From NCBI GenBank assembly GCA_964469505.1, contig CAYXZO010000003.1, forward strand, positions 820-64,819: a stretch of 64,000 nt of DNA. Reading direction: 5' to 3'. The position numbers were made by a program, and so were the translations under genes. The notes beneath the pieces were generated by a model. That model ran no database searches, was not told the DNA's origin, and saw only the letters and a program-made list of their open reading frames with translations. Source of the stretch: an uncultured Lentisphaeria bacterium (GTDB taxonomy: Bacteria > Fidelibacterota > UBA8477 > JABMPR01). The stretch's first letter is position 1; each line of letters opens with the position of its first letter. This document shows positions 1 to 64,000 of this stretch, piece by piece.

Positions 1-1653
1 ATCATTATGGGCCAGGGGCGAACCTACGAAAGAAACCCAATAGGCCACATCCAGCTGTTCCGGCCCCTGGTAATTCTCCAGCACGTACAGCCCACCCCCA
101 GAGAACACTTGTTCCGCCACCTGCCCACCGACCCAGACCCGGTTCCGGCTGTCGATGGCCAGGGCGTTGGGCGCTCGGGTGGCGATTCCTTCCCCAACGG
201 AGGCCGGGATATACCATACGCTGTCTTCGGGGGTAACGATAGAAATGGCGGCATCACCGCTGCGGATGAGAGCGGAAGTAAGCCAGATATTACCGGTGGA
301 ATCCACGGCCACCGCCCGGGGTAGAGTGTATGTGTCGCTGTCGTAAGTGGGGCTCAAATAACCTCCCCTCACATCGTACATCACAGCGGTCTCCAGGGAA
401 TCCACATTCAGTCGTAACACGCCTTTCCCCTGGAGGGAAATCAGTATTTCCCCATCGGGCAGGAGCTTTAAATCCTCCGGAACCACATTCACCGGCGCCG
501 CCAGAGTGTCCAGAATCAGGCTGGACCACTTTCCCACCGGCCAGGAGTGCTGAACAGTGCGAGAGCCGGCCACGATGTTGCGCCACCCCTGAGAGCTAAG
601 GATACTGATTCCCTTACGGGACACACCCACAAACCGACCGTCGGGCAAAACGATACTTTTCAAAAAGGTATGGCTGACGGGAGCATTAGGAGCCACCAGG
701 CGCCAACCATCGGCTGAATTGTGCTTGAGGAAATAATTTTCTCCGGCAATCCATATCCCCTGAGGAGACACCTCAAACAGCGCGTAGTCGGGCAGGGCCG
801 TTTGCCCATGAAATCCAAAGTCGACAGTCGGTTCCAGGCGATAGAGGCTATCGGCTGCCAGGTAATATGCTCCATCGGCACCCTGCCGGAAAACGGCGGC
901 CCCCGCCGGGAGGGAACCAACACTTTTGAGAACGTTGAAATCGAAGACATAGAGGCTGTCATCGCTGGCCACCAGTAATCCGTTTTCATAACGGGCGATT
1001 CCCAGAAAAGTCGATTGTCCCGGAGGAGGTGTGCGGACTTGCCAGACGGAAGGATCTTTAAGGTTGCTGCCCTTCAAGGGCGCCCATACCAGGGAAGTTG
1101 GGGTTATAAACGCCAAATAGTCGCCAGTAATTATCAGCTGAAAAATCTCATCCAGTCCGGTAGCCGCCGTGGGAAAATTCTCCAGAATATCCAGGTAACG
1201 CACTTCCCCAGCTTGGGCTCTGAAGTAGAGCAAGCCTCCTTCCACACCCCGCTTAAAAACGGCAAAAAGAGAATCGCCGCTAACGGCCAGGGCCGAGATG
1301 CCATCAACCTCTAGGCGACTGACACCGGCCACGTCCTCTCCGGTGGGGCTAACTATATGGACCAATTCTCCTGGAGCACCAAACCCTACCCATAAACGGC
1401 CATAGTTATCGGTGGCCAAAGCCCAGGCGTCTGGATTGGGCAACAAATCGTTCCAGGGAGCCATAAAAACGCTGTCGGTAGTTTGCGCCACTCCCAATAC
1501 GCCACCATCGGTGGCCAGCCAGAGGGTATCCCCCAGGACCAGAAAATCACGCACCTGGGTGGGTGTCGGGATGTGTTCCCAAGTACCCACCTGTGCTGCC
1601 ACCAATAAGGGCAGTAAGCCCCCTATCAATTGCAACCACTGACGTCGTATCAT
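1..1653 (-). CDS. Secreted beta-propeller repeat protein (two-component-regulator propeller / Reg_prop-like repeats); 3' end runs off the window start
   Basis: My own minus-strand translation from the ATG at 1653-1651 gives MIRRQWLQLIGGLLPLLVAAQ (signal peptide). The first ~100 residues, with motifs of the G.LW.G / D..G.W.AT type, were translated codon by codon without a stop. The remaining ~450 codons to position 1 were read only by eye and are not verified stop-free. It is not in the ORF track because its stop lies outside the window. The ATGA start overlaps the stop of the upstream S2P gene. Confidence 0.6.
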   Translation of the reverse strand, partial: MIRRQWLQLIGGLLPLLVAAQVGTWEHIPTPTQVRDFLVLGDTLWLATDGGVLGVAQTTDSVFMAPWNDLLPNPDAWALATDNYGRLWVGFGAPGELVHIVSPTGEDVAGVSRLEVDGISALAVSGDSLFAVFKRGVEGGLLYFRAQAGEVRYLDILENFPTAATGLDEIFQLIITGDYLAFITPTSLVWAPLKGSNLKDPSVWQVRTPPPGQSTFLGIARYENGLLVASDDSLYVFDFNVLKSVGSLPAGAAVFRQGADGAYYLAADSLYRLEPTVDFGFHGQTALPDYALFEVSPQGIWIAGENYFLKHNSADGWRLVAPNAPVSHTFLKSIVLPDGRFVGVSRKGISILSSQGWRNIVAGSRTVQHSWPVGKWSSLILDTLAAPVNVVPEDLKLLPDGEILISLQGKGVLRLNVDSLETAVMYDVRGGYLSPTYDSDTYTLPRAVAVDSTGNIWLTSALIRSGDAAISIVTPEDSVWYIPASVGEGIATRAPNALAIDSRNRVWVGGQVAEQVFSGGGLYVLENYQGPEQLDVAYWVSFVGSPLAHND

Positions 1654-2540
1654 ATAGAAAAAGGTACGGGTATAAAGCTGGTTACCAACATGAACAAGGC
1701 CGCGGCTGCGATCCATTTCTCTGTGCGGCTGAAAGGCAGGAAGGCATCAAACACGGGGGGGTGCCGGGCACGGCTCAGAAGGAGTAGCAGGAAAGCCCAG
1801 ATTAACCAGCTGGAAGAAACCAGTCCCAACAGAAATAGCCCGCCGATGATGTACTTGCCCACTAGATCATGATGGCGCCCCCATACGGCGAAAGCAATGT
1901 GCCCTCCATCAAGCTGGGAAACAGGAATGAGATTCAGCGCCGTCACCAACAGTCCGATCCAGCCGGCAAAAATCAAAGGGAAATGGTAAATCTCGTTCAT
2001 GGGGACCGTGGCGGGAAAGAAACTGCTTAAAAAGCGAAACAACAACGAAGACCCCATGGACAACTGCAGGGCCGCCTCCGGGTGGGAATCAATGCCCATC
2101 AGATGATGAATATGTTCGATACGTGCATTTATCTCGGTGGCCTCGGGTAAGGTGGCATAGCCTATGATGATGGCCAGAATGCTCAGCACATAACTGGCGA
2201 TGGGCCCAGCTATGGCGATTTCCATCAATGCCCTGCGCCTCCGAATGGGTTCTTTTATGCGAATAACCGCTCCAAAAGTGCCGATGAAAGTCAGGAAAGG
2301 AGGCGCCGGGATAAAATAAGGTAAAGTAGCCGCTACCCGATGTTTACGGGACATCAGGTAATGCCCGGTTTCGTGACAGCCCAGAATGATCAACAGGGGA
2401 ATAGAAAAATTCAACCCTGCCCGGATACCGTTTGCTCCCAGCCACAGTCCCTGATAACCCTGCATAGCTGCCCCAGCCACCAGAGTGGTATAAATAGTGG
2501 CAAAGAACAATAGCAGATGAATTCGGGGTATCCGCTGCAT
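1650..2540 (-). CDS. Site-2 protease family (peptidase M50) integral membrane zinc metalloprotease
   Basis: 296 aa, multi-transmembrane. HExxH motif in a helix (ILGCHETGHYLM) plus a downstream LDGGH motif (PVSQLDGGHIAFAVWG) typical of M50/S2P. Confidence 0.8.
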   Translation of the reverse strand: MQRIPRIHLLLFFATIYTTLVAGAAMQGYQGLWLGANGIRAGLNFSIPLLIILGCHETGHYLMSRKHRVAATLPYFIPAPPFLTFIGTFGAVIRIKEPIRRRRALMEIAIAGPIASYVLSILAIIIGYATLPEATEINARIEHIHHLMGIDSHPEAALQLSMGSSLLFRFLSSFFPATVPMNEIYHFPLIFAGWIGLLVTALNLIPVSQLDGGHIAFAVWGRHHDLVGKYIIGGLFLLGLVSSSWLIWAFLLLLLSRARHPPVFDAFLPFSRTEKWIAAAALFMLVTSFIPVPFSI

Positions 2541-2542
2541 GT

Positions 2543-4792
2543 TTACTCCTCTTTTTCCGTCGGTAAAGCCCCGCGCCAGGATTCGGTTCCCGAATCGTCT
2601 TGGGGCCCAAGGGCACCGATCCAGGGTTCATAGGCCAGGCAGGGTGAATCTGGTTGGAGGAAAAACTCTTTAGACAACCGCGGATCGGCCTGGAAGTTAT
2701 TGCTTGCCGTATCCCACCAGCCGGACTGACCATTCCTCCAGAAACAATTAAAATCCAATGGCAAACCGCGTGAGGGGGTGATACGAAATAACTTCTGGTT
2801 TTTAATAAAAATATTCCGCTCAACTCCAACGGAAGTTGTCAAAGCATCCGCGAATACTAATCCGTTGCCCGCTACGGTGTTGTTATTGAACGCGAAATTC
2901 CCGGGTTGGGAAAACTGAAATAGCTCCCCGCTGCCGGCCAATATATTGTGTCGGAAAAAGACAGTTGCCGTTTGGCTTAAGCTGACCACCGGTCCCCGGA
3001 GGCGATAGAATCGATTGCCGAAAATTATCACTTTATCCGCTCTAGATAACCGGAGTGCTCTCGAGCCCCCCTGAAATCGGGAATGGCGCAGGTTCAATTG
3101 TTTGAGATCAACGCCTTCAATTCCCAGTTGCAGCTGAGTGAAATTGCAGTTATTGACTGCTACCAGTTTGTTTTCCCTCAGTTTCACTGCTAAAGGTATG
3201 GTATGAAACTGCATTTTTTCCATGGACATATTGCCTTGAACTAGCGATAGCCCAATATGTTTTACATTATTTAATATTCCACTCTGTAGGTGGAAAGTAC
3301 CGTTTTTCAGCAAAAATCCATAATCCGCCCCATAAACGGTATCCTCAACACTCTCACCTTTCTCGAAATCAGCCAATTCAACCGCAACCCTGTTGCCCTG
3401 AAAAAAGTTGTTTTTCATTGAGATAGTTCTGAGACTCCGACTCTTTAGGCCGTAGCTCCCACCTAAAAAGCGGTTAGAATCAAGATAGGCGGTTTGCGTG
3501 GTATCCACCATCAGGCTGGTGGAGTCCCCGGTGAAAACTGTACGCCAGATAAAAACCTGCCCATATTGTCTGACGTGGCCGCCTACGGCCATAGGACTGT
3601 CAATCAGCCCTTTAAACAAACGAGCCCGCTCCCCCTCTGTGAAGTAGGCTCCTCCTCCGGTGTTGTTTTTAAGCGCGGCTGCAATCAAGTCGGCACCTGC
3701 TATTCGCTTAATAGCCAGCCCCAAACCACCATTTAAAATGGCACTAAATCTACCAATCAGAACACTATCCCCTTTTTCGAACCTGAAACCATCACCGGCA
3801 TTATTTTCACTCCGAAGATTGGTTCCGGCGAAGCTGCCGAATTGATTCACCTGCAACCCGTGGGATTGGCCATCAAGAAATTGAATATGAGACATTTCTA
3901 TGCCTTTGACTTCCCGACAAAAAACACCCGCTCCGCCGTTCCGATGGAATTCCACATCCATGAGCAGCAACGAATCGCCGTCGCTAACCAGCAGTCCATT
4001 CCCTACCGTACGCTGGATACGGCTTTGTTCCAATCGGGAAATAGGCACCGACGTCAATACCACTCCATCCGCACCGATTTCATCTAGCTTCAATCCTACC
4101 AGACGTACACGCTCGACACGCCGCAGAAGTATGCCGAAAGTTTTTACGCGTTGCAGTCCCAGCTCATCCACCCATACCCCCGCAGCATTCTCAGCGACCA
4201 GGGCCGGGCCCTCGAGATCGTGAAAAGCTGCGGTTCTCAATCTCAGTTTTGATCCGCTGTTCAGCTGAATTGCCGGCCCCTGCAAGTGAGTAATTTCCAG
4301 ATCTTCCGCCCGGAGGTTCAGGCTGTCACCTTTGACCCCACCCAGGCGAAAACCTTCTATAAAGCAATCCTTGATTTCCACTATTGAACCGGGGGTAGCT
4401 TCAATGGCCCAGCGGCCACCGATGGACAAATCACAATGTTCCAGCCGCAGATAACCGCCCTCGACTCGAATCAGCGGCATGGTGTCGGTTGTTGCCCCCC
4501 GAAAAATCCAATCCCGCAGGATTACAACTCCATTGGATTTAATGATCAACGCCCCCATGGGGGCTGCGCGCCATACCGGTCTGCGCCGGGGATTGCCCTC
4601 CAAACGCAGCGTACGATCGACTACCATGGTGGTTTCAATAACAACACCCTGATAGCGATAGGCCAGAAACCACAGGGAGGGTTTGACTTGAGAAAGGCTG
4701 GAAATTTTGCGGGCCGGTTGGTGTTCCAGCCTCAGATTTGGGGCGGAACCGCAATTGAAAAGTAGGATACTGAACAAAACAGCCCCTAACAA
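2543..4792 (-). CDS. Large secreted right-handed parallel beta-helix repeat protein (pectate-lyase/NosD-like fold), function unknown
   Basis: Repetitive N/G-rich ~22-aa beta-helix repeats throughout the 843-aa ORF. The longest ORF start (5074) is impossible because it overlaps the SPOR gene and contains the tRNA-Sec. The likely start is the TTG at 4792-4790, giving M-LGAVLFSILLFNCGSAPN (signal/lipoprotein-like). The start codon is uncertain. Confidence 0.55.
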   Translation of the reverse strand: MLGAVLFSILLFNCGSAPNLRLEHQPARKISSLSQVKPSLWFLAYRYQGVVIETTMVVDRTLRLEGNPRRRPVWRAAPMGALIIKSNGVVILRDWIFRGATTDTMPLIRVEGGYLRLEHCDLSIGGRWAIEATPGSIVEIKDCFIEGFRLGGVKGDSLNLRAEDLEITHLQGPAIQLNSGSKLRLRTAAFHDLEGPALVAENAAGVWVDELGLQRVKTFGILLRRVERVRLVGLKLDEIGADGVVLTSVPISRLEQSRIQRTVGNGLLVSDGDSLLLMDVEFHRNGGAGVFCREVKGIEMSHIQFLDGQSHGLQVNQFGSFAGTNLRSENNAGDGFRFEKGDSVLIGRFSAILNGGLGLAIKRIAGADLIAAALKNNTGGGAYFTEGERARLFKGLIDSPMAVGGHVRQYGQVFIWRTVFTGDSTSLMVDTTQTAYLDSNRFLGGSYGLKSRSLRTISMKNNFFQGNRVAVELADFEKGESVEDTVYGADYGFLLKNGTFHLQSGILNNVKHIGLSLVQGNMSMEKMQFHTIPLAVKLRENKLVAVNNCNFTQLQLGIEGVDLKQLNLRHSRFQGGSRALRLSRADKVIIFGNRFYRLRGPVVSLSQTATVFFRHNILAGSGELFQFSQPGNFAFNNNTVAGNGLVFADALTTSVGVERNIFIKNQKLFRITPSRGLPLDFNCFWRNGQSGWWDTASNNFQADPRLSKEFFLQPDSPCLAYEPWIGALGPQDDSGTESWRGALPTEKEE

Positions 4793-4835
4793 CTTAAAGG
4801 GGCTGGTAAAATAAGCTGACCGATCAAAGAGTTTG

Positions 4836-4927
4836 CGGGAATGTATAGGAGTCGAACCTATCTGCCGGGTCCACACCGGCACAACAGCTTTGAAGGCTGC
4901 GGTAGCCACCGGGCTACAGACATTCCC
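4836..4927 (-). tRNA. selC: tRNA-Sec (selenocysteine tRNA), anticodon UCA
   Basis: Minus-strand read: GGGAATGT-CT-GTAGCC-CGGT-GGCTAC-C-GCAGC-CTTCAAA-GCTGT-(22-nt variable arm, GCCGG/CCGGC stem)-ATAGG-TTCGACT-CCTAT-ACATTCCC-G. The 8-bp acceptor stem and 6-bp D-stem are perfect, the D-loop is 4 nt, and the stems follow the bacterial 8/5 rule. Anticodon loop CUUCAAA and T-loop UUCGACU are identical to E. coli selC. No CCA is encoded. Confidence 0.85.
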
Positions 4928-5754
4928 TATTTCAAAGGAACGGGAAACGTGGACAATCCCAGTTCCTTTTGAAGTCTCAGACGATCCTGTTCCGCCTCCC
5001 TGCGGGTAGTATAACCGGTTATCCACACCAGGTAAAGGCGGGTCCCATGGCTGGTTCGAACTACAATTTTGCAATCCCGTCCGGTGCCCCTGATTTCCGA
5101 CAATAGAGCTTCAGCGTTATTACGTTTGCTGAAGGCCCCAGCCTGGAGGGCGTAATTCCCGTCACTCCGCTGCTCTTGTTCTACGGGTTCTCCCAGTTTG
5201 CGGGGGGCCGCTGCCGGAGCAGGGGCGGGAGCAGCCTCCGGAACCCGATCGAAAGCTTTCAACTCCTGGGGTACGTCGAATTCATAGCCTACAAATTGCC
5301 GTCGCGCCCAGGCCAAATCCACTTTACCACTGTCCAATAACCTGGCCGCGATATCAGCCCGTAACAATTGATTCATGGCGGTCTGAATGTAATCGGTGCG
5401 CCTCAGTTTTTTCAAGGCAGGTTTGAAATAGCGCCGGCACTGATGGTACAATCCCTGGGCATAATAGTACTGACCCAGAAAGTAATTTGAATAAACCGCC
5501 CAGCGAGTGCGAGGGTGATTCCGGACAATGGTTTTATAGATCCCAGCCGCCAGGGCCGCATTGCGGGTAGTACGGGCCTGGAGATACAACACCCCCGGAT
5601 GGCCGGGGTATCGGAAAGCCAGGCTATCCAGCGCCTGACGAACTTCCTTAAACCGTCCCGCCTCCAAAGCTTGCAGCAAAGGTGTCAGCTCTTGGGACAA
5701 AGCATTTGAAACCAGAGCACTGACCAGTAAACCGACTGCCAGCCACTTCCTCAC
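4927..5754 (-). CDS. SPOR-domain protein (septal peptidoglycan binding) with N-terminal signal/TM and TPR-like region
   Basis: C-terminal SPOR motif (YALQAGAFSKRNNAEALLSEI...YLVWITGYTTRREAE) and a Pro/Ala-rich linker. The probable start is the GTG at 5754, which overlaps the lapB stop as GTGA and yields MRKWLAVGLLVSALVSNALSQ. Confidence 0.7.
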   Translation of the reverse strand: MRKWLAVGLLVSALVSNALSQELTPLLQALEAGRFKEVRQALDSLAFRYPGHPGVLYLQARTTRNAALAAGIYKTIVRNHPRTRWAVYSNYFLGQYYYAQGLYHQCRRYFKPALKKLRRTDYIQTAMNQLLRADIAARLLDSGKVDLAWARRQFVGYEFDVPQELKAFDRVPEAAPAPAPAAAPRKLGEPVEQEQRSDGNYALQAGAFSKRNNAEALLSEIRGTGRDCKIVVRTSHGTRLYLVWITGYTTRREAEQDRLRLQKELGLSTFPVPLK

Positions 5755-6857
5755 TGTATCTCCAAATGACCACATTGAGGACAAATATACAACAATTGAT
5801 CGCTGGTATAACCACACGCATGACAGGTGCGGTAACGTTGCTTATCCTGCTCCTGCAGGTATTGTTCCATCTCTTTCAACATCTCTTTGGTTTTCCCTAG
5901 TCGACCATATAGTCGTAACAGAGCCAGGAGTATCAACGTGTCGGCTTTATCAGTGGGTATTTCTTCCAGTAGATTAAGAGCTTCCCGCACCTCACCCTTG
6001 CGCTCATAGTAACTGGCTAGGCCCAGCAAAACATCGGGATTATTGGGTTGCTTGCGCCGCAACCGCCGGTAAAAACGTTCCACTTCCTCGAACTCCCCCA
6101 GTTCGAAATAGAGCTTCTCTATTTCGGGGAAAATGGAGACGCCCCGCTGGGGATCAAGTTCGGCAAAAGTAGTGAGATAATCCACGGCATGGCGGAATTG
6201 CCCTTCATCCCGACTTATCAGGCCCAGGTAATAGTACGGAGCGGCACAGAGACCTAATTTAATTGCCTGCCGCAAAAGACTTTTGGCTTCGGATTGATTG
6301 CCTGCCCGAATTTGTTCCACCGCCTGATACGTTTTATATAAAGCCGGCAACTGGGGATCCAAATCGGGATTAAGCTTTTTCTCCTGTTGGAAAGCCTCCA
6401 CGGCCCCTTCCCAATCCCGCAGTGCCACTCGAGCCTCGCGTATGGCTCGCGCAGCCCATCGGTTCTTCCGATCCAGTTCCAGTATTTGAGTAGCATACTC
6501 AATAGCCTGATGATGATCACCCAATTCCTGGTAGTCTTTCACCAAACCGGTAAGCACCATTAGACGGAATGGTGGAGAGAGATCTTCATGGGTCAGCAGG
6601 TCCCGGTGGATTCCTGCGGCTCGCAGGGCATCTCCCTGTTCCCGATAGATTTCACCAATCCGCCAGAATACTTCCAGGCGGCTGGTGTCCCGGTGAGCAA
6701 TCTCCAACAACAGCTTTAATCCCCTGGAGGTGCGTCCCGCCAGTAATGCTCCCAGAGCTTCCACTTCCAAATCTTTAAGGCTACGATGGCGTTTGCGGCG
6801 GAAAAGAGAAAAACCGGGGACCCGGAATTTGGGAAAAGAGAAAAACTTGCGACTCAT
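5751..6857 (-). CDS. lapB: Lipopolysaccharide assembly protein B (TPR repeats plus C-terminal rubredoxin-like zinc ribbon)
   Basis: TPR repeats throughout. C-terminus CHACGYTSDQLLYICPQCGH is a Cx2C...Cx2C ribbon, characteristic of LapB/YciM. Confidence 0.7.
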   Translation of the reverse strand: MSRKFFSFPKFRVPGFSLFRRKRHRSLKDLEVEALGALLAGRTSRGLKLLLEIAHRDTSRLEVFWRIGEIYREQGDALRAAGIHRDLLTHEDLSPPFRLMVLTGLVKDYQELGDHHQAIEYATQILELDRKNRWAARAIREARVALRDWEGAVEAFQQEKKLNPDLDPQLPALYKTYQAVEQIRAGNQSEAKSLLRQAIKLGLCAAPYYYLGLISRDEGQFRHAVDYLTTFAELDPQRGVSIFPEIEKLYFELGEFEEVERFYRRLRRKQPNNPDVLLGLASYYERKGEVREALNLLEEIPTDKADTLILLALLRLYGRLGKTKEMLKEMEQYLQEQDKQRYRTCHACGYTSDQLLYICPQCGHLEIQ

Positions 6858-7204
6858 GAAGACTTATCGGCTTCCGTTTCGGTAGTTGAACTTTTCTGGT
6901 TACTCACGGTAATGGGTGGGTTATCCAACACTGCCGTGCGCCGCTGCTCCAGCTCGGTTTTAACTTTGCGGTATTCTTTCTCAAGCAATTTGAGGGCCTT
7001 TCGCAACCGCATGTTCTGGGTGACCGTAACAGCGAATCCCAGTAAAACTCCTACTGCGACACATCCCAGAATGATGGTATAAAGGGGCAAATTCGGATAA
7101 GTGAGCCCAAAGAACTTCAGGGTGACCGGAACGCTGTTTTGGGTCAATAACCAGACGGCAATAATGGTCAAAAAAATGCTGAAAAAGATCTTTACTTCAC
7201 GCAT
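6854..7204 (-). CDS. lapA: LapA-like small inner-membrane protein (DUF1049 family)
   Basis: 116 aa with two TM helices then a coiled-coil/charged tail (LEKEYRKVKTELEQRR). Lies immediately upstream of lapB, overlapping by 4 nt, as in the lapAB operon. Confidence 0.55.
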   Translation of the reverse strand: MREVKIFFSIFLTIIAVWLLTQNSVPVTLKFFGLTYPNLPLYTIILGCVAVGVLLGFAVTVTQNMRLRKALKLLEKEYRKVKTELEQRRTAVLDNPPITVSNQKSSTTETEADKSS

Positions 7205-7265
7205 GATTAGAATCCTTCAAAAAATGGGGCTCAGATAGTAATTATCCAACGGAGATGAATCTTTT

Positions 7266-8603
7266 TTAACTGGCAGCTGCAGTGGCAGTCGGAATGAGCT
7301 CTCCAAAAAGAGAAACCCCCGCAGCGCCAGTTATTTTAACCCAACGGAACTGACCTGGTTGGGCATCTTCAGCCGCAAAAATTACCAGTTTATTATTGCG
7401 GGTTCGCCCCTGCAATTGTTCTTCCGATTTCCGGGAGGCCTTTTCCACCAGCACCTCTACGGTGCGTCCAACCCATTGCAGGTTACGCTCGAGAGTGTGT
7501 TTTTTCTGCAATTGAATTAGTCGTTCCAGGCGTTCCTGCTTCACTTCTTCCGGTACCTGATCGGGGAAACGCGCCGCTTTGGTTCCCGGCCGCGGTGAAT
7601 ATTTGAAAGTAAAGGCCGAATCGAATTTGACCTGTTCCATAATATCCAGCGTTTCCTCGAAATCAGCCTCAGTCTCACCGGGGAACCCGACAATCAGATC
7701 GGTAGACAGGGCCAGATCTGGGATACGTTCCCGCATTTCCAGAGCTAATTCCAGATAGTGCTCCCGAGTATAAGTGCGATTCATACGCTCCAGGACGCGA
7801 TTGCTGCCGGCTTGCAAAGGGAAATGAATATGGTTGCACAACTTCGGTTCCCGGGCGTGTAGTTCAATTAATTCTCGGGAGAAATCCTGGGGGTGAGGTG
7901 ATGTATAACGAATACGTTTCAAGCCATCGATTTGAGCCACTAATTCCAGCAGCCCTTTGAAGTCGGTACCGTCGTATCGATAAGAATTCACATTCTGGCC
8001 TAGGAGAGTGATTTCCTGGAATCCCTCCGCCAAGGCGTTTTCGATTTCAGCAATAATACTTTGAGGAGCCCGGCTTCTTTCTCGCCCACGGACATAGGGC
8101 ACAATACAGAAAGTACAGAATTTGTCGCAGCCCCGCATGATGGAAATCCAGGCGGAGACACCTTCCCGTCTGGCCGGGAACATTCCTTCGTACACTTCCA
8201 TGCGGCTCAGGCGGGTATCCAAAACGGGAGCGTCGGGGCGATGCTCTTTATGTTCCAGCAACTGGGGTAACCGCCGGTAGGCATCCGGTCCCAGAACGAA
8301 ATCAACGTAGGGCTTGGAAGCCAATAACTGATTCTTCAGGGTTTGGGCCATGCATCCCAATACTCCCAGAACCTTGCGCGGGTCTTTTTCTTTGTGGCGC
8401 TGTAAAACACCTAAACGGGCGTAGATCTTCTCATGGGCGTGTTCACGCACCGAACAGGTATTCAGGAAGATGACATCCGCCTCCTCGGGTGAGGTAGCCC
8501 GCTCATAAGCGGATTTTTCCAGAATACCGGCCACCAGCTCAGAATCGTACACGTTCATCTGGCAGCCGTAAGTTTCGATGTAATATTTCTTTTTTGTTCT
8601 CAC
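7266..8603 (-). CDS. miaB: tRNA-i6A37 methylthiotransferase MiaB (radical SAM)
   Basis: N-terminal CQMN...C...C cluster (YGCQMNVYDSE, NTCSVRE), radical-SAM CDKFCTFCIVP, and a C-terminal TRAM domain. 445 aa. Confidence 0.9.
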   Translation of the reverse strand: MRTKKKYYIETYGCQMNVYDSELVAGILEKSAYERATSPEEADVIFLNTCSVREHAHEKIYARLGVLQRHKEKDPRKVLGVLGCMAQTLKNQLLASKPYVDFVLGPDAYRRLPQLLEHKEHRPDAPVLDTRLSRMEVYEGMFPARREGVSAWISIMRGCDKFCTFCIVPYVRGRERSRAPQSIIAEIENALAEGFQEITLLGQNVNSYRYDGTDFKGLLELVAQIDGLKRIRYTSPHPQDFSRELIELHAREPKLCNHIHFPLQAGSNRVLERMNRTYTREHYLELALEMRERIPDLALSTDLIVGFPGETEADFEETLDIMEQVKFDSAFTFKYSPRPGTKAARFPDQVPEEVKQERLERLIQLQKKHTLERNLQWVGRTVEVLVEKASRKSEEQLQGRTRNNKLVIFAAEDAQPGQFRWVKITGAAGVSLFGELIPTATAAAS

Positions 8604-8731
8604 TTCCGCTCCTGCTTTACTGCCTTCACAGGCCGCAGAATATATCGGCAGCCCTATCTCACTCCAAGAATAAGATAACTTCCTCCCGAGTGGTCAGTCG
8701 GGTAATTAAAACCGGCAATGCGGCGGTTAAG

Positions 8732-9658
8732 CTATAACTCTAAGCGATTGGTGTAGAAATAGTTGCGCGGATTAACCGGAATATTGTTAACCCGCACTTC
8801 ATAGTGGAGATGGGGCCCCGTGGATCGGCCGGTATTCCCCGAATAGGCTATAAGTTGCCCCCGTTTCACCCGATCACCTATTTTCACCACGTACTGACTC
8901 AAATGGGCGTAGAGAGTCTTATAACCATAGCTATGGTTAATGACGATGGTCTTGCCATAACCGGTACGTCCGTTTTCCACCACCACCACTCCATCAGCAG
9001 TGGCATATACGGGTGTGCCGGTCAAAACGGCGAAATCCTGTCCATAATGGAAGCGTGGTTCACCGGTGAAAGGATCAGGCCGCATTCCGAAGCCGGAAAC
9101 CAAGAAACCCGTTCTTACCGGCGGAATGGATGGTAGACGGCGGAGACGATCCACATCCTTGTTAAGTTTGGAATAAATCTGTTCGTAACTAATTCGCTGT
9201 AGGTTCAGGGAACGGCTCAGGGTCTGAAGTTCGATATTGAGATTTTCCAGTAAATCGTCGCCGTGGGGTACGATTTCTTTGAAATTCTCATTGACTTTTT
9301 CGAGGCTACCTCCTACCCCCAGGGAGCGAACCGATTCATCCAGTTCCGGTAAAGCAGCATAGCTGCGCAAGGCATCATCCCGTAAGGACAGTTGTTGGAC
9401 CTGTTGTTCCGCCTCCTGCAGGCGGCTCTTCAAATCCTCCATTAATTTCACCAGCTGCCGGTTCTCCCTTTTCAGGGCCTGAACCCGGGCCCTATAAGCG
9501 AAATTGTCAATTTTTATTAACGCTATGGCAATCAGAATTGCCGAAAGCAGGGAAAACAACAGCCAGGGGGGCATTCTGAAATTCAGGCCACCCTTTTCCT
9601 TTACCTCAAGGGTGTCCAGATTAACGTAAAAGGCCTTATCGGTGGCTCTACTTCTCAT
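8732..9658 (-). CDS. Peptidase M23 family (EnvC/NlpD-like) with N-terminal TM and coiled coil
   Basis: Coiled-coil region followed by the LytM signature (HYGQDF, GNTGRSTGPHLHYEV). Confidence 0.8.
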   Translation of the reverse strand: MRSRATDKAFYVNLDTLEVKEKGGLNFRMPPWLLFSLLSAILIAIALIKIDNFAYRARVQALKRENRQLVKLMEDLKSRLQEAEQQVQQLSLRDDALRSYAALPELDESVRSLGVGGSLEKVNENFKEIVPHGDDLLENLNIELQTLSRSLNLQRISYEQIYSKLNKDVDRLRRLPSIPPVRTGFLVSGFGMRPDPFTGEPRFHYGQDFAVLTGTPVYATADGVVVVENGRTGYGKTIVINHSYGYKTLYAHLSQYVVKIGDRVKRGQLIAYSGNTGRSTGPHLHYEVRVNNIPVNPRNYFYTNRLEL

Positions 9659-9771
9659 CCTCCAACTGGCCTTAAACCTATTATCTCCTCAATTCCTCTC
9701 GTCTGGTTGGAAGTAGTATAGAGCCCCAAGCTTAATCAAGCAAGTTATAATCCACCCCTCCCGGGGGAAGA

Positions 9772-10161
9772 TCAGTCGTTATTATCCGTTTCCTGGGGTT
9801 CGGAGGGTTCGGCGGGGGCGGTGCCTTCCTCCGCGGCTAAAATGGTCTCCAACGCCTTTTCTTTTTCCTGGATCTCATTACCCAGGCGCTGTAACTCTTC
9901 GATTTTTTCTTTGAATTTTTTGGTTCGCAGAAAACCACTCAGTTTGCCTGCAAGAGCTTGCTGGTAAACCTCCGTTCCCAGGTCGGTGAACAGTTTAGCT
10001 TGGGCCCGCTTCAACTGGACCATCTCCAGCCGATATTTGCCGGTCCGCGTAAGTTCTTCGGCCTTATTGGAGGCGATTTTACCGAACTCTTCGGCCTTTT
10101 CCACCGCCAGAGTGCTGAAATCACGGAGGCTTTTCTTTACATCTTCCCACAAATTTGTCAT
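9772..10161 (-). CDS. Small coiled-coil protein, phasin-like; function unknown
   Basis: 129-aa ORF, alpha-helical and charged, with an acidic tail. No recognisable catalytic motif. Confidence 0.35.
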   Translation of the reverse strand: MTNLWEDVKKSLRDFSTLAVEKAEEFGKIASNKAEELTRTGKYRLEMVQLKRAQAKLFTDLGTEVYQQALAGKLSGFLRTKKFKEKIEELQRLGNEIQEKEKALETILAAEEGTAPAEPSEPQETDNND

Positions 10162-10219
10162 AACCAGCTCCTGTCTCTCTTGCTCACGAAATAAAATATA
10201 ATCACGGAGCAGCCGATAG

Positions 10220-11656
10220 CTATGCCTCTTTTAACCGATTAAGTAGCATCTCCCTAACCTGCTGCGGATTGGCGCGTCCTTTAGAGCGTTTCATTACCTG
10301 TCCCATGAAGAAACCCAATAATCGCTCTTCACCATCCCGGTAACGCTGCACCTCTGCGGGATGGTCGGCTAGTACTCCTTGCACCAGTTCATCAATGGCT
10401 TCCCGGCTGTCCACCTGGGCCAGGCCCGATTTTTCAATCAGCTCCTGAACCGGGACCTTAGACTCCAGCATTTGCTCGAAAATCTGGCGGGCAGCTTGGT
10501 GATTCAGCTTACCAGCCTGTTCGGCCTTGATCAATTCTCCTAAGCGCTCGGGTGTGATGGGGAATTCAGAAAGGGGTAAATCCCGCTCCTTTTGAATTCG
10601 CAATACCTCGGAAGCAACCCAGGCGGCAGCTTTACGGGGGGGAACCTGAGTGGCGGCTACTTTTTCAAAATAATCGGCTATTTCCAGACTGCCGGTAAGG
10701 ATGCGGATCATCTCATCGTTCAATGCATACTGCTCTTGAAAACGCTGCTCCTTTTCCCAAGGCAGTTCCGGCAATTCATTCTGGATGTCAGTAATAAACT
10801 TTTCTTCCAGCGCTAGGGGCAACAAGTCCGGCTCCGGGAAATAGCGGTAATCATGGGCAGCCTCTTTACGCCGCATAATCTCAGCAGTGCCCTTGGCGTC
10901 ATTCCAAAGCAACGTAACCTGCTCAATCCGTCCGCCCTGTTTCAGTACTTCAATCTGCCGCTTTATTTCATAGGCCAGTGCCTGCTCCACTGCTTTGAAA
11001 GAATTCATGTTCTTGACTTCCGTCTTAACTCCCAAGGTATCCTGTCCCACCGGCCTGACCGATACGTTAGCATCCACTCGCAGTGAGCCTTCTTCCATAT
11101 TACAATCGGAAACCGCAGTGTACTCCAAAACCTGTTTCAAACGAGCCAAATAAGCCCGAGCTTCAGCTGGAGAGCGAATATCGGGGCGACTTACAATTTC
11201 AATCAAACCTACCCCGCAACGATTAAAATCCACCCCGGTGCCAGCTCCGTAACCATGCAGGGATTTCCCTGCGTCTTCTTCGATGTGCACCCTGATGATA
11301 CCCACTTCCCGGTCTTCACCATTAACTTTGAATCTTAATCGCCCATTGGTTGCCAAAGGCTCATCGTACTGGGAAATCTGGTAGCCCTTGGGGAGATCGG
11401 GATAGAAATAGTTCTTACGCGCCATTCGGCTGTTATGATGAATGGTACACCCTAGAGCCAAACCCGCTTTCACCGCCAGATGTATCACTTCCCGGTTCAG
11501 AACCGGTAAACTACCCGGTAGCCCCAAGCAGATGGGACAAACCTGGGTGTTGGGTTCGGCTCCATATTCCGTGCTACAACCGCAAAAAATCTTGCTGACG
11601 GTGCTCAACTGAGCATGGACTTCCAATCCTATTACGCTTTCATACTCCATAAACAC
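10220..11656 (-). CDS. gatB: Asp-tRNA(Asn)/Glu-tRNA(Gln) amidotransferase subunit B
   Basis: The N-terminus VIGLEVHAQL, the conserved GatB core and a C-terminal YqeY-like tail. 478 aa. Confidence 0.9.
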   Translation of the reverse strand: MFMEYESVIGLEVHAQLSTVSKIFCGCSTEYGAEPNTQVCPICLGLPGSLPVLNREVIHLAVKAGLALGCTIHHNSRMARKNYFYPDLPKGYQISQYDEPLATNGRLRFKVNGEDREVGIIRVHIEEDAGKSLHGYGAGTGVDFNRCGVGLIEIVSRPDIRSPAEARAYLARLKQVLEYTAVSDCNMEEGSLRVDANVSVRPVGQDTLGVKTEVKNMNSFKAVEQALAYEIKRQIEVLKQGGRIEQVTLLWNDAKGTAEIMRRKEAAHDYRYFPEPDLLPLALEEKFITDIQNELPELPWEKEQRFQEQYALNDEMIRILTGSLEIADYFEKVAATQVPPRKAAAWVASEVLRIQKERDLPLSEFPITPERLGELIKAEQAGKLNHQAARQIFEQMLESKVPVQELIEKSGLAQVDSREAIDELVQGVLADHPAEVQRYRDGEERLLGFFMGQVMKRSKGRANPQQVREMLLNRLKEA

Positions 11657-11701
11657 CTCTCACCATAAGCAGAAAATCAGTCTGGGGAACGATTCTGCAT
11701 C

Positions 11702-13273
11702 TCAATCCAGCGGAACCACAACGGTTTCAAATACTTCGGGGATTTCCGCCAGACGCTTAATTACTTCCGCTGATGGTCGTTCGTCACAGCGGATAACTCC
11801 CAAAGCTACGTTCTGAGCTCTATTCCGACTTAAAGTATAAGCTGCGATATTTACCCCCGCCTGTCCTAGAACGGTGCCCACTGCCCCAATTACGCCCGGT
11901 TTATCCTCATTCTCCAGAAAAATCAACGTGCCTGCTAGTTTCATCTCCACGGCGTAATCGTCAACCATCTTGAGGTGAAATTCGCCATTCTCCCCCACTA
12001 CACCACTTAGACGTCGGTACTTGCCATCAGCTGCCTGGCCTTCCAGTCTCAATTCTGGAGAAGAATTTCCTGGCTTCAATGCCAGAGTGCATAAACCATA
12101 CTCCGCGGCTAATGCGGAGGCATTCACCAGATTTACCGGAATTTCCCGTCGCGGAGCCAGGAACCCCTGCAGGGCTGAGGCCATTAAATAATCCAGATCC
12201 CCCTGGGCGACCTGGGCATATAGTTTCAATTCCTGGCAGGGCCCTGGTAGCAAAAGGTGCATTATGCGTCCCAAAATGCCGGCCAGGTGGGCTTGAGGTC
12301 GAAGCAGTCGCATATCACTGGAGGCGGTAATGGGTAGATTGACAGCGTTGAGGGGCTGCTCTTCAAGCAAGTAATCCCGGATCTGAACACAAATCTGGCG
12401 GGCGACTCGTTCACCGGCCTCTCGTGTGGAAGCTCCAAGGTGCGGTGTGAAAAGCACATTGGTTACTTTGAGTAACGGATAATCGGCTGGTGGAGGTTCT
12501 TGTTCAAAACTGTCAGCGGCATATCCGGCTAGCCGCTCTTCCTGCAGAGCTTCGGCACAAGCTGTCTCGTCCACCAGACCACCCCGAGCACAATTGATCA
12601 GATAGGCAGTGGATTTCATAAGCCGTAACTCGGCAGCGCCGATTAAATGCCTTGTTTCCGGAGTCAGGGGGGTATGCAAGGTCACGATGTCCGCCCGCTG
12701 GAGCAGTTCTTCCAACCCGGTAAAGGCTACCTGGCGTAAAGGAAAGCCCCGGGGGTCAAGGTAAGGATCGAAACCCAGCAGACGCATTTCCAGCCCCAGA
12801 GCGCGCTGAGCCACCGCCCGACCGATACGTCCCAGGCCGATTATTCCCAGGGTTTTGCCCGCCAATTCTTCCCCCTTCAAACGGTGGCGGTCCCAGGAGC
12901 CCCGTATCACCTGGGCGTGTCCCTGGTGCACTTTACGAATCAAACCAAAAATCAGAGCCAGGGTATGCTCGGCTGCGGCAATGGTATTGCCATCCGGAGC
13001 ATTCATGACCAGGATTCCCCGTCGGGTTGCAGCAGCCACATCGATGTTATCCACCCCTACCCCCGCCCGGCCAATCACCTTTAGGCGGGGGGCCAGAGCC
13101 ATATATTCATCGGTAACTCGACTTCCACTCCGGACGATCCAGGCTGAGACTTCAGGCAGAATCTTCATCCAGCGGTCACTTTCCGAGAAAGGAATCTGCT
13201 CTACTTCCAGGCCCGCCGCTTCCAGCAGACGGGGCCCGGCCGCCGCCAAAGGATCAGTGATGAGCACTTTCAT
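11702..13273 (-). CDS. serA: D-3-phosphoglycerate dehydrogenase (long form with ASB and ACT domains)
   Basis: NAD-binding motif GLGRIGRAVA, the 2-hydroxyacid dehydrogenase catalytic region and a C-terminal ACT domain. 523 aa. Confidence 0.9.
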   Translation of the reverse strand: MKVLITDPLAAAGPRLLEAAGLEVEQIPFSESDRWMKILPEVSAWIVRSGSRVTDEYMALAPRLKVIGRAGVGVDNIDVAAATRRGILVMNAPDGNTIAAAEHTLALIFGLIRKVHQGHAQVIRGSWDRHRLKGEELAGKTLGIIGLGRIGRAVAQRALGLEMRLLGFDPYLDPRGFPLRQVAFTGLEELLQRADIVTLHTPLTPETRHLIGAAELRLMKSTAYLINCARGGLVDETACAEALQEERLAGYAADSFEQEPPPADYPLLKVTNVLFTPHLGASTREAGERVARQICVQIRDYLLEEQPLNAVNLPITASSDMRLLRPQAHLAGILGRIMHLLLPGPCQELKLYAQVAQGDLDYLMASALQGFLAPRREIPVNLVNASALAAEYGLCTLALKPGNSSPELRLEGQAADGKYRRLSGVVGENGEFHLKMVDDYAVEMKLAGTLIFLENEDKPGVIGAVGTVLGQAGVNIAAYTLSRNRAQNVALGVIRCDERPSAEVIKRLAEIPEVFETVVVPLD

Positions 13274-14351
13274 GGCTCAGTTCCTCAATTATCTCATCTA
13301 ACACAGCCGTAACTTCTTGCATATCCTCGAGGGTCAAATCTCCCATATGGGCCAAACGGAAGGTCCTACCTTTCAGGGGACCGTACCCTCCGGATACTTG
13401 AAATCCTCGCCGGTCAGCGCTGGTCACCAGTGCCCCGTAATCCAGGTCCATTTTATTGGCAAAACAAGTGAGTGTATCGGAGGCATAAGCGGGATCGGGG
13501 AACAAACCGAAGCGTTTTACCCCCCAGTTGCGAACAAAATCGGCCATTTCCCGGTGGCGGGCGAATCGCTCCGTCTTCCCTTCCGCTCGCATTTGCTGCA
13601 ATTGTACCCGTAAGGCAAAGATATGGGGTAGTGAAGGAGTTACCAGGGTCTGATTTTTATCCGCGGCGCGCACAAGGCGAGGGAAATCGAAGTAATAGCC
13701 CCGCTGGGATTGGGGTACCTGTTCCGCCCGGCGCAAAGCCCGTTCATTCAGAGCCAGGATCGCGAACCCCGGTGGAAGGGCCCAGGCTTTTTGAACACTG
13801 GCAAAAACCACATCAACACCCCAGGCGTCCATTTCCAATGGTAAACCGGCCATGGCACTTACAGCATCCACTACCAGCAAGACCTCAGGGAATTTGCGAA
13901 CAACAGCAGCTATTTCCTGCAAGGGGTTAGTGAGTCCGGTGGAAGTCTCGTTGTACACCACGGTAACCACATCGTATTCATCTTGAGCGAGGGCCTGCTC
14001 CACTTCTTCGGGCTGGTTAGCCCGGCCCCAGGGAACCTCAAGAGTGGTTTGGGGCAGACCGCAGGCGGCGGTAATGTCTGCCTGGCGCTGAGAAAAAGCG
14101 CCACACACCAAGTTGAGCACTTTCTTACGACATAAGTTGCGCACCGCTGCTTCCATCAGGCCAGTGGCGCTGGAGGTGGACAGGATTACCCAGCTGCTGG
14201 TAGCTAGGAGCCAGCGTACTCCATCCACAACTTCCTGATGCAACCGGCGGAACTCAGAACTGCGATGTCCTACGGGATAGGTGCCACAGGCCTGTAGAAT
14301 CTCGGGCCGCACATGGGTTGGTCCGGGAATGAACAGCTTTTTACCGCTCAA
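13254..14351 (-). CDS. Class V aminotransferase (phosphoserine / serine-glyoxylate aminotransferase type)
   Basis: N-terminus LFIPGPT, a PLP-fold class V pattern, and adjacency to serA. 365 aa. Confidence 0.75.
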   Translation of the reverse strand: MSGKKLFIPGPTHVRPEILQACGTYPVGHRSSEFRRLHQEVVDGVRWLLATSSWVILSTSSATGLMEAAVRNLCRKKVLNLVCGAFSQRQADITAACGLPQTTLEVPWGRANQPEEVEQALAQDEYDVVTVVYNETSTGLTNPLQEIAAVVRKFPEVLLVVDAVSAMAGLPLEMDAWGVDVVFASVQKAWALPPGFAILALNERALRRAEQVPQSQRGYYFDFPRLVRAADKNQTLVTPSLPHIFALRVQLQQMRAEGKTERFARHREMADFVRNWGVKRFGLFPDPAYASDTLTCFANKMDLDYGALVTSADRRGFQVSGGYGPLKGRTFRLAHMGDLTLEDMQEVTAVLDEIIEELSHESAHH

Positions 14352-15631
14352 TCTTCCAGTGCCCGCAATACGAAACCAGTGGGTAGCTTAGGATAATAGT
14401 AAGTCGATTTGGGAGGTAAGCGCGATCCACCTCCGGCAATTTCGTATATCAACCGAGGATCAGGATAATTGAGGATCCAGCCCAGTACGTCACCCTGGCG
14501 AATCGCTTTCCAGAAGCTATCCAGGTCGTGGTGGTAGCCCAGACGGAGAGCCCTTTCCCGATCATTATCTTTAAAACCCAGAATATCCTGGAAAATGAAC
14601 TTGTCTAGAATAACCGTGTCCAGGCGAGCCAGCCGCGGATCAGGAAGGGTAAGCTCCAACTCCCGCAGGGCAGCTGGTTTGACTTCCAGGCGGTAAATGG
14701 TGTCGTTTCCGTCCGCCATGAAAAAGATACGCGAATCGTGCCCCAGAGAGATTTCGTCAGCTGAAACCCGGGTCACATCAAAGCTGTGGTACAAGCGATC
14801 CATCAGTTGCCGCGAAGAAAAGCCGGGAAAGGGCTTTAAGGTGCGATGGGTGGGGTAAATCACCAGCCCCGGATCGGAGCTGGACACGAAATAGCCCATC
14901 ACATAGTTGGCATCCAATTCTTCCAAACCGGTTTCACTGCGACGCTGCAGCATGTACTGTCTTAAAGTCTCGTACCGGTGGTGCCCATCGGCAATGAACA
15001 ATGGCTTATCAGCCATCATTTCCTGGATCGTCTCCAAAATCTCACTATCCTGAATTACGTAGCACACGTTATCCACACCGGAAGTTTCATCCTGCCCCTC
15101 AAGTTTGAGAATTGCTTTGGGCACTCCCTCATCAAGAACCTGGGTCATCTGGTTCTCGGGGTCTTCGAAGGTGAAAAAGATCTGGCTGAAATTGGCCCGG
15201 GTAGTGGTTACCAAGCGCAGACGATCCAGAATCGGCCCGGACAGGGTGTGTTCATGGGCGCGAACAGTATCAGGGCCGTAATCGGCAATATTAACCAAAG
15301 CGATGAAGCCCCGGCGGAGGTGTTTTTCTCCATCAGGACCGGTGAAAAACTGATGCAGGTAAAACACCGCCGGCTCTGTCAACCGGGTCAGAATCTCCTT
15401 TGCCTGCCATTCGTTAAACAAACGGGCCGCTTCCTGGTAAAAGGAATCCTCAAAGTAGTCCCCGTGGCGCTGTTCCCCCAGAATCAGCCTGACGATGTTG
15501 TAAGGTGAACGTTCTTTTAAAAAACGCTTCTCCGCATCGGAAATGATGTCATAAGGAGGAGCAATTACATCTGTAAGATTAGGGAATCGCTCCGGATTAT
15601 AAATAATCCCGCAAAAGGGGTAAATATTCAT
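14348..15631 (-). CDS. DUF1015 family protein
   Basis: 427-aa ORF with a DUF1015-like N-terminus (MNIYPF...IYNPE). Overlaps the aminotransferase stop by 4 nt. Confidence 0.6.
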   Translation of the reverse strand: MNIYPFCGIIYNPERFPNLTDVIAPPYDIISDAEKRFLKERSPYNIVRLILGEQRHGDYFEDSFYQEAARLFNEWQAKEILTRLTEPAVFYLHQFFTGPDGEKHLRRGFIALVNIADYGPDTVRAHEHTLSGPILDRLRLVTTTRANFSQIFFTFEDPENQMTQVLDEGVPKAILKLEGQDETSGVDNVCYVIQDSEILETIQEMMADKPLFIADGHHRYETLRQYMLQRRSETGLEELDANYVMGYFVSSSDPGLVIYPTHRTLKPFPGFSSRQLMDRLYHSFDVTRVSADEISLGHDSRIFFMADGNDTIYRLEVKPAALRELELTLPDPRLARLDTVILDKFIFQDILGFKDNDRERALRLGYHHDLDSFWKAIRQGDVLGWILNYPDPRLIYEIAGGGSRLPPKSTYYYPKLPTGFVLRALED

Positions 15632-15758
15632 GCCGCCCTCGCTTGGTTTTGTTGCTCTGACATGGGAGTGGAATTTAGAACCAAACCGGCCCCTTACAAG
15701 GTCATGTTTATAAATCGAGTCTGGGAAGCATTTATCATTTTTCCGGTAAACAGGAGAA

Positions 15759-17111
15759 GTGATTGATATTTCTGACCTGAACTACAAAAACGTTCTTACC
15801 CTGGTATGTGCCGTTTATTTTCACGCCGTGCGTATTCTGGAAGTAGAACCGAACAGTATTGCCGCCCAATATAGACTCCGGGCCGGCGATGATTTACGCC
15901 GGATCAACGGCCATCCCATTAGGGACGCACTGGATTACCAATTCTATGCGGCCGACTCCCAGCTGGAACTAGCAATAGCCCGGGAAGGTAAGCTGCTCAC
16001 CATCCAGATACACAAGCTGCCGGAAGAAGAGCTGGGAGTGGAGGTTGAACCGCTGAAAATTCGACCCTGCGCCAACAATTGCGTATTCTGTTTCGCCGAT
16101 CAAAATCCACCCGGAGTACGGGAATCTCTGAATTTTAAAGATGGTGACTACCGTTTCAGTTTTCTGGCCGGGCATTATATCACCATGACCAATATGGGAC
16201 CAAAACATTTGGAGCGGGTCGTTCAACAAAGATTGAGTCCGTTATACATTTCAGTGCACGTCACGAATCCTGATGTACGCCGGAAACTATTCGGGCTTAA
16301 GAAAGAGGATTATTTACTGGAGAAAATTGAATATCTGGTTGCGCATGGAATAGAACTACACACTCAGATCGTAGTATGTCCCGGGTGGAATGATGGACAG
16401 GTACTGGAGCAAACTTTGGCGGACTTGCACCGGTTTACCCCAGGCATCCTATCGATCACCCTGGTACCGGTAGGACTCACTAAATGGCGTCAAAACCTGA
16501 CCCCTTTACAGAAAGTGACCGCAGGATATGCCAAGGAATTCCTTGCCCGGGTCCCCATCTGGGAAGGGGAATATCGCCGATCTGACGGTCAACGGCTGAT
16601 TTTCCTGAGTGACGAGTGGTTCTTGTTGGCGGGCGCGCCCATCCCCCCGACAGATTATTATGGTGACTTTGCCCTGTTGGAAAACGGGGTCGGTCAATGT
16701 CGGAATCTGGCAGAAACGTTGGCAATTGAAAAAGAGGACCTACCATCGCGTTTAAGCCGACCGGTACGTCTGTTATTCCCAACCGGCCGCTTAGTGGCGC
16801 CTTGGTTGAAAAGGTTGTTGCGTTCCCACCTGGATTCCATTGAGAACTTGGAATGGGAGCTGATACCCGTGGCTAATAACTGGCTGGGAGCTAATGAAGT
16901 AACCGTCACGGGATTACTGGGGGGACGGGATATTAGCGAGCAAGTACGGGCATATGGTCCCGCTGATATGGTTTGGCTCCCGGAAAAGATTTTCAATTCC
17001 GATGGTCTTACCCTGGACGATTGGGACCTGGAGAAACTGGAAAGGGAAATAGGTTTGCCGGTAGATTTACATCATGAAAGTCTGGTGGAGATATTAGCTC
17101 CATGGAGCTGA
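15759..17111 (+). CDS. Radical-SAM-like Fe-S protein with N-terminal PDZ-like domain (DUF512 family)
   Basis: GTG start preceded by an AGGAGA ribosome-binding site. Cx3Cx2C motif (CANNCVFC). 450 aa. Confidence 0.55.
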   Translation: MIDISDLNYKNVLTLVCAVYFHAVRILEVEPNSIAAQYRLRAGDDLRRINGHPIRDALDYQFYAADSQLELAIAREGKLLTIQIHKLPEEELGVEVEPLKIRPCANNCVFCFADQNPPGVRESLNFKDGDYRFSFLAGHYITMTNMGPKHLERVVQQRLSPLYISVHVTNPDVRRKLFGLKKEDYLLEKIEYLVAHGIELHTQIVVCPGWNDGQVLEQTLADLHRFTPGILSITLVPVGLTKWRQNLTPLQKVTAGYAKEFLARVPIWEGEYRRSDGQRLIFLSDEWFLLAGAPIPPTDYYGDFALLENGVGQCRNLAETLAIEKEDLPSRLSRPVRLLFPTGRLVAPWLKRLLRSHLDSIENLEWELIPVANNWLGANEVTVTGLLGGRDISEQVRAYGPADMVWLPEKIFNSDGLTLDDWDLEKLEREIGLPVDLHHESLVEILAPWS

Positions 17112-18418
17112 AATTACCGCTGGTAGTTATTGTTGGTCGGCCAAATGTGGGGAAATCCACCTTGTTCAACCGGTTGGTGGGACGGCGTCATGCTATCGTA
17201 CACCCCCAGGAAGGGATAACCCGCGATCGAATAGCGGAAGAAGTGGAATGGAACGGGCGCCGTTTCAGACTGGAGGATACAGGGGGGTACCTACCCCAGG
17301 GAGAAGATGAAATCACCGCCGCCGTCAGGGAACAGGCTTTGGCCGCCGCCCAGGAAGCTCAAGTAGTTATTTTCTTACTGGATGCCCGGGTGGGTCTCAC
17401 CGAAGAAGACATCATATTGGGCCGGATGCTTCGGAAATCGTTCGATAAAGTACTGGTAGCGGCCAACAAGCTAGATACTCCCGGACGGCTGGAAGAATTG
17501 CCTGACCTTTACCGCCTGGGCTGGTCTCAGATTTTCCCCATCAGTGCCCTCAACGGCACCGGAGTGGGTGACCTGTTAGACGCGGTAATTGAGAAGCTCC
17601 CCGAGTCCAAGGTTGTTCCGCCGGAAAAGAAAGTAGTTAGTTTTGCGATTGTCGGAGCCCCCAACGTGGGAAAATCCAGTTTGACCAATGCTCTGTTGGG
17701 GCAAAAACGGCAGATTGTAACCTCCATCCCCGGCACTACCCGTGATGCGGTCAATGCAACCTTCAAATACTATGGTCGCCTGTACGAGATGATTGATACG
17801 GCAGGGCTACGGCGCCAGGCAAAAATCAAAGACTCCTTAGAATTTTACAGTTCGGTCCGTACACAACGGGCCATTCGGCGCGCGGAGATCGTAGTATTGC
17901 TCCTGGACGTGGAACGTATGTTCACCAGGGTGGATGCCAAAGTAGTGGAACAGGTAACGGAAGCCGGTCGTGGCCTGGTGATCGCCATGAACAAATGGGA
18001 TTTACCGGAAAAAACCACCCACACCATGGATCTGATCCGTCGGGAGATCCAGGACCAATTGCCGGAATTGCGTCATTACCCGCTGGTGTTTATCTCTGCT
18101 TTGAAGAAGCGGCGTCTACATACTTTGATGGCTGCCATAGATGAAGTCCACGCAGCCTACCATAGACGTATTTCAACCTCTGAGGCCAATCATTTTCTGG
18201 AAGATGCGCTAGGGCAGCTACAACCACCGGCGGTGAAAGGTAAAAAAATCACTATCAAATACATGACCCAGGCGGAAACAGCTCCTCCACGCTTTCTGTT
18301 CTTTACCAACCATCCGCGTTTGATTACCGAATCCTACCGCAAATACCTGGAAAACAAACTAAGGGAGCGCTTTAATTTCGTCGGGGTACCCTTGAGGTTG
18401 ACCTTCCGTAAAAAATGA
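17102..18418 (+). CDS. der: Ribosome-biogenesis GTPase Der (EngA), tandem GTPase domains plus KH-like C-terminus
   Basis: Two P-loops (GRPNVGKST, GAPNVGKSS) and DTAG motifs. 438 aa. Confidence 0.9.
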   Translation: MELKLPLVVIVGRPNVGKSTLFNRLVGRRHAIVHPQEGITRDRIAEEVEWNGRRFRLEDTGGYLPQGEDEITAAVREQALAAAQEAQVVIFLLDARVGLTEEDIILGRMLRKSFDKVLVAANKLDTPGRLEELPDLYRLGWSQIFPISALNGTGVGDLLDAVIEKLPESKVVPPEKKVVSFAIVGAPNVGKSSLTNALLGQKRQIVTSIPGTTRDAVNATFKYYGRLYEMIDTAGLRRQAKIKDSLEFYSSVRTQRAIRRAEIVVLLLDVERMFTRVDAKVVEQVTEAGRGLVIAMNKWDLPEKTTHTMDLIRREIQDQLPELRHYPLVFISALKKRRLHTLMAAIDEVHAAYHRRISTSEANHFLEDALGQLQPPAVKGKKITIKYMTQAETAPPRFLFFTNHPRLITESYRKYLENKLRERFNFVGVPLRLTFRKK

Positions 18419-19983
18419 GGGCGCTGAAAGCACTGATGCTTTTATCGGTGACCGGTGCACTAGCGTTGCGGGCGCAGGCACCGGCAGCCCTAAAATGCGG
18501 TCTGCCGCTGTGGGCGCAACAAACTCGACGGGCAGCCTTGAGGTGGGATCGCGGCCTGAGTTATTTGAACCTCAGTCTGGTCAGCCCCCGAGGACTATTT
18601 CGCATTCACTACACCCTTACCGGTAGCGACGCGGTGGATACCACCGAATGGGTGGATGGTCACCCTCGTTTCGTGGTAGAGACTGCCCTGGCAGCCGAAA
18701 AAGCCTATGCTCTCCTGGTGGATAGCCTAGGTTTTATGCCGCCGGTCAGTGATAATGGAGAAGATGGCCCTGAGCTGGATATTTACATCAAGAACTGGGG
18801 CGGTCTGGTTTATGCCTATACCAATTTCACTCAAGCAGGCCAACCAACTTATATGGTCATCGACAATGATTACCGGGAAGTCAATTACTCCACCCACGGA
18901 TTGGATGCCCTACGCGTAACGGTGGCTCACGAATTTTTCCACATGGTACAACTGCGGTATGCGGCCCCGCTGGGGGACCGGCAGGATGATGTGTTTTTAT
19001 TTGAACTGTGTAGCGTGTGGTTCGAGGATAAGTGCTACCCGGAAGTCAACGATTATGTGAACTATGTTCCCTATGTTCTGAATTCCAACCCTACCCCACC
19101 GATTAATTCCAATTCCAACGCCATGTACGGGGCAGGCTTATTCGCGAAGATTCTGGACCGCTTCTACGGTATAGGCAACGGCAAGCATATTATTCTGGAC
19201 CTCTGGGAACACTTTGCCCAAGAGCGGGCCTTACCGGCGCTCCACGATGTACTGGAGCAAGGCCCCTGGCATAGTTCCCTGGGAGAAGCACTAAGTCTGT
19301 ACGGCCTGCTTAACTGTTTCAGCGGACGTCGGGCAGCACCCTTTTCATATTCCGATGCTGCATTATTTCCAACCCCACCTGATTCACAGATAACCTTGCT
19401 TGCAGTTTATCCCCAGGATTATCAGCTCCCGGCTATCCCTTTGCGAGTCAGCTATTATTCTTTTTCTCCTGTGAGCTTTGACTCCCTTTACTTAATCAAA
19501 TCCGATTTCGTCCCCGCTGAAATAGTTGCCCAAAGCGGTGTCTACTGGAGTACCGAGTCAGCTAAGAAGTTGGGAGCAGTGGGGAATTTCTATCTGGAAG
19601 CCGGGGCCGTGGATGTGGGCGACCAAATACTGGTTATCGTGGCTAACGGCCAGGAATCTACGGCAGGTTGGTTTCCTCTGCGATTGCGAGGGCGAAATCT
19701 ACCTCTTTCTTTAGCAATTCAGCGCCTCTTCCCCAGTCCTGTAGGAACAGGTGAAACCGTTACCTTAGACGTCACTCTTCCTTACTCGGACGTAGTCACC
19801 ATCCAGCTATATGATTTATTGGGCAGGCGTTTACTCAAATCTGCGTTTGATTTAAGCAAAGGAATTCATTTGCTTCCCTTGTCTCTCCCTTCTGATCTAG
19901 CCACGGGGCTCTATTTAGTAGGAGTGCAGACCTCCAGGCAGAACATTGGCGCCACTTTGATAATTACCCGCAAATCACAATGA
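18415..19983 (+). CDS. Secreted HExxH zinc metallopeptidase with T9SS C-terminal sorting domain
   Basis: Signal peptide, HEFFHMV motif with a downstream Glu (gluzincin-like), and a C-terminal ~80-aa beta-sandwich tail (VTIQLYDLLGRRL...GLYLVGVQTS) resembling a Por secretion tail. Confidence 0.55.
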   Translation: MRALKALMLLSVTGALALRAQAPAALKCGLPLWAQQTRRAALRWDRGLSYLNLSLVSPRGLFRIHYTLTGSDAVDTTEWVDGHPRFVVETALAAEKAYALLVDSLGFMPPVSDNGEDGPELDIYIKNWGGLVYAYTNFTQAGQPTYMVIDNDYREVNYSTHGLDALRVTVAHEFFHMVQLRYAAPLGDRQDDVFLFELCSVWFEDKCYPEVNDYVNYVPYVLNSNPTPPINSNSNAMYGAGLFAKILDRFYGIGNGKHIILDLWEHFAQERALPALHDVLEQGPWHSSLGEALSLYGLLNCFSGRRAAPFSYSDAALFPTPPDSQITLLAVYPQDYQLPAIPLRVSYYSFSPVSFDSLYLIKSDFVPAEIVAQSGVYWSTESAKKLGAVGNFYLEAGAVDVGDQILVIVANGQESTAGWFPLRLRGRNLPLSLAIQRLFPSPVGTGETVTLDVTLPYSDVVTIQLYDLLGRRLLKSAFDLSKGIHLLPLSLPSDLATGLYLVGVQTSRQNIGATLIITRKSQ

Positions 19984-20588
19984 ACGAATTATTCGTCCCC
20001 TTTCAACACCGTACCTTCAAAACGAAAGTCAAAGATTCTCGTTTTATCGCGGATATCTTCCCAGTTTCCAGTGAGGAGGAAATTGCCCATCGTTTAGCAG
20101 AAGTGCGTGAACGTGAGCGAGGAGCTACACACATTTGCTTTGCCTGGCGTTTGGGCGCACCGCCTAAAATGAAGTTGCGGAGCAGTGATGCCGGCGAACC
20201 CGCGGGAAGCGCAGGAAAACCCATTCTTCAAGCCATAGAAAGCGCCGCTATGACTAACATCCTGGTGACAGTCACCCGTTATTTCGGCGGTACTAAATTG
20301 GGCATCGGAGGTTTGATCCGAGCCTATGGTGGTGCTGCCCGGGATGCTTTAGCCAATATTTCCCGGGAGCCGTTCGTGGAAAGAAGCGTTTTAGTTTTAC
20401 AAGTTCCTTACCCCATGGTAGAACTCGTTCACCGTTTGACTACCAAATTCCGGGGACAGGTGCAAAACCAAAAGCTGGATAGCGAGGCAACCCTTGATGT
20501 GCTGCTACCTACTGACAAAATAGAGGCATTCAAGGCTGAGCTACAATCCCGATCTCACGGCCGGGCAATAATTAAACCAATCGGCTGA
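19980..20588 (+). CDS. yigZ: IMPACT family protein (YigZ-like)
   Basis: 202 aa, with a conserved YigZ/IMPACT N-domain pattern (RGATHICFAWRL, ...DDGEP-like motifs). Confidence 0.75.
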   Translation: MNELFVPFQHRTFKTKVKDSRFIADIFPVSSEEEIAHRLAEVRERERGATHICFAWRLGAPPKMKLRSSDAGEPAGSAGKPILQAIESAAMTNILVTVTRYFGGTKLGIGGLIRAYGGAARDALANISREPFVERSVLVLQVPYPMVELVHRLTTKFRGQVQNQKLDSEATLDVLLPTDKIEAFKAELQSRSHGRAIIKPIG

Positions 20589-20693
20589 ATCATAACTTTT
20601 TCAATACGAAAAATCTCATCCATAAAAGCGGTGGAGTTCGCCAGACCAAACGGTATATTTGACCACCGAACTCGCAATAGAAGGCGACAACCA

Positions 20694-21626
20694 ATGAAAA
20701 AAATCTGGTATGTACTCTTCAGCCTGGCATTACTGAGTGTTCCTTCAATGGCTGCCCAAAGGTTAGTGCTGGCGGAAGAGTTCACCAACGTTGGGTGACC
20801 ATCCTGCGGTCCCACTGAGGACTACCTGGACGGGTTCCAGGCACAACATCCCGAAAGCGTGGTTTTCATTGCTTACCACATGTCTTGGCCCCAAGGCAAC
20901 GACCCTTACTATCTGTACAACACTACTGAGAATAATGCACGGCGAAGCTATTATGGTGTCAATGCAACTCCCAGCTTAGCGGTCAATGGTTCGCTGACAA
21001 ATCTCTGGCCTCCGCAACCGGCGTGGGGTAATCTCATATTACAGGAAGCCACCATATCGGCGCCTATCAGCATTGACATTGGAGGGGCATATGACACAAC
21101 TGCTCGTCAGGGGACAGCGGAAATCGCCATCTTTACTGAAGGAACGGTGAGCGGTTCCTTCATCCTACATTTTGTCCTGATTGAGAACAATCTATACTTC
21201 ATGGGTGCCAATGGATATCCCAACCATAACAGTGTAATGCGCGACATGATTCCCTCTGCCGCCGGTACACAGATCACTTTAAGCGCAGGTGACACAACCT
21301 TCGCCAATATTGATTTCTCCGTACCGAGCCCCATCGTCCAAGGTAATGCGGTGTTGGTTGCGTTCGTCCAAAACCCGGTCAATAAGGATGTCCTGAATGC
21401 GGGGCGGGTAGCGGTGCTGGACCTAGCGACCGGGTGTGGCAACGCCATAGGGGATGTGGGGGCGGACGGGCAGATTACCGTGCAAGACCTGGTTCAACTG
21501 GTCAACATCGTCATCGGCATTGATAATGATCCCGACGCGTGTGCTTTACAAGCCGGTGATCTGAACGGGGATGCTCAGGTCAATGTACAGGATCTGGTCT
21601 TGCTGGTGGATTTGATTTTACAGTAG
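20694..21626 (+). CDS. Candidate selenoprotein: secreted thioredoxin-fold protein with U-x-x-C redox motif (in-frame TGA at 20796-20798) and C-terminal dockerin type I domain
   Basis: ATG 20694 opens MKKIWYVLFSLALLSVPSMAAQ (signal peptide), then RLVLAEEFTNVG-[TGA]-PSCGPTEDYLDGFQAQHPESVVFIAYH.... This reading frame is the same as the downstream ORF 20859..21626. A thioredoxin-fold cis-Pro motif (GVNATPSLAVNG) is present. Two dockerin calcium-binding repeats (DVGADGQITVQD, DLNGDAQVNVQD) sit at the C-terminus. selC lies in the same window. Confidence 0.6.
20825..20841 (+). promoter_or_regulatory. Candidate bacterial SECIS hairpin downstream of the in-frame UGA
   Basis: CCUGGA-CGGGU-UCCAGG is a perfect 6-bp stem with a G/U-containing apical loop. 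The loop starts about 33 nt after the UGA, within the 16-37 nt range used for bacterial SECIS elements. Confidence 0.4.
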
Positions 21627-21650
21627 CCCTTTCTTCATACGAGAGGTGTA

Positions 21651-21684
21651 AAAAATCCCGGCATATTGTCGGGATTTTTTATTT
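21651..21684. terminator. Bidirectional rho-independent terminator
   Basis: AAAAATCCCG-GCATATTGT-CGGGATTTTTT hairpin flanked by A- and T-runs. Sits between the selenoprotein gene and tadA. Confidence 0.6.
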
Positions 21685-21695
21685 TGTATCTGCCT

Positions 21696-22181
21696 ATGAA
21701 TGAATGGATAATAGAAGACCACTTGTTCTGGATGGACCAGGCTTTGAGAGAAGCTGAGAAAGCTCTGGAAGCTGGGGAAGTCCCGGTTGGGGCCGTTGTC
21801 GTGCAGCGAGGGAAACTGGTGGGCCGCGGTTATAATCGTGTTGAGCAACTCCAGGACCCTACCGCCCATGCCGAAATCATTGCCCTTACGGCGGCGGCCA
21901 ACACTCTTAATTCCTGGCGGTTGACGGGTTGCACCCTTTATGTTACTCTGGAGCCTTGTCCCATGTGTGCCGGCGCCCTGCTCAACTCCCGAATTGATCG
22001 ACTGGTCTTCGGAGCTGAGGACAACCAGTATGGGGCTTGTGGGGGACGGCTCCAGCTATGCACCAAAGGGTTTTTCAATCACAAAGTCACTATCTTAAGT
22101 GGCATCCGTGAAACTCAAGCCCAGGAACTACTGGACACTTTTTTCAAGACCATCCGTGACCGCCCCTCTCAAAACAAATAA
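21696..22181 (+). CDS. tadA: tRNA-specific adenosine deaminase
   Basis: HAEIIAL and PCPMCAGAL zinc-binding motifs. The ORF-track start 21666 uses a TTG inside the terminator, so the true start is probably the ATG at 21696. Confidence 0.85.
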   Translation: MNEWIIEDHLFWMDQALREAEKALEAGEVPVGAVVVQRGKLVGRGYNRVEQLQDPTAHAEIIALTAAANTLNSWRLTGCTLYVTLEPCPMCAGALLNSRIDRLVFGAEDNQYGACGGRLQLCTKGFFNHKVTILSGIRETQAQELLDTFFKTIRDRPSQNK

Positions 22182-22261
22182 GACGAATCATTTCGTTAAA
22201 ATAGTACCACGACTCCCCTTGCCTTAGCTTGGCTTAAAAGTAAATTGGCGTGCTTTTTAAA

Positions 22262-22352
22262 GGAGAGGTGGCAGAGTTTGGTCGAATGCACCGCACTCGA
22301 AATGCGGCGTCCCGACGTCTCGGGACCGGGGGTTCGAATCCCTCCCTCTCCG
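22262..22352 (+). tRNA. tRNA-Ser (anticodon CGA), class II with long variable arm
   Basis: Acceptor GGAGAGG/CCTCTCC, anticodon stem-loop CCGCA-CUCGAAA-UGCGG, variable arm GTCCCGA...TCGGGAC, T-loop TTCGAAT. 91 nt, no encoded CCA. Confidence 0.85.
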
Positions 22353-22440
22353 CAAAAGCCCTGAACAGAATTTGGGATCATCAATCTGGATAGCGGACAT
22401 CCTCCGCTTTTTAAATTGGCCCTAGCCGGGAGTCATACTA

Positions 22441-22478
22441 AACAAAAGCCCCGGCTTACACCGGGGCTTTTGTTTGCT
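22441..22478. terminator. Bidirectional rho-independent terminator
   Basis: AAAAGCCCCGG-CTTACA-CCGGGGCTTTTGTTT hairpin. Serves tRNA-Ser on the plus strand and the cytochrome gene on the minus strand. Confidence 0.65.
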
Positions 22479-22496
22479 TTATAGGGTTCCGGACGT

Positions 22497-25217
22497 CTAT
22501 TTGACCAGAAGCACCTTCAGGCTTTGATCACTTCCACTAGCTTTCAGCCGTACGAGATAGACGCCGGCAGGCATCGGCTGCCCCTGGGCATCAGTACCAT
22601 TCCACTGGACGGTATGATAACCAGCCGCCAAGGATTGCGATACCAGTGTGCGGACGAGGCGACCGCGGATATCGAACACTTGCAGGGTCACTTCGCTAGT
22701 AGCGGGTAAGCCAAACCGAATGTTGGTACTGGGGTTGAATGGGTTGGGATAATTACCAACCAGCTCGACATGGGTAGGAATCGCTATCGTATTATCTACC
22801 GCGTCAGTAAAGTGGATATTCGCCGCTGCGGCCACCGCATCGGCTAAAGTCATATCCGGAATATTATCCGCCGGGTCATCATTATGACAGGCCAGACAGA
22901 CGTGGTTCAAATCCAGCGAGGCAGGCCGAGTCGCGTCGTCCCGGACAGCAGAACCATCATCGGTGAACATGCTGTTATCATCGACAGTGATTCTAAAGAG
23001 ATGGGACCGGACATCAGCCTTGAAACCACTTTGGCCGCGAACTGCACCAGATTTTGCCGCATAGGGCATATGGCATTGTTCGCAATCGGTCATCTCGGGA
23101 TGGTTAGCAGCGACGCTGGTAGCCTCGTTGGCATGACAGGTGCTGCATTCAATCTTGATACCATCGCCACCCCAGAGTACTCGTTTATGGGGATCATGGC
23201 AGGTACCGCAGTTCAAACCGGCGGCAAAGTGCGGACTGGCTACAAATTCATCCCATTGCTCATGATGGCGCACAAAACCACCACTGGCATCAATGGGTTG
23301 GCCCCAACCGCGACTATGGCAATTACCGCAGAGATAGGTGATGTCATCAGCGTTCGGATCCGGTTGGACAACTCCACCATAGTCACCGTAATCCAGACCG
23401 TTGCCGCCAACATTGGGTTGGTATACCTCATCAATGTCCGCTGGATCGTGAGAAGCAACATGATTCCCACCAGGTCCATGACAATCTTCGCAGGCCACTC
23501 CGGCTTCTACGAAATTACCTAAGCTATACCCGGGCAGCCAGCTGCTATCGGGAGTCGCACCGGTGGTATGGCAGCGGAAGCAGCCGTAATTGTACTTTTT
23601 GTCTACGTGATCGACATCGTAGTCAACCCATCCGAGATCTTCGCCTTCGTAGAAATTAAACTGGTTGTGACCTCCACCAGGATTGATCACGCTGCTGGCG
23701 GTACCCGCGATCACACCAGTGGTATCTACGAAACGCACCTTCCACCCGTAACCGCCGATGACTCCCGCGATCTCATCCCAACTGGCACCTAAACCGGACA
23801 TCCAGCTATCTTCGAAGTTTACCACGAAACTGGGATAACTGGGGGCAGTGGCATTTTCAATAACGTGGAATTTGTACGGGTGACCACTATTCTGCCACTC
23901 CTCGTAGATGTTATAACCGAGGACATCATTCACTTCATCATGGCAAGCCCTACAGGTTTGGGAACCTACATAATCGGCCGGTTGGGCATCATGCATGTGA
24001 TGAGCGAATTCCGCCAGTTCATCCACCGTTTTGTCAGGAATGTCATCATTGGGATCATCGTTATGGCAGCTCAAGCAAGCATGATACAGGTCCAGTGAGG
24101 CTGGACGTGTATCATCGTCGCGCACTGCGGAGCCATCATCGGTAAACATACTCTCGGTATTGGGGGTAATGCGGAACAGGTGCGAACGAACATCAGCTTT
24201 GTAACCACTTTCTCCCCGGGCAGTACCTGATTTAGCGGCAAATGGCATATGACATTCGATACACTCGTGAGTGCCGGGGTGAATGTTGTGTGCTTCCTGG
24301 TTGGGATGACAGGTGGCACATTGTATAGTGATGCCGTCACCATTCCACAACACCCGTTTGTGAGGATTATGGCAAGTACCGCAGTTTAATCCAGCCTCGA
24401 AATGGGGACTGGCTACAAATTCATCCCACTGTTCATGATGGCGCACAAAGCCACCACTGGCATCGATGGGCTGCCCCCACCCACGGCTGTGGCAGTTACC
24501 GCATAGATAGGTAATATCATCCGAATTTGGATCGGGCTGGACCACACCGCCGTAATCGCCGTAATCCAGGCCGTCACCACCAATGTTTGGCTGATAAACC
24601 AGATCAATGTTGGTGGCGGAAGGCGCATTTACGTGGTCACTACCGGGACCATGGCAGGACTCGCAGGTTACGCCTTGCTCAACGAAAGTACCTAAACTGT
24701 AGCCCGGCAACCAGCTACTGTCAGGCGAGGCACCAGTAGTGTGGCAGCGGAAACAACCGTAGTTGTACTTCTTGTTCACGTGGTCCACATCATAGTCGAC
24801 CCATCCAAGATTCTCGCCGCCAAAGAAATTGAACTGATTGTGACCACCACCGGGGTTGATCACACTACTGGCAGTTCCCACAATTACACCCGTATTATCT
24901 ACGAACCTCACTTTCCAGCCGAAACCACCTATTACTCCAGCAATCTGATCCCAGGAGGTTCCCAGGCCAGACATCCAGGTATCCTCAAAGTTTACCACGA
25001 AACTGGGATAACTGGGGGCAGTGGCGTTCTCAATGACATGGAATTTGTACGGGTGACCGCTATTCTGCCAGGCGTCATAAATATTATACCCGGAACCGGT
25101 CACATCGGCGGTACCGTGACAGGCATTACAAGCCGCAGATCCCACATAGGTCTGAGCTAGTAATGTTGGTACCGTCAGAACGAGGAACGCACAGAAGAGT
25201 AGCTTTACTTTGTGCAT
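22497..25217 (-). CDS. Secreted hexadecaheme c-type cytochrome with T9SS C-terminal sorting domain
   Basis: Signal peptide and 16 CxxCH motifs: 8 per half (CNACH, CFRCH, CESCH, CGNCH, CGTCH, CATCH, CIECH, CLSCH; then CRACH, CFRCH, CEDCH, CGNCH, CGTCH, CSTCH, CEQCH, CLACH). The C-terminal ~75 aa (LQVFDIRGRLVRTLVSQ...GVYLVRLKASG...KVLLVK) matches a Por secretion tail. Confidence 0.85.
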   Translation of the reverse strand: MHKVKLLFCAFLVLTVPTLLAQTYVGSAACNACHGTADVTGSGYNIYDAWQNSGHPYKFHVIENATAPSYPSFVVNFEDTWMSGLGTSWDQIAGVIGGFGWKVRFVDNTGVIVGTASSVINPGGGHNQFNFFGGENLGWVDYDVDHVNKKYNYGCFRCHTTGASPDSSWLPGYSLGTFVEQGVTCESCHGPGSDHVNAPSATNIDLVYQPNIGGDGLDYGDYGGVVQPDPNSDDITYLCGNCHSRGWGQPIDASGGFVRHHEQWDEFVASPHFEAGLNCGTCHNPHKRVLWNGDGITIQCATCHPNQEAHNIHPGTHECIECHMPFAAKSGTARGESGYKADVRSHLFRITPNTESMFTDDGSAVRDDDTRPASLDLYHACLSCHNDDPNDDIPDKTVDELAEFAHHMHDAQPADYVGSQTCRACHDEVNDVLGYNIYEEWQNSGHPYKFHVIENATAPSYPSFVVNFEDSWMSGLGASWDEIAGVIGGYGWKVRFVDTTGVIAGTASSVINPGGGHNQFNFYEGEDLGWVDYDVDHVDKKYNYGCFRCHTTGATPDSSWLPGYSLGNFVEAGVACEDCHGPGGNHVASHDPADIDEVYQPNVGGNGLDYGDYGGVVQPDPNADDITYLCGNCHSRGWGQPIDASGGFVRHHEQWDEFVASPHFAAGLNCGTCHDPHKRVLWGGDGIKIECSTCHANEATSVAANHPEMTDCEQCHMPYAAKSGAVRGQSGFKADVRSHLFRITVDDNSMFTDDGSAVRDDATRPASLDLNHVCLACHNDDPADNIPDMTLADAVAAAANIHFTDAVDNTIAIPTHVELVGNYPNPFNPSTNIRFGLPATSEVTLQVFDIRGRLVRTLVSQSLAAGYHTVQWNGTDAQGQPMPAGVYLVRLKASGSDQSLKVLLVK
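22757..25088. repeat. In-frame tandem duplication (2 x ~1173 bp) within the cytochrome gene
   Basis: The two 391-aa protein halves are about 85% identical. Antisense shadow ORFs recur at an offset of exactly 1173 nt (23568 vs 24741; 23240 vs 24413). Confidence 0.8.
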
Positions 25218-25412
25218 GCCTTTCCCCCTCTAGTTTAAGGTTTCCTATTGCATTGCCGCTTTCAATTTTCCAATTAAGGCAAATTGCGTTCCGTATTAAT
25301 TGCCACTAGCAACAGTTCCAATTTTTAAACAATATCCTCATGTTACATCTACAAAACTCAGCCTTGGTGGCTAAATATAATCAAAAGATTAGTTTTAGCG
25401 TAATAAATAAAT

Positions 25413-26711
25413 CTAATTTTCAGGAACTGAATTCGATTCCTGAGAAAGGCAGAGCCTTTCCAAATAGTTCAAGGTTGCCTCGCGGGCTCGTACTTTGATT
25501 TTAAGGGAATAATTTTCTAGTTCGGTGTCCAGCACTTCAGCCAAGCGCTGAATGGTTGACCATTTGGATTGTTCCAGGAGAGGCAGACTCAACCACCTTG
25601 TTTGCAAAGTTTGCTCTACAGCTTCAACGATTCGAGCCTCAAGTTTGGCTAAATTGATATGGCGTAGTACTGAGACCGGAACCGCATTGGGGTATTGACG
25701 TAAAGCTGCCGTTAAAGTCTCGGGTGAATTCAACCGATCGATTTTATTGAATACTAATATTGAGGTCTGCTTCCAAGCACCGATATCGCGCAGTACTTGT
25801 TCGACGATAGTAATTTGCTGCTGATAGTTGGGATGGCTCACGTCCACCAGTTTGAGGATTAAATCAGCATCCTCAACCTCACGCAGAGTGCTGCGGAAAG
25901 AGGCTACCAGATGGTGGGGCAATTTCCGTATAAACCCTACCGTATCACTCAGAAGTATCGGATAACCTTTGAGCCGTACCCGCCTGACCGTGGTATCAAG
26001 TGTGGCAAATAGCTTATCTTCCACTTCTACTTTAGCACCGGTGAGAATATTCATCAGGGAGGATTTGCCGGCATTGGTATAACCAACCAAAGCTACTTTA
26101 AAAATTCCTTTGCGTTGCCGGCGGCGAGTCTCCCGCTGCTGTTCAATCTTCTGTAATTCGTTTTTTAGCCAACTAATGCGCTTCCGAATCAAGCGACGAT
26201 CAATTTCAATCTGGGTCTCCCCCATCCCTCCTCGAGTGCCGGTGCCGCCTCTTTGACGCTCCAGGTGAGTCCACTGTCTCGGCAACCGGGGTAGCAAATA
26301 CATTAAGCGCGCTAGTTCAACTTGCGTCTGGGCTTCGCGAGAATGGGCATGACGGGCAAATATTTCCAGTATAAGGCTATTTCTGTCCATAACTTGGGCT
26401 TTGCCCATCAACCGCTGCAGGTTCTTTAACTGGCCCGGAGAAAGTGCGTCATCAAAAATCAACAAGCTGATTTGCTGACGCGCTACACGATTAGCGATCT
26501 CCCGAGCTTTGCCCTGACCAATGTAATAGGCCGGATCTATCCGTTCCTTGGTTTGAATTACCTGATCAATTACCTCACAACCGGCAGTGTAAGCCAACTG
26601 TGCCAATTCAGTCAGATTTTCCTCAATCTGCCACCGCTGATCAGAAGGACGCATTACACCAACCAGGAGAACTTTTTCCTGCGGATAATCTGTGGATTGG
26701 TAGTAGCTCAC
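25413..26711 (-). CDS. hflX: GTPase HflX
   Basis: HflX N-domain then G-domain (GYTNAGKSSL, DTVGF, NKID). The true start is probably the GTG at 26711, overlapping the upstream stop as GTGA. Confidence 0.85.
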   Translation of the reverse strand: MSYYQSTDYPQEKVLLVGVMRPSDQRWQIEENLTELAQLAYTAGCEVIDQVIQTKERIDPAYYIGQGKAREIANRVARQQISLLIFDDALSPGQLKNLQRLMGKAQVMDRNSLILEIFARHAHSREAQTQVELARLMYLLPRLPRQWTHLERQRGGTGTRGGMGETQIEIDRRLIRKRISWLKNELQKIEQQRETRRRQRKGIFKVALVGYTNAGKSSLMNILTGAKVEVEDKLFATLDTTVRRVRLKGYPILLSDTVGFIRKLPHHLVASFRSTLREVEDADLILKLVDVSHPNYQQQITIVEQVLRDIGAWKQTSILVFNKIDRLNSPETLTAALRQYPNAVPVSVLRHINLAKLEARIVEAVEQTLQTRWLSLPLLEQSKWSTIQRLAEVLDTELENYSLKIKVRAREATLNYLERLCLSQESNSVPEN

Positions 26712-28636
26712 TGGTATTTCGTCCGGCTTAAAATATTCTCTGCCACAAGGCACAACAAGGCTAGAAATAGCAACCAACCTGTAATGATTACTGCTCGACT
26801 TTGCTTTAACAAGAAATCAGCAGCTTCACTGGCGGTTGTCGCCATCTGAACAAATGTTGGGAGCTCATTTTGCCATTTGACAGGTACTGATTTTAGCTCG
26901 CTAACGGGCAAATTGACCGCGACCGCACTCACGAGCCTGGTTCCATTGAATAAACGGTAAACACCGGGGGTCTCAGTCTGGTCGAAACGCCAACGACCCG
27001 CTTTATCCGGGCGCATTAAAAAAGTCCCTCCCCCAGGTAACTGTAATCGAAGCGAAGCAGTACTGAGCGGATCTTTTATGGGAAATGTAAGCGTATCACC
27101 CACTTCGAAGCGATAATCTTCCAAGCTGGCCGCAGGAATCCCATGCCTTGCCAAGGCGAAGAAAAACGGTGGGAAAAGCCCCATCATCCAGAGACTACCC
27201 GGCTGAAAAGAGGTCCCCATATTCAGCCACACCCATTGGCCTCGTCCCAGTTGTCCCATACTCACCATGGGAATTCCATCCTCATAAGCCATGAGCACTT
27301 GCCCCTGGAAGCGGGCTTCACTCGAAACATAGCGCTCACGAATAGTTAGTCTACCATCAGTCACCGCTTCCGCCATGCGCTCCAACCAGGGGCGGAGGCT
27401 GTTTTTTACAGGAAGGGTATGAAAACCGAACCCCCAGGGGTTCCGATCCGGCTGGTGGGCACTAAAACCTAAAACTGACTGCATACTCTGGGGAACTGCA
27501 CCAACCAACACACACTGTCCCCCTTGCTCCATATAACGCTGCATCGCTTCCAAGGGGAAATTTTCGGGAGCAGGTACAAGCCAGACTGTGCCTGGTAGAG
27601 GGAAAGAAGGCAAGGACGAGGAAGGTTTCACAGAGATGTTCACCGGCACATCCACCGCTGAAAAACTGGTTGCTAAACTCTCCCAGGGTAATAAGGCCTC
27701 TCCTGTCAGAACTTCACATTGCAGCGTCCGATTTACCGGCACTACAAAATACCAGTTGTTGTTCCAATTGCCCCAATCCTCTTTTAGTTGAACCTTGCCG
27801 ATGAATAGCTCACTTCCTCCGACCTTGGTTTCAAGCTTAATCTGGGTCGTAGGACGATGCTGAAACACCAGGGCCTTATGGGCCATTCTTCGGCTATTCA
27901 CATATAAGTCCAGATTGGTTAACCCGACTCCAGTATCGTTCCATGTTACTTCAACCTGGAGAGCCAACTTATCTTGGGGCAGAAATAGCTTCTCCTCCAG
28001 GTCGACTTTTTCCAGACCAGCATCGGCCTGGGGCAATGTTCTCAGGAAGACCGTTTGGGTAAAATTTTTGAACTTTCGCAAAAACTGCGGTTCCTGGCCG
28101 TCACTAACAAATACAACCTGACTTCCGTCGTAACGTTTGAAATCCCAATGACGTTGGGAGAAAGAATAGGGACTGGTTACCCCCGCATTTCGCCAGGTGG
28201 CCTTTATGGCAAGGGGATCAGTCGAAATTATCGTATCTGCCAATCCGATGAAATAGAGCTGCCTATCCGACAAAGAACGGCTAAGTCCCTGGAGCAGGGT
28301 AACCATTTGCCCCCTCTCGAAGAACGGTCTCATAGAAGCGGTGTTATCCACGAAAACGAGGGTAAGAATGCGGTTTCCTCCGAAAGTGCCGGTACCCAAG
28401 CGCGGTCGGCTGAAAGCCAGAATGAGTAGCAGAATCAGCAACGTTCTTAAGATTAAAAGGATCAACTGACGTAAGCGCAACTGGCGTAACGCCTGGGGTT
28501 GAATCTGCTTTAAAAACATCAGTGAAGAGAATGGAACTTTACGGGTACGCCACCGGGACAGCAGATGTAGCAGGAAAGGGATCCCCGCTAGGGGCAAAAA
28601 CCACAAAACCCAGGGATTAAGAAATGTGATGGGCAT
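26708..28636 (-). CDS. BatA-like membrane protein (N-terminal double-TM domain plus vWA-like region, C-terminal TM)
   Basis: N-terminus PWVLWFLPLAGIPFLLHLL...RKVPFSSL, a vWA-like stretch LTLVFVDNTASM, and a C-terminal TM. 642 aa. Confidence 0.45.
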   Translation of the reverse strand: MPITFLNPWVLWFLPLAGIPFLLHLLSRWRTRKVPFSSLMFLKQIQPQALRQLRLRQLILLILRTLLILLLILAFSRPRLGTGTFGGNRILTLVFVDNTASMRPFFERGQMVTLLQGLSRSLSDRQLYFIGLADTIISTDPLAIKATWRNAGVTSPYSFSQRHWDFKRYDGSQVVFVSDGQEPQFLRKFKNFTQTVFLRTLPQADAGLEKVDLEEKLFLPQDKLALQVEVTWNDTGVGLTNLDLYVNSRRMAHKALVFQHRPTTQIKLETKVGGSELFIGKVQLKEDWGNWNNNWYFVVPVNRTLQCEVLTGEALLPWESLATSFSAVDVPVNISVKPSSSLPSFPLPGTVWLVPAPENFPLEAMQRYMEQGGQCVLVGAVPQSMQSVLGFSAHQPDRNPWGFGFHTLPVKNSLRPWLERMAEAVTDGRLTIRERYVSSEARFQGQVLMAYEDGIPMVSMGQLGRGQWVWLNMGTSFQPGSLWMMGLFPPFFFALARHGIPAASLEDYRFEVGDTLTFPIKDPLSTASLRLQLPGGGTFLMRPDKAGRWRFDQTETPGVYRLFNGTRLVSAVAVNLPVSELKSVPVKWQNELPTFVQMATTASEAADFLLKQSRAVIITGWLLFLALLCLVAENILSRTKYQ

Positions 28637-28640
28637 TAAT

Positions 28641-29222
28641 TTATGCTAGCTGGGCCAAACTGAGCAGCCCACCCACAACCAAGGGTATCATAACATTATC
28701 ATTTATGGGCCACCGCTTAGCCTCAACAATGGTACCTGCCCCGGCCGCCAAAGCCGCCATCCACCATTGAATGTCAGGAAAACATATTAAGATCAGGAAT
28801 GCAGTAACGAAGAAGGCTAAACTGCCTTCCAGTGTTTTGTCCAAAAAGGCGCGCTTCCCCCAGGGGATGCCCACCAAGGCGGCTGCCGAATCAGCTATTG
28901 AAAGCACTAGAAGCGAAGCTACTGCTATCATTTTAGGAAACAAGAAGGTCGTCAATAAAGCTCCTAGGAATACATACGTGGCACCCGTGACATTCTCCGT
29001 CTCAATATTTCGGATTGCCCCCCCGAAGAATCGGAGGAACCATTGCTGCACCTGAGGATACCGGAGACGGAGATATTCCACAGTGGTAAACCCAGTGGTG
29101 ATCAATACCAGCCCAAAAACCATCAATCCGCGCCTCAAGAACAAGAGATATATCAAAGGAATAGCTGACGAGGCCAGATGGATTCCCTTGCGGATTAGCT
29201 CGTTGCTACCAAGCTTACCCAT
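28641..29222 (-). CDS. Integral membrane protein, polyprenol/diacylglycerol-kinase-like (DUF92-type); function uncertain
   Basis: 193 aa with about 5 TM helices and a KGIH motif. Confidence 0.3.
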   Translation of the reverse strand: MGKLGSNELIRKGIHLASSAIPLIYLLFLRRGLMVFGLVLITTGFTTVEYLRLRYPQVQQWFLRFFGGAIRNIETENVTGATYVFLGALLTTFLFPKMIAVASLLVLSIADSAAALVGIPWGKRAFLDKTLEGSLAFFVTAFLILICFPDIQWWMAALAAGAGTIVEAKRWPINDNVMIPLVVGGLLSLAQLA

Positions 29223-29223
29223 A

Positions 29224-29886
29224 TCAGTTCCTGTGAAGAAGAGCCTTTAATCGGGCAAACTGAGCGCCAGGTGGAAGTTTTTTGCCGAAAACTCCAGTTC
29301 CGGCCACGAAATAATCCACTCCGGCCTTTAGAGCTTGCGGAATTGTGTTTTCATCCAGGCCGCCATCCATTTCAATAACGAAGCCATAGCGATCGGCGAA
29401 AGGGCGTAGATAATGACACTTCTCGAGCGTATCGGGAAGAAAGGCTTGCCCTCCAAACCCAGGGTGCACCGACATAACCAAAACCTGATCCACCCATGTT
29501 AAAAACGGTTCGATTGAGCTGACGGGTGTTTCGGGATTTAGCACTACTCCCACCCGGACACCTTGATTTTTAAGTCGGAGCAATAGGTCTGCAGTACTGG
29601 AAAGCTCCGCATGGCATAGAATTGTCTCCACTCCGATTTGCCAGAAACGTTCTGCGAGGGTTTCTGGTTTTTCGACCATCAAATGAGCTTCAAGCCTGGC
29701 CTTGGTCATACTGCGAATGGCCTTCGCTACCATGGGACCGAATGTAAGATTTGGGACAAAATGTCCGTCCATGATATCCAAATGTAGAATCTCTACTCCA
29801 GCTTGCTCTAGCTCCGCCACTGATTTTCGTAGGCAGGTAAAATCAGCCGAAAGCAGTGAAGGACAAATCTGTGGTACAGGCCTCAT
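29224..29886 (-). CDS. rpe: Ribulose-phosphate 3-epimerase
   Basis: Conserved motifs HLDIMDGHFVPN and VMSVHPGFGGQAF. 220 aa. Confidence 0.9.
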   Translation of the reverse strand: MRPVPQICPSLLSADFTCLRKSVAELEQAGVEILHLDIMDGHFVPNLTFGPMVAKAIRSMTKARLEAHLMVEKPETLAERFWQIGVETILCHAELSSTADLLLRLKNQGVRVGVVLNPETPVSSIEPFLTWVDQVLVMSVHPGFGGQAFLPDTLEKCHYLRPFADRYGFVIEMDGGLDENTIPQALKAGVDYFVAGTGVFGKKLPPGAQFARLKALLHRN

Positions 29887-30611
29887 TCCACTGATATCAC
29901 CAGATTTACTTTCACTTCTTCTTCAAAAGGAAAATGCTGATACGGAGCTGGATCTTGGCGTATTACCGTTTGAGGCAAAAAGGTTGAGTCATGGACTTCC
30001 GTCACCTCTCCCAGTGAGAATCCAGCTTCTCGTAAACTATCCCGGGCGGCTGGAAGACTAAGATTCAGTAGATTCGGGACGCTTTTCAGGCGATTGCGTT
30101 TCCCTAAGCTAACAATCAACCGCAGAGTGTCCCCGGGTTGCACCGGTTCACCAGCGGCAATGGATTGATCCATAACTACCCCCCGGAAAAATAAATCGGA
30201 GCTATCCCGATCGATACCGGTTAGTTCCAAGCCCAACTTTTCAATCTCAATCCGAGCGCGCCGTTCGGTCAAACCTACCAGCACAGGCATTTCCACCTTA
30301 CTGGGGGGCAAAGAAATAGTTAGTTGTATTCGTCGCTTCTCCTTCACTATGGAACCCGGATCAGGAAATTGCTCCATAATGGTCATAGCGGGTAGATCGG
30401 CACGGTAGACCGTGTCTCTCACCACCCACCTCAAATGGCGCTGACTGAGTAACCGCTCAGCTTGAGTCAACTCCAATTGAAAAAGATTGGGTACGCTTAC
30501 CTCACGATTCCAATGCACATAAAGGGGCATAACAACGTAATTCAGGAGCAGCAATGCGGCTGCGCCAATTATGAAAAATGATATCAAATAATCCCGCAGA
30601 GCTCTCAACAT
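29883..30611 (-). CDS. Membrane-anchored PASTA-domain protein (three PASTA repeats, no kinase or transpeptidase domain)
   Basis: N-terminal TM (ISFFIIGAAALLLLNYVV), then three ~65-aa PASTA-like repeats (VPNLFQLELTQAERLL..., VEMPVLVGLTERRARIEIEKLGL..., VPNLLNLSLPAARDSLREAGF...). Confidence 0.6.
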   Translation of the reverse strand: MLRALRDYLISFFIIGAAALLLLNYVVMPLYVHWNREVSVPNLFQLELTQAERLLSQRHLRWVVRDTVYRADLPAMTIMEQFPDPGSIVKEKRRIQLTISLPPSKVEMPVLVGLTERRARIEIEKLGLELTGIDRDSSDLFFRGVVMDQSIAAGEPVQPGDTLRLIVSLGKRNRLKSVPNLLNLSLPAARDSLREAGFSLGEVTEVHDSTFLPQTVIRQDPAPYQHFPFEEEVKVNLVISVE

Positions 30612-31942
30612 CAGCTTTCTTTGCGCAATTTCGCTACGAACACTCCATCCATTGCATCTCGCCAGGGATGTGTCTCCACCATCCCACGTTCGGCAAAATA
30701 GGGCTTCAATGTTTCATTTTCAATCGGAGCCAGGCGGGCGGAAGGAGTATCCTTTAAAAATTCCAGAACCGTGCCCTGGTTCTCTTCCCACTCCAGAGTG
30801 CAAGTGCTGTAAATCAGGATTCCACCAGGGCGTAACATCTTCCAGGCAGAGTGTAACAATTTCAACTGCGTATGCTGGAAAGTCTCGGGATCTGTGGGAC
30901 GGCGGCGCCAGCGAGCATCTACCCGACGGGCAAATACTCCGGTCCCCGAACACGGCACATCCAGTAGAATCTTATCAGCCGGGGGCAGGTGCAGTTTAGT
31001 AACATCTGCGGTGATTAGCTGAACATGCGAAATTCGAAGTCGGGAGAGGTTTTTTTTAATCCGTAGCGTTCGATTAAAGTCGCTCTCCACCGCTACCAGT
31101 ATGCCCTGCCCCTTTAGGGCTTGTGCTAATTGAATAGTCTTGCCCCCGGGGGCAGCGCAAAAATCATAAACTACTTCTCCCGCTTCAGGAGCCAGAACGC
31201 TCACCGCAATTCCGGCCGCTACATCCTGGACCATAAAGCAGCCCTGGCGGTACAAGTCAGATTCCAGTAATTCACCCAAGGGTTTCACCAGATAGTACTT
31301 GTTAAAAAGGACGTGCTTTTCCCAGGAAAATCCTTCTTCACTTAACCTATTTTCCCAGTCTTCCCGTTTGCAATTAAGGGGATTGAACCGAACCCAGGTA
31401 CTGGGGGGATGGTTATTGTACTCACACAAGCCTCGGGTAGCTGCCAATCCCCAACGTTCAGTCCAACGCCGAACCATCCACGTCGGGTGAGAGGCCAGAA
31501 CCGCCAATTTCTCTATTGGATCAACTATCCTATCGTCTGCGAGTTGGTCCAGATTGAGCTCACTAAACCGGCGCAAAATGGCGTTTACCAACCCGGCAGC
31601 TTTCGCATTATGGCGGTGCTTCACCAGCTCTGCGTACTGTTGGACTACGGCATAGGGCTTCTCCCCTCGCTGATCGAGTTCATACGCCCCTACACGAAGA
31701 GCGTTTTTCAAAAAAGGCTGGAGTCGGGAATAGGCCCCTTTGAATAAATACTTAAGACCATAGTCCAACCGACGACGCCACCGCACAGTGCCTGAAGTCA
31801 GGTCCTGCACTCTGGCATGGAATCGTAGATCCCCGGGGTGTTTATCAAAAAAGGTGTGTAAATGTCCTTTGAGCCGTCCTGATGGGCTCTGCTCCCAGTC
31901 GGTAACTATCCTGACAGCAGCTAAACGAGCGGGATCAAGCAA
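30611..31942 (-). CDS. rsmB: 16S rRNA (cytosine967-C5)-methyltransferase RsmB/Sun
   Basis: NusB-like N-domain plus a SAM methyltransferase domain (DFCAAPGGKT, DVPCSGTG, ILIYSTCT). 443 aa. Confidence 0.85.
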   Translation of the reverse strand: MLDPARLAAVRIVTDWEQSPSGRLKGHLHTFFDKHPGDLRFHARVQDLTSGTVRWRRRLDYGLKYLFKGAYSRLQPFLKNALRVGAYELDQRGEKPYAVVQQYAELVKHRHNAKAAGLVNAILRRFSELNLDQLADDRIVDPIEKLAVLASHPTWMVRRWTERWGLAATRGLCEYNNHPPSTWVRFNPLNCKREDWENRLSEEGFSWEKHVLFNKYYLVKPLGELLESDLYRQGCFMVQDVAAGIAVSVLAPEAGEVVYDFCAAPGGKTIQLAQALKGQGILVAVESDFNRTLRIKKNLSRLRISHVQLITADVTKLHLPPADKILLDVPCSGTGVFARRVDARWRRRPTDPETFQHTQLKLLHSAWKMLRPGGILIYSTCTLEWEENQGTVLEFLKDTPSARLAPIENETLKPYFAERGMVETHPWRDAMDGVFVAKLRKES

Positions 31943-32861
31943 ATCGATGACCGACCTTAAGCGAATAGCCCTGGAGGAAGGCGCGGGTTTCCATGCTGCG
32001 CTTGCCCTCGGGTTGCAGGCGAAATACCACTAATTCCCCGGAGCTACAGGCAATATGAAAAGAATCCGGCTTAACTGCAGTCACAACCCCAGGATTTCCC
32101 CCACCCTCAGCAATTGCCGTTTTAAGGATTTTGTATCGTACTCCATTGAGATAGCAAAAAGCCCCGGGCCTGGGTGCAAAGGCTCGCACCCGGTTGTGAC
32201 ATTGCCTAGCCGTCTCCTGAAAATTCAAGTGCTGTTCCTCAGGGCCCACTTTAGGAGCACGCGTGGCGCGAATAGAGTCCTGAGGCACAGGTTTGACTGT
32301 CCCCTGTTCCAAACCGTCTACCGTCTTTAATACCAGCTGCGCTCCGCGTCGGGCCAGCTTATTGTGCAAGGAACCGAAATCATCGTCGGGCTCGATCTTT
32401 ACTTCCTCCTGCAACAGGATGTCACCGGTGTCCACTTTCTTTTTTAGAAAGAATGTGGTGACTCCCGTACGGGTATCACCATTTAAAAGTGCCCAATGGA
32501 TGGGGGCCGGACCTCTATAGGCAGGTAGCAAAGATGGATGAAGATTTATACTACCAATTGAGGGCATAGTAAACACTACAGCGGGTAGAATTCTAAAAGC
32601 CACTACAATAAAGAGCTCGGCATCGAGCTCCTCTAGCGCATTTAAAAAATCACTATCTTTCAAAGATTCCGGTTGCCAGATAGGAAGTTCATGCTCTTGA
32701 GCGAAAACTTTAACGGGGCTGGGAAGCAGTTTTCGCCCTCTACCCTGGGGACGATCGGGAATAGTCACAACTCCCAATACTTGATGCCGGCTATGGTATA
32801 GTTCTTCCAGGGTAGGAATGGAAAAATCAGCCGAGCCAAAGAAAACGAGACGCATACCCAA
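31935..32861 (-). CDS. fmt: Methionyl-tRNA formyltransferase
   Basis: MRLVFFG...; formyl-transferase N-domain and C-domain. 308 aa. Confidence 0.9.
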   Translation of the reverse strand: MGMRLVFFGSADFSIPTLEELYHSRHQVLGVVTIPDRPQGRGRKLLPSPVKVFAQEHELPIWQPESLKDSDFLNALEELDAELFIVVAFRILPAVVFTMPSIGSINLHPSLLPAYRGPAPIHWALLNGDTRTGVTTFFLKKKVDTGDILLQEEVKIEPDDDFGSLHNKLARRGAQLVLKTVDGLEQGTVKPVPQDSIRATRAPKVGPEEQHLNFQETARQCHNRVRAFAPRPGAFCYLNGVRYKILKTAIAEGGGNPGVVTAVKPDSFHIACSSGELVVFRLQPEGKRSMETRAFLQGYSLKVGHRFA

Positions 32862-32905
32862 ACTATCAGCCCGGTTCGAAAGATGAGTCTAGAACTTCCA
32901 CCCGC

Positions 32906-33451
32906 TCACAGCCGATACTGCTCGGAGTATTCCACCTGGATCTCACCACTGGCAATACGTTTGAGAGTCTTTTTCAACAAAGAACGTTTAAGCGTACCCA
33001 GGCGATCGATAAACAGCACGCCCTGGAGGTGATCATATTCGTGTTGAATAACTCGGGCTGGGAAACCTTCGATTTCCTCTTCCCGCTTTTCTCCCTCTAT
33101 GGTTTCGTACCGCAATTTTATTGAGGTCGGACGGATAACATCTTCATGGATAGTGGGTAAACTGAGGCATCCCTCTTCGTAGCTGTCAGTCTCCGAACCG
33201 TACGAAATTATGAGTGGATTGATGAATACCTTGGGCTGGGGTTCTGTGTCTTCCTCCATCGGTGCTAGATCTATTATAAACAGCCTGATAGAATGGCCCA
33301 CCTGCGGCGCGGCTAAACCGATCCCTTCAGCAGCGTACATCGTTTCAAACATGTCCTCAATCAGCTTGCGAATTTCAGGGGTGACTTCGGTGATGGGGTC
33401 GGCTTGCCGCCGCAAAACCGGATCACCGTACGTTCTTATGGATAGAATCAT
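32906..33451 (-). CDS. def: Peptide deformylase
   Basis: GLAAPQVG, EGCLS and HEYDHL motifs. 181 aa. Confidence 0.9.
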   Translation of the reverse strand: MILSIRTYGDPVLRRQADPITEVTPEIRKLIEDMFETMYAAEGIGLAAPQVGHSIRLFIIDLAPMEEDTEPQPKVFINPLIISYGSETDSYEEGCLSLPTIHEDVIRPTSIKLRYETIEGEKREEEIEGFPARVIQHEYDHLQGVLFIDRLGTLKRSLLKKTLKRIASGEIQVEYSEQYRL

Positions 33452-33756
33452 CCCTGCTTGACACTAATAACCGCCGAACGACTGACATGGAGTTTGGTAT
33501 CTCCACCGGTTTTAATCAAAAGCACATCATTGTCCTTGATACCTTCGATGGTACCATGGATACCCCCACTGGTGATAATTTTATCACCTTTTCTCAGACC
33601 CTGACGCATTCTCTCCAGCTCTTTCTGCCGTTTCGATTGGGGTCTGATAAGCAAAAAGTAAAACACCAGGAAAAGAAGAATAATGGGTAGAAAACTGAAG
33701 AAAGGGTTCCCTACCTGTTGGGGTTGTCCAGCTAGGAGAATCGTACCTATGGTCAT
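33448..33756 (-). CDS. yajC: Preprotein translocase subunit YajC
   Basis: 102 aa, single TM plus a conserved YajC core (GDKIITSGGIHGTIEGI). Confidence 0.8.
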   Translation of the reverse strand: MTIGTILLAGQPQQVGNPFFSFLPIILLFLVFYFLLIRPQSKRQKELERMRQGLRKGDKIITSGGIHGTIEGIKDNDVLLIKTGGDTKLHVSRSAVISVKQG

Positions 33757-33788
33757 AGTTCAATTCCTTTCATTTTCATGGATTTAAT

Positions 33789-34715
33789 CTAACGGCGCAG
33801 GGACTTCTTTCCAAAGCCGTTGGCAGTTTCCAGTGAATTAGAGGAAGGAGTTATTTGCAGTAAAATTATTCCTGCAATCGTTATAATCCCCCCTAAGGCG
33901 AAACCCGGTGTAATGGCATAGCCCTGAATCACTTTAGATAAAAAGGCGGTGGTAGGAGCCTGGCCGGTGAGAAAGATAGCCACCTGGGAGGGTGAGATGA
34001 TCTTGAGCACCGCGTAATAGATTAGGTATGATAGGGCTGAGGTAAAAACTCCCATATAAACCACACCCACCCAGGCACTGGTTGGTACTGTACTCCAGCC
34101 AATTGACGTAGCCTGAAACCAAGCCGGCAACAGCAAAAAGCACCACGCCAAGGCGGTAACCGTGAATGTGGCTGTCAAAGGGGTGTAGCGGCGTAGGTAG
34201 GGTTTTGAAAAAGCCGTATAGGCTGACCAGGACCAAACACCCAACATTATCAGCGTATCGCCCTTTACAAACGAAAAGGTGGACTGCCAGATAGCACCGC
34301 CGAAAATCAAGACCACCCCACCGATTGCCAAGGCGATACCCAATACCTTCCGGGGTGTAATTCTTTCTATTTTCAGCATTCGAGCAATTAAAAGCACCCA
34401 TAACGGTGTCATAGCATAAAGCAACCCGGCATGCGCTGGCAGAGTATGTTTCAAACCGGCAAGGAAAAGCTGGATGTTGAGTACTATTCCCAATAAAGCC
34501 AAACCGGAAAAAACTGGTAGTTCTTTGCGACCAACGAAAAGCGGCAATCCCTTTACTTTCAGGATTGGAGCCAGGATGATGAGAGCTATCGTCAAACGCG
34601 CTTCAACGATGAAAGTAGTAGGCAAAGCATCAGTGGCATATTTACCCAGCACATGGGTAAACCCCGCCATCAGGGTGAAGGCCGCCATTAGGAGCCACCC
34701 TACCGTTCGGCTCAT
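33789..34715 (-). CDS. EamA/DMT family transporter
   Basis: 308 aa, 10 TM, duplicated EamA halves. Confidence 0.7.
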   Translation of the reverse strand: MSRTVGWLLMAAFTLMAGFTHVLGKYATDALPTTFIVEARLTIALIILAPILKVKGLPLFVGRKELPVFSGLALLGIVLNIQLFLAGLKHTLPAHAGLLYAMTPLWVLLIARMLKIERITPRKVLGIALAIGGVVLIFGGAIWQSTFSFVKGDTLIMLGVWSWSAYTAFSKPYLRRYTPLTATFTVTALAWCFLLLPAWFQATSIGWSTVPTSAWVGVVYMGVFTSALSYLIYYAVLKIISPSQVAIFLTGQAPTTAFLSKVIQGYAITPGFALGGIITIAGIILLQITPSSNSLETANGFGKKSLRR

Positions 34716-34734
34716 TTTGTTGTGGATGTATCGT

Positions 34735-35193
34735 TTACAAAAATTGAAGGCAATTCCGCCACCAATCGGAGAAGGAACGGGATCTTTTCACTATGTACTC
34801 AATGGCACAATCTGCCGGCCCGACAGCCACCGTCTCCTCGTCCCGTTTGTACCGAACCCGGGCTATCACTTTCAGGGTTTCAAAAGGTACCGTGCAGCGC
34901 GATGCAACCGTGGCCGCCGCCCCGAAGGCATATCCAAGGTCATCGTTAAGCCGGGCCCGGCTGCTGCGAATTACAATCACTAAAGTGCGCCCCCACAATG
35001 GGGTGTTCTCAATTTCTATGCTCGACAAGGGGGGAGCCTGGCGGGAACGTTCAAAATAGCGTTCCAACACTACTTTGACCTGGGAAGGATTAATTTGGGC
35101 AGGGGCAATAAGCGGAATAAAAATGGAATACAAAAACAATATTTTTAACCATTTAACCGAAAGTGGATAGAAGTTGATATAATTGCCTGACAT
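34735..35193 (-). CDS. Hypothetical small secreted protein
   Basis: 152-aa ORF with an N-terminal signal-like hydrophobic segment. No recognisable motif, so it may be spurious. Confidence 0.3.
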   Translation of the reverse strand: MSGNYINFYPLSVKWLKILFLYSIFIPLIAPAQINPSQVKVVLERYFERSRQAPPLSSIEIENTPLWGRTLVIVIRSSRARLNDDLGYAFGAAATVASRCTVPFETLKVIARVRYKRDEETVAVGPADCAIEYIVKRSRSFSDWWRNCLQFL

Positions 35194-35228
35194 TTCGCTG
35201 AATCATAGAAAGGAAACAGTTTTTTCCA

Positions 35229-35247
35229 AAGGTAAGTTTGTTACCTT
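35229..35247 (+). promoter_or_regulatory. Perfect 7-bp inverted repeat (AAGGTAA-N5-TTACCTT) in the peroxiredoxin promoter; candidate operator
   Basis: Located about 55-70 nt upstream of the prx ATG (35300), which is preceded by an AGGAGG ribosome-binding site. Confidence 0.3.
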
Positions 35248-35299
35248 GTAGCGTGAAAAAGAGAATGTGTTTCAATAACAAAAGGAGGTCTTCAAGATC

Positions 35300-35947
35300 A
35301 TGTTAGTAACTAAACCAGCACCTGACTTTAAAGCTATGGCAGTAATGCCGGATAATTCCTTTGAGGAGGTTCAGCTCTCCAACTACCGGGGACAAAAGGT
35401 GGTTCTATTTTTCTACCCCATGGATTTCACCTTTGTATGCCCTACTGAGATTTTGGCTTTCGACCATCGGCTGGAAGAGTTTAAAAAACGTAACGTGCAA
35501 GTGTTAGGGTGCTCCACTGACTCTCATTACAGCCATTTAGCCTGGAAAAACACCCCAGTAGATAAAGGTGGTATTGGTAACATTCAATATCCCCTGGTCA
35601 CCGACATCGATAAAACCATCGCTCGTGCTTATAATGTGTTGGTGGAAGCTAAGCCAGCTACTGTCTATGTAGATGAAGAAGGTGAAATGCTGACGTCAGT
35701 GGACGGAACCGTAGCCTTACGGGCTTCTTTCCTGATCGACGAGGAAGGCATTATCCGCCACGCGGTTATCAATGACCTTTCCTTGGGACGTAACATTGAC
35801 GAAATGCTGCGAATGGTGGATGCCCTCAGCTTTTATCAGCAGCATGGAGAAGTTTGTCCCGCCGGTTGGCAGGAAGGTCAAGAAGCTATGGAAGCCAGCC
35901 CTGAGGGCGTGGCCAAATACCTAGCCAAACACGCCCAGGAACTGTAA
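35300..35947 (+). CDS. Typical 2-Cys peroxiredoxin (AhpC/Tsa family)
   Basis: Peroxidatic Cys motif FTFVCPTEI and resolving Cys near the C-terminus (GEVCPAGW). 215 aa. Confidence 0.9.
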   Translation: MLVTKPAPDFKAMAVMPDNSFEEVQLSNYRGQKVVLFFYPMDFTFVCPTEILAFDHRLEEFKKRNVQVLGCSTDSHYSHLAWKNTPVDKGGIGNIQYPLVTDIDKTIARAYNVLVEAKPATVYVDEEGEMLTSVDGTVALRASFLIDEEGIIRHAVINDLSLGRNIDEMLRMVDALSFYQQHGEVCPAGWQEGQEAMEASPEGVAKYLAKHAQEL

Positions 35948-35969
35948 CACAAATAATACGCTCCTAATA

Positions 35970-36003
35970 AAAAGGTCCGCTGTTGAAGCGGACCTTTTTT
36001 ATT
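35970..36003. terminator. Bidirectional rho-independent terminator between prx and frr
   Basis: AAAAGGTCCGC-TGTTGAA-GCGGACCTTTTTTATTT hairpin. Confidence 0.7.
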
Positions 36004-36022
36004 TACAGATCTTAAGGCAGCC

Positions 36023-36580
36023 CTAGATGGTGAGGATTTCCTCCTCCTTGGTTTTGACCATCTCGTCGATTTTCTTGATGTACTTGTCCGTCAGATCCTG
36101 GATGTTGTCCAGCCCCCGTCGAGAATTATCCTCAGAGATTTCGTGTTCTTTTTCCAAACGCTTTATATGGTCATTGGCATCGCGGCGTACATTGCGGATG
36201 GCTACTCGCGCATCTTCGGCTAGTTTATGTACGTACTTCACCAGTTCCCGCCGACGTTCCTCGGTTAGTTCAGGGATGGGGACCCTCAGAATATGACCAT
36301 CAGTGGCGGGGTTCAATCCCAAATCACTACTTTGGATGGCTTTTTCGATGGCTTTTACCGCATTTTTATCCCAAGGTTGAACTATCAATAGTCGAGGTTC
36401 CGGTGCGGTGATAGAGGCAATCTGATTCAAGGGCGTGCTGGTCCCATAATAATCCACTTTCACTCCCTCCAGCAGAGCCGGTGAGGCCCTACCGGTTCGC
36501 AAGGTGGCAAACTCTTGTCTTAGGTGTTCAAGCGATTTTTGCATGCGGTCTTCCGCGTCTTTATAAATCTCGTTAAGCAT
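36023..36580 (-). CDS. frr: Ribosome recycling factor
   Basis: Conserved RRF sequence. The longest ORF (to 36649) overlaps pyrH, so the true start is probably MLNEIYKD at ~36580, just after the pyrH stop. Confidence 0.85.
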
Positions 36581-37298
36581 ATCCACCTCCCACATAGGTG
36601 CCGATTTTTTCCCCTTCGAAGATTTTAAGAAGATTGCCCGGCTTCTCAATATTGAACACTATTATGGGCAAATCATTCTCTTTGCACAAGGTCAGGGCTG
36701 TTTGGTCCATGACCCTTAAATTGTTTTGAATGGCGGCGTCAAACGCCAGGGTATCGTACTTAGTGGCCGTAGGCACTTTTTCCGGATCAGCATCATAGAC
36801 CCCATCCACCCTGGTACCTTTCAATAAAATCTCAGCGCCAATCTCCACTGCCCGCAAGGCCGCAGCGGTATCGGTAGTGAAATAGGGATTTCCTGTTCCG
36901 GCAGCGAACAATACTACCCGCCCCTTTTCCAAGTGCCGAACGGCCCGGCGCCTAATAAATGGTTCAGCGATTTTGTTCATTTCAATAGCAGTGAGCAAAC
37001 GAGTCTGGGTCCCGGTTTTTTCAATGGCATCCTGTAAAGCAATGCAATTGATAACCGTGGCCAACATCCCCATATAATCTGCAGCTACCCGTTCCATAGC
37101 CTGGGCCTGTTTGGAGAGGCCTCTAAAAATATTACCTCCCCCTACTACGACGCCCAGTTGCACTCCCATGGCGGCTATCTGATGAATCTCTTCAGCAAAA
37201 TGAGCAATGGCCTGATTGTCCAAACCCGAATGGGCTCTGCCCGCTAATGACTCGCCACTTAGCTTCAACAAGACCCGTCTATATGCCGGTTTGCTCAT
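36573..37298 (-). CDS. pyrH: Uridylate kinase
   Basis: UMP-kinase fold motifs ([19 protein letters not shown]). 241 aa. Confidence 0.9.
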
Positions 37299-37463
37299 CT
37301 ACTCCCCTTTCCTTAATCGAGCAATAAGCTATGGCTTCGGAGAAGCTCTACAAGAAAAATGAAGTTTCGAGAAGTGCGGTGAATAACCATTAGCGAATAA
37401 TGTGCTTATAAATCATCCGGTGATGCTGGAGTACAGCCTTAGATGCATGTTTAACCACCCGAG

Positions 37464-37492
37464 CGTAAAAAAAGCCCGGCTGAGCCGGGCTT
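37464..37492 (-). terminator. Rho-independent terminator downstream of tsf
   Basis: GCCCGGC-TCA-GCCGGGC hairpin followed by a T-run on the minus strand. Confidence 0.6.
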
Positions 37493-37528
37493 GTAAGTTG
37501 CTGCATCCAGAGATTCAAATAAACGGAA

Positions 37529-38137
37529 CTATTCCTTGGCCCCAGTTTCTCCCACTACAAAACGTTGGAAACGGGCCACCGAAATGTTTTCTCCCAATTT
37601 GGCAATAGTCTCATTGATAAGGTCCTGAATGGTCTGATCGTCGTTTTTAATAAAAGGCTGTTCCAGCAGGACCACTTCTTTGAAGTATTTTTCCAATCGC
37701 CCTTCAACAATCCGTTCCACGATTTTCTCAGGCTTGCCGGAGTTCAGGGCTTGAGTCCGGTAGATTTCTTTTTCCTTTTCAATCAACTCCGCCGGAACAT
37801 CTTCACGACGCACTACCAGCGGAGCCGCGGCGGCGATATGCATGGCTAAATCTTCACAAAGCTTTTGAAACTGCTCGGTATTGGCTACAAAATCGGTTTC
37901 GCAGTTCACCTCCACCATGGCTCCCAGCTTACCACCGGTATGGATGTAAGCATATATGAGACCCTCTTTGGTAGCCCGGCCACCCTTTTTAGCCGCTTTG
38001 AGTATTCCCTTTTTACGTAGCAGTTCTTCTGCTTTGGCCAGATCGCCGTTTGCTTCCTCTAAAGCTTTTTTACAGTCCATCATTCCTGCGCCGGTTTTCT
38101 CGCGCAAGGCTTTTACTTCTGCGGCACTTATAGCCAT
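37529..38137 (-). CDS. tsf: Elongation factor Ts (short form)
   Basis: N-terminal UBA-like ([19 protein letters not shown]) and dimerisation core. 202 aa. Confidence 0.85.
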
Positions 38138-38182
38138 AGTATTAGCTCCCTTGTTAAATCTTTATTGAAGATGGAGATCGGA

Positions 38183-38899
38183 TCAGGATTCCGAGGCTTC
38201 AGCGTAAACATCAGCCTGGGCACCGCGGCCTTCGAGAATGGAATCAGCCAGCGCACGGATAATCAGCCGCACCGTCTGGATTGAATCGTCGTTGGCCGGA
38301 ATGGGGAAATCTATGCCGCTGGGATCGGTGTTAGTATCTACAATGGCTACAATGGTTTTCTCCAACCGCTGGGCTTCCTTTACTGCGATCGCTTCCGCCT
38401 TGGCATCGACGATAATCACCACATCCGGCAGCCGACGCATCTCTTTAATGCCGCGATGTTGCATTTCCAGGCGGCGCCGTTCACGCTGACGCATCAGGAT
38501 TTCTTTTTTGGTCAGAGTTTCGGCCAGCTCCTCGGGATTATCCTTTTCCAGCATCTGCAGCCGGCGGATGGATTTTTTTATGGTCATAAAATTAGTCAGG
38601 GTCCCACCCAACCAGCGCTCAGTGACGTAGAACATGCCACAACGGACGGCTTCTTCTTCCACCACCTGCTTGGCAGTTTTCTTAGTACCTACGAAAAGAA
38701 ACGAATCGCCCCGACGGGCAGCCTGTTCCACATATTCCTGGGCCTTTTTCAGCTGCTCCAGCGTTTTACTTAAATCAATAATATGGACGCCATTCTTTTC
38801 GGTGAAGATGAAATCCCGCATACGCGGGTGCCAATTACTGGCCAGATGACCAAAATGGGCTCCCGCCGCCAACAGTTGCTCTAAAGTGATCTCAGCCAT
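38183..38899 (-). CDS. rpsB: 30S ribosomal protein S2
   Basis: Conserved S2 sequence (LLAAGAHFGH...). Likely start at MAEITLEQ (38899) rather than the ORF-track 38914. Confidence 0.9.
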   Translation of the reverse strand: MAEITLEQLLAAGAHFGHLASNWHPRMRDFIFTEKNGVHIIDLSKTLEQLKKAQEYVEQAARRGDSFLFVGTKKTAKQVVEEEAVRCGMFYVTERWLGGTLTNFMTIKKSIRRLQMLEKDNPEELAETLTKKEILMRQRERRRLEMQHRGIKEMRRLPDVVIIVDAKAEAIAVKEAQRLEKTIVAIVDTNTDPSGIDFPIPANDDSIQTVRLIIRALADSILEGRGAQADVYAEASES

Positions 38900-38917
38900 G
38901 CAGTCTCCCGCCAACTA

Positions 38918-39316
38918 TTAACGTTTGGAAAATTGGAAGGCGCGCCGGGCACCCGCCAGACCATATTTCTTGCGTTCTTTTTCCCGCGCATCACGGGTTA
39001 ACAGGCCCGCCTTCTTTAAAATGGGCCGAAAATCATCGTAGTTGACTTTCTGTAACGCCAAAGCTATCCCGTGCCTGATGGCTTCCGCCTGACCGGTAGG
39101 TCCACCACCTTTGACGTTAACAATAATATCGTAAGCCCCCAAAGTATTGGTGAGTTTAAGGGGCTGTTGAACTACCACCTGCAGGGTGCGCCGACCGAAG
39201 TAGTCTTCCATTTTGCGCTTGTTTACGATGATCTGGCCTGTACCCGGTTGCATCCATACCCGGGCCACTGCGGTCTTCCGCTTGCCGGTGGCATAATACA
39301 ATGCTTTACTGCTCAT
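38918..39316 (-). CDS. rpsI: 30S ribosomal protein S9
   Basis: Conserved C-terminus (...[17 protein letters not shown]). 132 aa. Confidence 0.9.
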
Positions 39317-39758
39317 GCTTCATCTCCGGTTTCCAGGGGGCTGGTTGCTGCGCTTGGTGAGGATGTTCCGGACCAGCATAGACTTTCAGCTTTTTCAGCA
39401 TCCGTCTCCCCAAACGATTATGTGGTAACATACCTTTTACCGCCAGTCGAATGATGCGATCTGGGTGCTTTTCTTTCAGTTCTTTGAAGGTCTTGATCTT
39501 AGCACCACCCGGATAGCCACTATGAGTAAAGTAGGTTTTGTTAGTCTCTTTTTTGCCGGTCACCCACACCTTATCCGCATTGACCACCACTACAAAATCA
39601 CCACAGTCCAAGTGCGGGGTAAATATGGGTTTATGCTTACCCCGGAGCAAAGTAGCGATCTTGGTTGCTAACCGCCCCAACGGCTCCTGGGAGGCATCAA
39701 TCACCCACCAGTTTCTTTCGATCGATTCCGCTTTTACGTTGTAGGTCTTAAAATTCAA
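39306..39758 (-). CDS. rplM: 50S ribosomal protein L13
   Basis: Conserved L13 N-terminus (WWVIDA...LGRLA). 150 aa. Classic rplM-rpsI pair. Confidence 0.9.
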
Positions 39759-39926
39759 TGCTATCCCCTTTAAAACCTTAGTGTTATCACCGGGCGCCTA
39801 AAAAAGCTGCGTAAGGTAATCGGGCCCCCCAGAGTTGTCAACCAATTTTGCCAGCTCCGGTAAGCTCAAATACCTAAGTGCAATAAACGGATTTCAGGGA
39901 TAATGTCCTATGGAAAAACGCTAAAT

Positions 39927-41447
39927 CTACTTTTCCTGGGCGCCTGGCAAGATGAGGGTGAAAGTAGTTCCCTTTCCAGGAGTAGAATCCACGGTGATTT
40001 TGCCGTGGTGATATTCCTCGACGATGCGCTTCACTAGACTTAAGCCTAATCCCCATCCACGGCGTTTAGTGCTCCACCCCGGCCGAAATATATTAGTCCG
40101 GTCCCGTGGTGCTATGCCCCGCCCCGTGTCAGAAACCTGGAGTATTACCTTCCCATTACTGCGCCGGGCAGTAATTTTAATCTTACCATCCTGGCTTTCG
40201 ATGGCATCTACCGCATTCTTCAAGAGGTTCTCCAGAGCCCAGCTCAATAATTCAGCGTTTATTAGCGCCTGAAGGCCCTTTTCCACATGAACACCGATTT
40301 CCAAGCTCTTCCCCCATTGTGGAGCTCGTTTGCGAATGTATTCCACCACTGGCCGAATCACGGAATCCAGAGGTAAGGGTATCAGGGTAACTCCCGCTCC
40401 GATGCGTGAAAAGCGCTCCGCAACTTTATTCAAACGCTCCGTATCCCGCTTGATCTCCGTTACCGCTTCAGCCACATCCGGCGCCAGATCCTTGCGCTCC
40501 AACAATTCGATCCACCCTAAAAGAGAAGAAAGAGGGGTTCCTAACTGGTGGGCGGTTTCTTTGGAAAGTCCAACCCACAATCCCCGTTGCTCAGCCATTC
40601 TGATGAATTGAAAACCAGCAAACCCTAATAATATGAATAACGCCACGATTGCTATTTCGATAAAGGGGAACCAGCGCAAGCTTCTGATTAACTCTGAATC
40701 ACCGTAATGAATGAACAACACCGGTTTGCCCTGAAATAGCACCGGCACGGGTTCATTCTGGGCATCCAACCAATGGACTTTTTCCAGAAGAACGGACTGC
40801 GAATCCACCCGCTTCAACTCCGGGATCGTGCTTTCAACCAGTTCCAGAGTATCCTGGGACTCCCGAGTAATAAGCAAGGGGAAGGAAATGTTGCGTACGA
40901 TCTCCCGTAAAACTGCCTCCAGGTTATGTTGCACTACCTCACCATAGTGGAGATACATAATGGGTTTTCCCTGGAATAGAATGGGAATCGGGGTATTGGT
41001 GGAGTCAAGCCGTTTGGCCAATCCCAGGAAATAGTCGTTCTGCTCACCTTTAGTCAGGCCCTGCGGCACCTTGATATTCTTCCAGGCATAGAGCTGCTCG
41101 GCGCCACGTTCCAGTACGGTTATGATCAAAGGGAAATCGATATTCTTGACGATATTGTTAAATACAAAACCGAGGTCAACATTTTCACTGGATAAAGCAT
41201 GGGCATAGAGTTCAGCGCTTTGTTGCAGAAACTTGCGCCGTTCCTCGCGGTACTGGCGGGCTAAAGCGTCGTTAGCCAGAGCATTGGCCAATAATCTGGA
41301 ACTTAAGGCCAGAAAACGTTTATTGTCCTGTCGTAATCGATTGACTAGGTTGTTGGTGTATAATAGGGACCCCAGAATGATGATGGCGGCCAGGAGAAAC
41401 AGCCCCAGCTTAATCCTCGAGCTTGTAAGGACTGTGGATCTCATCAC
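39927..41447 (-). CDS. Sensor histidine kinase (orphan) with duplicated periplasmic module
   Basis: TM, periplasmic region with two similar repeats (IPILFQGKPIMYLHYGE / VPVLFQGKPVLFIHYGD), second TM, H-box (HQLGTPLSSLLGWIELL) and HATPase_c (DTGRGI...GWGLGL). No adjacent response regulator. Confidence 0.8.
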   Translation of the reverse strand: MMRSTVLTSSRIKLGLFLLAAIIILGSLLYTNNLVNRLRQDNKRFLALSSRLLANALANDALARQYREERRKFLQQSAELYAHALSSENVDLGFVFNNIVKNIDFPLIITVLERGAEQLYAWKNIKVPQGLTKGEQNDYFLGLAKRLDSTNTPIPILFQGKPIMYLHYGEVVQHNLEAVLREIVRNISFPLLITRESQDTLELVESTIPELKRVDSQSVLLEKVHWLDAQNEPVPVLFQGKPVLFIHYGDSELIRSLRWFPFIEIAIVALFILLGFAGFQFIRMAEQRGLWVGLSKETAHQLGTPLSSLLGWIELLERKDLAPDVAEAVTEIKRDTERLNKVAERFSRIGAGVTLIPLPLDSVIRPVVEYIRKRAPQWGKSLEIGVHVEKGLQALINAELLSWALENLLKNAVDAIESQDGKIKITARRSNGKVILQVSDTGRGIAPRDRTNIFRPGWSTKRRGWGLGLSLVKRIVEEYHHGKITVDSTPGKGTTFTLILPGAQEK

Positions 41448-43954
41448 TCGGAGTTGCCGGTCCCCTTTCTATACAGATTGAAGCCTGCCAGGCCTGCTAA
41501 AAGCAGCACGATAAGTAAACTGGCACCGGTAATTATAAATCCCGCCCGTACTGCTGGTGGGTTATAGGTGAAAGTGATGGTGTGGCGACCAGCTGGCACG
41601 ATTACCCCCCGCAAAAGAGCATTCGTCTGAAAAATTCTCAACTGAGTGCCGTCTTCCAGTTCAGCATGCCAGCCATTGGGATAATAAATCTCACTTAAGA
41701 CTAAAAATCCCGGGGCCTGACATTGGGTTTCCACTGTGATTTTCTGGAGGTCGACTTTCACATCGAGCACCTTACCTCGTTGGAATTTATGTTGGCGGAA
41801 ATCTTCGTAAGCGGCTGTAACCCATGCTTGAGAGCCAGGATCGTAGGTCTGGGCCAGGTAAAAGGTGGGTTCGGAAACAACTCCCACCGAATCCACAAAC
41901 CAGGCCCGGGGAAAGGCTTCAGTGAAACGATATAAATAGGCTTGAAATGTCTGCCCCCTTGACCAGTGTGATAATGTTTTTTCCAGCTTAAACAACGGCT
42001 CAGGGATTGGATATGGCGAAACCAGATAGCGTACATTAAGCACTTTCAGCCAGAACAAATCTCGTCGACGCAACAAACTATCCACTTCTTCCAGGGTCCG
42101 CGGTCTGACGCCCTGCTCAGTTTGTCGGTAATACTTCAGTAGAAAACCCTGTTCCAGGTCAACCTGTTTCAGAAAATCCTGATAAACCGCCAGTTTAGCC
42201 GGACTGTATCCCCCTATGCTGGCCAGTCCATGAAAAGCCCATTCATTACTGCCAAACAGAGTAAAAACCGGGAAAATGCGCCCTGGAGTTGTTTCCAGCT
42301 GGGACTGCAAGAATTTGACTGTCGGTGAGGGTTGTTCCCAACGTTTGGAGGCAGCAGGGGATACGGCGGTACGGGTCAAACGTAAATCTATTCGCCCCAA
42401 ATCGGCCAGCGCCAACCCGGTGAGGAATACCGCTGCCAGAGCTACTTTTAGCCGTCCCCGCGCCGCAAACCACACCAGGCCAAAGGTGGTGATAGCTAGT
42501 AACAGACTCATGGTCAGTGATTGATAGAAAATCAGGAAACGTTGGCTGTCCAGCCGCGGATCGCTTTTTCCGGAACCAGCCACGGCTGTCTGGAAAGAAT
42601 CCTGGATGGTCCCTTTAAATAACAGCACCAGGATAAATAAGCCTCCGGCGATCCACAATCCCCACTGGAGGGATTTTAGCCACTCCTTAATTTTATCCTG
42701 CCGATCCAGCAGAGCCTGTAATCCGATTCCCGCCAGAATTGCCGCTAACAATTCCACCAGTATTAAAATCATTGACGGAACCCGGAACTTGCTGAAGTAA
42801 GGTAGATAGTTGAAAAACAGGTCATAGACGGGAGAGAAATACTTCCCAAACGAAATTAGAAGTGCTAACACCAGCGCTGAAAAAAGCAGCCATACTTGCC
42901 GCCGCAGGGGTTTATGGAACCAAGCTAAGATCATGAAGAAAAACACTACCACGCCTAAATAGTCCGAATGTTCAGTGAAAGGCCGCGCCCCCCAATAGGT
43001 ATGTCCTCCAAAACCAAACCAGTCGGGGACGACGAAAGCCAGCATTTCTTCTGGGGGAAAAGACCAGTTTGTAGCGTACGAATAACTAAGCCCTTGTGTG
43101 CCTCCTCCGCGGATGGAAAAGTGAGAATAGTTCCAGGCGGGCAAGTACAGCACTGCAGCTAGCCCAAGGGCCAATACTACCGCTGCTGCGAAATAGGCCC
43201 AGCGGAGCCCTAAAGCCCCCCAAGCTTTCTCGCGACCCATCCGAATTGTCTCCCACAGCACATACCAGCCCATGAGCATCCACCCGTAATAGGCAATCTG
43301 CACGTGTCCTCGTTGTAGCTGAAATCCTGCGACGCACGCTAAAAACACCAATCGCAACAGATCGGGTTTGCGGAATAGCTCATGCACCGCCAGTAACAGC
43401 CAGGGCAAATATGCCGCCGTCATCATTTGAGAGCCATGTCCAGCGGTGAGCATTACGACAAAAAAGGGCATCAGCATATAGGCGCCGCCACCCAACAGGC
43501 TCCCCAGAAATCCTATACCCCAGCGACGTAACAGCAGATAAACTCCCATCGCTGCCAGGAGGTAGTGCAAAGCCATTGTCCAGAGGGCTGGGAAACCCAA
43601 CAGACTGAACAGCCGAAGAACCCATCCCGGCATATAAACGAAAGGGGTATACATCAAACTGCCGAAAGAAGGCATACCGCTGAAGATGTATGGTTGCCAC
43701 AGAGGATATTCGTGATGCTCCTGCCAGTATAATTGGAGTTGATAACTCATGCCTCTAGCCGCCGTAGTATCCCCACCGGAAAAAACGTAACCCTTTAGAA
43801 AGACGGCGTTGAAAATAACCACGAGCAAAAGGATGAATATGGCTAAGGCCCGGACCCAATCCCGGCGCCAGATTCTTTGCCAAAGGGTATTGGCTTGTTT
43901 CGACTGATCTGCCGTATGTCCGGTACCATTTCTTTTCACCCCTTTAGGAACCAT
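41444..43954 (-). CDS. YfhO-family polytopic membrane protein (putative membrane glycosyltransferase)
   Basis: 836 aa with about 13 TM helices at the N-terminus and a large C-terminal extracytoplasmic domain. The N-terminal pattern (YVFSGGDTTAARGMSYQLQLYW...PLWQPYIFSGMP) resembles YfhO. Confidence 0.45.
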   Translation of the reverse strand: MVPKGVKRNGTGHTADQSKQANTLWQRIWRRDWVRALAIFILLLVVIFNAVFLKGYVFSGGDTTAARGMSYQLQLYWQEHHEYPLWQPYIFSGMPSFGSLMYTPFVYMPGWVLRLFSLLGFPALWTMALHYLLAAMGVYLLLRRWGIGFLGSLLGGGAYMLMPFFVVMLTAGHGSQMMTAAYLPWLLLAVHELFRKPDLLRLVFLACVAGFQLQRGHVQIAYYGWMLMGWYVLWETIRMGREKAWGALGLRWAYFAAAVVLALGLAAVLYLPAWNYSHFSIRGGGTQGLSYSYATNWSFPPEEMLAFVVPDWFGFGGHTYWGARPFTEHSDYLGVVVFFFMILAWFHKPLRRQVWLLFSALVLALLISFGKYFSPVYDLFFNYLPYFSKFRVPSMILILVELLAAILAGIGLQALLDRQDKIKEWLKSLQWGLWIAGGLFILVLLFKGTIQDSFQTAVAGSGKSDPRLDSQRFLIFYQSLTMSLLLAITTFGLVWFAARGRLKVALAAVFLTGLALADLGRIDLRLTRTAVSPAASKRWEQPSPTVKFLQSQLETTPGRIFPVFTLFGSNEWAFHGLASIGGYSPAKLAVYQDFLKQVDLEQGFLLKYYRQTEQGVRPRTLEEVDSLLRRRDLFWLKVLNVRYLVSPYPIPEPLFKLEKTLSHWSRGQTFQAYLYRFTEAFPRAWFVDSVGVVSEPTFYLAQTYDPGSQAWVTAAYEDFRQHKFQRGKVLDVKVDLQKITVETQCQAPGFLVLSEIYYPNGWHAELEDGTQLRIFQTNALLRGVIVPAGRHTITFTYNPPAVRAGFIITGASLLIVLLLAGLAGFNLYRKGTGNSE

Positions 43955-43974
43955 TACATTGCTCCTTTCTACTA

Positions 43975-45270
43975 TTAATAATACCCGAGTCCCTTAAGTA
44001 AATGCTCTATGCGATTTTGACCCATAAGTTCTAGATATTTATCGGCTTCCCGTTTGAGCAGCCCAAACTCTGAACCAGGGGATAAACAAAGATTACGCTC
44101 CTCCCGGGGATCCTTTTGCAAATCATAGGCTTCATGATTGCCATGGCCATGGGCGATCCATTTGAAACGACCATCGAATACACTGACCTGATCGTGGCGG
44201 AAAGGATCACCCGCCACCGGATCCAACTTATCGAGGCCAGCTAGAATTTCCACGGGTGTCTTCAGAAAAGCCAGTGCCAAGTTCCTTTTAGGCAAGAAAT
44301 TGGTACCATCAATCATATACTGCTTTACGGCTGGGAAGAGATCCTGATGTTGGATTAAATCCTTTACGGTTTCCCCTTTAGTTTGGGCTGGGAAATGCCA
44401 TAGTAGTGGAACATGCAATACTTCCTGGTATAAATTGAAAACATGGTGGAAATGATTATGCTCTCCCAGCAATTCCCCATGATCAGCCGTAATAATAACA
44501 ATTCCCTCGTTCCAGAACCATTCAACCAGCGGGAGCTGGAAAAGCTCTTCCAAACCATCGACCAAATCACTTATCTCCGCCTGATACAACTGCCGTAAGA
44601 TTTCCCAAACACCAGGAGCTAAAGTTCTTCCTTCCACATAGAAGTTGCGCCAGTCGTGATTTATTCGTTGTGCTTGCCGCCATTGATCTTCGCGGCTGGT
44701 ATTGAGGATCATCCTTTCCTTTTCAGGAGAAGGGCTGTATGGAGTATGGGGGCCGGTGAACTGAAGGAAAAGAAACAGACGACTTTTTATAAGCTGTTCC
44801 CCCAGGCCCCGCAGTATTTTTACTGTTTCAGTGAAGATCCTCTGCCCGGGAAGGATAATTCGCTCAAATCGCAACTCCTGTGATTGCTCGCTGAATTTTT
44901 CGGTGTCGCTCCATATTTCATAAAATTCATCAAACCCGCTATTCAAACCGGTGATGTTTCCCAGCAAAGGATTGGAAGCGATGCCGATATTGGTATAACC
45001 CTGCTCTTTTAGAAAGTTCATCAACGTTGATTTCGAATCAGTGAGTATGAGATGGCCCTCTTCAACTTGGTGTTCCGGGGGGATTAAGCCTGTGAACATG
45101 GAAGCGTGGCTGGGCGGAGTCCAGGGTGAGGGTGTATAGGCCTGTGTAAAAACATAACTTGTCTTGGCTAATCTGCCCAGGAACAAGTGTTGCGCTTTTC
45201 CGGTAGGGGAAAAAAGGGCGTCAAACCGGGTGGCGTCTAAGGAAATGAGAAGTATCGGTGGGTACTGCAT
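43975..45270 (-). CDS. Sulfatase-like hydrolase/transferase (alkaline-phosphatase superfamily); lacks the canonical C-x-P-x-R formylglycine motif
   Basis: Metal-binding N-terminus LISLDATRFD and a C-terminal ITADHGELLGEH motif. Cys is replaced by Trp and Arg by Ser at the sulfatase signature (PWTPPSHAS). Confidence 0.6.
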   Translation of the reverse strand: MQYPPILLISLDATRFDALFSPTGKAQHLFLGRLAKTSYVFTQAYTPSPWTPPSHASMFTGLIPPEHQVEEGHLILTDSKSTLMNFLKEQGYTNIGIASNPLLGNITGLNSGFDEFYEIWSDTEKFSEQSQELRFERIILPGQRIFTETVKILRGLGEQLIKSRLFLFLQFTGPHTPYSPSPEKERMILNTSREDQWRQAQRINHDWRNFYVEGRTLAPGVWEILRQLYQAEISDLVDGLEELFQLPLVEWFWNEGIVIITADHGELLGEHNHFHHVFNLYQEVLHVPLLWHFPAQTKGETVKDLIQHQDLFPAVKQYMIDGTNFLPKRNLALAFLKTPVEILAGLDKLDPVAGDPFRHDQVSVFDGRFKWIAHGHGNHEAYDLQKDPREERNLCLSPGSEFGLLKREADKYLELMGQNRIEHLLKGLGYY

Positions 45271-45309
45271 GGTGCTGGTTACGTTCAGCTAAGCTTCAAC
45301 CAACAAGTT

Positions 45310-46647
45310 TTAGCCTGTCTGTCGCCAATCCCGATAAATGGCTTTTGCAAGATCAACCCCCATTTTCCCGGGCCAGATCGGGCGCCACCAGGGCAAACCT
45401 GCTAAGTGCTGAAAGAGGAAAAGTTTGATAATCAAGCTTAAAGTATATGAGAGGCTGGTAGCCCAGGCAGCCCCATTGATTCCATATAAAGGAATCCACC
45501 ACAGATTTGCGCCTATATTTACTACTACCGTAAAAAGCCCAACCCAGAAATTGAGCTCCGGCCGGCCCCGGGCGGCCAAATCATTGGCTAAAACCCTACC
45601 TAGACTGCTGGCGGTTATTCCGGGAAGTAAATAAATAAGGGCAGTAGCGGAGAGTATATACTTTGTTCCAAATAATCCCCTTACCAGCGGGTGCGCAAGG
45701 AGAGCTAGCGCTATTGCAGCCAGTAAAGAAGCTAAGAAAGTAAACCCTCCGACTATGGCGGTGAGTCTCCCTTGCTCGGCTTTTACAGAATGTAGTTCAG
45801 CTAGCCGGGGAAATAGAGCGGTACTCACTGATTGAGACAAAAGCCAGAGCTTCTCTCCAATTTGAACAGCTACGATATATAGTCCTGCCGATGAAACTCC
45901 TGCCAGCATATTTACCAGTAGTAAATCGAGACGATAGTTCAGGAAGCCGATAATATTCCCCAGGTGACTTTTCCAAGCATAAGACAATAGCCGGCCCCAG
46001 GTAACGTCTCGTGGAGACGTCTCAGAACTGATTCTTTCCTGCTTGATTCTATGGATATACCAAATTGCTAGTAGCACTCCACCTAACTGACCAATGGTAA
46101 AAGCAGCCAGAGCCATTGCCGGGGAGGTTGTCACAAATGTCAACAAAATCCAGGCAGCCAATAACGCGACAGGAGGAAAAACCAAAAATACCAGATTGAA
46201 CCGCCACAGATCCCTAATCCCCAGCAAAATGTTAGGTAACAATTCCAGCAGGAGCAAAATCGGAAAAATAACCACACTGAAGATCAACAGATCTACTTCA
46301 ATTGACGGGAACAAGGTTTCGTGAAAGATGACCCCAATAATTCCTACCCCCCAGCCACCTATTGAAAGCACACCCCAAGCAAGCAAAGTTTTCTTTATAG
46401 CTGTCAGGAGGCTTAAATCTTTCTTAGCCAGGTGATACACTAGTGAAGGTCCCAGTCCCAAGTTCAACAATTTTGTCAACAATTGGGGTATTAACAGAGC
46501 CACACCGTATTCGCCATAGCCTGCTTTACCCAACCAGCGGGCCAACAAGATCGTATAGGCCAGCGATAAAACGGTAACCACAACCTGGCGAGCAAAAGTC
46601 CCAGAAATTTGAACCGTTAAAGGGCGCTTTGTAGAAATGATAGTCAA
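45310..46647 (-). CDS. Polysaccharide flippase (MOP/Wzx-like), 12-14 TM
   Basis: 445-aa polytopic membrane protein with a MATE-like / polysaccharide biosynthesis protein pattern. Confidence 0.7.
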   Translation of the reverse strand: MTIISTKRPLTVQISGTFARQVVVTVLSLAYTILLARWLGKAGYGEYGVALLIPQLLTKLLNLGLGPSLVYHLAKKDLSLLTAIKKTLLAWGVLSIGGWGVGIIGVIFHETLFPSIEVDLLIFSVVIFPILLLLELLPNILLGIRDLWRFNLVFLVFPPVALLAAWILLTFVTTSPAMALAAFTIGQLGGVLLAIWYIHRIKQERISSETSPRDVTWGRLLSYAWKSHLGNIIGFLNYRLDLLLVNMLAGVSSAGLYIVAVQIGEKLWLLSQSVSTALFPRLAELHSVKAEQGRLTAIVGGFTFLASLLAAIALALLAHPLVRGLFGTKYILSATALIYLLPGITASSLGRVLANDLAARGRPELNFWVGLFTVVVNIGANLWWIPLYGINGAAWATSLSYTLSLIIKLFLFQHLAGLPWWRPIWPGKMGVDLAKAIYRDWRQTG

Positions 46648-46656
46648 AATCGTACT

Positions 46657-47817
46657 CTATCCATTGAGTAAAATATCATAAAATTTAATTAGCCTAGAGA
46701 TGACCACTCTTTCACCGAAATGATCAAGAGCATATTTACGAATTGCTTTAAAATCGTATTTATTATATCTGCCGTACATTGTAACCATTGCTTTTGCCAA
46801 TTCGTCCGGATTATCACGTGGAACAAGAATCCCCGTTTCAGGATTAATGAATTCTTCCGGTCCGCCACTACGAGTGGCTATGACCGGTCGCCCCCTAGCC
46901 ATGGCCTCGATCAAAGTCACTCCAAAAGTTTCCGTACGGCTGCTGGAGATAACCACATTGTGGTTGTCCATCAATTCGAGTGCCGATATTCGGTTATCAG
47001 TTAAAAATGTTACGTCTTTGCTAAGATTTAATTTCACGCAAAGATTCTTGAGCGATGTTTCTTCCTGTCCCCATCCGGCTATTGTAAGTTTGGTTCCCTC
47101 GGGTAACGATTTTCTGGCCATAGCAAAAGCTTTCAGTAGAACGTCAAAACCCTTTATCGATCGCAGGTGGCCTATTGATAAAAACCTAAAGTTATCCGAA
47201 GGTGTATCAGACATAAATATAGTCTCGAATTCCTCACCGATAATATTCGGCAAAACATCCCAGTTGTTTTTCTCCAAATTAAACCGGCGTAGGATGCCAT
47301 TCATTAAAAACCTGCTCACAGCAAGGTTTAAATCAGAGGACATGAACACCTTTTTCGAAAGAATTTTATGCCACGGTGCCAGATCTCCTACAATCATGCG
47401 CGAGGAGTGCTCAGTTAACATTAAAGGCAATTTTAGATCTTTTTTAAGGCTCCTCCCCAGCACTCCCGCATACAATGTGGCGTGAGCATGGATCAGATCC
47501 GGCAAACCGAATTGTTCAATATATCTTTTGGCCAACTTTTTTCCGGCAAGTGTTAGGGTAAGGGCTGTCCCCCCCGGGACAAAAGTCAACCGATTAATCT
47601 GCTTTTGTTGGAAAAGTCGAGGATCACTAGCGCCAACTTCACGTTCAGTGTCGCCTTGATTATTTACCTCACCTTTATTCTGCAGATCGACATGGACGAC
47701 TCCAACCTCTATTCCATTTTTTCGAAGAGCCTCAACCTGTCTTTTAATGAAAATACCCTTAATAGGATTATTTATGCTGGGATACCACGAGGCTACAATG
47801 AGTATATGCACGTTCAA
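46657..47817 (-). CDS. Glycosyltransferase family 4 (GT-B)
   Basis: C-terminal motif ETFGVTLIEAMARGRPVIATRSGGPEEFI. Lies in the ~40% GC segment. Confidence 0.8.
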   Translation of the reverse strand: MNVHILIVASWYPSINNPIKGIFIKRQVEALRKNGIEVGVVHVDLQNKGEVNNQGDTEREVGASDPRLFQQKQINRLTFVPGGTALTLTLAGKKLAKRYIEQFGLPDLIHAHATLYAGVLGRSLKKDLKLPLMLTEHSSRMIVGDLAPWHKILSKKVFMSSDLNLAVSRFLMNGILRRFNLEKNNWDVLPNIIGEEFETIFMSDTPSDNFRFLSIGHLRSIKGFDVLLKAFAMARKSLPEGTKLTIAGWGQEETSLKNLCVKLNLSKDVTFLTDNRISALELMDNHNVVISSSRTETFGVTLIEAMARGRPVIATRSGGPEEFINPETGILVPRDNPDELAKAMVTMYGRYNKYDFKAIRKYALDHFGERVVISRLIKFYDILLNG

Positions 47818-48833
47818 CCCCGTTTAAGTAAAACGCGGTTGGCGATATAAGCTTTCAACCCCTCCCTTCGAACTCGTCGCCAGGGGCTGCTTTCAGGCTG
47901 TTCCACCTTATAATCAAAAGTTATTAAGGCTGATTTCAGATGCCTATTAATCAATTCCACTTCCAGAGCAGTAATCTCCTGTTGCCACGCTTTCAAACGT
48001 GCTTTACTGATACCAGTAAAAGTATTCCCGGTAACGCTGTTACCTCCCCAAGCATTGCCTAAAAAAGTTGGTTGAAGTAAAGTGGAGTGAAATTGTATCC
48101 CGGCCTGTTCCGCTAACTTATGCAATATTTCTTCCGGTTTAGTAACTAAATCTTCATATTTCACAACGAAGTAGTCATCCAAACTATATTTATTTTCCTC
48201 AGCAAAGAAATATGACCATTGGAGAGATCTCAAGATTTTATCGAGGTGAGGAAACCCTTTATCCATAGTTTGAAGGTATTTTCTTAATGTCACCAGATTA
48301 GCATAAGGGTTGCGGATAACATGAAAAAAAACAGCCTCAGGGTAGAGCTTCTTTAATCTTGCGGCGTGCTCAAAAGTACCCACCGTTTTTTCTACTACCC
48401 GCATATGTTCGGGCATCTGCGCATTGAACAAAGCCTGATATAGGGCCTCGAAATATCCGCGTATTAAGTTACTATCATCTGTCGATTCGATACTTTCGAT
48501 AGCTTTTTTGAATAGTTCTAAATTAAAAATCCCCTTGGCATCGCTATCGGCTAGCTTATTACCAATGCGATTCCTGACTTCAACCCATTCACATGCACTC
48601 CTGCGAAATACATTTATATCCCAATCCGATATCTTTTCCCAACTTCGTAAGGGATACCTAGTCCACCAATTAAGAATAAAATGAAATTGAGTCTCTATGG
48701 GCAAAACGAACAGCTCCGGGTGCCCATCGAACAAAGAACGTAATAAGCTGGTGCCGGATTTATGAGCACCGGAAATGAAAATAGGACGCCACATTGTCTT
48801 ATTCTTTTTAGTGTTCGTTTGTGTTCCCATCAT
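47814..48833 (-). CDS. Sulfotransferase (PAPS-dependent family)
   Basis: 5'-PSB motif PIFISGAHKSGTSLL plus a downstream 3'-PB-like region. The start probably overlaps the upstream stop as ATGA at 48833. Low-GC segment. Confidence 0.7.
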   Translation of the reverse strand: MMGTQTNTKKNKTMWRPIFISGAHKSGTSLLRSLFDGHPELFVLPIETQFHFILNWWTRYPLRSWEKISDWDINVFRRSACEWVEVRNRIGNKLADSDAKGIFNLELFKKAIESIESTDDSNLIRGYFEALYQALFNAQMPEHMRVVEKTVGTFEHAARLKKLYPEAVFFHVIRNPYANLVTLRKYLQTMDKGFPHLDKILRSLQWSYFFAEENKYSLDDYFVVKYEDLVTKPEEILHKLAEQAGIQFHSTLLQPTFLGNAWGGNSVTGNTFTGISKARLKAWQQEITALEVELINRHLKSALITFDYKVEQPESSPWRRVRREGLKAYIANRVLLKRG

Positions 48834-49951
48834 CCTTTTCCGATATGTTCCGCCAATATAATTTCCATCCTGCGTGCCACTTCGTTCCAATCGTACTGCT
48901 TAGCAAAAAGCTGAGGCTGTGGTTTTCGTTCATCTGATATCGCTTTATTGATCTTATTGATAAATTCTTCATGGGTAGATGCCACATAAATTATCTTTTC
49001 CAGCCTGGAAATCGCTTGGGAAAAGTCGAGGGATACCACTGGGGTGCCAGCTGCTATATATTCGTAGAGTTTATTAGGGTTAAGCACAGCTGTCAATTCA
49101 TCCTTCCTGAAGGGCAATAGAGCTACGTTGAAAGCTTGCACCCATGCCGGTAATTCACTATGGGGTTTGGGCCCCAGATATTTGACATTTTGACGCTCTA
49201 GGACATTTCTAAACTGATCCCGGCGTTCAGTATTGATAAAAGGTCCAATCAAAACCAGGGTAGCGGCTTTGAAACTGTCCGCTACCAATTCCAACAAATT
49301 CTCATCTAACCAGTCCATGGCGCCGGCATAACCCAATATGGGTTTAGGCCATTCCTTTATTTCGCTCGGATTAGGTTTTTGTTGGGCAAACAGGTCATAA
49401 TTAACTCCATTGCCTAACAAGATAGGGCTTTTGAATCCCAGCCGCTGCACCTTAACCCCCAGTTCATCACTTACAACAAATACCAGATCGGCGAATTTTA
49501 AATATCGAACAAGGTACTGCTTAAGCCAGGTAGGAGTATGGGGAAAGGCTAAATGGTCATCGTTGCAATCATAAAATTTAACTTTCGCCGGCAAGCGCGC
49601 CGCCAGCGGTCCCCAATATGCGTTGCTGAGCCCGATAACCCGTTCCGGGGTGTGGAAACCAGTAATCCTTAATATGAATTTAAGCCACAACCAGCCAATA
49701 AGTTGTGTCAGGATTTGCACTAATCTTAAATCCTGCATCAATCGTAGAGGACCGGAAGGTATTGTTTTCAGAAATGGAATCGTAACAACGACGATGTTAC
49801 CTCTACGAACCGGCAACAAATGCATTTGTTTCCCGACGACATAAGGTTCAATGAACAAAATCCGCCAATGAGCCGAGAACCTGGACAATATCTGTTGCTT
49901 GCGAGTAACTAAATAATCCCACCGGATTTCGGAAAACCAGACTAGTTTCAA
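48830..49951 (-). CDS. Glycosyltransferase (GT-B, GT4-like)
   Basis: 373 aa with a GT-B C-terminal pattern (NVALLPF...EYIAAGTPVVS). Confidence 0.55.
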   Translation of the reverse strand: MKLVWFSEIRWDYLVTRKQQILSRFSAHWRILFIEPYVVGKQMHLLPVRRGNIVVVTIPFLKTIPSGPLRLMQDLRLVQILTQLIGWLWLKFILRITGFHTPERVIGLSNAYWGPLAARLPAKVKFYDCNDDHLAFPHTPTWLKQYLVRYLKFADLVFVVSDELGVKVQRLGFKSPILLGNGVNYDLFAQQKPNPSEIKEWPKPILGYAGAMDWLDENLLELVADSFKAATLVLIGPFINTERRDQFRNVLERQNVKYLGPKPHSELPAWVQAFNVALLPFRKDELTAVLNPNKLYEYIAAGTPVVSLDFSQAISRLEKIIYVASTHEEFINKINKAISDERKPQPQLFAKQYDWNEVARRMEIILAEHIGKG

Positions 49952-50811
49952 CTGGATGACCTTTTGAGTTTCATAATTATCAAAAGTCCTAAGTAATACA
50001 AAAACAAAACACCTTGACTAAATATTAGGACCGGCCACTGATACCAGCGCACCCAACGGCGATACAGCTTAAATATACCTTTGGCTTTACGCTTAATTTT
50101 TTTCCATGAAAAAGCATGACCGAAAGATGCTGAAACTTTATGATAAATCTTCGATTGGGGAACATAGTACAACCGATACCCTGCCCTTTTTAAACGAAGA
50201 GATAAATCAACGTCTTCTCCATACATAGAAAAGTTCTCATCAAAGCCTCCCAGGTCTTTAGCCAGGGGGAAAGGCATGGCAATACAGCACCCTGTTAGAT
50301 AATCGGTTTCTTCGGCTTCATCAATATCATCGGTGTCAATCGCCCTCAGCCGTTTATGGCCGATATATCCGGTCCACAAGTTTACCTGCCCCCCGCCATA
50401 CCAAATTCGATTGCTGCCGGCGTACAAAATCTTAGGAGCAACAGCTCCAGCTTCGGGTAATTGTCGTAGGGCCCTCACCAAAGGGTCAAGAAAATCAGCC
50501 TGCACTTCGGTATCATTGTTGAGAAACGCAACGTAGTCCGGTGGGGCAATAGTCTCTTCCAACGCACGCAAGCCAGCATTATTTCCCCCGGCAAAGCCCT
50601 TGTTCTCCTTCAATTTGACCCAATTGACGTTGGGAAAGCGTCGCTCATTTTCGGCCACAGAGTCATCGGTTGAGGCATTATCCACTACCCAAATGGTGAA
50701 ACGAGGATATGTGACCGCACTCAGGCTAGCCAGGCAATCTCCCAGCACCCTGGCACCATTCCAATTCAACACTAAAACGGCTACTGAAGGGGTGGTTTCA
50801 GGCGCCGACAA
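49948..50811 (-). CDS. Glycosyltransferase family 2
   Basis: VLVLNWNG...VVDNASTDDS and D.D motifs. 287 aa. Confidence 0.8.
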   Translation of the reverse strand: MSAPETTPSVAVLVLNWNGARVLGDCLASLSAVTYPRFTIWVVDNASTDDSVAENERRFPNVNWVKLKENKGFAGGNNAGLRALEETIAPPDYVAFLNNDTEVQADFLDPLVRALRQLPEAGAVAPKILYAGSNRIWYGGGQVNLWTGYIGHKRLRAIDTDDIDEAEETDYLTGCCIAMPFPLAKDLGGFDENFSMYGEDVDLSLRLKRAGYRLYYVPQSKIYHKVSASFGHAFSWKKIKRKAKGIFKLYRRWVRWYQWPVLIFSQGVLFLYYLGLLIIMKLKRSSS

Positions 50812-51925
50812 TGCGTTCCAGTTCCTCCTTAAATCGGTTCACCGTGAATCTCTCTCGCCACTCCTTTACATTAGCCGTGAAATCGACCTGTGCACGGGCT
50901 TCTAAAAAGGACCGCATAGTTTCAGCTAATTTACCCGGGGAGTCAGGAGGCACTAAGTAGCCGGTATGCCCCGGCCTGATATATTCCGCTAACCCACCCA
51001 CTTCAGTAGCAATTACTGGTAACCCCGCCTGGTAGGCAATACCCAAGATGCCGCTCTGAGTAGCCGTTTTATATGGCAAAATCAAAGCATCAGCCGCCGC
51101 GAAAAAGTTTTGGGTCTCAGTGTCACTTGCGAAACGCAGGACTAATCTCACAGTTTCCTTCAATTCATACCTATCAATTAGAGCCTGGTAAGGTTCCCAG
51201 GATTCATACGGCTCCCCTACCACCCATAATTTAAAATCAACCCCTTGGGTTCTAAGCTGGGCCGCGGCTTTCAGCAAAACATCCACCCCTTTGTAAGGTC
51301 GGATGTAGCCGAAAAAGAGGAAAACCGGCAGGTCCTGTGGAATGTCCAGGTTTCGACGGGCCACCGTTTTATCAACCTGCGGCTGGTACAATTCATAAAG
51401 AGGATGGAATAAGACCTGCACTTCCCTCTCCGGTGCTACTGCCTTTATCTCAGTGGCCACTCCCTGAGATAAAGCCACTACGATGTCCATTTCTTTCAGA
51501 ATTCTACGGGCTGCGACACGATCTACGAGCGACTGTTCATGGGGAATTAGATTATCTATTATACCGAGAGTACGCCCCGTCTTTTGTTGATGCAACCGGT
51601 TGGCTACGAATGAAAACACAGGTGCAAAAAAGGGGTTCCAGTAACGGAAAATAGTGAGATCAGGTTGGAAAGCAGCGATGCGGCGGGCAGTAGTATACCA
51701 GCTCAGTGGATTGACTGAATCCAACAGACGATCAGCGGGAAAAATGGGGCGGTCCGCTCTGGGCTTATACTCAGTTTGCCCCGGAAATAGGAACTTTGGA
51801 TATTGTCTTCGGAAGTTCGCGAAATAGAGCTGGTGGTCTTTTTTAAGATGCTGATATAACTGATAGTTGAAATCAGCAATACCACCGCGATACGGCGGAC
51901 CTACGCTGCAGAAAGCTATGCGCAT
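50798..51925 (-). CDS. Glycosyltransferase family 4
   Basis: 375 aa with a GT-B fold pattern (GGIADFNY..., EPYESW..., LPYKTATQSGILGIAYQAGLPVIATEVGGL). Confidence 0.8.
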   Translation of the reverse strand: MRIAFCSVGPPYRGGIADFNYQLYQHLKKDHQLYFANFRRQYPKFLFPGQTEYKPRADRPIFPADRLLDSVNPLSWYTTARRIAAFQPDLTIFRYWNPFFAPVFSFVANRLHQQKTGRTLGIIDNLIPHEQSLVDRVAARRILKEMDIVVALSQGVATEIKAVAPEREVQVLFHPLYELYQPQVDKTVARRNLDIPQDLPVFLFFGYIRPYKGVDVLLKAAAQLRTQGVDFKLWVVGEPYESWEPYQALIDRYELKETVRLVLRFASDTETQNFFAAADALILPYKTATQSGILGIAYQAGLPVIATEVGGLAEYIRPGHTGYLVPPDSPGKLAETMRSFLEARAQVDFTANVKEWRERFTVNRFKEELERIVGA

Positions 51926-51936
51926 GGCTGATTTGC

Positions 51937-52911
51937 TCAGGTGGAAGTGGTACGTGCGTTTGCCTTGGGTTCAGAAGAATTGACTATGTACTCGGGGCGT
52001 TCCCGAATACTTAAGCGCGTTATCATTTCCCCCAACAGGCCCATGGAGAAAAACTGGACTCCCACTATAACCAATAAAATCCCCACGAAGAAAATGGGTC
52101 GGTTGCCGATCCAGGCGCCGGTTCCGAAGAAGTACTGCCGTAACCATTGGATGCCCAGGTAAAACAAAACTCCGCCACCAACAGTTCCCATAAATAACCC
52201 TATCAGGCCAAAAAAATGCAGGGGTTTGCGAAAATATTTGCCGATAAACAACACCGTCAACAAATCAAAAAAACCAGCGAAGAACCGCCACAAGCCGTAC
52301 TTAGTGCGTCCATACTTGCGGGCATGGTGCTTAACCACCTTTTCCCCACAGCGAAAACCTTTCTGAGCAGCCAACACCGGAATGTAGCGATGCAATTCAC
52401 CATAAAGGTGCAAGCTTTTGACTACCTCGCGCCGATAGGCCTTCAAACCGCAGTTAAAATCGTGGAGGGGAATTCCGGTAAGTTTCGCGGTAATGAAATT
52501 GAAAAAACGAGAAGGCCAGCGTTTGGAGATGGGATCATGGCGCTCCTTTTTCCATCCAGAAACCAAATCGTAATCCTGTTTCAACATTTCCAGCAGATAA
52601 GGTATCTCATTGGGGTCATCCTGAAGATCAGCATCCAGGGTCACCACAAAGTCACCTTTGGCCTCCTGGAAACCGATATTCAAGGCAGCGGCTTTACCGT
52701 AGTTCCGGCGGAAATGAATTATCCGCACCCGTGGATCCTCTGCAGCGAGCCCTCTGAGGACTGCTGCTGATGTATCAGTACTACCATCGTTGATGAACAG
52801 AATCTCGATTTCGTAGCTGGAATTGGATAGAGCGAGGGCTATAGCCCGGTAAAGTTCGGGTAACGATTCCGCTTCGTTATAGACTGGAACAACAATGCTC
52901 ACTAAACTCAT
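51937..52911 (-). CDS. Polyprenyl-phosphate glycosyltransferase (GT2, ArnC/DPM1-like) with C-terminal TM helices
   Basis: VSIVVPVYNEAESL and DADLQDDP motifs, with two C-terminal TM helices. 324 aa. Confidence 0.8.
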   Translation of the reverse strand: MSLVSIVVPVYNEAESLPELYRAIALALSNSSYEIEILFINDGSTDTSAAVLRGLAAEDPRVRIIHFRRNYGKAAALNIGFQEAKGDFVVTLDADLQDDPNEIPYLLEMLKQDYDLVSGWKKERHDPISKRWPSRFFNFITAKLTGIPLHDFNCGLKAYRREVVKSLHLYGELHRYIPVLAAQKGFRCGEKVVKHHARKYGRTKYGLWRFFAGFFDLLTVLFIGKYFRKPLHFFGLIGLFMGTVGGGVLFYLGIQWLRQYFFGTGAWIGNRPIFFVGILLVIVGVQFFSMGLLGEMITRLSIRERPEYIVNSSEPKANARTTST

Positions 52912-53660
52912 GGAGTCTCTCCCATGTCACGTAAAGCAACTGGTGGCTGAAATGGTGGCTGCAATTCGGAGTCCCGGTCCAGCATCAACCGGTGCACACC
53001 AACCGACTTCCAGGATAAATAGAATTTCTCTTGCTCTAAAACAAAACTCCCCCCCGCAGGCAAAGTATTTGAGCCCCGGTATTTCCACTGGAGAGTAGCG
53101 GTTACTTTCCTGTCGGGTGAAGTAAATTGCCAGCGGCTATATCTGCCAGGGCTTTCAGACCACAGCTCCTGATTGTCGGTGCACCAGTGATGAGAGCCAC
53201 AAGATTTCCAGGATGTTTCAGACCGGGGAGGCTCAGCCAAAAGCAATAATCGGATCCAGTCCGACCAGGGTATAGTTCCGACAGTACCTAATCTTGCTAT
53301 TTCATCAGCTTCCTCCAATCTCTGCCATGGGTGTCCTACCAATCGGAACCAAATTTTATCAGAATGAAGCATTAACTTGAATTTCCCCATGCCCAGAGGG
53401 CCACTACCTTCTAGCCAGGCCTCTCCATGTCCCAGTGTAGCATTAAACTTACCCTGTCCACTCAATCTGTCGGTATGTATCACAAAAATCCCTCTAATTC
53501 GCCACAGTGAACTCCTTAGCTCAGGCTTAAAAGACGAAGGGTCGCAATCCGTCCCCGCCTGAGGCAGTTGTTTTTGAGAGACGTTAAAAGAACAGGCGGC
53601 AAGCAGAATTCCCAGGAAAAACGCACCCGTGAAACTAAGAAACTTATTCCCTTGCTTCAA
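52908..53660 (-). CDS. Hypothetical lipoprotein (LolB-like size; function unknown)
   Basis: Signal peptide with lipobox (GILLAAC). 250 aa, no catalytic motif. Confidence 0.4.
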   Translation of the reverse strand: MKQGNKFLSFTGAFFLGILLAACSFNVSQKQLPQAGTDCDPSSFKPELRSSLWRIRGIFVIHTDRLSGQGKFNATLGHGEAWLEGSGPLGMGKFKLMLHSDKIWFRLVGHPWQRLEEADEIARLGTVGTIPWSDWIRLLLLAEPPRSETSWKSCGSHHWCTDNQELWSESPGRYSRWQFTSPDRKVTATLQWKYRGSNTLPAGGSFVLEQEKFYLSWKSVGVHRLMLDRDSELQPPFQPPVALRDMGETP

Positions 53661-55197
53661 GGGCTCGGGCCTTCTGGAAATATTGTTCCGCTTCTTTAAC
53701 CTTCCCCAATCGTTCCAACAGCTGGGCTAAATGCCCCAAAACTTCCGCGTTATTTCCATCCAATTTCACTGATGCCCGTAAGTACTTTTCCGCCATGGTG
53801 AAATGTCCCAGTTTGAAATAAATCCAACCCGCCGTATCCAGATAAGCCGGACGCTTGGGCTCAACACTCAAAGCTTCCTGGATCAAGTGGGCTGCAAACA
53901 GCAAAGCTTCTTTGGTGGAGTCATGAACGGCAATCAGGTACGCGTAATTATTCTTGGCCAGATGATCACGAGGATATTGTTCTATGAGCGTCTGATAAGC
54001 CCGTTTAGCACGCTCATAATTGCCGGTTTCATCCGCCAGTAACGCCAGCAAATGCAAACCTTGCTGATCCGTTTCGTTCAGTTTGATCGCTTGTTCCATA
54101 GCCCTGAAGGCCTGTCGTTGCAAACTGGTATCTTTTTTAGCGATGGCCAGGTCCCGCATTAATTGGGCGTTAAGATAGTGGAGATAATAATTATCAGGGA
54201 ATGCCGGTAAATATGCCTGTAAGGTTTCCCACGCTCCCTGGCTATTGCGGAGGTTCATGTATGACCATACCATTAAGGCCACCGCTTGGGCCCTGGAGGG
54301 ATCATTTTCTAACAGCTTTTTTAGAACAACGATCGCACGTTCATAATTTCCAGAGTCAAAGTACAATTGCCCTAACTTCAGCTGCATTTCGGGACTTAAA
54401 CTGCGTTTCTGAGCTAGCTTGCTAAGAAATCTAATCGCAGCTAAAGGGCCATTCATGGTATTCACCAGCTCGGTTTTAAACAACACCAGTGGTTCACTAT
54501 CAGGATTTTTAGCAAAAAGTGAGTCCACCAACCGTACAGCGGTGTCGTATCTGCCCATTGTTATAAGCAATTGAACCCGTCGCTTCAGCAATTCTAAACT
54601 GTTGGGGAAGATTTTGGCTAAACGGTGATATATATCCAGCACTTTGTCCCAACGCCTGAGAGCCAGATAAAGCTTCTCCGCCCGCTGGAGGGGAGCCAGA
54701 CGTTCCTCATCCAACTCCCATAGCACCACCAAGTAATTGGCTTCTTGCAAAGTATCTTTTAGAGCATGGTAGACTTGTACCAATTGAAAAACTGTGCGAG
54801 GATCATCAGAGCGCAGTCGGTATAAACGTTTTAAGAATGGAAGAGCACGCCGGGGTTCGCCCTGGTTGAGCTCCACCAAAGCTTCGAGCGCCTCTTCATA
54901 AGTGGAGTCCAACTGGATGACTTTTAAATAAGCTCTTTCAGCGGCGGTTTTACGATCAAGCTGCTGATAAGCTTTGCCCAAACTGAGGAAAATATCCGGA
55001 GAAGTTGAATCGGCTTTGGCTGCTTCTTCATAGGCTTTGGCTGCTTCTTCCCACCGCTCTTGACTTTCCAACTCCATTCCCCGCATGAATGCATCTAGAG
55101 CTCGTTTTTCAAAATTAGTGGAGTCAGTGGAGACTGAGTGCTGTCCCAATAGTGGGATCCCCAAACAAATCAATAGCACCAGCTTAAACCATTTCAT
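53644..55197 (-). CDS. Secreted TPR-repeat protein
   Basis: Signal peptide plus about 12 TPR units. 517 aa. Confidence 0.7.
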   Translation of the reverse strand: MKWFKLVLLICLGIPLLGQHSVSTDSTNFEKRALDAFMRGMELESQERWEEAAKAYEEAAKADSTSPDIFLSLGKAYQQLDRKTAAERAYLKVIQLDSTYEEALEALVELNQGEPRRALPFLKRLYRLRSDDPRTVFQLVQVYHALKDTLQEANYLVVLWELDEERLAPLQRAEKLYLALRRWDKVLDIYHRLAKIFPNSLELLKRRVQLLITMGRYDTAVRLVDSLFAKNPDSEPLVLFKTELVNTMNGPLAAIRFLSKLAQKRSLSPEMQLKLGQLYFDSGNYERAIVVLKKLLENDPSRAQAVALMVWSYMNLRNSQGAWETLQAYLPAFPDNYYLHYLNAQLMRDLAIAKKDTSLQRQAFRAMEQAIKLNETDQQGLHLLALLADETGNYERAKRAYQTLIEQYPRDHLAKNNYAYLIAVHDSTKEALLFAAHLIQEALSVEPKRPAYLDTAGWIYFKLGHFTMAEKYLRASVKLDGNNAEVLGHLAQLLERLGKVKEAEQYFQKARALEARE

Positions 55198-55200
55198 CCC

Positions 55201-57081
55201 TTACGCCTCAGCTTTCGCAAATGTTGAAGAAGGCAGCGGTTTGCCCCAAACTTTTAAAATCAGGAATAAGGCGCTTATAGCCACCACATACGAAGTAATA
55301 ATTCCGATGAAGGGTTGCGATTGCCATAGGCCTAAAGGTAAATACCCGATGAGTACCGCAATTGTTCCAGCAATGAAAGCATATGGTAATTGGGTTCGAA
55401 CATGGTCAATGTGGTCGGAACAAGAGGCCAGTGAAGAAAGGATAGTGGTGTCGGAAATGGGTGAGCAATGATCGCCAAAGGTTGCTCCGCTGATAACCGC
55501 CGCGAAAGTCGCCAGAAAAAGAAGGTTGTGCACATCTGCGTAAATATTCAACGCCAAGGGTATTACCAAGGGAATAAGGATTGACATGGTTCCGAAGCTG
55601 GTCCCGGTGGCAAAACTGATGGCAGAAGCAGTCAAAAAAGTCAAAGCTGGCAATATGAAAGGCGCGATCAAGTGGCGGGTATTATGGATAATATAATCAG
55701 CAGTATGTACTTGATTACACACCTCTCCCAGCGCCCAGGCCAAAATCAAGATCATGGACGCGAGAAGCATAGTCCGGGCGCCCTGGAACCAGGCCTCCAT
55801 AGTATCTTTGATGGAAATCAATCGTTGCCCAAGTCCCAGCAAAGCAGCCACCAAAGCTCCCGTAAAACTAGCCCACAACAAAGCTTGAGCCGAATCGGCA
55901 TTATTCATGACCGCCAGTAAAAAAGCCAAGGTCCCCTGATTACGGGGAGGATCGGCCTCAAGACCGGTTATCAACATTCCTACCATAGTGAACAAAATAA
56001 CGAACGCAATGGGTATCCCTGCGTTCCACCACCGGAAAGGAATACCCTTGGGTTGCACGTTCTCAAGCAACGAGTCATCCGAAATAGGTTTGGCATCGAT
56101 TCGAATGACTCTTCCCTCCAGGATGGCTCGTCTTTCCGCACCGTACATGGGACCTATCTCCCGATTACTGACGGCCACCAGAAAAACGAGTATTACGGCC
56201 AGGATAGAGTAATATGAGAATGGTATTGAAAGGAGAAATAAAAGGTAGGAATTGGTTTGAACTCCGTGCAGCCGTAACTGGCTGTCGAGCAGCGACATGC
56301 TGAAAACTATCCAGGTGCTGATCAGCCCGAAGCTGGCTACCGGAGCGGCAGTGGAATCGACTATGTAAGAAAGTTTCTCTCTGGAAATTCTCAAGCGGTC
56401 AGTAATTGGCCGCATGGTATTGCCAACCAGCAATGAGTTAGCATAGTCGTCGAAAAAGATCAGAACACCCATAAGAGCGGTCGCCAATTGGCCCCGGATA
56501 CGGTTGCTGGCGAAACGTTCAGCCTTAGCAACGATACCAGCGATGCCACCATTACGTTGAATCAAACCAATCAGCCCCCCAAAGCCGAAAGTGAACAACA
56601 GAATGGTAGCGTGACCTTTATCAACCAAACTGTTCACCACTTGAGTATCAAGAGCCCGTAAAAAGCCGGCCCAGGGATGAAAACCGGATAGAATAATGGC
56701 TCCTACCCAAACACCGGTGAACAATGAAAGCAGCATTTCTTTAGTAACTAGTGCCAAGATTATAGCTACCAGCGGGGGCAAAAGACTGGTCCATCCCGGA
56801 ACAAGCAATACTTCCTGTGCCTGAGCCGTCTCCCCTCCTATCCGAAGCTCGATTGACCCTGGTGTAGTTTTTTTAACTCTTGCTGAACCGCTGGAACTTT
56901 TGACTACTATCAGGCTGTCAAGACCGGCTAGCACAACCTGAGTATTACCATCAACGGGGACGTTCTCCCAGGAAATGCGGAAGGGTACATCTTTCAATAC
57001 TAACTGGGGAACTGAGACAGATTGACCCAACAACGAGGCGCTTGCCAATAAAAAAAGCACTCCCCTTAGCCAGTTCTTCAT
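55201..57081 (-). CDS. Na+/H+ antiporter NhaC family with ~100-aa N-terminal extracytoplasmic domain
   Basis: Signal peptide, soluble N-domain, then an NhaC-type 12-TM core including GDHCSPISDTTILSS. Confidence 0.65.
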   Translation of the reverse strand: MKNWLRGVLFLLASASLLGQSVSVPQLVLKDVPFRISWENVPVDGNTQVVLAGLDSLIVVKSSSGSARVKKTTPGSIELRIGGETAQAQEVLLVPGWTSLLPPLVAIILALVTKEMLLSLFTGVWVGAIILSGFHPWAGFLRALDTQVVNSLVDKGHATILLFTFGFGGLIGLIQRNGGIAGIVAKAERFASNRIRGQLATALMGVLIFFDDYANSLLVGNTMRPITDRLRISREKLSYIVDSTAAPVASFGLISTWIVFSMSLLDSQLRLHGVQTNSYLLFLLSIPFSYYSILAVILVFLVAVSNREIGPMYGAERRAILEGRVIRIDAKPISDDSLLENVQPKGIPFRWWNAGIPIAFVILFTMVGMLITGLEADPPRNQGTLAFLLAVMNNADSAQALLWASFTGALVAALLGLGQRLISIKDTMEAWFQGARTMLLASMILILAWALGEVCNQVHTADYIIHNTRHLIAPFILPALTFLTASAISFATGTSFGTMSILIPLVIPLALNIYADVHNLLFLATFAAVISGATFGDHCSPISDTTILSSLASCSDHIDHVRTQLPYAFIAGTIAVLIGYLPLGLWQSQPFIGIITSYVVAISALFLILKVWGKPLPSSTFAKAEA

Positions 57082-57132
57082 TTGCTACCGTCTACGGATT
57101 TGCAAGTTGGAAAGTTATGACCGGAAGGTCGA

Positions 57133-58650
57133 TCAATGTTTGGGGGCTACCATCCCCGGTTCGTAAACGACTACTCTGTTACCCCCTTGGCGCTTGGCCT
57201 GATACATGGCCGCATCCGCCGCTTCGATCAATTCTTCCATAGTTTTTCCGTCCTTGGGGAACTCGCATAAGCCGATGCTGATATGCATATTCACCTTGAT
57301 GTCATTCCATTCGAAATTGTGCTCAGCTATGGCATGACAAATACGATTAGCACTAATAGAGCCATTTTTAGCATCGGTGCTGATCAAACCTACTACGAAT
57401 TCTTCACCGCCATAGCGCCCCACAATATCTGCGGTACGTACGCTTTCCTTGATTACCTTCGCCGTCTCCCGGATGACGTAATCACCCATGAGATGACCAT
57501 AGGTATCATTGATCCGTTTGAACTTATCCAAATCACAAAAGAGGATTGTCAAGCTCAACTGGTATCGAGTGGAACGGGAAATCTCTTCCTGCAATCGTTC
57601 TTTTAAGGCCCGAAGGTTGTAGACCCGACTCAAGGGGTCGATGGTGGCGAATTCTTTCAACTTATCATATAACATCAAACGATTTAGCGCTGCGCCAAGA
57701 TTCAGGGCCACCATTCCGAAAATACCCAGGATGGCCTCGTCAAATTCCCGATTCTCACGGAATTCCAAAACGAGGGCTCCCGGACCTTCCGGTTGATTGG
57801 CTAATGGAAATACTACCGCGGCCCCAAAATTGTAATCGGCCAGATCGCCGATTTTATAGATCCCTTCAAAAGGTGTTTTTTCACTAGCCCGGTATATTTG
57901 CCGATGTCCCTGCCGGATAGCAGCCCCAACTAATGTATTATCCAGTCGCAACATCATTCCTTCCTGGAGCCAGCTGCTTTCACCAGCAATGGAATCGATG
58001 CGGTAATAATTTTCCAATTCCTCATTCCGCAGGGCTAAAACCGCACGATCAAAGTTCAGGAAATAGTGGGAAAAGCGGGAAATCTCGGCCACAAAATCGC
58101 TTTTACTGACGGCTGCAGTGAGATGACGGTTAACCTCCAGCAGGATGGCGAGATGATCGGTACGTTCCTGCAATTGGTCTAATAATTCAGTGGAATTCAG
58201 CGCACTACCCACCAGGCGAGCCACATGAGCGCTGAGACTCAAATCATTATCCTTGAAATAATGTTCTTTATCGTGTTCTTGAAACAAAAAGCCCACCACT
58301 TCTCCCCGCATGAAGATAGGTACTATCATAACACAGGCTGGCAAGTTGCCATTCTTGTTATCGTACATCGCCTGAATTACGTCAGGATCGCTGGTGATAG
58401 TACCAAATTGGTCGGGTTGTTTCAGATTTTGCAAAAAGGGGAGTTCTTCGGATAGCTTCTTCTTAATAGCGGAGTTACCGATAAGCAATGACTGCTTCAG
58501 TACGAATGCGTGGTCGGAGGCGGAGTAAAAGTAAAAATGCACCCCCTGGCTACCGGTGGCAGTCAAAGCGAGTTGCAAAAGTTCTTTCAATTGTGAAGTA
58601 AAAATACTGTCAATGTCCACGGACAGGGCATGCAAATCGATAAACTTCAA
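57133..58650 (-). CDS. Diguanylate cyclase (GAF-GAF-GGDEF)
   Basis: Two GAF-like regions then GGDEF with an intact active site RYGGEEFVV. 505 aa. Confidence 0.85.
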   Translation of the reverse strand: MKFIDLHALSVDIDSIFTSQLKELLQLALTATGSQGVHFYFYSASDHAFVLKQSLLIGNSAIKKKLSEELPFLQNLKQPDQFGTITSDPDVIQAMYDNKNGNLPACVMIVPIFMRGEVVGFLFQEHDKEHYFKDNDLSLSAHVARLVGSALNSTELLDQLQERTDHLAILLEVNRHLTAAVSKSDFVAEISRFSHYFLNFDRAVLALRNEELENYYRIDSIAGESSWLQEGMMLRLDNTLVGAAIRQGHRQIYRASEKTPFEGIYKIGDLADYNFGAAVVFPLANQPEGPGALVLEFRENREFDEAILGIFGMVALNLGAALNRLMLYDKLKEFATIDPLSRVYNLRALKERLQEEISRSTRYQLSLTILFCDLDKFKRINDTYGHLMGDYVIRETAKVIKESVRTADIVGRYGGEEFVVGLISTDAKNGSISANRICHAIAEHNFEWNDIKVNMHISIGLCEFPKDGKTMEELIEAADAAMYQAKRQGGNRVVVYEPGMVAPKH

Positions 58651-58818
58651 GCTCGTCCTCCCTTTTTTGGCCTGGTGAGATGCAAATTGCGACCTCGGGC
58701 TAAACCTTACCCTGCCCCCTCCTAAATATCCTGGGCTATCGCTTCCATTTGAGTAAAATTAGGCCACTAGGGGGCTAAAATCAAACCACTTTAGAGACTT
58801 AGAATTTGTGAATAAAGA

Positions 58819-59322
58819 TTACGGAGTTTGATTGACCACCTTCATCGGGGTCTGGGGAGTAATGTTCCTAGGGGTGATAAGTTCCAAAGTATCTACTTCA
58901 TGGGGGCTAAGTGAATCATGAACTAAAGATTGATTAACCTGCAGCGGGGCATTGTGAATCGCATTTTGCCCGATATCAGTGACGGGGACCATCCACTGGG
59001 TAAACAGGAAGGCAACTGCCAGGCCGGCTGCCACAGCGTAGCTGGAAACCTTAAAGAAAGTGGAACGCCACCAAGGGGTAGGAACGGTCTGGGATAAGCG
59101 TTCTTTTAAGCGGGATTCAAAATCGGGGGATGTTTTTACTCGGGGAAGCTTATGGAGGGCCTGCAATAATGCCTGGAAATCTTTAAAACGGGTACGACAG
59201 GCAGGACATTCAGCCAAATGTTGCGTAACGAAGGTGTTCTGTTCCGCAGACAATGTTTGTTCCAGTAAACCGGAGAAAAGATCTTGAGCTCGAAGGCAGG
59301 CAGCTTCTTCCATATCCATCAC
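58819..59322 (-). CDS. Anti-sigma factor (zf-HC2 type) with TM segment
   Basis: HLAECPACR zinc-finger-like motif and a TM (VSSYAVAAGLAVAFLF). Lies immediately downstream of the ECF sigma gene. Confidence 0.6.
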   Translation of the reverse strand: MMDMEEAACLRAQDLFSGLLEQTLSAEQNTFVTQHLAECPACRTRFKDFQALLQALHKLPRVKTSPDFESRLKERLSQTVPTPWWRSTFFKVSSYAVAAGLAVAFLFTQWMVPVTDIGQNAIHNAPLQVNQSLVHDSLSPHEVDTLELITPRNITPQTPMKVVNQTP

Positions 59323-59358
59323 CCCTTTTGTTTGCGCTTCCCTTAGCTTTGTTTCCTG

Positions 59359-59937
59359 TCAGTACTCCTTGAGATGTCTCAATTTGCTCTGCAGCTTCAA
59401 ACGCGCCCGGTTCACCCGGGATTTGACCGTCCCCATGGGGATGTCGAGTATTTTACTAATATCCTCATAAGAAAGTTCCTGAATATCTCGTAAAAGAATG
59501 ATGGTTTTAAATGGTTCCGGTAAGCCGTGGATGGCTTTTTCGATTTCGGCCAAAGAATAACTGCTCATTGTCTTGTCCAGGGGACCGGCGTCGGTATCTG
59601 CTGGGTCATACTCACGATCTTCCTGGGCTAGTTGCGACATGGTAACCGTTTTACGTCGTTTACGCTTCCTGAGTTCCGAACGAGCCAAATTCCCCGCAAT
59701 GGTATAGATCCACGTGGAGAATTTCGCAATTTCCTGATAAGCATGTCGATTTTTATAAACCCGCAGAAAGGTTTCTTGAACCAAATCTTCCGCTTCTTCG
59801 TAATCTCCCAGAAAACGAAAAACGAAATTCATCAGCCGATCTTTATAGCGCCCCACCAGGGCTAAAAATGCTTCTTCTTCCCCTTGTTGAAACAGGGCAA
59901 TGAGCTGCTCATCGGTTAGATCAGGACTTAACGGCAA
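59359..59937 (-). CDS. ECF-type RNA polymerase sigma-70 factor
   Basis: Region 2 (ETFLRVYKN) and region 4 HTH (ELSYEDISKILDIPMGTVKSR). 192 aa. Confidence 0.85.
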   Translation of the reverse strand: MPLSPDLTDEQLIALFQQGEEEAFLALVGRYKDRLMNFVFRFLGDYEEAEDLVQETFLRVYKNRHAYQEIAKFSTWIYTIAGNLARSELRKRKRRKTVTMSQLAQEDREYDPADTDAGPLDKTMSSYSLAEIEKAIHGLPEPFKTIILLRDIQELSYEDISKILDIPMGTVKSRVNRARLKLQSKLRHLKEY

Positions 59938-59938
59938 A

Positions 59939-60937
59939 CTAAACCCTCATCCATTGCGTTACCCATGGCAAAAAATTATCCAGAATCTCTTCATTACCCA
60001 ATCGCAAGCGACGATCGAGATCAGCCAGCTGTACCAACGCTCCCTTAAGTTCATTCAGGGAATAACGGCTCGCGGCTGCGCGTTGACGTTGAGACAAGCG
60101 TCCTTCCGGCGGCAACCCCAACTTGATTGCCATAAGACTCATGATTTCATGATACAGACGCACTATCAAGTATGTCATACCTGTTTTACCACCAGCCACA
60201 AGAGAGACCAAAGCTTTTAGAAATTCTTTGGGCTGACGGGCCTCAAAGGCTTGCAATAGCGTTTCTAGACTCGCGATCCCATTCATCCCTGCAGTGCGCT
60301 GGACTTCAGGCAGACCGATGCGGCTTACTTGCGGCTCCAAGGCGAGAGCGATTTTCTCCAGTTCTTGATCTATTACCGCCAAGTCTCCATCGAATATTTC
60401 CTGCAATGCTTGAGCGGCAGCTGGCTCCAACTGTTTATCTCTCCATGCAGCCATGCGGTAAATAATACGTTGAACTTCGTTAGGCCAGGGTTTGCGCACA
60501 GGCACTTCAGTACATAGTTTCCTCAGCGCTTCCAGCCACTTGGGGAAAGGTGGCTCCCTATCAGTGGAAAGAATCAGATACGTATCGGGAGCAGGATTTT
60601 CCAGCCACTGGGTCAACTGCCTAAGGGTGCGGGAGTTAGCCAACTGCCGGCTCCAGTTCTCTAACCCCCGGACGATCACCAACCGGGCCTGGCTGAACAA
60701 CCCCCCGACATTCAGTAGATTCATTAGAGTCGTTAAACTATCGGGATCGTCGGCCCATACTATCTCTGTCTCGCCCGCTTCCTTAAAACGGTTCTGGAAA
60801 CTTTCCCGGAATTGTTCCAGAAACTTTTTCCGTAGCAAAAACTCGGGGCCGTATAACAAGACGGCCTGAGGCAGGCGCCCTTCTTTAACTGAGCTGAAGA
60901 CTTTGCTGTAGGTAGTGAAATAAGATTCCATCGCCAT
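59939..60937 (-). CDS. holA: DNA polymerase III delta subunit-like
   Basis: LLYGPE... pattern. The longest ORF (to 61051) overlaps uppP, so the probable start is MAMESYF at ~60937. Confidence 0.55.
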   Translation of the reverse strand: MAMESYFTTYSKVFSSVKEGRLPQAVLLYGPEFLLRKKFLEQFRESFQNRFKEAGETEIVWADDPDSLTTLMNLLNVGGLFSQARLVIVRGLENWSRQLANSRTLRQLTQWLENPAPDTYLILSTDREPPFPKWLEALRKLCTEVPVRKPWPNEVQRIIYRMAAWRDKQLEPAAAQALQEIFDGDLAVIDQELEKIALALEPQVSRIGLPEVQRTAGMNGIASLETLLQAFEARQPKEFLKALVSLVAGGKTGMTYLIVRLYHEIMSLMAIKLGLPPEGRLSQRQRAAASRYSLNELKGALVQLADLDRRLRLGNEEILDNFLPWVTQWMRV

Positions 60938-60945
60938 TGATCTGC

Positions 60946-61779
60946 TCAGTAAAAAATAAGGAATGCCAGGCCGATAAAGGCACAGTAAAAGCCGAAACGG
61001 TAAAAATGCCGTCCCATCAAAGTCCTGAGCAGGAACCGCAAAGCTACCCATCCGGAAAAGAAGGAAAAAATCAGCCCTACCAGCAATAGCCCGATCTCAG
61101 TTGCTCCCAAATTCATTTGCCCTAAATCGAAAAAGGCTAATACTGCTGCCCCTAAAATCAGCGGTAAAGCCATCAGGAAAGAAAATCGGGCTGCCTCCTG
61201 GCGGTTAATCCCTAGATTCAAAGCCGTGGCAATGGTAATACCTGAGCGAGAGATGCCGGGACTCAGCGCTAGAATTTGCGCCAAACCAATTATCAAGGCT
61301 TCCTTCATGCCCAGGCGTTTGCCATCGGCAGAACTCAAAAGGGTCGAAAACAGAATGACTGCTGTGAATAGTTCAGCCCCGGCCACAATTCTGACCCGAT
61401 TGAACAACCCCTCTACGGAAGATTCAAAAAAAGCTCCCACCAGAGCTGCCGGTATCATACCCACTAATAATAGCCCGAAATAGTTGATCTGTCTTCTCTC
61501 CTCAGCCGGCTGATCACGGCGGCGAAGCCAATTAAATAATACGGTCAACAATTCTTGCAGATCCTTACGGAATACTATCGCCACGGCTAAAAAGGTCCCC
61601 ACGTGAACGGTGATATCAAAAGCCAAGCTCATCAGGAGCGGGTCAGAGAGGGCGTCTCCTGGGACGGCAAATCGATTCCATAGGGCCTTGGCAAACACCA
61701 AGTGACCGGAACTGGAAACCGGTAGAAATTCCGTCAAGCCCTGCAACACTGCTAAAAAAGTGGCTTCAAGAAAACGCAT
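60946..61779 (-). CDS. uppP: Undecaprenyl-diphosphatase
   Basis: LQGLTEFLPVSSSGH and PGISRSG motifs. 277 aa. Confidence 0.9.
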   Translation of the reverse strand: MRFLEATFLAVLQGLTEFLPVSSSGHLVFAKALWNRFAVPGDALSDPLLMSLAFDITVHVGTFLAVAIVFRKDLQELLTVLFNWLRRRDQPAEERRQINYFGLLLVGMIPAALVGAFFESSVEGLFNRVRIVAGAELFTAVILFSTLLSSADGKRLGMKEALIIGLAQILALSPGISRSGITIATALNLGINRQEAARFSFLMALPLILGAAVLAFFDLGQMNLGATEIGLLLVGLIFSFFSGWVALRFLLRTLMGRHFYRFGFYCAFIGLAFLIFY

Positions 61780-62539
61780 TCCGTACTCCTATTAGTGACC
61801 ACATCCGACCGGTTTTCTCCCCATCGCGTCGGTGGGAAAAGAAACGCTCAGCATCCTCAAAAGTGCAATATGGTAAAATTTCAACATTTTCGGGCTTCAA
61901 CCCGAATTCCAGAGCCTGATCCCTGACTGCTAGAGGATTGTCAAAAAACAGCCGGCCCCCACGTGTGATGAGCCACTTCTCAGAGAAGTAAGTACGGAAT
62001 TCCGGGCCCACTTCGTAATGGCGTCCACAAATCCCCGGGCCAACACACAGTGAGATTTCAGCGGGTGAGAATTCTCTTACCATACACATTGTCTCTAAAA
62101 GACGTTTGACAATCCCAGCCAGGGTACCTCGCCAGCCGGCATGAGCCGCACCAATGACTTTACCATTCGGACCCCAAGCCATAACAGGTAAACAATCAGC
62201 GGTACTGATGGTGAGGAAAAGATTTTCTTTTACGGTGACAAATCCATCAGTTTCCGGGTAAACTCCCGCTCTCTCCACAACCCTTATTGTGGCGCTATGA
62301 ATCTGTCCTCCTTGTACAATAGCGTAATCCTTCACTCCCAACGCTTGCAACCAAACACGTCGGTTCTGTCGCACGCGTTCGGGGGAATCGCCGGTAGAAG
62401 GAGAAAAATTTAAAGAATCGTAGGGACTAGGGCTCACTCCCCCTTTTCGGGTAGCAAAAGCCACCACTAATCTTCCGGGTGGATCAAGACGCTGAGGCGT
62501 GAGAATCTCTACTTCAGCCGGGATGGTTATTCCTCTCAA
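61766..62539 (-). CDS. pgeF: Purine nucleoside phosphorylase / peptidoglycan editing factor (YfiH/PgeF, DUF152)
   Basis: TADCLPV, AHAGWRG and CGPGICGRHYEVG motifs. 257 aa. Confidence 0.85.
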   Translation of the reverse strand: MRGITIPAEVEILTPQRLDPPGRLVVAFATRKGGVSPSPYDSLNFSPSTGDSPERVRQNRRVWLQALGVKDYAIVQGGQIHSATIRVVERAGVYPETDGFVTVKENLFLTISTADCLPVMAWGPNGKVIGAAHAGWRGTLAGIVKRLLETMCMVREFSPAEISLCVGPGICGRHYEVGPEFRTYFSEKWLITRGGRLFFDNPLAVRDQALEFGLKPENVEILPYCTFEDAERFFSHRRDGEKTGRMWSLIGVRNAFS

Positions 62540-63984
62540 GGAGCTCTGAAAACCCGAACTTCATGGAAACCGGTGGGATCGTAGATGGCGGCAGGGATCA
62601 ATTTCTTGCGGAAAAACTCAAGTAAAAACACCGATGCATTTTCGCGGCCGTTTGCCCCGCCCCAATAGACCCGATGGGTAAGCCCCCGATATTCGGGCAT
62701 GGTTTGTAGTACTTGACGCCAGGTGTTGGTCCCGTTGGACAAATAGGGGGCATTTTGCAACAGCATTGACATGACGTCATAACCTAGAAAAGCATAACGG
62801 TCCGGCAGGACTCCAAAAAAATTGTAATAGTTCTTAACCGTGCTATCCGTGGAGGTATCGGGTAGAACCAATTTTTCTCCGGCGGCTATGGCCAGATGGG
62901 GTAAATAACGATAATGTCGCCTTAATGCTTTCTCCTCGGACCATCCCCCGATACCCAATAGATAGGCCCTGAAATTATAGTGGGCAAATTGGGAGGCAAT
63001 GAAAGGAACATCCCCCTGATGTAAAGGAAAGAAAAAAGCGTCGATGTTGCCTAACGGGACTTTCAGCGAATCAGAATAGCTGGGCTTGTCATCTTTTAGA
63101 ATGGGTTTCAGTAGTTGCTGGTAGTATTCTGGCGGGTTGATCGTATCTGTACTCATTTGTTCAAACAACCGCTCGAACTCAAGCATCCGCAATTTACGGA
63201 AGTGGGTAGATAAATCCGTAGGTTGTCCGGCATACCAGCCCTGGTACAGTAAATGACCGCCCAGAAAATCGACCCGACGGGCAAAAGCATCTGCACACTG
63301 TCGACCAAAATCGTCTGAGGGTGATATTACAGCAAAAGTTTTCAGGCCTAAGATTTTGACCGCATATTCCGCCAGGGCCTGAGCCAACAACCGCCGGTTG
63401 GGCTGGAATTGATAGATTTCAACAGCGGCTCGAGTGAGCTCATCTTCCGTAGCCGTGGGAGTAAACAGGAGTTTATTGGAGTCATACAACACCGCTGCAG
63501 CGGCTCGCACGTTGGAACTCACCAATGGGCCGATAATCACCGATACATCCTGGCGGACCTTGAACTCCCGGGCAATATCAATGGTATTGGCAAGAAGAGC
63601 TGCATTGTCCCGCACCAACAATTCCACTGCCAGCTCCGTAGTGTCCATGAACTGCATAGCGGCTAAACGGAGCCCATTCAACAAGGTATTTCCCACTTCC
63701 CCATAAGTGCCACTGAGGGGTAGGATTACCCCAACTCTGAGGGTATCCAAACCATTCTCCAGGAGCCGTCGATCCAGATCGATGGCCGCATCAATCAAGT
63801 CAGGAGATTGAAGCAATGGCCTTAACTGGAATAAAAGATTGAACGCGCGGGCCTGTTGATGCTCCATCAGATATCTTTCAGCCACCAGAAGAGTCACTAA
63901 TTGCCCGGCCGGAGACACATCTTTAAGCACCAATTCCGGCAGTCGCTCAGAGGGTACTAGCCCGTGTACATACTCAGCTGCCAA
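62536..63984 (-). CDS. LpoA/LppC-like periplasmic-binding-fold protein (N-terminal helical/TPR-like region plus type-I periplasmic binding domain); the start may lie beyond the window end
   Basis: LRVGVILPLSGTYGEVGNTLLNGLRLA, typical of Peripla_BP_6 / LpoA C-domain. 482 aa from the first Met at 63984. Confidence 0.45.
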   Translation of the reverse strand: MAAEYVHGLVPSERLPELVLKDVSPAGQLVTLLVAERYLMEHQQARAFNLLFQLRPLLQSPDLIDAAIDLDRRLLENGLDTLRVGVILPLSGTYGEVGNTLLNGLRLAAMQFMDTTELAVELLVRDNAALLANTIDIAREFKVRQDVSVIIGPLVSSNVRAAAAVLYDSNKLLFTPTATEDELTRAAVEIYQFQPNRRLLAQALAEYAVKILGLKTFAVISPSDDFGRQCADAFARRVDFLGGHLLYQGWYAGQPTDLSTHFRKLRMLEFERLFEQMSTDTINPPEYYQQLLKPILKDDKPSYSDSLKVPLGNIDAFFFPLHQGDVPFIASQFAHYNFRAYLLGIGGWSEEKALRRHYRYLPHLAIAAGEKLVLPDTSTDSTVKNYYNFFGVLPDRYAFLGYDVMSMLLQNAPYLSNGTNTWRQVLQTMPEYRGLTHRVYWGGANGRENASVFLLEFFRKKLIPAAIYDPTGFHEVRVFRAP

Positions 63985-64000
63985 CTGCCGGGCCCGATTG

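Follow-up and report, generated by a model that had tools for sequence, protein, structure and literature searches.

A predicted sulfated-glycan operon with an exchangeable sulfotransferase-flippase module in an uncultured Marinimicrobia-related bacterium

It was found that an operon of an uncultured bacterium quite probably assembles a cell-surface glycan, itself probably sulfated, and that it combines a conserved frame with an exchangeable module of a sulfotransferase (SulfoT), a GT4 glycosyltransferase (GT4a) and a Wzx-type flippase. The operon lies in a stretch of DNA of 64,000 nucleotides (the window) and runs on the minus strand, as do all genes described below, from a TPR-protein and lipoprotein end to a histidine kinase (39927-55197). 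It is chromosomal, and the host is a Marinimicrobia-related diderm of the FCB group, as indicated by T9SS and Omp28 markers. A sequence-only reading had counted nine co-directional, overlapping genes in 43975-52911. An ORF check found eight, with the co-directional arrangement and coordinates confirmed and the genes tightly packed (overlaps of 4-17 nt or gaps of 9-39 nt). The family names given in that reading (Wzx flippase, GT4s, GT2s, sulfotransferase, polyprenyl-phosphate GT2) were borne out by Pfam and NCBIfam. The YfhO-like protein and the histidine kinase were also correctly identified, but they are operon members rather than simple flanking genes, as judged from the GT2-YfhO pairing across phyla and from the 4-nt overlap and synteny of the kinase gene.

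The sulfotransferase (Sulfotransfer_3, 47814-48833, ORF to 48890; Pfam E = 6e-23) carries PIFISGAHKSGTS. Gene callers place its start at 48833 (339 aa) or at 48794 (326 aa, MWRPIFISGAHKSGTS). Two of the six population SNPs are located at 48810 and 48818; thus, the start at 48794 is favoured. In the family alignment A1 of 22 homologues, P-x-F-x-x-G-x-H-K-S-G-[TS]-S-L-x-R (5'-PSB) and R-N-P-Y-x4-[ST]-x-R (3'-PB) are invariant. The earlier assignment to the PAPS type stands, since both PAPS-binding motifs align with those of known sulfotransferases (CurM/OLS ST and TPST). The best 50 PDB fold matches of the AlphaFold model (pLDDT 90.8) are all PAPS/PAP sulfotransferase-fold proteins. In all ten loci examined, representing eight distinct lineages, the window's included, the sulfotransferase gene lies directly beside a GT4 gene, with a MOP flippase gene within one or two genes and start/stop overlaps in some cases. 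L170 and L171 (another metagenome) have the same TuaH-SulfoT-GT4-Wzx order, 37-49% identical, embedded between cysC, cysD and cysNC, which connects the block with PAPS. The Halothermothrix orenii homologue adjoins a GT4 gene in a Bac_transf/Wzz/Wzx/Wzy locus, a connection with glycans. Because a PAPS-type sulfotransferase lies inside a glycan-assembly operon, the product is best inferred to be a sulfated, lipid-linked glycan. The sequence-only reading had predicted the same product, and the identity of the sulfotransferase and its operon context support it.

The module continues with the cytoplasmic GT4a (46657-47817; Pfam Glycos_transf_1, Glyco_transf_4) and a MOP-family flippase of 445 aa (45310-46647; Pfam Polysacc_synt, MurJ, Polysacc_synt_3). 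GT4a is 37-41% identical to the GT4 encoded immediately after the sulfotransferase in each relative that has the latter. The flippase is 44-49% identical to those beside SulfoT-GT4 in L166-L173, L170, and L177; its similarity to the flippases at the same position in L175 and L179 was not detectable. On the other side of the sulfotransferase, three frame genes encode a TuaH-like GT-B glycosyltransferase of 373 aa (48830-49951; NCBIfam TuaH E = 2e-28, Pfam Glyco_trans_1_4), the GT2 glycosyltransferase GT2b with one C-terminal TM segment (49948-50811; Pfam, TM scan), and the GT4 glycosyltransferase GT4b (50798-51925; Pfam). The TuaH-like protein has orthologues in L175, L176, L177, L179, and L170 (49-51% identity), and its top named matches are Candidatus Marinimicrobia. 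GT2b and GT4b have counterparts in L006, L175, L176, L177, and L179 (44-50% and 36-46% identity, respectively), and the GT4b gene follows that of the polyprenyl-phosphate GT2 in several phyla.

This polyprenyl-phosphate GT2 of the ArnC/GtrB/CsbB type (51937-52911; Pfam Glycos_transf_2, 135 bits) is the product of the operon's first glycan gene and has two C-terminal TM helices in the TM scan. Its NCBIfam matches to ArnC (5e-64) and PgfS (7e-44) are both under the equivalog cut-offs, and its identity is 55-62% in all related loci. The YfhO-family, GT-C-like membrane protein of 836 aa (41444-43954; Pfam PF09586, 38.5 bits against a cutoff of 28.5) comprises some 10 TM segments at the N terminus, a soluble domain of about 280 aa, and a C-terminal TM segment. 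It is 51-54% identical to the YfhO proteins of L175 and L177, and a sequence search of the PDB gave no match. GT2 and YfhO are likewise paired in Eisenbacteria, Calditrichota, Latescibacterota, and further loci. The histidine kinase (39927-41447; HisKA and HATPase_c by Pfam, two predicted TM segments) is encoded by the last gene of the operon, which shares 4 nt with the YfhO gene; the HK-rplM-rpsI-rpsB-tsf neighbourhood is also present in L166, L168, L172, and L173 (48-50% identity). At the other end, the gene of a predicted lipoprotein (52908-53660; lipobox LAAC, weak NCBIfam LolB match) shares 4 and 17 nt with the adjoining genes. Its position is occupied by a LolB-family gene in L179 and by a comparably sized ORF in L006. 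Upstream, the glycan genes have as their conserved neighbour the gene of a TPR-repeat protein (53644-55197; Pfam) with an N-terminal hydrophobic segment, syntenic in L006, L166-L173, L175, L176, and L179 (26-40% identity).

Between the YfhO and flippase genes lies a gene for a soluble alkaline-phosphatase-superfamily protein (43975-45270; Pfam Sulfatase, 85.6 bits), for which the TM scan found no TM segment, membrane anchor, or signal sequence. Its nucleophile motif is W-T51-P-P-S-H55 instead of the canonical C/S-x-P-x-R; in PDB alignments, T51 occupies the formylglycine position and H55 the Arg position. Among the query and 149 representatives, these columns have T in 143 and H in 134 of the 150 sequences. 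Since Thr and His replace the formylglycine motif, a canonical formylglycine sulfatase is ruled out. Of the former description as a sulfatase-like transferase, the superfamily holds and the transferase activity stays putative. The Thr-nucleophile enzyme probably handles a phosphoester.

Are the inner genes of the operon conserved in related lineages? A comparison of the loci revealed a common chromosomal frame, NhaC-TPR-GT2...YfhO/HK-rplM, with differing inner genes. L177 has the order of the window, GT4b-GT2b-TuaH-SulfoT-GT4-Wzx-...-YfhO. In L175, L176, and L179, GT2-GT4b-GT2b-TuaH is succeeded by genes for a non-homologous flippase and for methyl- and acetyltransferases. L166, L168, L172, and L173 have SulfoT-GT4-Wzx at the corresponding chromosomal position, on the upstream side of HK-rplM. 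Since L177 has the module where the close L175 has an unrelated flippase and methyl- and acetyltransferases, the exchangeable unit appears to be SulfoT-GT4a-Wzx (45310-48833), the AT-richest part, which related lineages carry or replace. The sequence-only reading had drawn the borders around GT4-SulfoT-GT (46657-49951); these have to be moved, as the TuaH-like gene belongs to the frame conserved in L175, L176, L177, and L179.

The G+C profile is not uniform. Against a mean of 49.6% for the whole window (SD of 1-kb windows, 2.9 points), the minimum 1-kb window (39.9%, 48001-49000) falls on the sulfotransferase region, the 15 lowest 1-kb windows of all 64 kb start inside 45751-49501, and the lowest 300-nt window has 37%. 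The lowered tract (45750-50300, without strand) has 40-46% in 500-nt windows and is centred on the sulfotransferase and GT4a genes. The sulfotransferase gene is the lowest in the window (41.3%, or 41.1% depending on the start); GT4a has 42.2%, the TuaH-like gene 44.2%, and flanking genes 47-51%. After correction for amino-acid composition, the deficit persists (z = -3.3 for the sulfotransferase, -2.5 for GT4a, -2.1 for Wzx, -2.0 for the TuaH-like gene), and GC3 is 0.40-0.42 versus 0.52 +/- 0.04. Because of this persistence and the clustering of the lowest 1-kb windows, the dip is real and beyond chance. However, it amounts to about 6-9 points and not the 15-20 implied by the earlier estimate of 33-40% against about 55%. 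Amino-acid composition rather than codon choice accounts for about 40% of the deficit (about 4 of 9 points for the sulfotransferase). The module of L177 is also low (36-39% versus 43-47%) and that of L170 is also in deficit, whereas the L166-type lineage has the same module at the G+C of its flanks. Therefore, composition alone is no proof of foreign origin.

It is improbable that the GT4-SulfoT-GT tract is a recent low-G+C island, acquired horizontally from a distant donor and varying between strains like a serotype. It is the lowest-G+C tract of the window, its codon-level deficit survives the correction, and the sulfotransferase family is patchy across phyla (Halanaerobiales, Bacillales, cyanobacteria such as Spirulina and Phormidium, KSB1, Asgard MAGs). 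However, the best homologues of its genes are 43-51% identical, belong to the same Marinimicrobia/FCB neighbourhood, and in many cases are orthologues at the same chromosomal position, so that no distant donor is indicated. Moreover, the arrangement is shared with the divergent L177, the TuaH-like gene exists in lineages without the sulfotransferase, and neither a tRNA nor an integrase, IS, or bounding repeat was found at the locus. Six public contigs bear the locus; they stem from different samples, and their identity over it is 99.96-100%. Since no best homologue exceeds 49-51% identity, mobility signatures are absent, and the contigs are nearly invariant, the module exchange seems to be old. 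Thus, of the proposed acquired cassette, the match between low G+C and lineage-variable gene content survives, while a recent or distant acquisition is not supported. It is also rather unlikely that no exchange occurred at all, with the whole locus inherited vertically, lost or replaced in some lineages, and low in G+C through K/N/I/F-rich proteins and weak codon selection at low expression. The identities between the window and L177 are indeed alike for frame (43-54%) and module (41-45%), the L166-clade module does not deviate from its flanks, part of the deficit is due to protein composition, and glycan loci are usually AT-rich relative to their own genomes. In contrast, the closely related L177 and L175 (YfhO 82%, TuaH 70% identical) have wholly different inner genes with non-homologous flippases, and protein composition does not account for the synonymous-site deficit. 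Mosaicism is indicated by L170, in which a B-type TuaH (58-60% to L175-L177) occurs together with a module nearer to the L166 clade (51-59%).

As for the substrate, it is very improbable that the sulfotransferase modifies protein tyrosines, lipids, or small molecules instead of a glycan and lies in the operon incidentally. Among solved structures, the polyketide (CurM/OLS) and tyrosylprotein sulfotransferases come closest, and JGI names several homologues 'protein-tyrosine sulfotransferase'. However, the structural likeness is confined to the fold (TM 0.5-0.6, 14-19% identity), the JGI names come from automated annotation, and the adjacency to GT4 and MOP flippase genes in the ten loci argues for a glycan, the substrate suggested by genomic context.

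The following scheme builds on the observed gene families, sulfotransferase fold and motifs, membrane topology, synteny, module presence or absence, and compositional deviation; from these I infer which acceptor and which sugars are involved, in what order the steps occur, where the PAPS comes from, and that sulfation takes place at all. At the inner membrane face, the cytoplasmic GT4b, GT2b, TuaH-like, and GT4a enzymes would assemble an oligosaccharide attached to a polyprenyl-phosphate carrier. The soluble sulfotransferase may O-sulfate one residue with cytoplasmic PAPS; no PAPS-synthesis genes were found within the 64-kb window. Export of the sulfated oligosaccharide would then fall to the MOP/Wzx flippase. 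In a separate branch, the ArnC/GtrB-like GT2 may form a polyprenyl-monophosphate sugar, which the YfhO-family GT-C enzyme would move onto the glycan or another acceptor on the periplasmic side. No GtrA-type small flippase for this branch was seen in the locus. Neither this locus nor those of the relatives has an initiating phosphoglycosyltransferase, Wzy polymerase, chain-length regulator, outer-membrane exporter, or O-antigen ligase.

O-antigen and capsule loci have a conserved frame, variable AT-rich central genes, and a serotype-specific Wzx. In general terms, the present locus resembles them in the replacement of inner genes within kept flanks, a flippase that co-varies with modifying enzymes, a G+C below that of the remaining genome, and an initiating transferase outside the locus. 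However, those loci vary between strains of one species, while loci of the window's type vary between genus- or family-level lineages and lack Wzy, Wzz, and WaaL. Synechan (xss) of Synechocystis PCC 6803 is a Wzx/Wzy-dependent sulfated exopolysaccharide (PMC8205485). Its locus likewise has sulfotransferases among glycosyltransferases and Wzx, sulfation proposed on the lipid-linked repeat unit, and a two-component sensor nearby (PMC8205485). In contrast, xss is plasmid-borne, and has Wzy, PCP, and priming GT components absent here; the window locus has a GtrB-like GT2 and YfhO in their place. Three-component transmembrane glycosylation systems consist of a CsbB/GtrB-type GT2, a GtrA/GtcA flippase, and YfhO or another GT-C (PMC8035078, PMC5836110, PMC11127046), and CsbB/YfhO is experimentally established (PMC8035078, PMC5836110). 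The window operon similarly encodes an ArnC/GtrB/PgfS-like GT2 with two C-terminal TM helices and a multi-TM YfhO with a large extracytoplasmic domain, a pair found across phyla. However, it has no GtrA-family flippase, and four further glycosyltransferases, a MOP flippase, and the sulfotransferase lie between the partners. Moreover, characterised YfhO systems decorate Gram-positive teichoic acids, while this host is an FCB diderm. The closest published analogue appears to be the putative sulfated-glycosaminoglycan-like cluster of Pontiella sulfatireligans F21 of Kiritimatiellota (PMC7356697), which has GT2s, GT4s, a TuaB-like flippase, a sulfotransferase (one of the strain's PF13469 genes), yfhO, and an undecaprenyl-phosphate mannosyltransferase (PMC7356697). 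Pontiella strains with the cluster produce sulfated exopolymers (PMC7356697). By gene content, the parts list is nearly the same, and functions are putative in both. Pontiella belongs to PVC and not to FCB; its cluster also has a methyltransferase, a VioA transaminase, gmd, and gtrA, whereas the window locus is without GtrA and sugar-nucleotide modification genes and adds the Thr-nucleophile AlkP enzyme. The window locus is likely to be a further example of an already known kind of operon.

The locus is an operon for a surface glycan, with a sulfotransferase as modifying enzyme and a centre that is modular and variable. ORF calls and Pfam matches placed eight genes between 43975 and 52911, all on the minus strand, co-directional, and tightly packed. 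The sequence-only reading had counted nine, although its own list names eight. From the highest coordinate downwards, they encode an ArnC/GtrB/PgfS-like polyprenyl-phosphate GT2 (51937-52911), a GT4 (GT4b, 50798-51925), another GT2 (GT2b, 49948-50811), a TuaH-like GT-B enzyme (48830-49951), a Sulfotransfer_3 protein (SulfoT, 47814-48890 as a mechanical ORF), a second GT4 (GT4a, 46657-47817), a MOP/Wzx flippase (45310-46647), and a Sulfatase/AlkP-family protein (43975-45270); the polyprenyl-phosphate GT2 and the TuaH-like enzyme were identified with NCBIfam as well as Pfam. Neighboring genes either overlap by 4-17 nt or are separated by gaps of 9-39 nt. The close packing extends upstream to a lipoprotein gene and a TPR gene and downstream to a YfhO-family gene and a histidine kinase gene (39927-41447), which overlaps the YfhO gene by 4 nt. 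In a scan for consensus promoters and terminators, the site counts were at or below the expectation from shuffled sequences. The region from about 55197 to 39927 is best read as a single operon.

The window belongs to a bacterial chromosome with the housekeeping genes rplM-rpsI-rpsB-tsf-pyrH-frr, def-fmt-rsmB, gatB, and der; a T9SS C-terminal sorting domain and Omp28 are encoded in the window as well. For the polyprenyl-phosphate GT2, the best genomic match, at 61% identity, is from a Candidatus Marinimicrobia MAG (L006), in which 12 upstream genes are syntenic with the window. The named top matches of the TuaH-like GT are from Marinimicrobia, the "FCB group", and Chlorobi. The host is a Marinimicrobia-related diderm.

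Is the centre of this operon variable among relatives? The gene neighborhoods of SulfoT homologues and of TuaH-like GT homologues were retrieved, and the informative relatives came only from these; contig scans of genomes and metagenomes with the polyprenyl-phosphate GT2 gave nothing closer than 61-62% identity. Several related lineages have the same chromosomal site as the window, whose gene order (type A) is NhaC-TPR-lipoprotein-GT2-GT4b-GT2b-TuaH-SulfoT-GT4a-Wzx-AlkP-YfhO-HK-rplM. In a related locus, L177 (type A′), the order is GT4b-GT2b-TuaH-SulfoT-GT4-Wzx-epimerase, followed after further genes by YfhO, with identities to the window of 43% (GT4b), 50% (GT2b), 49% (TuaH), 43% (SulfoT), 42% (GT4), 44% (Wzx), and 54% (YfhO). 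Three loci (type B; L175, L176, and L179) have NhaC-TPR-GT2-GT4b-GT2b-TuaH, after which both the MOP flippase and the downstream genes differ from those of the window. No sulfotransferase was found in these three loci, and their flippase has no detectable similarity to that of the window (E = 0.5). At the module position, L175 (12465-17773) and L176 (12421-17892) encode a methyltransferase, a hexapeptide acetyltransferase, an amidohydrolase, a PAPS_reduct-family protein, and an Acetyltransf_9 protein. These inner genes are an alternative decoration set, after which L175 has an epimerase and YfhO. The PAPS_reduct-family gene is curious, the sulfotransferase being absent there.

Four further loci (type C; L166, L168, L172, and L173) have the order NhaC-TPR-GT2-GT-GT-YfhO-GT4-SulfoT-GT4-Wzx-epimerase-HK-rplM-rpsI-rpsB-tsf-pyrH, in some cases continued by frr-ahpC. 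Their identities to the window are 69-70% for S2, 66-71% for Tsf, 55-56% for GT2, 49-50% for HK, 45-48% for SulfoT, 44-49% for Wzx, 37-39% for GT4a, and 28-30% for YfhO. L006 departs from the window directly after GT2b, where an aminotransferase and a DUF6206 protein follow. Inside conserved flanks, relatives differ by presence, absence, or replacement of genes, both between L177 and the type B loci and between the window and L006. The frame genes of L177 and L175 are close (82% for YfhO and 70% for TuaH), while the stretch from TuaH to the epimerase is wholly different. In L170, a TuaH of the B type (58-60% identical to those of L175-L177) is joined to a module nearer to type C (51-59%). This contrast and this mosaic join indicate that the inner module SulfoT-GT4-Wzx (45310-48833) has probably been replaced within a conserved frame. 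The variable cassette of the sequence-only reading therefore exists, but its borders lie at 45310-48833 and not at 46657-49951.

The module also stands out in base composition. The mean G+C content of the window is 49.6%, with a standard deviation of 2.9 points among 1-kb windows. The minimum 1-kb value, 39.9%, lies at 48001-49000, and each of the 15 1-kb windows with the lowest values in the 64 kb starts within 45751-49501; the lowest 300-nt window has 37%. By gene, the G+C content is 41.3% for SulfoT, 42.2% for GT4a, 44.2% for the TuaH-like gene, and 46.6-46.8% for the flippase, AlkP, and GT2b genes, with 48-51% in the neighbors. With these figures, the dip is real, but the contrast of 33-40% against about 55% that had been read from the sequence is too large by about two-fold. 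For each protein, the amino-acid composition and the codon usage in the other genes of the window were used to compute an expected G+C content. By this measure, the 9-point deficit of SulfoT splits into about 4 points due to the protein composition and about 5 due to synonymous choice. The corrected z values are -3.3 for SulfoT, -2.5 for GT4a, -2.1 for Wzx, -2.0 for the TuaH-like gene, -1.6 for GT2b, and -0.8 for AlkP, so that the three module genes depart from the rest of the window even after correction. The module is AT-richer than the frame also in L177 (36-39% versus 43-47% G+C) and in L170, while it is not in the type C loci.

A horizontal insertion had been proposed from this dip, and marks of mobility were sought at the borders of the low-GC tract. 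None was found: the tRNA genes of the window lie only at 4.8 and 22.3 kb, no significant direct or inverted repeats bound the tract, no integrase or transposase domain occurs in the scanned ORFs, and no Rfam families lie at the tract borders. Sliding identity to L175, L176, and L170 gave no switch that would mark a recombination breakpoint inside the TuaH-like gene. The window module is at most 49% identical to any known copy, and the frame and the module have diverged from L177 about equally. Exact-protein look-ups led to six contigs from different samples but one population, five of them (L001-L005) 100% identical to the window and the sixth (L180) 99.96% identical, with six SNPs in 14.5 kb; the gene content is the same in all six. 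The module exchange is ancient, not recent, and nothing suggests a recent event in the lineage of the window. The variation demonstrated by these comparisons is variation between lineages, and serotype-level variation stays a proposal of the sequence-only reading.

SulfoT matches Sulfotransfer_3 (PF13469) in Pfam with E = 6e-23. Across 22 aligned homologues, H, K, S, and G are invariant in its 5′-phosphosulfate-binding loop (P-I-F-I-S-G-A-H-K-S-G-T-S-L-L-R), as is R-N-P-Y in its 3′-phosphate-binding motif (V-I-R-N-P-Y-A-N-L-V-T-L-R). The family patterns P-x-F-x-x-G-x-H-K-S-G-[TS]-S-L-x-R and R-N-P-Y-x4-[ST]-x-R, together with an E-K pair, are invariant or nearly so in the same alignment; at the Ser position of the 3′ motif, the subclade of SulfoT has Thr, and most other homologues have Ser or Ala. 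The PAPS-type assignment made from the sequence was borne out by both motifs: the 5′ loop aligns with the 5′-PSB of human TPST1/2 and of the CurM/olefin-synthase (OLS) sulfotransferase domains, and the 3′-PB motif aligns with LVRHPYAVIES of OLS ST and MVRDGRASVHS of TPST1. An AlphaFold model built on the 22-homologue alignment has a pLDDT of 90.8 and a pTM of 0.89, and each of its best 50 Foldseek matches in the PDB is a protein of the PAP(S) sulfotransferase fold (best E = 2e-8; TM 0.5-0.63). No TM segment or signal peptide was found in SulfoT, and therefore cytoplasmic action is expected. Two of the six population SNPs lie at 48810 and 48818, within the 36 nt between the TuaH stop codon and Met33 of SulfoT. 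This suggests that the stretch is non-coding, and therefore the start of a 326-aa protein (48794) is favoured over that of a 339-aa protein (48833).

The cysC, cysDN, and sat genes are absent from the 64-kb window. In two related loci, L170 and L171, a TuaH-SulfoT-GT4-Wzx block with the gene order of the window lies between cysC, cysD, and cysNC (identities to the window of 49, 44, 37, and 46%, respectively), and the cysC-cysD-cysNC neighborhood of L170 supports a tie between SulfoT and PAPS. A GT4 gene is the invariant neighbor of the sulfotransferase gene, and the SulfoT homologue of Halothermothrix orenii lies inside a classical Bac_transf/Wzz/Wzx/Wzy locus. A glycan is thus indicated as the substrate.

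What is the "sulfatase" of this operon? The 431-aa protein encoded at 43975-45270 matches Pfam Sulfatase, but when it was aligned to choline-sulfatase 7oz8 and to 4upi, its formylglycine site was found to be W-T51-P-P-S-H55 in place of C/S-x-P-x-R. Without this signature, it was rejected as a canonical formylglycine-dependent (type I) sulfatase, and so was a sulfation/desulfation pair with the sulfotransferase. In an alignment of the protein with its best 149 matches, 143 of the 150 sequences have Thr in the nucleophile column and 134 have His in the Arg column. The shared T51/H55 motif places the protein not among the canonical sulfatases but in a branch of the alkaline-phosphatase superfamily that is large, uncharacterised, and marked by a Thr nucleophile. 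This subfamily, to which P0248-P0396 belong, is very large, with the motif W-T-[LVP]-P-S-H-A-S-[ML]-F-T-G-L, in which the nucleophile is Thr and His stands for Arg; a HMMER search of 1.84 billion representatives gave only one relative above 35% identity. Many homologues bear N-terminal extensions of about 200 residues, and the protein lacks the N-terminal membrane domain that many of them share with LtaS/EptA-type transferases. As it has no TM segment, an LtaS/EptA-like membrane transferase was also rejected. It may possibly be a transferase.

The membrane parts of the operon suggest how the glycan might be assembled. The flippase has Polysacc_synt, MurJ, and Polysacc_synt_3 domains and at least eight TM segments in a crude hydropathy scan; MOP flippases export lipid-linked oligosaccharides. 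Four GTs of the locus are soluble or C-terminally anchored. The polyprenyl-phosphate GT2 matches Glycos_transf_2 with 135 bits, as well as ArnC (5e-64) and PgfS (7e-44), both under the equivalog cut-offs, and its two C-terminal TM helices (residues 236-293) are typical of ArnC/GtrB/CsbB. The YfhO-family protein (836 aa) has about 11 TM segments and a soluble domain of about 280 residues. Its PF09586 score is above the gathering score, with only the C-terminal 90 residues matching, while its orthologues in L166-L173 match YfhO strongly; a PDB sequence search with it gave no match. It is known that GtrB/CsbB-type enzymes synthesise polyprenyl-monophosphate sugars, and that GT-C enzymes such as YfhO pass these sugars to glycopolymers outside the membrane (PMC8035078, PMC5836110, PMC11127046). 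Soluble GTs would build a lipid-linked oligosaccharide, SulfoT would sulfate it ahead of export, and Wzx would flip the sulfated unit. The GT2/YfhO pair might then add a further sugar in the periplasm or pass the product to an acceptor. A sulfated, lipid-linked glycan, as the sequence-only reading had predicted, is likely to be the product, given the motifs and fold of SulfoT, its GT4 neighbor, and the cys genes in L170.

Besides a flippase, a Wzx/Wzy-dependent pathway has a Wzy polymerase, a PCP (Wzz), an OPX (Wza), and an initiating phosphoglycosyltransferase. A Pfam scan of 53 window ORFs and of the related loci gave no match to Wzy_C, Wzz, Poly_export, Bac_transf, or Glycos_transf_4, although such genes might be encoded in other parts of the genome. 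Neither the window locus nor the related loci encode an initiating phosphoglycosyltransferase, a Wzy, a Wzz, an exporter, a ligase, or a GtrA. In three-component periplasmic glycosylation systems, a GtrB-type GT2 and a GT-C are combined with a small flippase of the GtrA/GtcA family, but no GtrA-like domain occurs among the scanned window ORFs (those below 150 aa outside the locus were scanned non-exhaustively). In L039 and L042 (10000-20900 in each), as in L034, L035, L037, and L041, all from Candidatus Eisenbacteria and unclassified MAGs, a collinear locus encodes polyprenyl-P GT2-GT4-GT2-NPP-type AlkP-GT9-NPP-type AlkP-MOP flippase-YfhO. Thus, the GT2-to-YfhO frame spans several phyla, and an AlkP-superfamily enzyme and a MOP flippase accompany it in every case. 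The GtrB-like GT2-GT4-GT2, MOP flippase, and YfhO frame occurs in the window and in loci of Marinimicrobia, Eisenbacteria, Calditrichota, and Latescibacterota, and never with a phosphoglycosyltransferase, polymerase, or ligase. Therefore, it could be a self-contained polyprenyl-monophosphate pathway for en-bloc, YfhO-dependent glycosylation, conserved across FCB-group phyla, but I regard this as quite improbable. The GtrB-like enzyme would prime a polyprenyl-monophosphate sugar, soluble GTs would extend it, the sulfotransferase would sulfate it in the case of the window, the MOP protein would flip the glycan, and the YfhO-type GT-C would hand over the complete oligosaccharide en bloc, with a protein or an envelope component as the acceptor. 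If true, the pathway would correspond, in bacteria, to the archaeal dolichyl-monophosphate N-glycan route, in which sulfated sugars also occur, and it would supply a candidate for the missing oligosaccharyltransferase of general glycosylation in the FCB group.

Several other features of the window were observed. A selenocysteine tRNA (anticodon TCA) was found at 4837-4927 on the minus strand with ARAGORN and Rfam (72 bits), which implies a selenoprotein system in the organism; no selA, selB, or selD was found among its scanned neighbors. A 906-aa protein (22497-25217, minus strand) has several multihaem cytochrome c domains (c7, c554, and c3), a FlgD-Ig domain, and a T9SS C-terminal sorting domain. 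It would be a secreted or surface-attached multihaem cytochrome of an FCB-group bacterium, possibly for extracellular electron transfer. A tight three-gene cluster (11702-15631, minus strand) encodes a SerA-like dehydrogenase with an ACT domain, a class-V aminotransferase, and a DUF1015 protein, apparently for serine biosynthesis, with one partner uncharacterised. No Pfam match at E ≤ 1e-5 was obtained for a 522-aa ORF of the der/DUF512 operon (18415-19983, plus strand) or for a 193-aa ORF beside a BatA-like gene (28641-29222, minus strand).

The biology is as expected for surface-glycan loci, and known themes are extended rather than overturned. Marinimicrobia are an abundant uncultured marine group, and no specific report was found in the literature on Marinimicrobia and sulfotransferases. 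Here, a predicted PAPS-type sulfotransferase is stably wired into an envelope-glycan operon of Marinimicrobia-like bacteria. The module of sulfotransferase, GT4, and matching flippase, exchanged between lineages, may serve as a portable unit for glyco-engineering of sulfated oligosaccharides and as a genomic marker to predict the uncultured bacteria from which sulfated polymers enter marine organic matter.

Genetic characterisation of bacterial sulfated glycans comes almost only from cyanobacteria. The only sulfated exopolysaccharide system of bacteria that has been dissected genetically is the synechan (xss) cluster of Synechocystis, which is of the full Wzx/Wzy type (PMC8205485). For its authors, as for a 2026 Actinoplanes study, sulfated polysaccharides of bacteria are essentially cyanobacterial, or "cyanobacteria-specific" (PMC8205485, PMC13390465). 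In contrast, a search with SulfoT gave 345 relatives at E ≤ 0.001, and the named homologues span Halanaerobiales, Bacillales, cyanobacteria, and KSB1 and Asgard MAGs. The nearest published analogue of the window locus is a putative sulfated-glycosaminoglycan cluster of Pontiella sulfatireligans, strains of which make sulfated exopolymers; this cluster has GT2s, GT4s, a TuaB flippase, a sulfotransferase gene (one of the PF13469 genes of the strain), yfhO, and an undecaprenyl-phosphate mannosyltransferase gene (PMC7356697).
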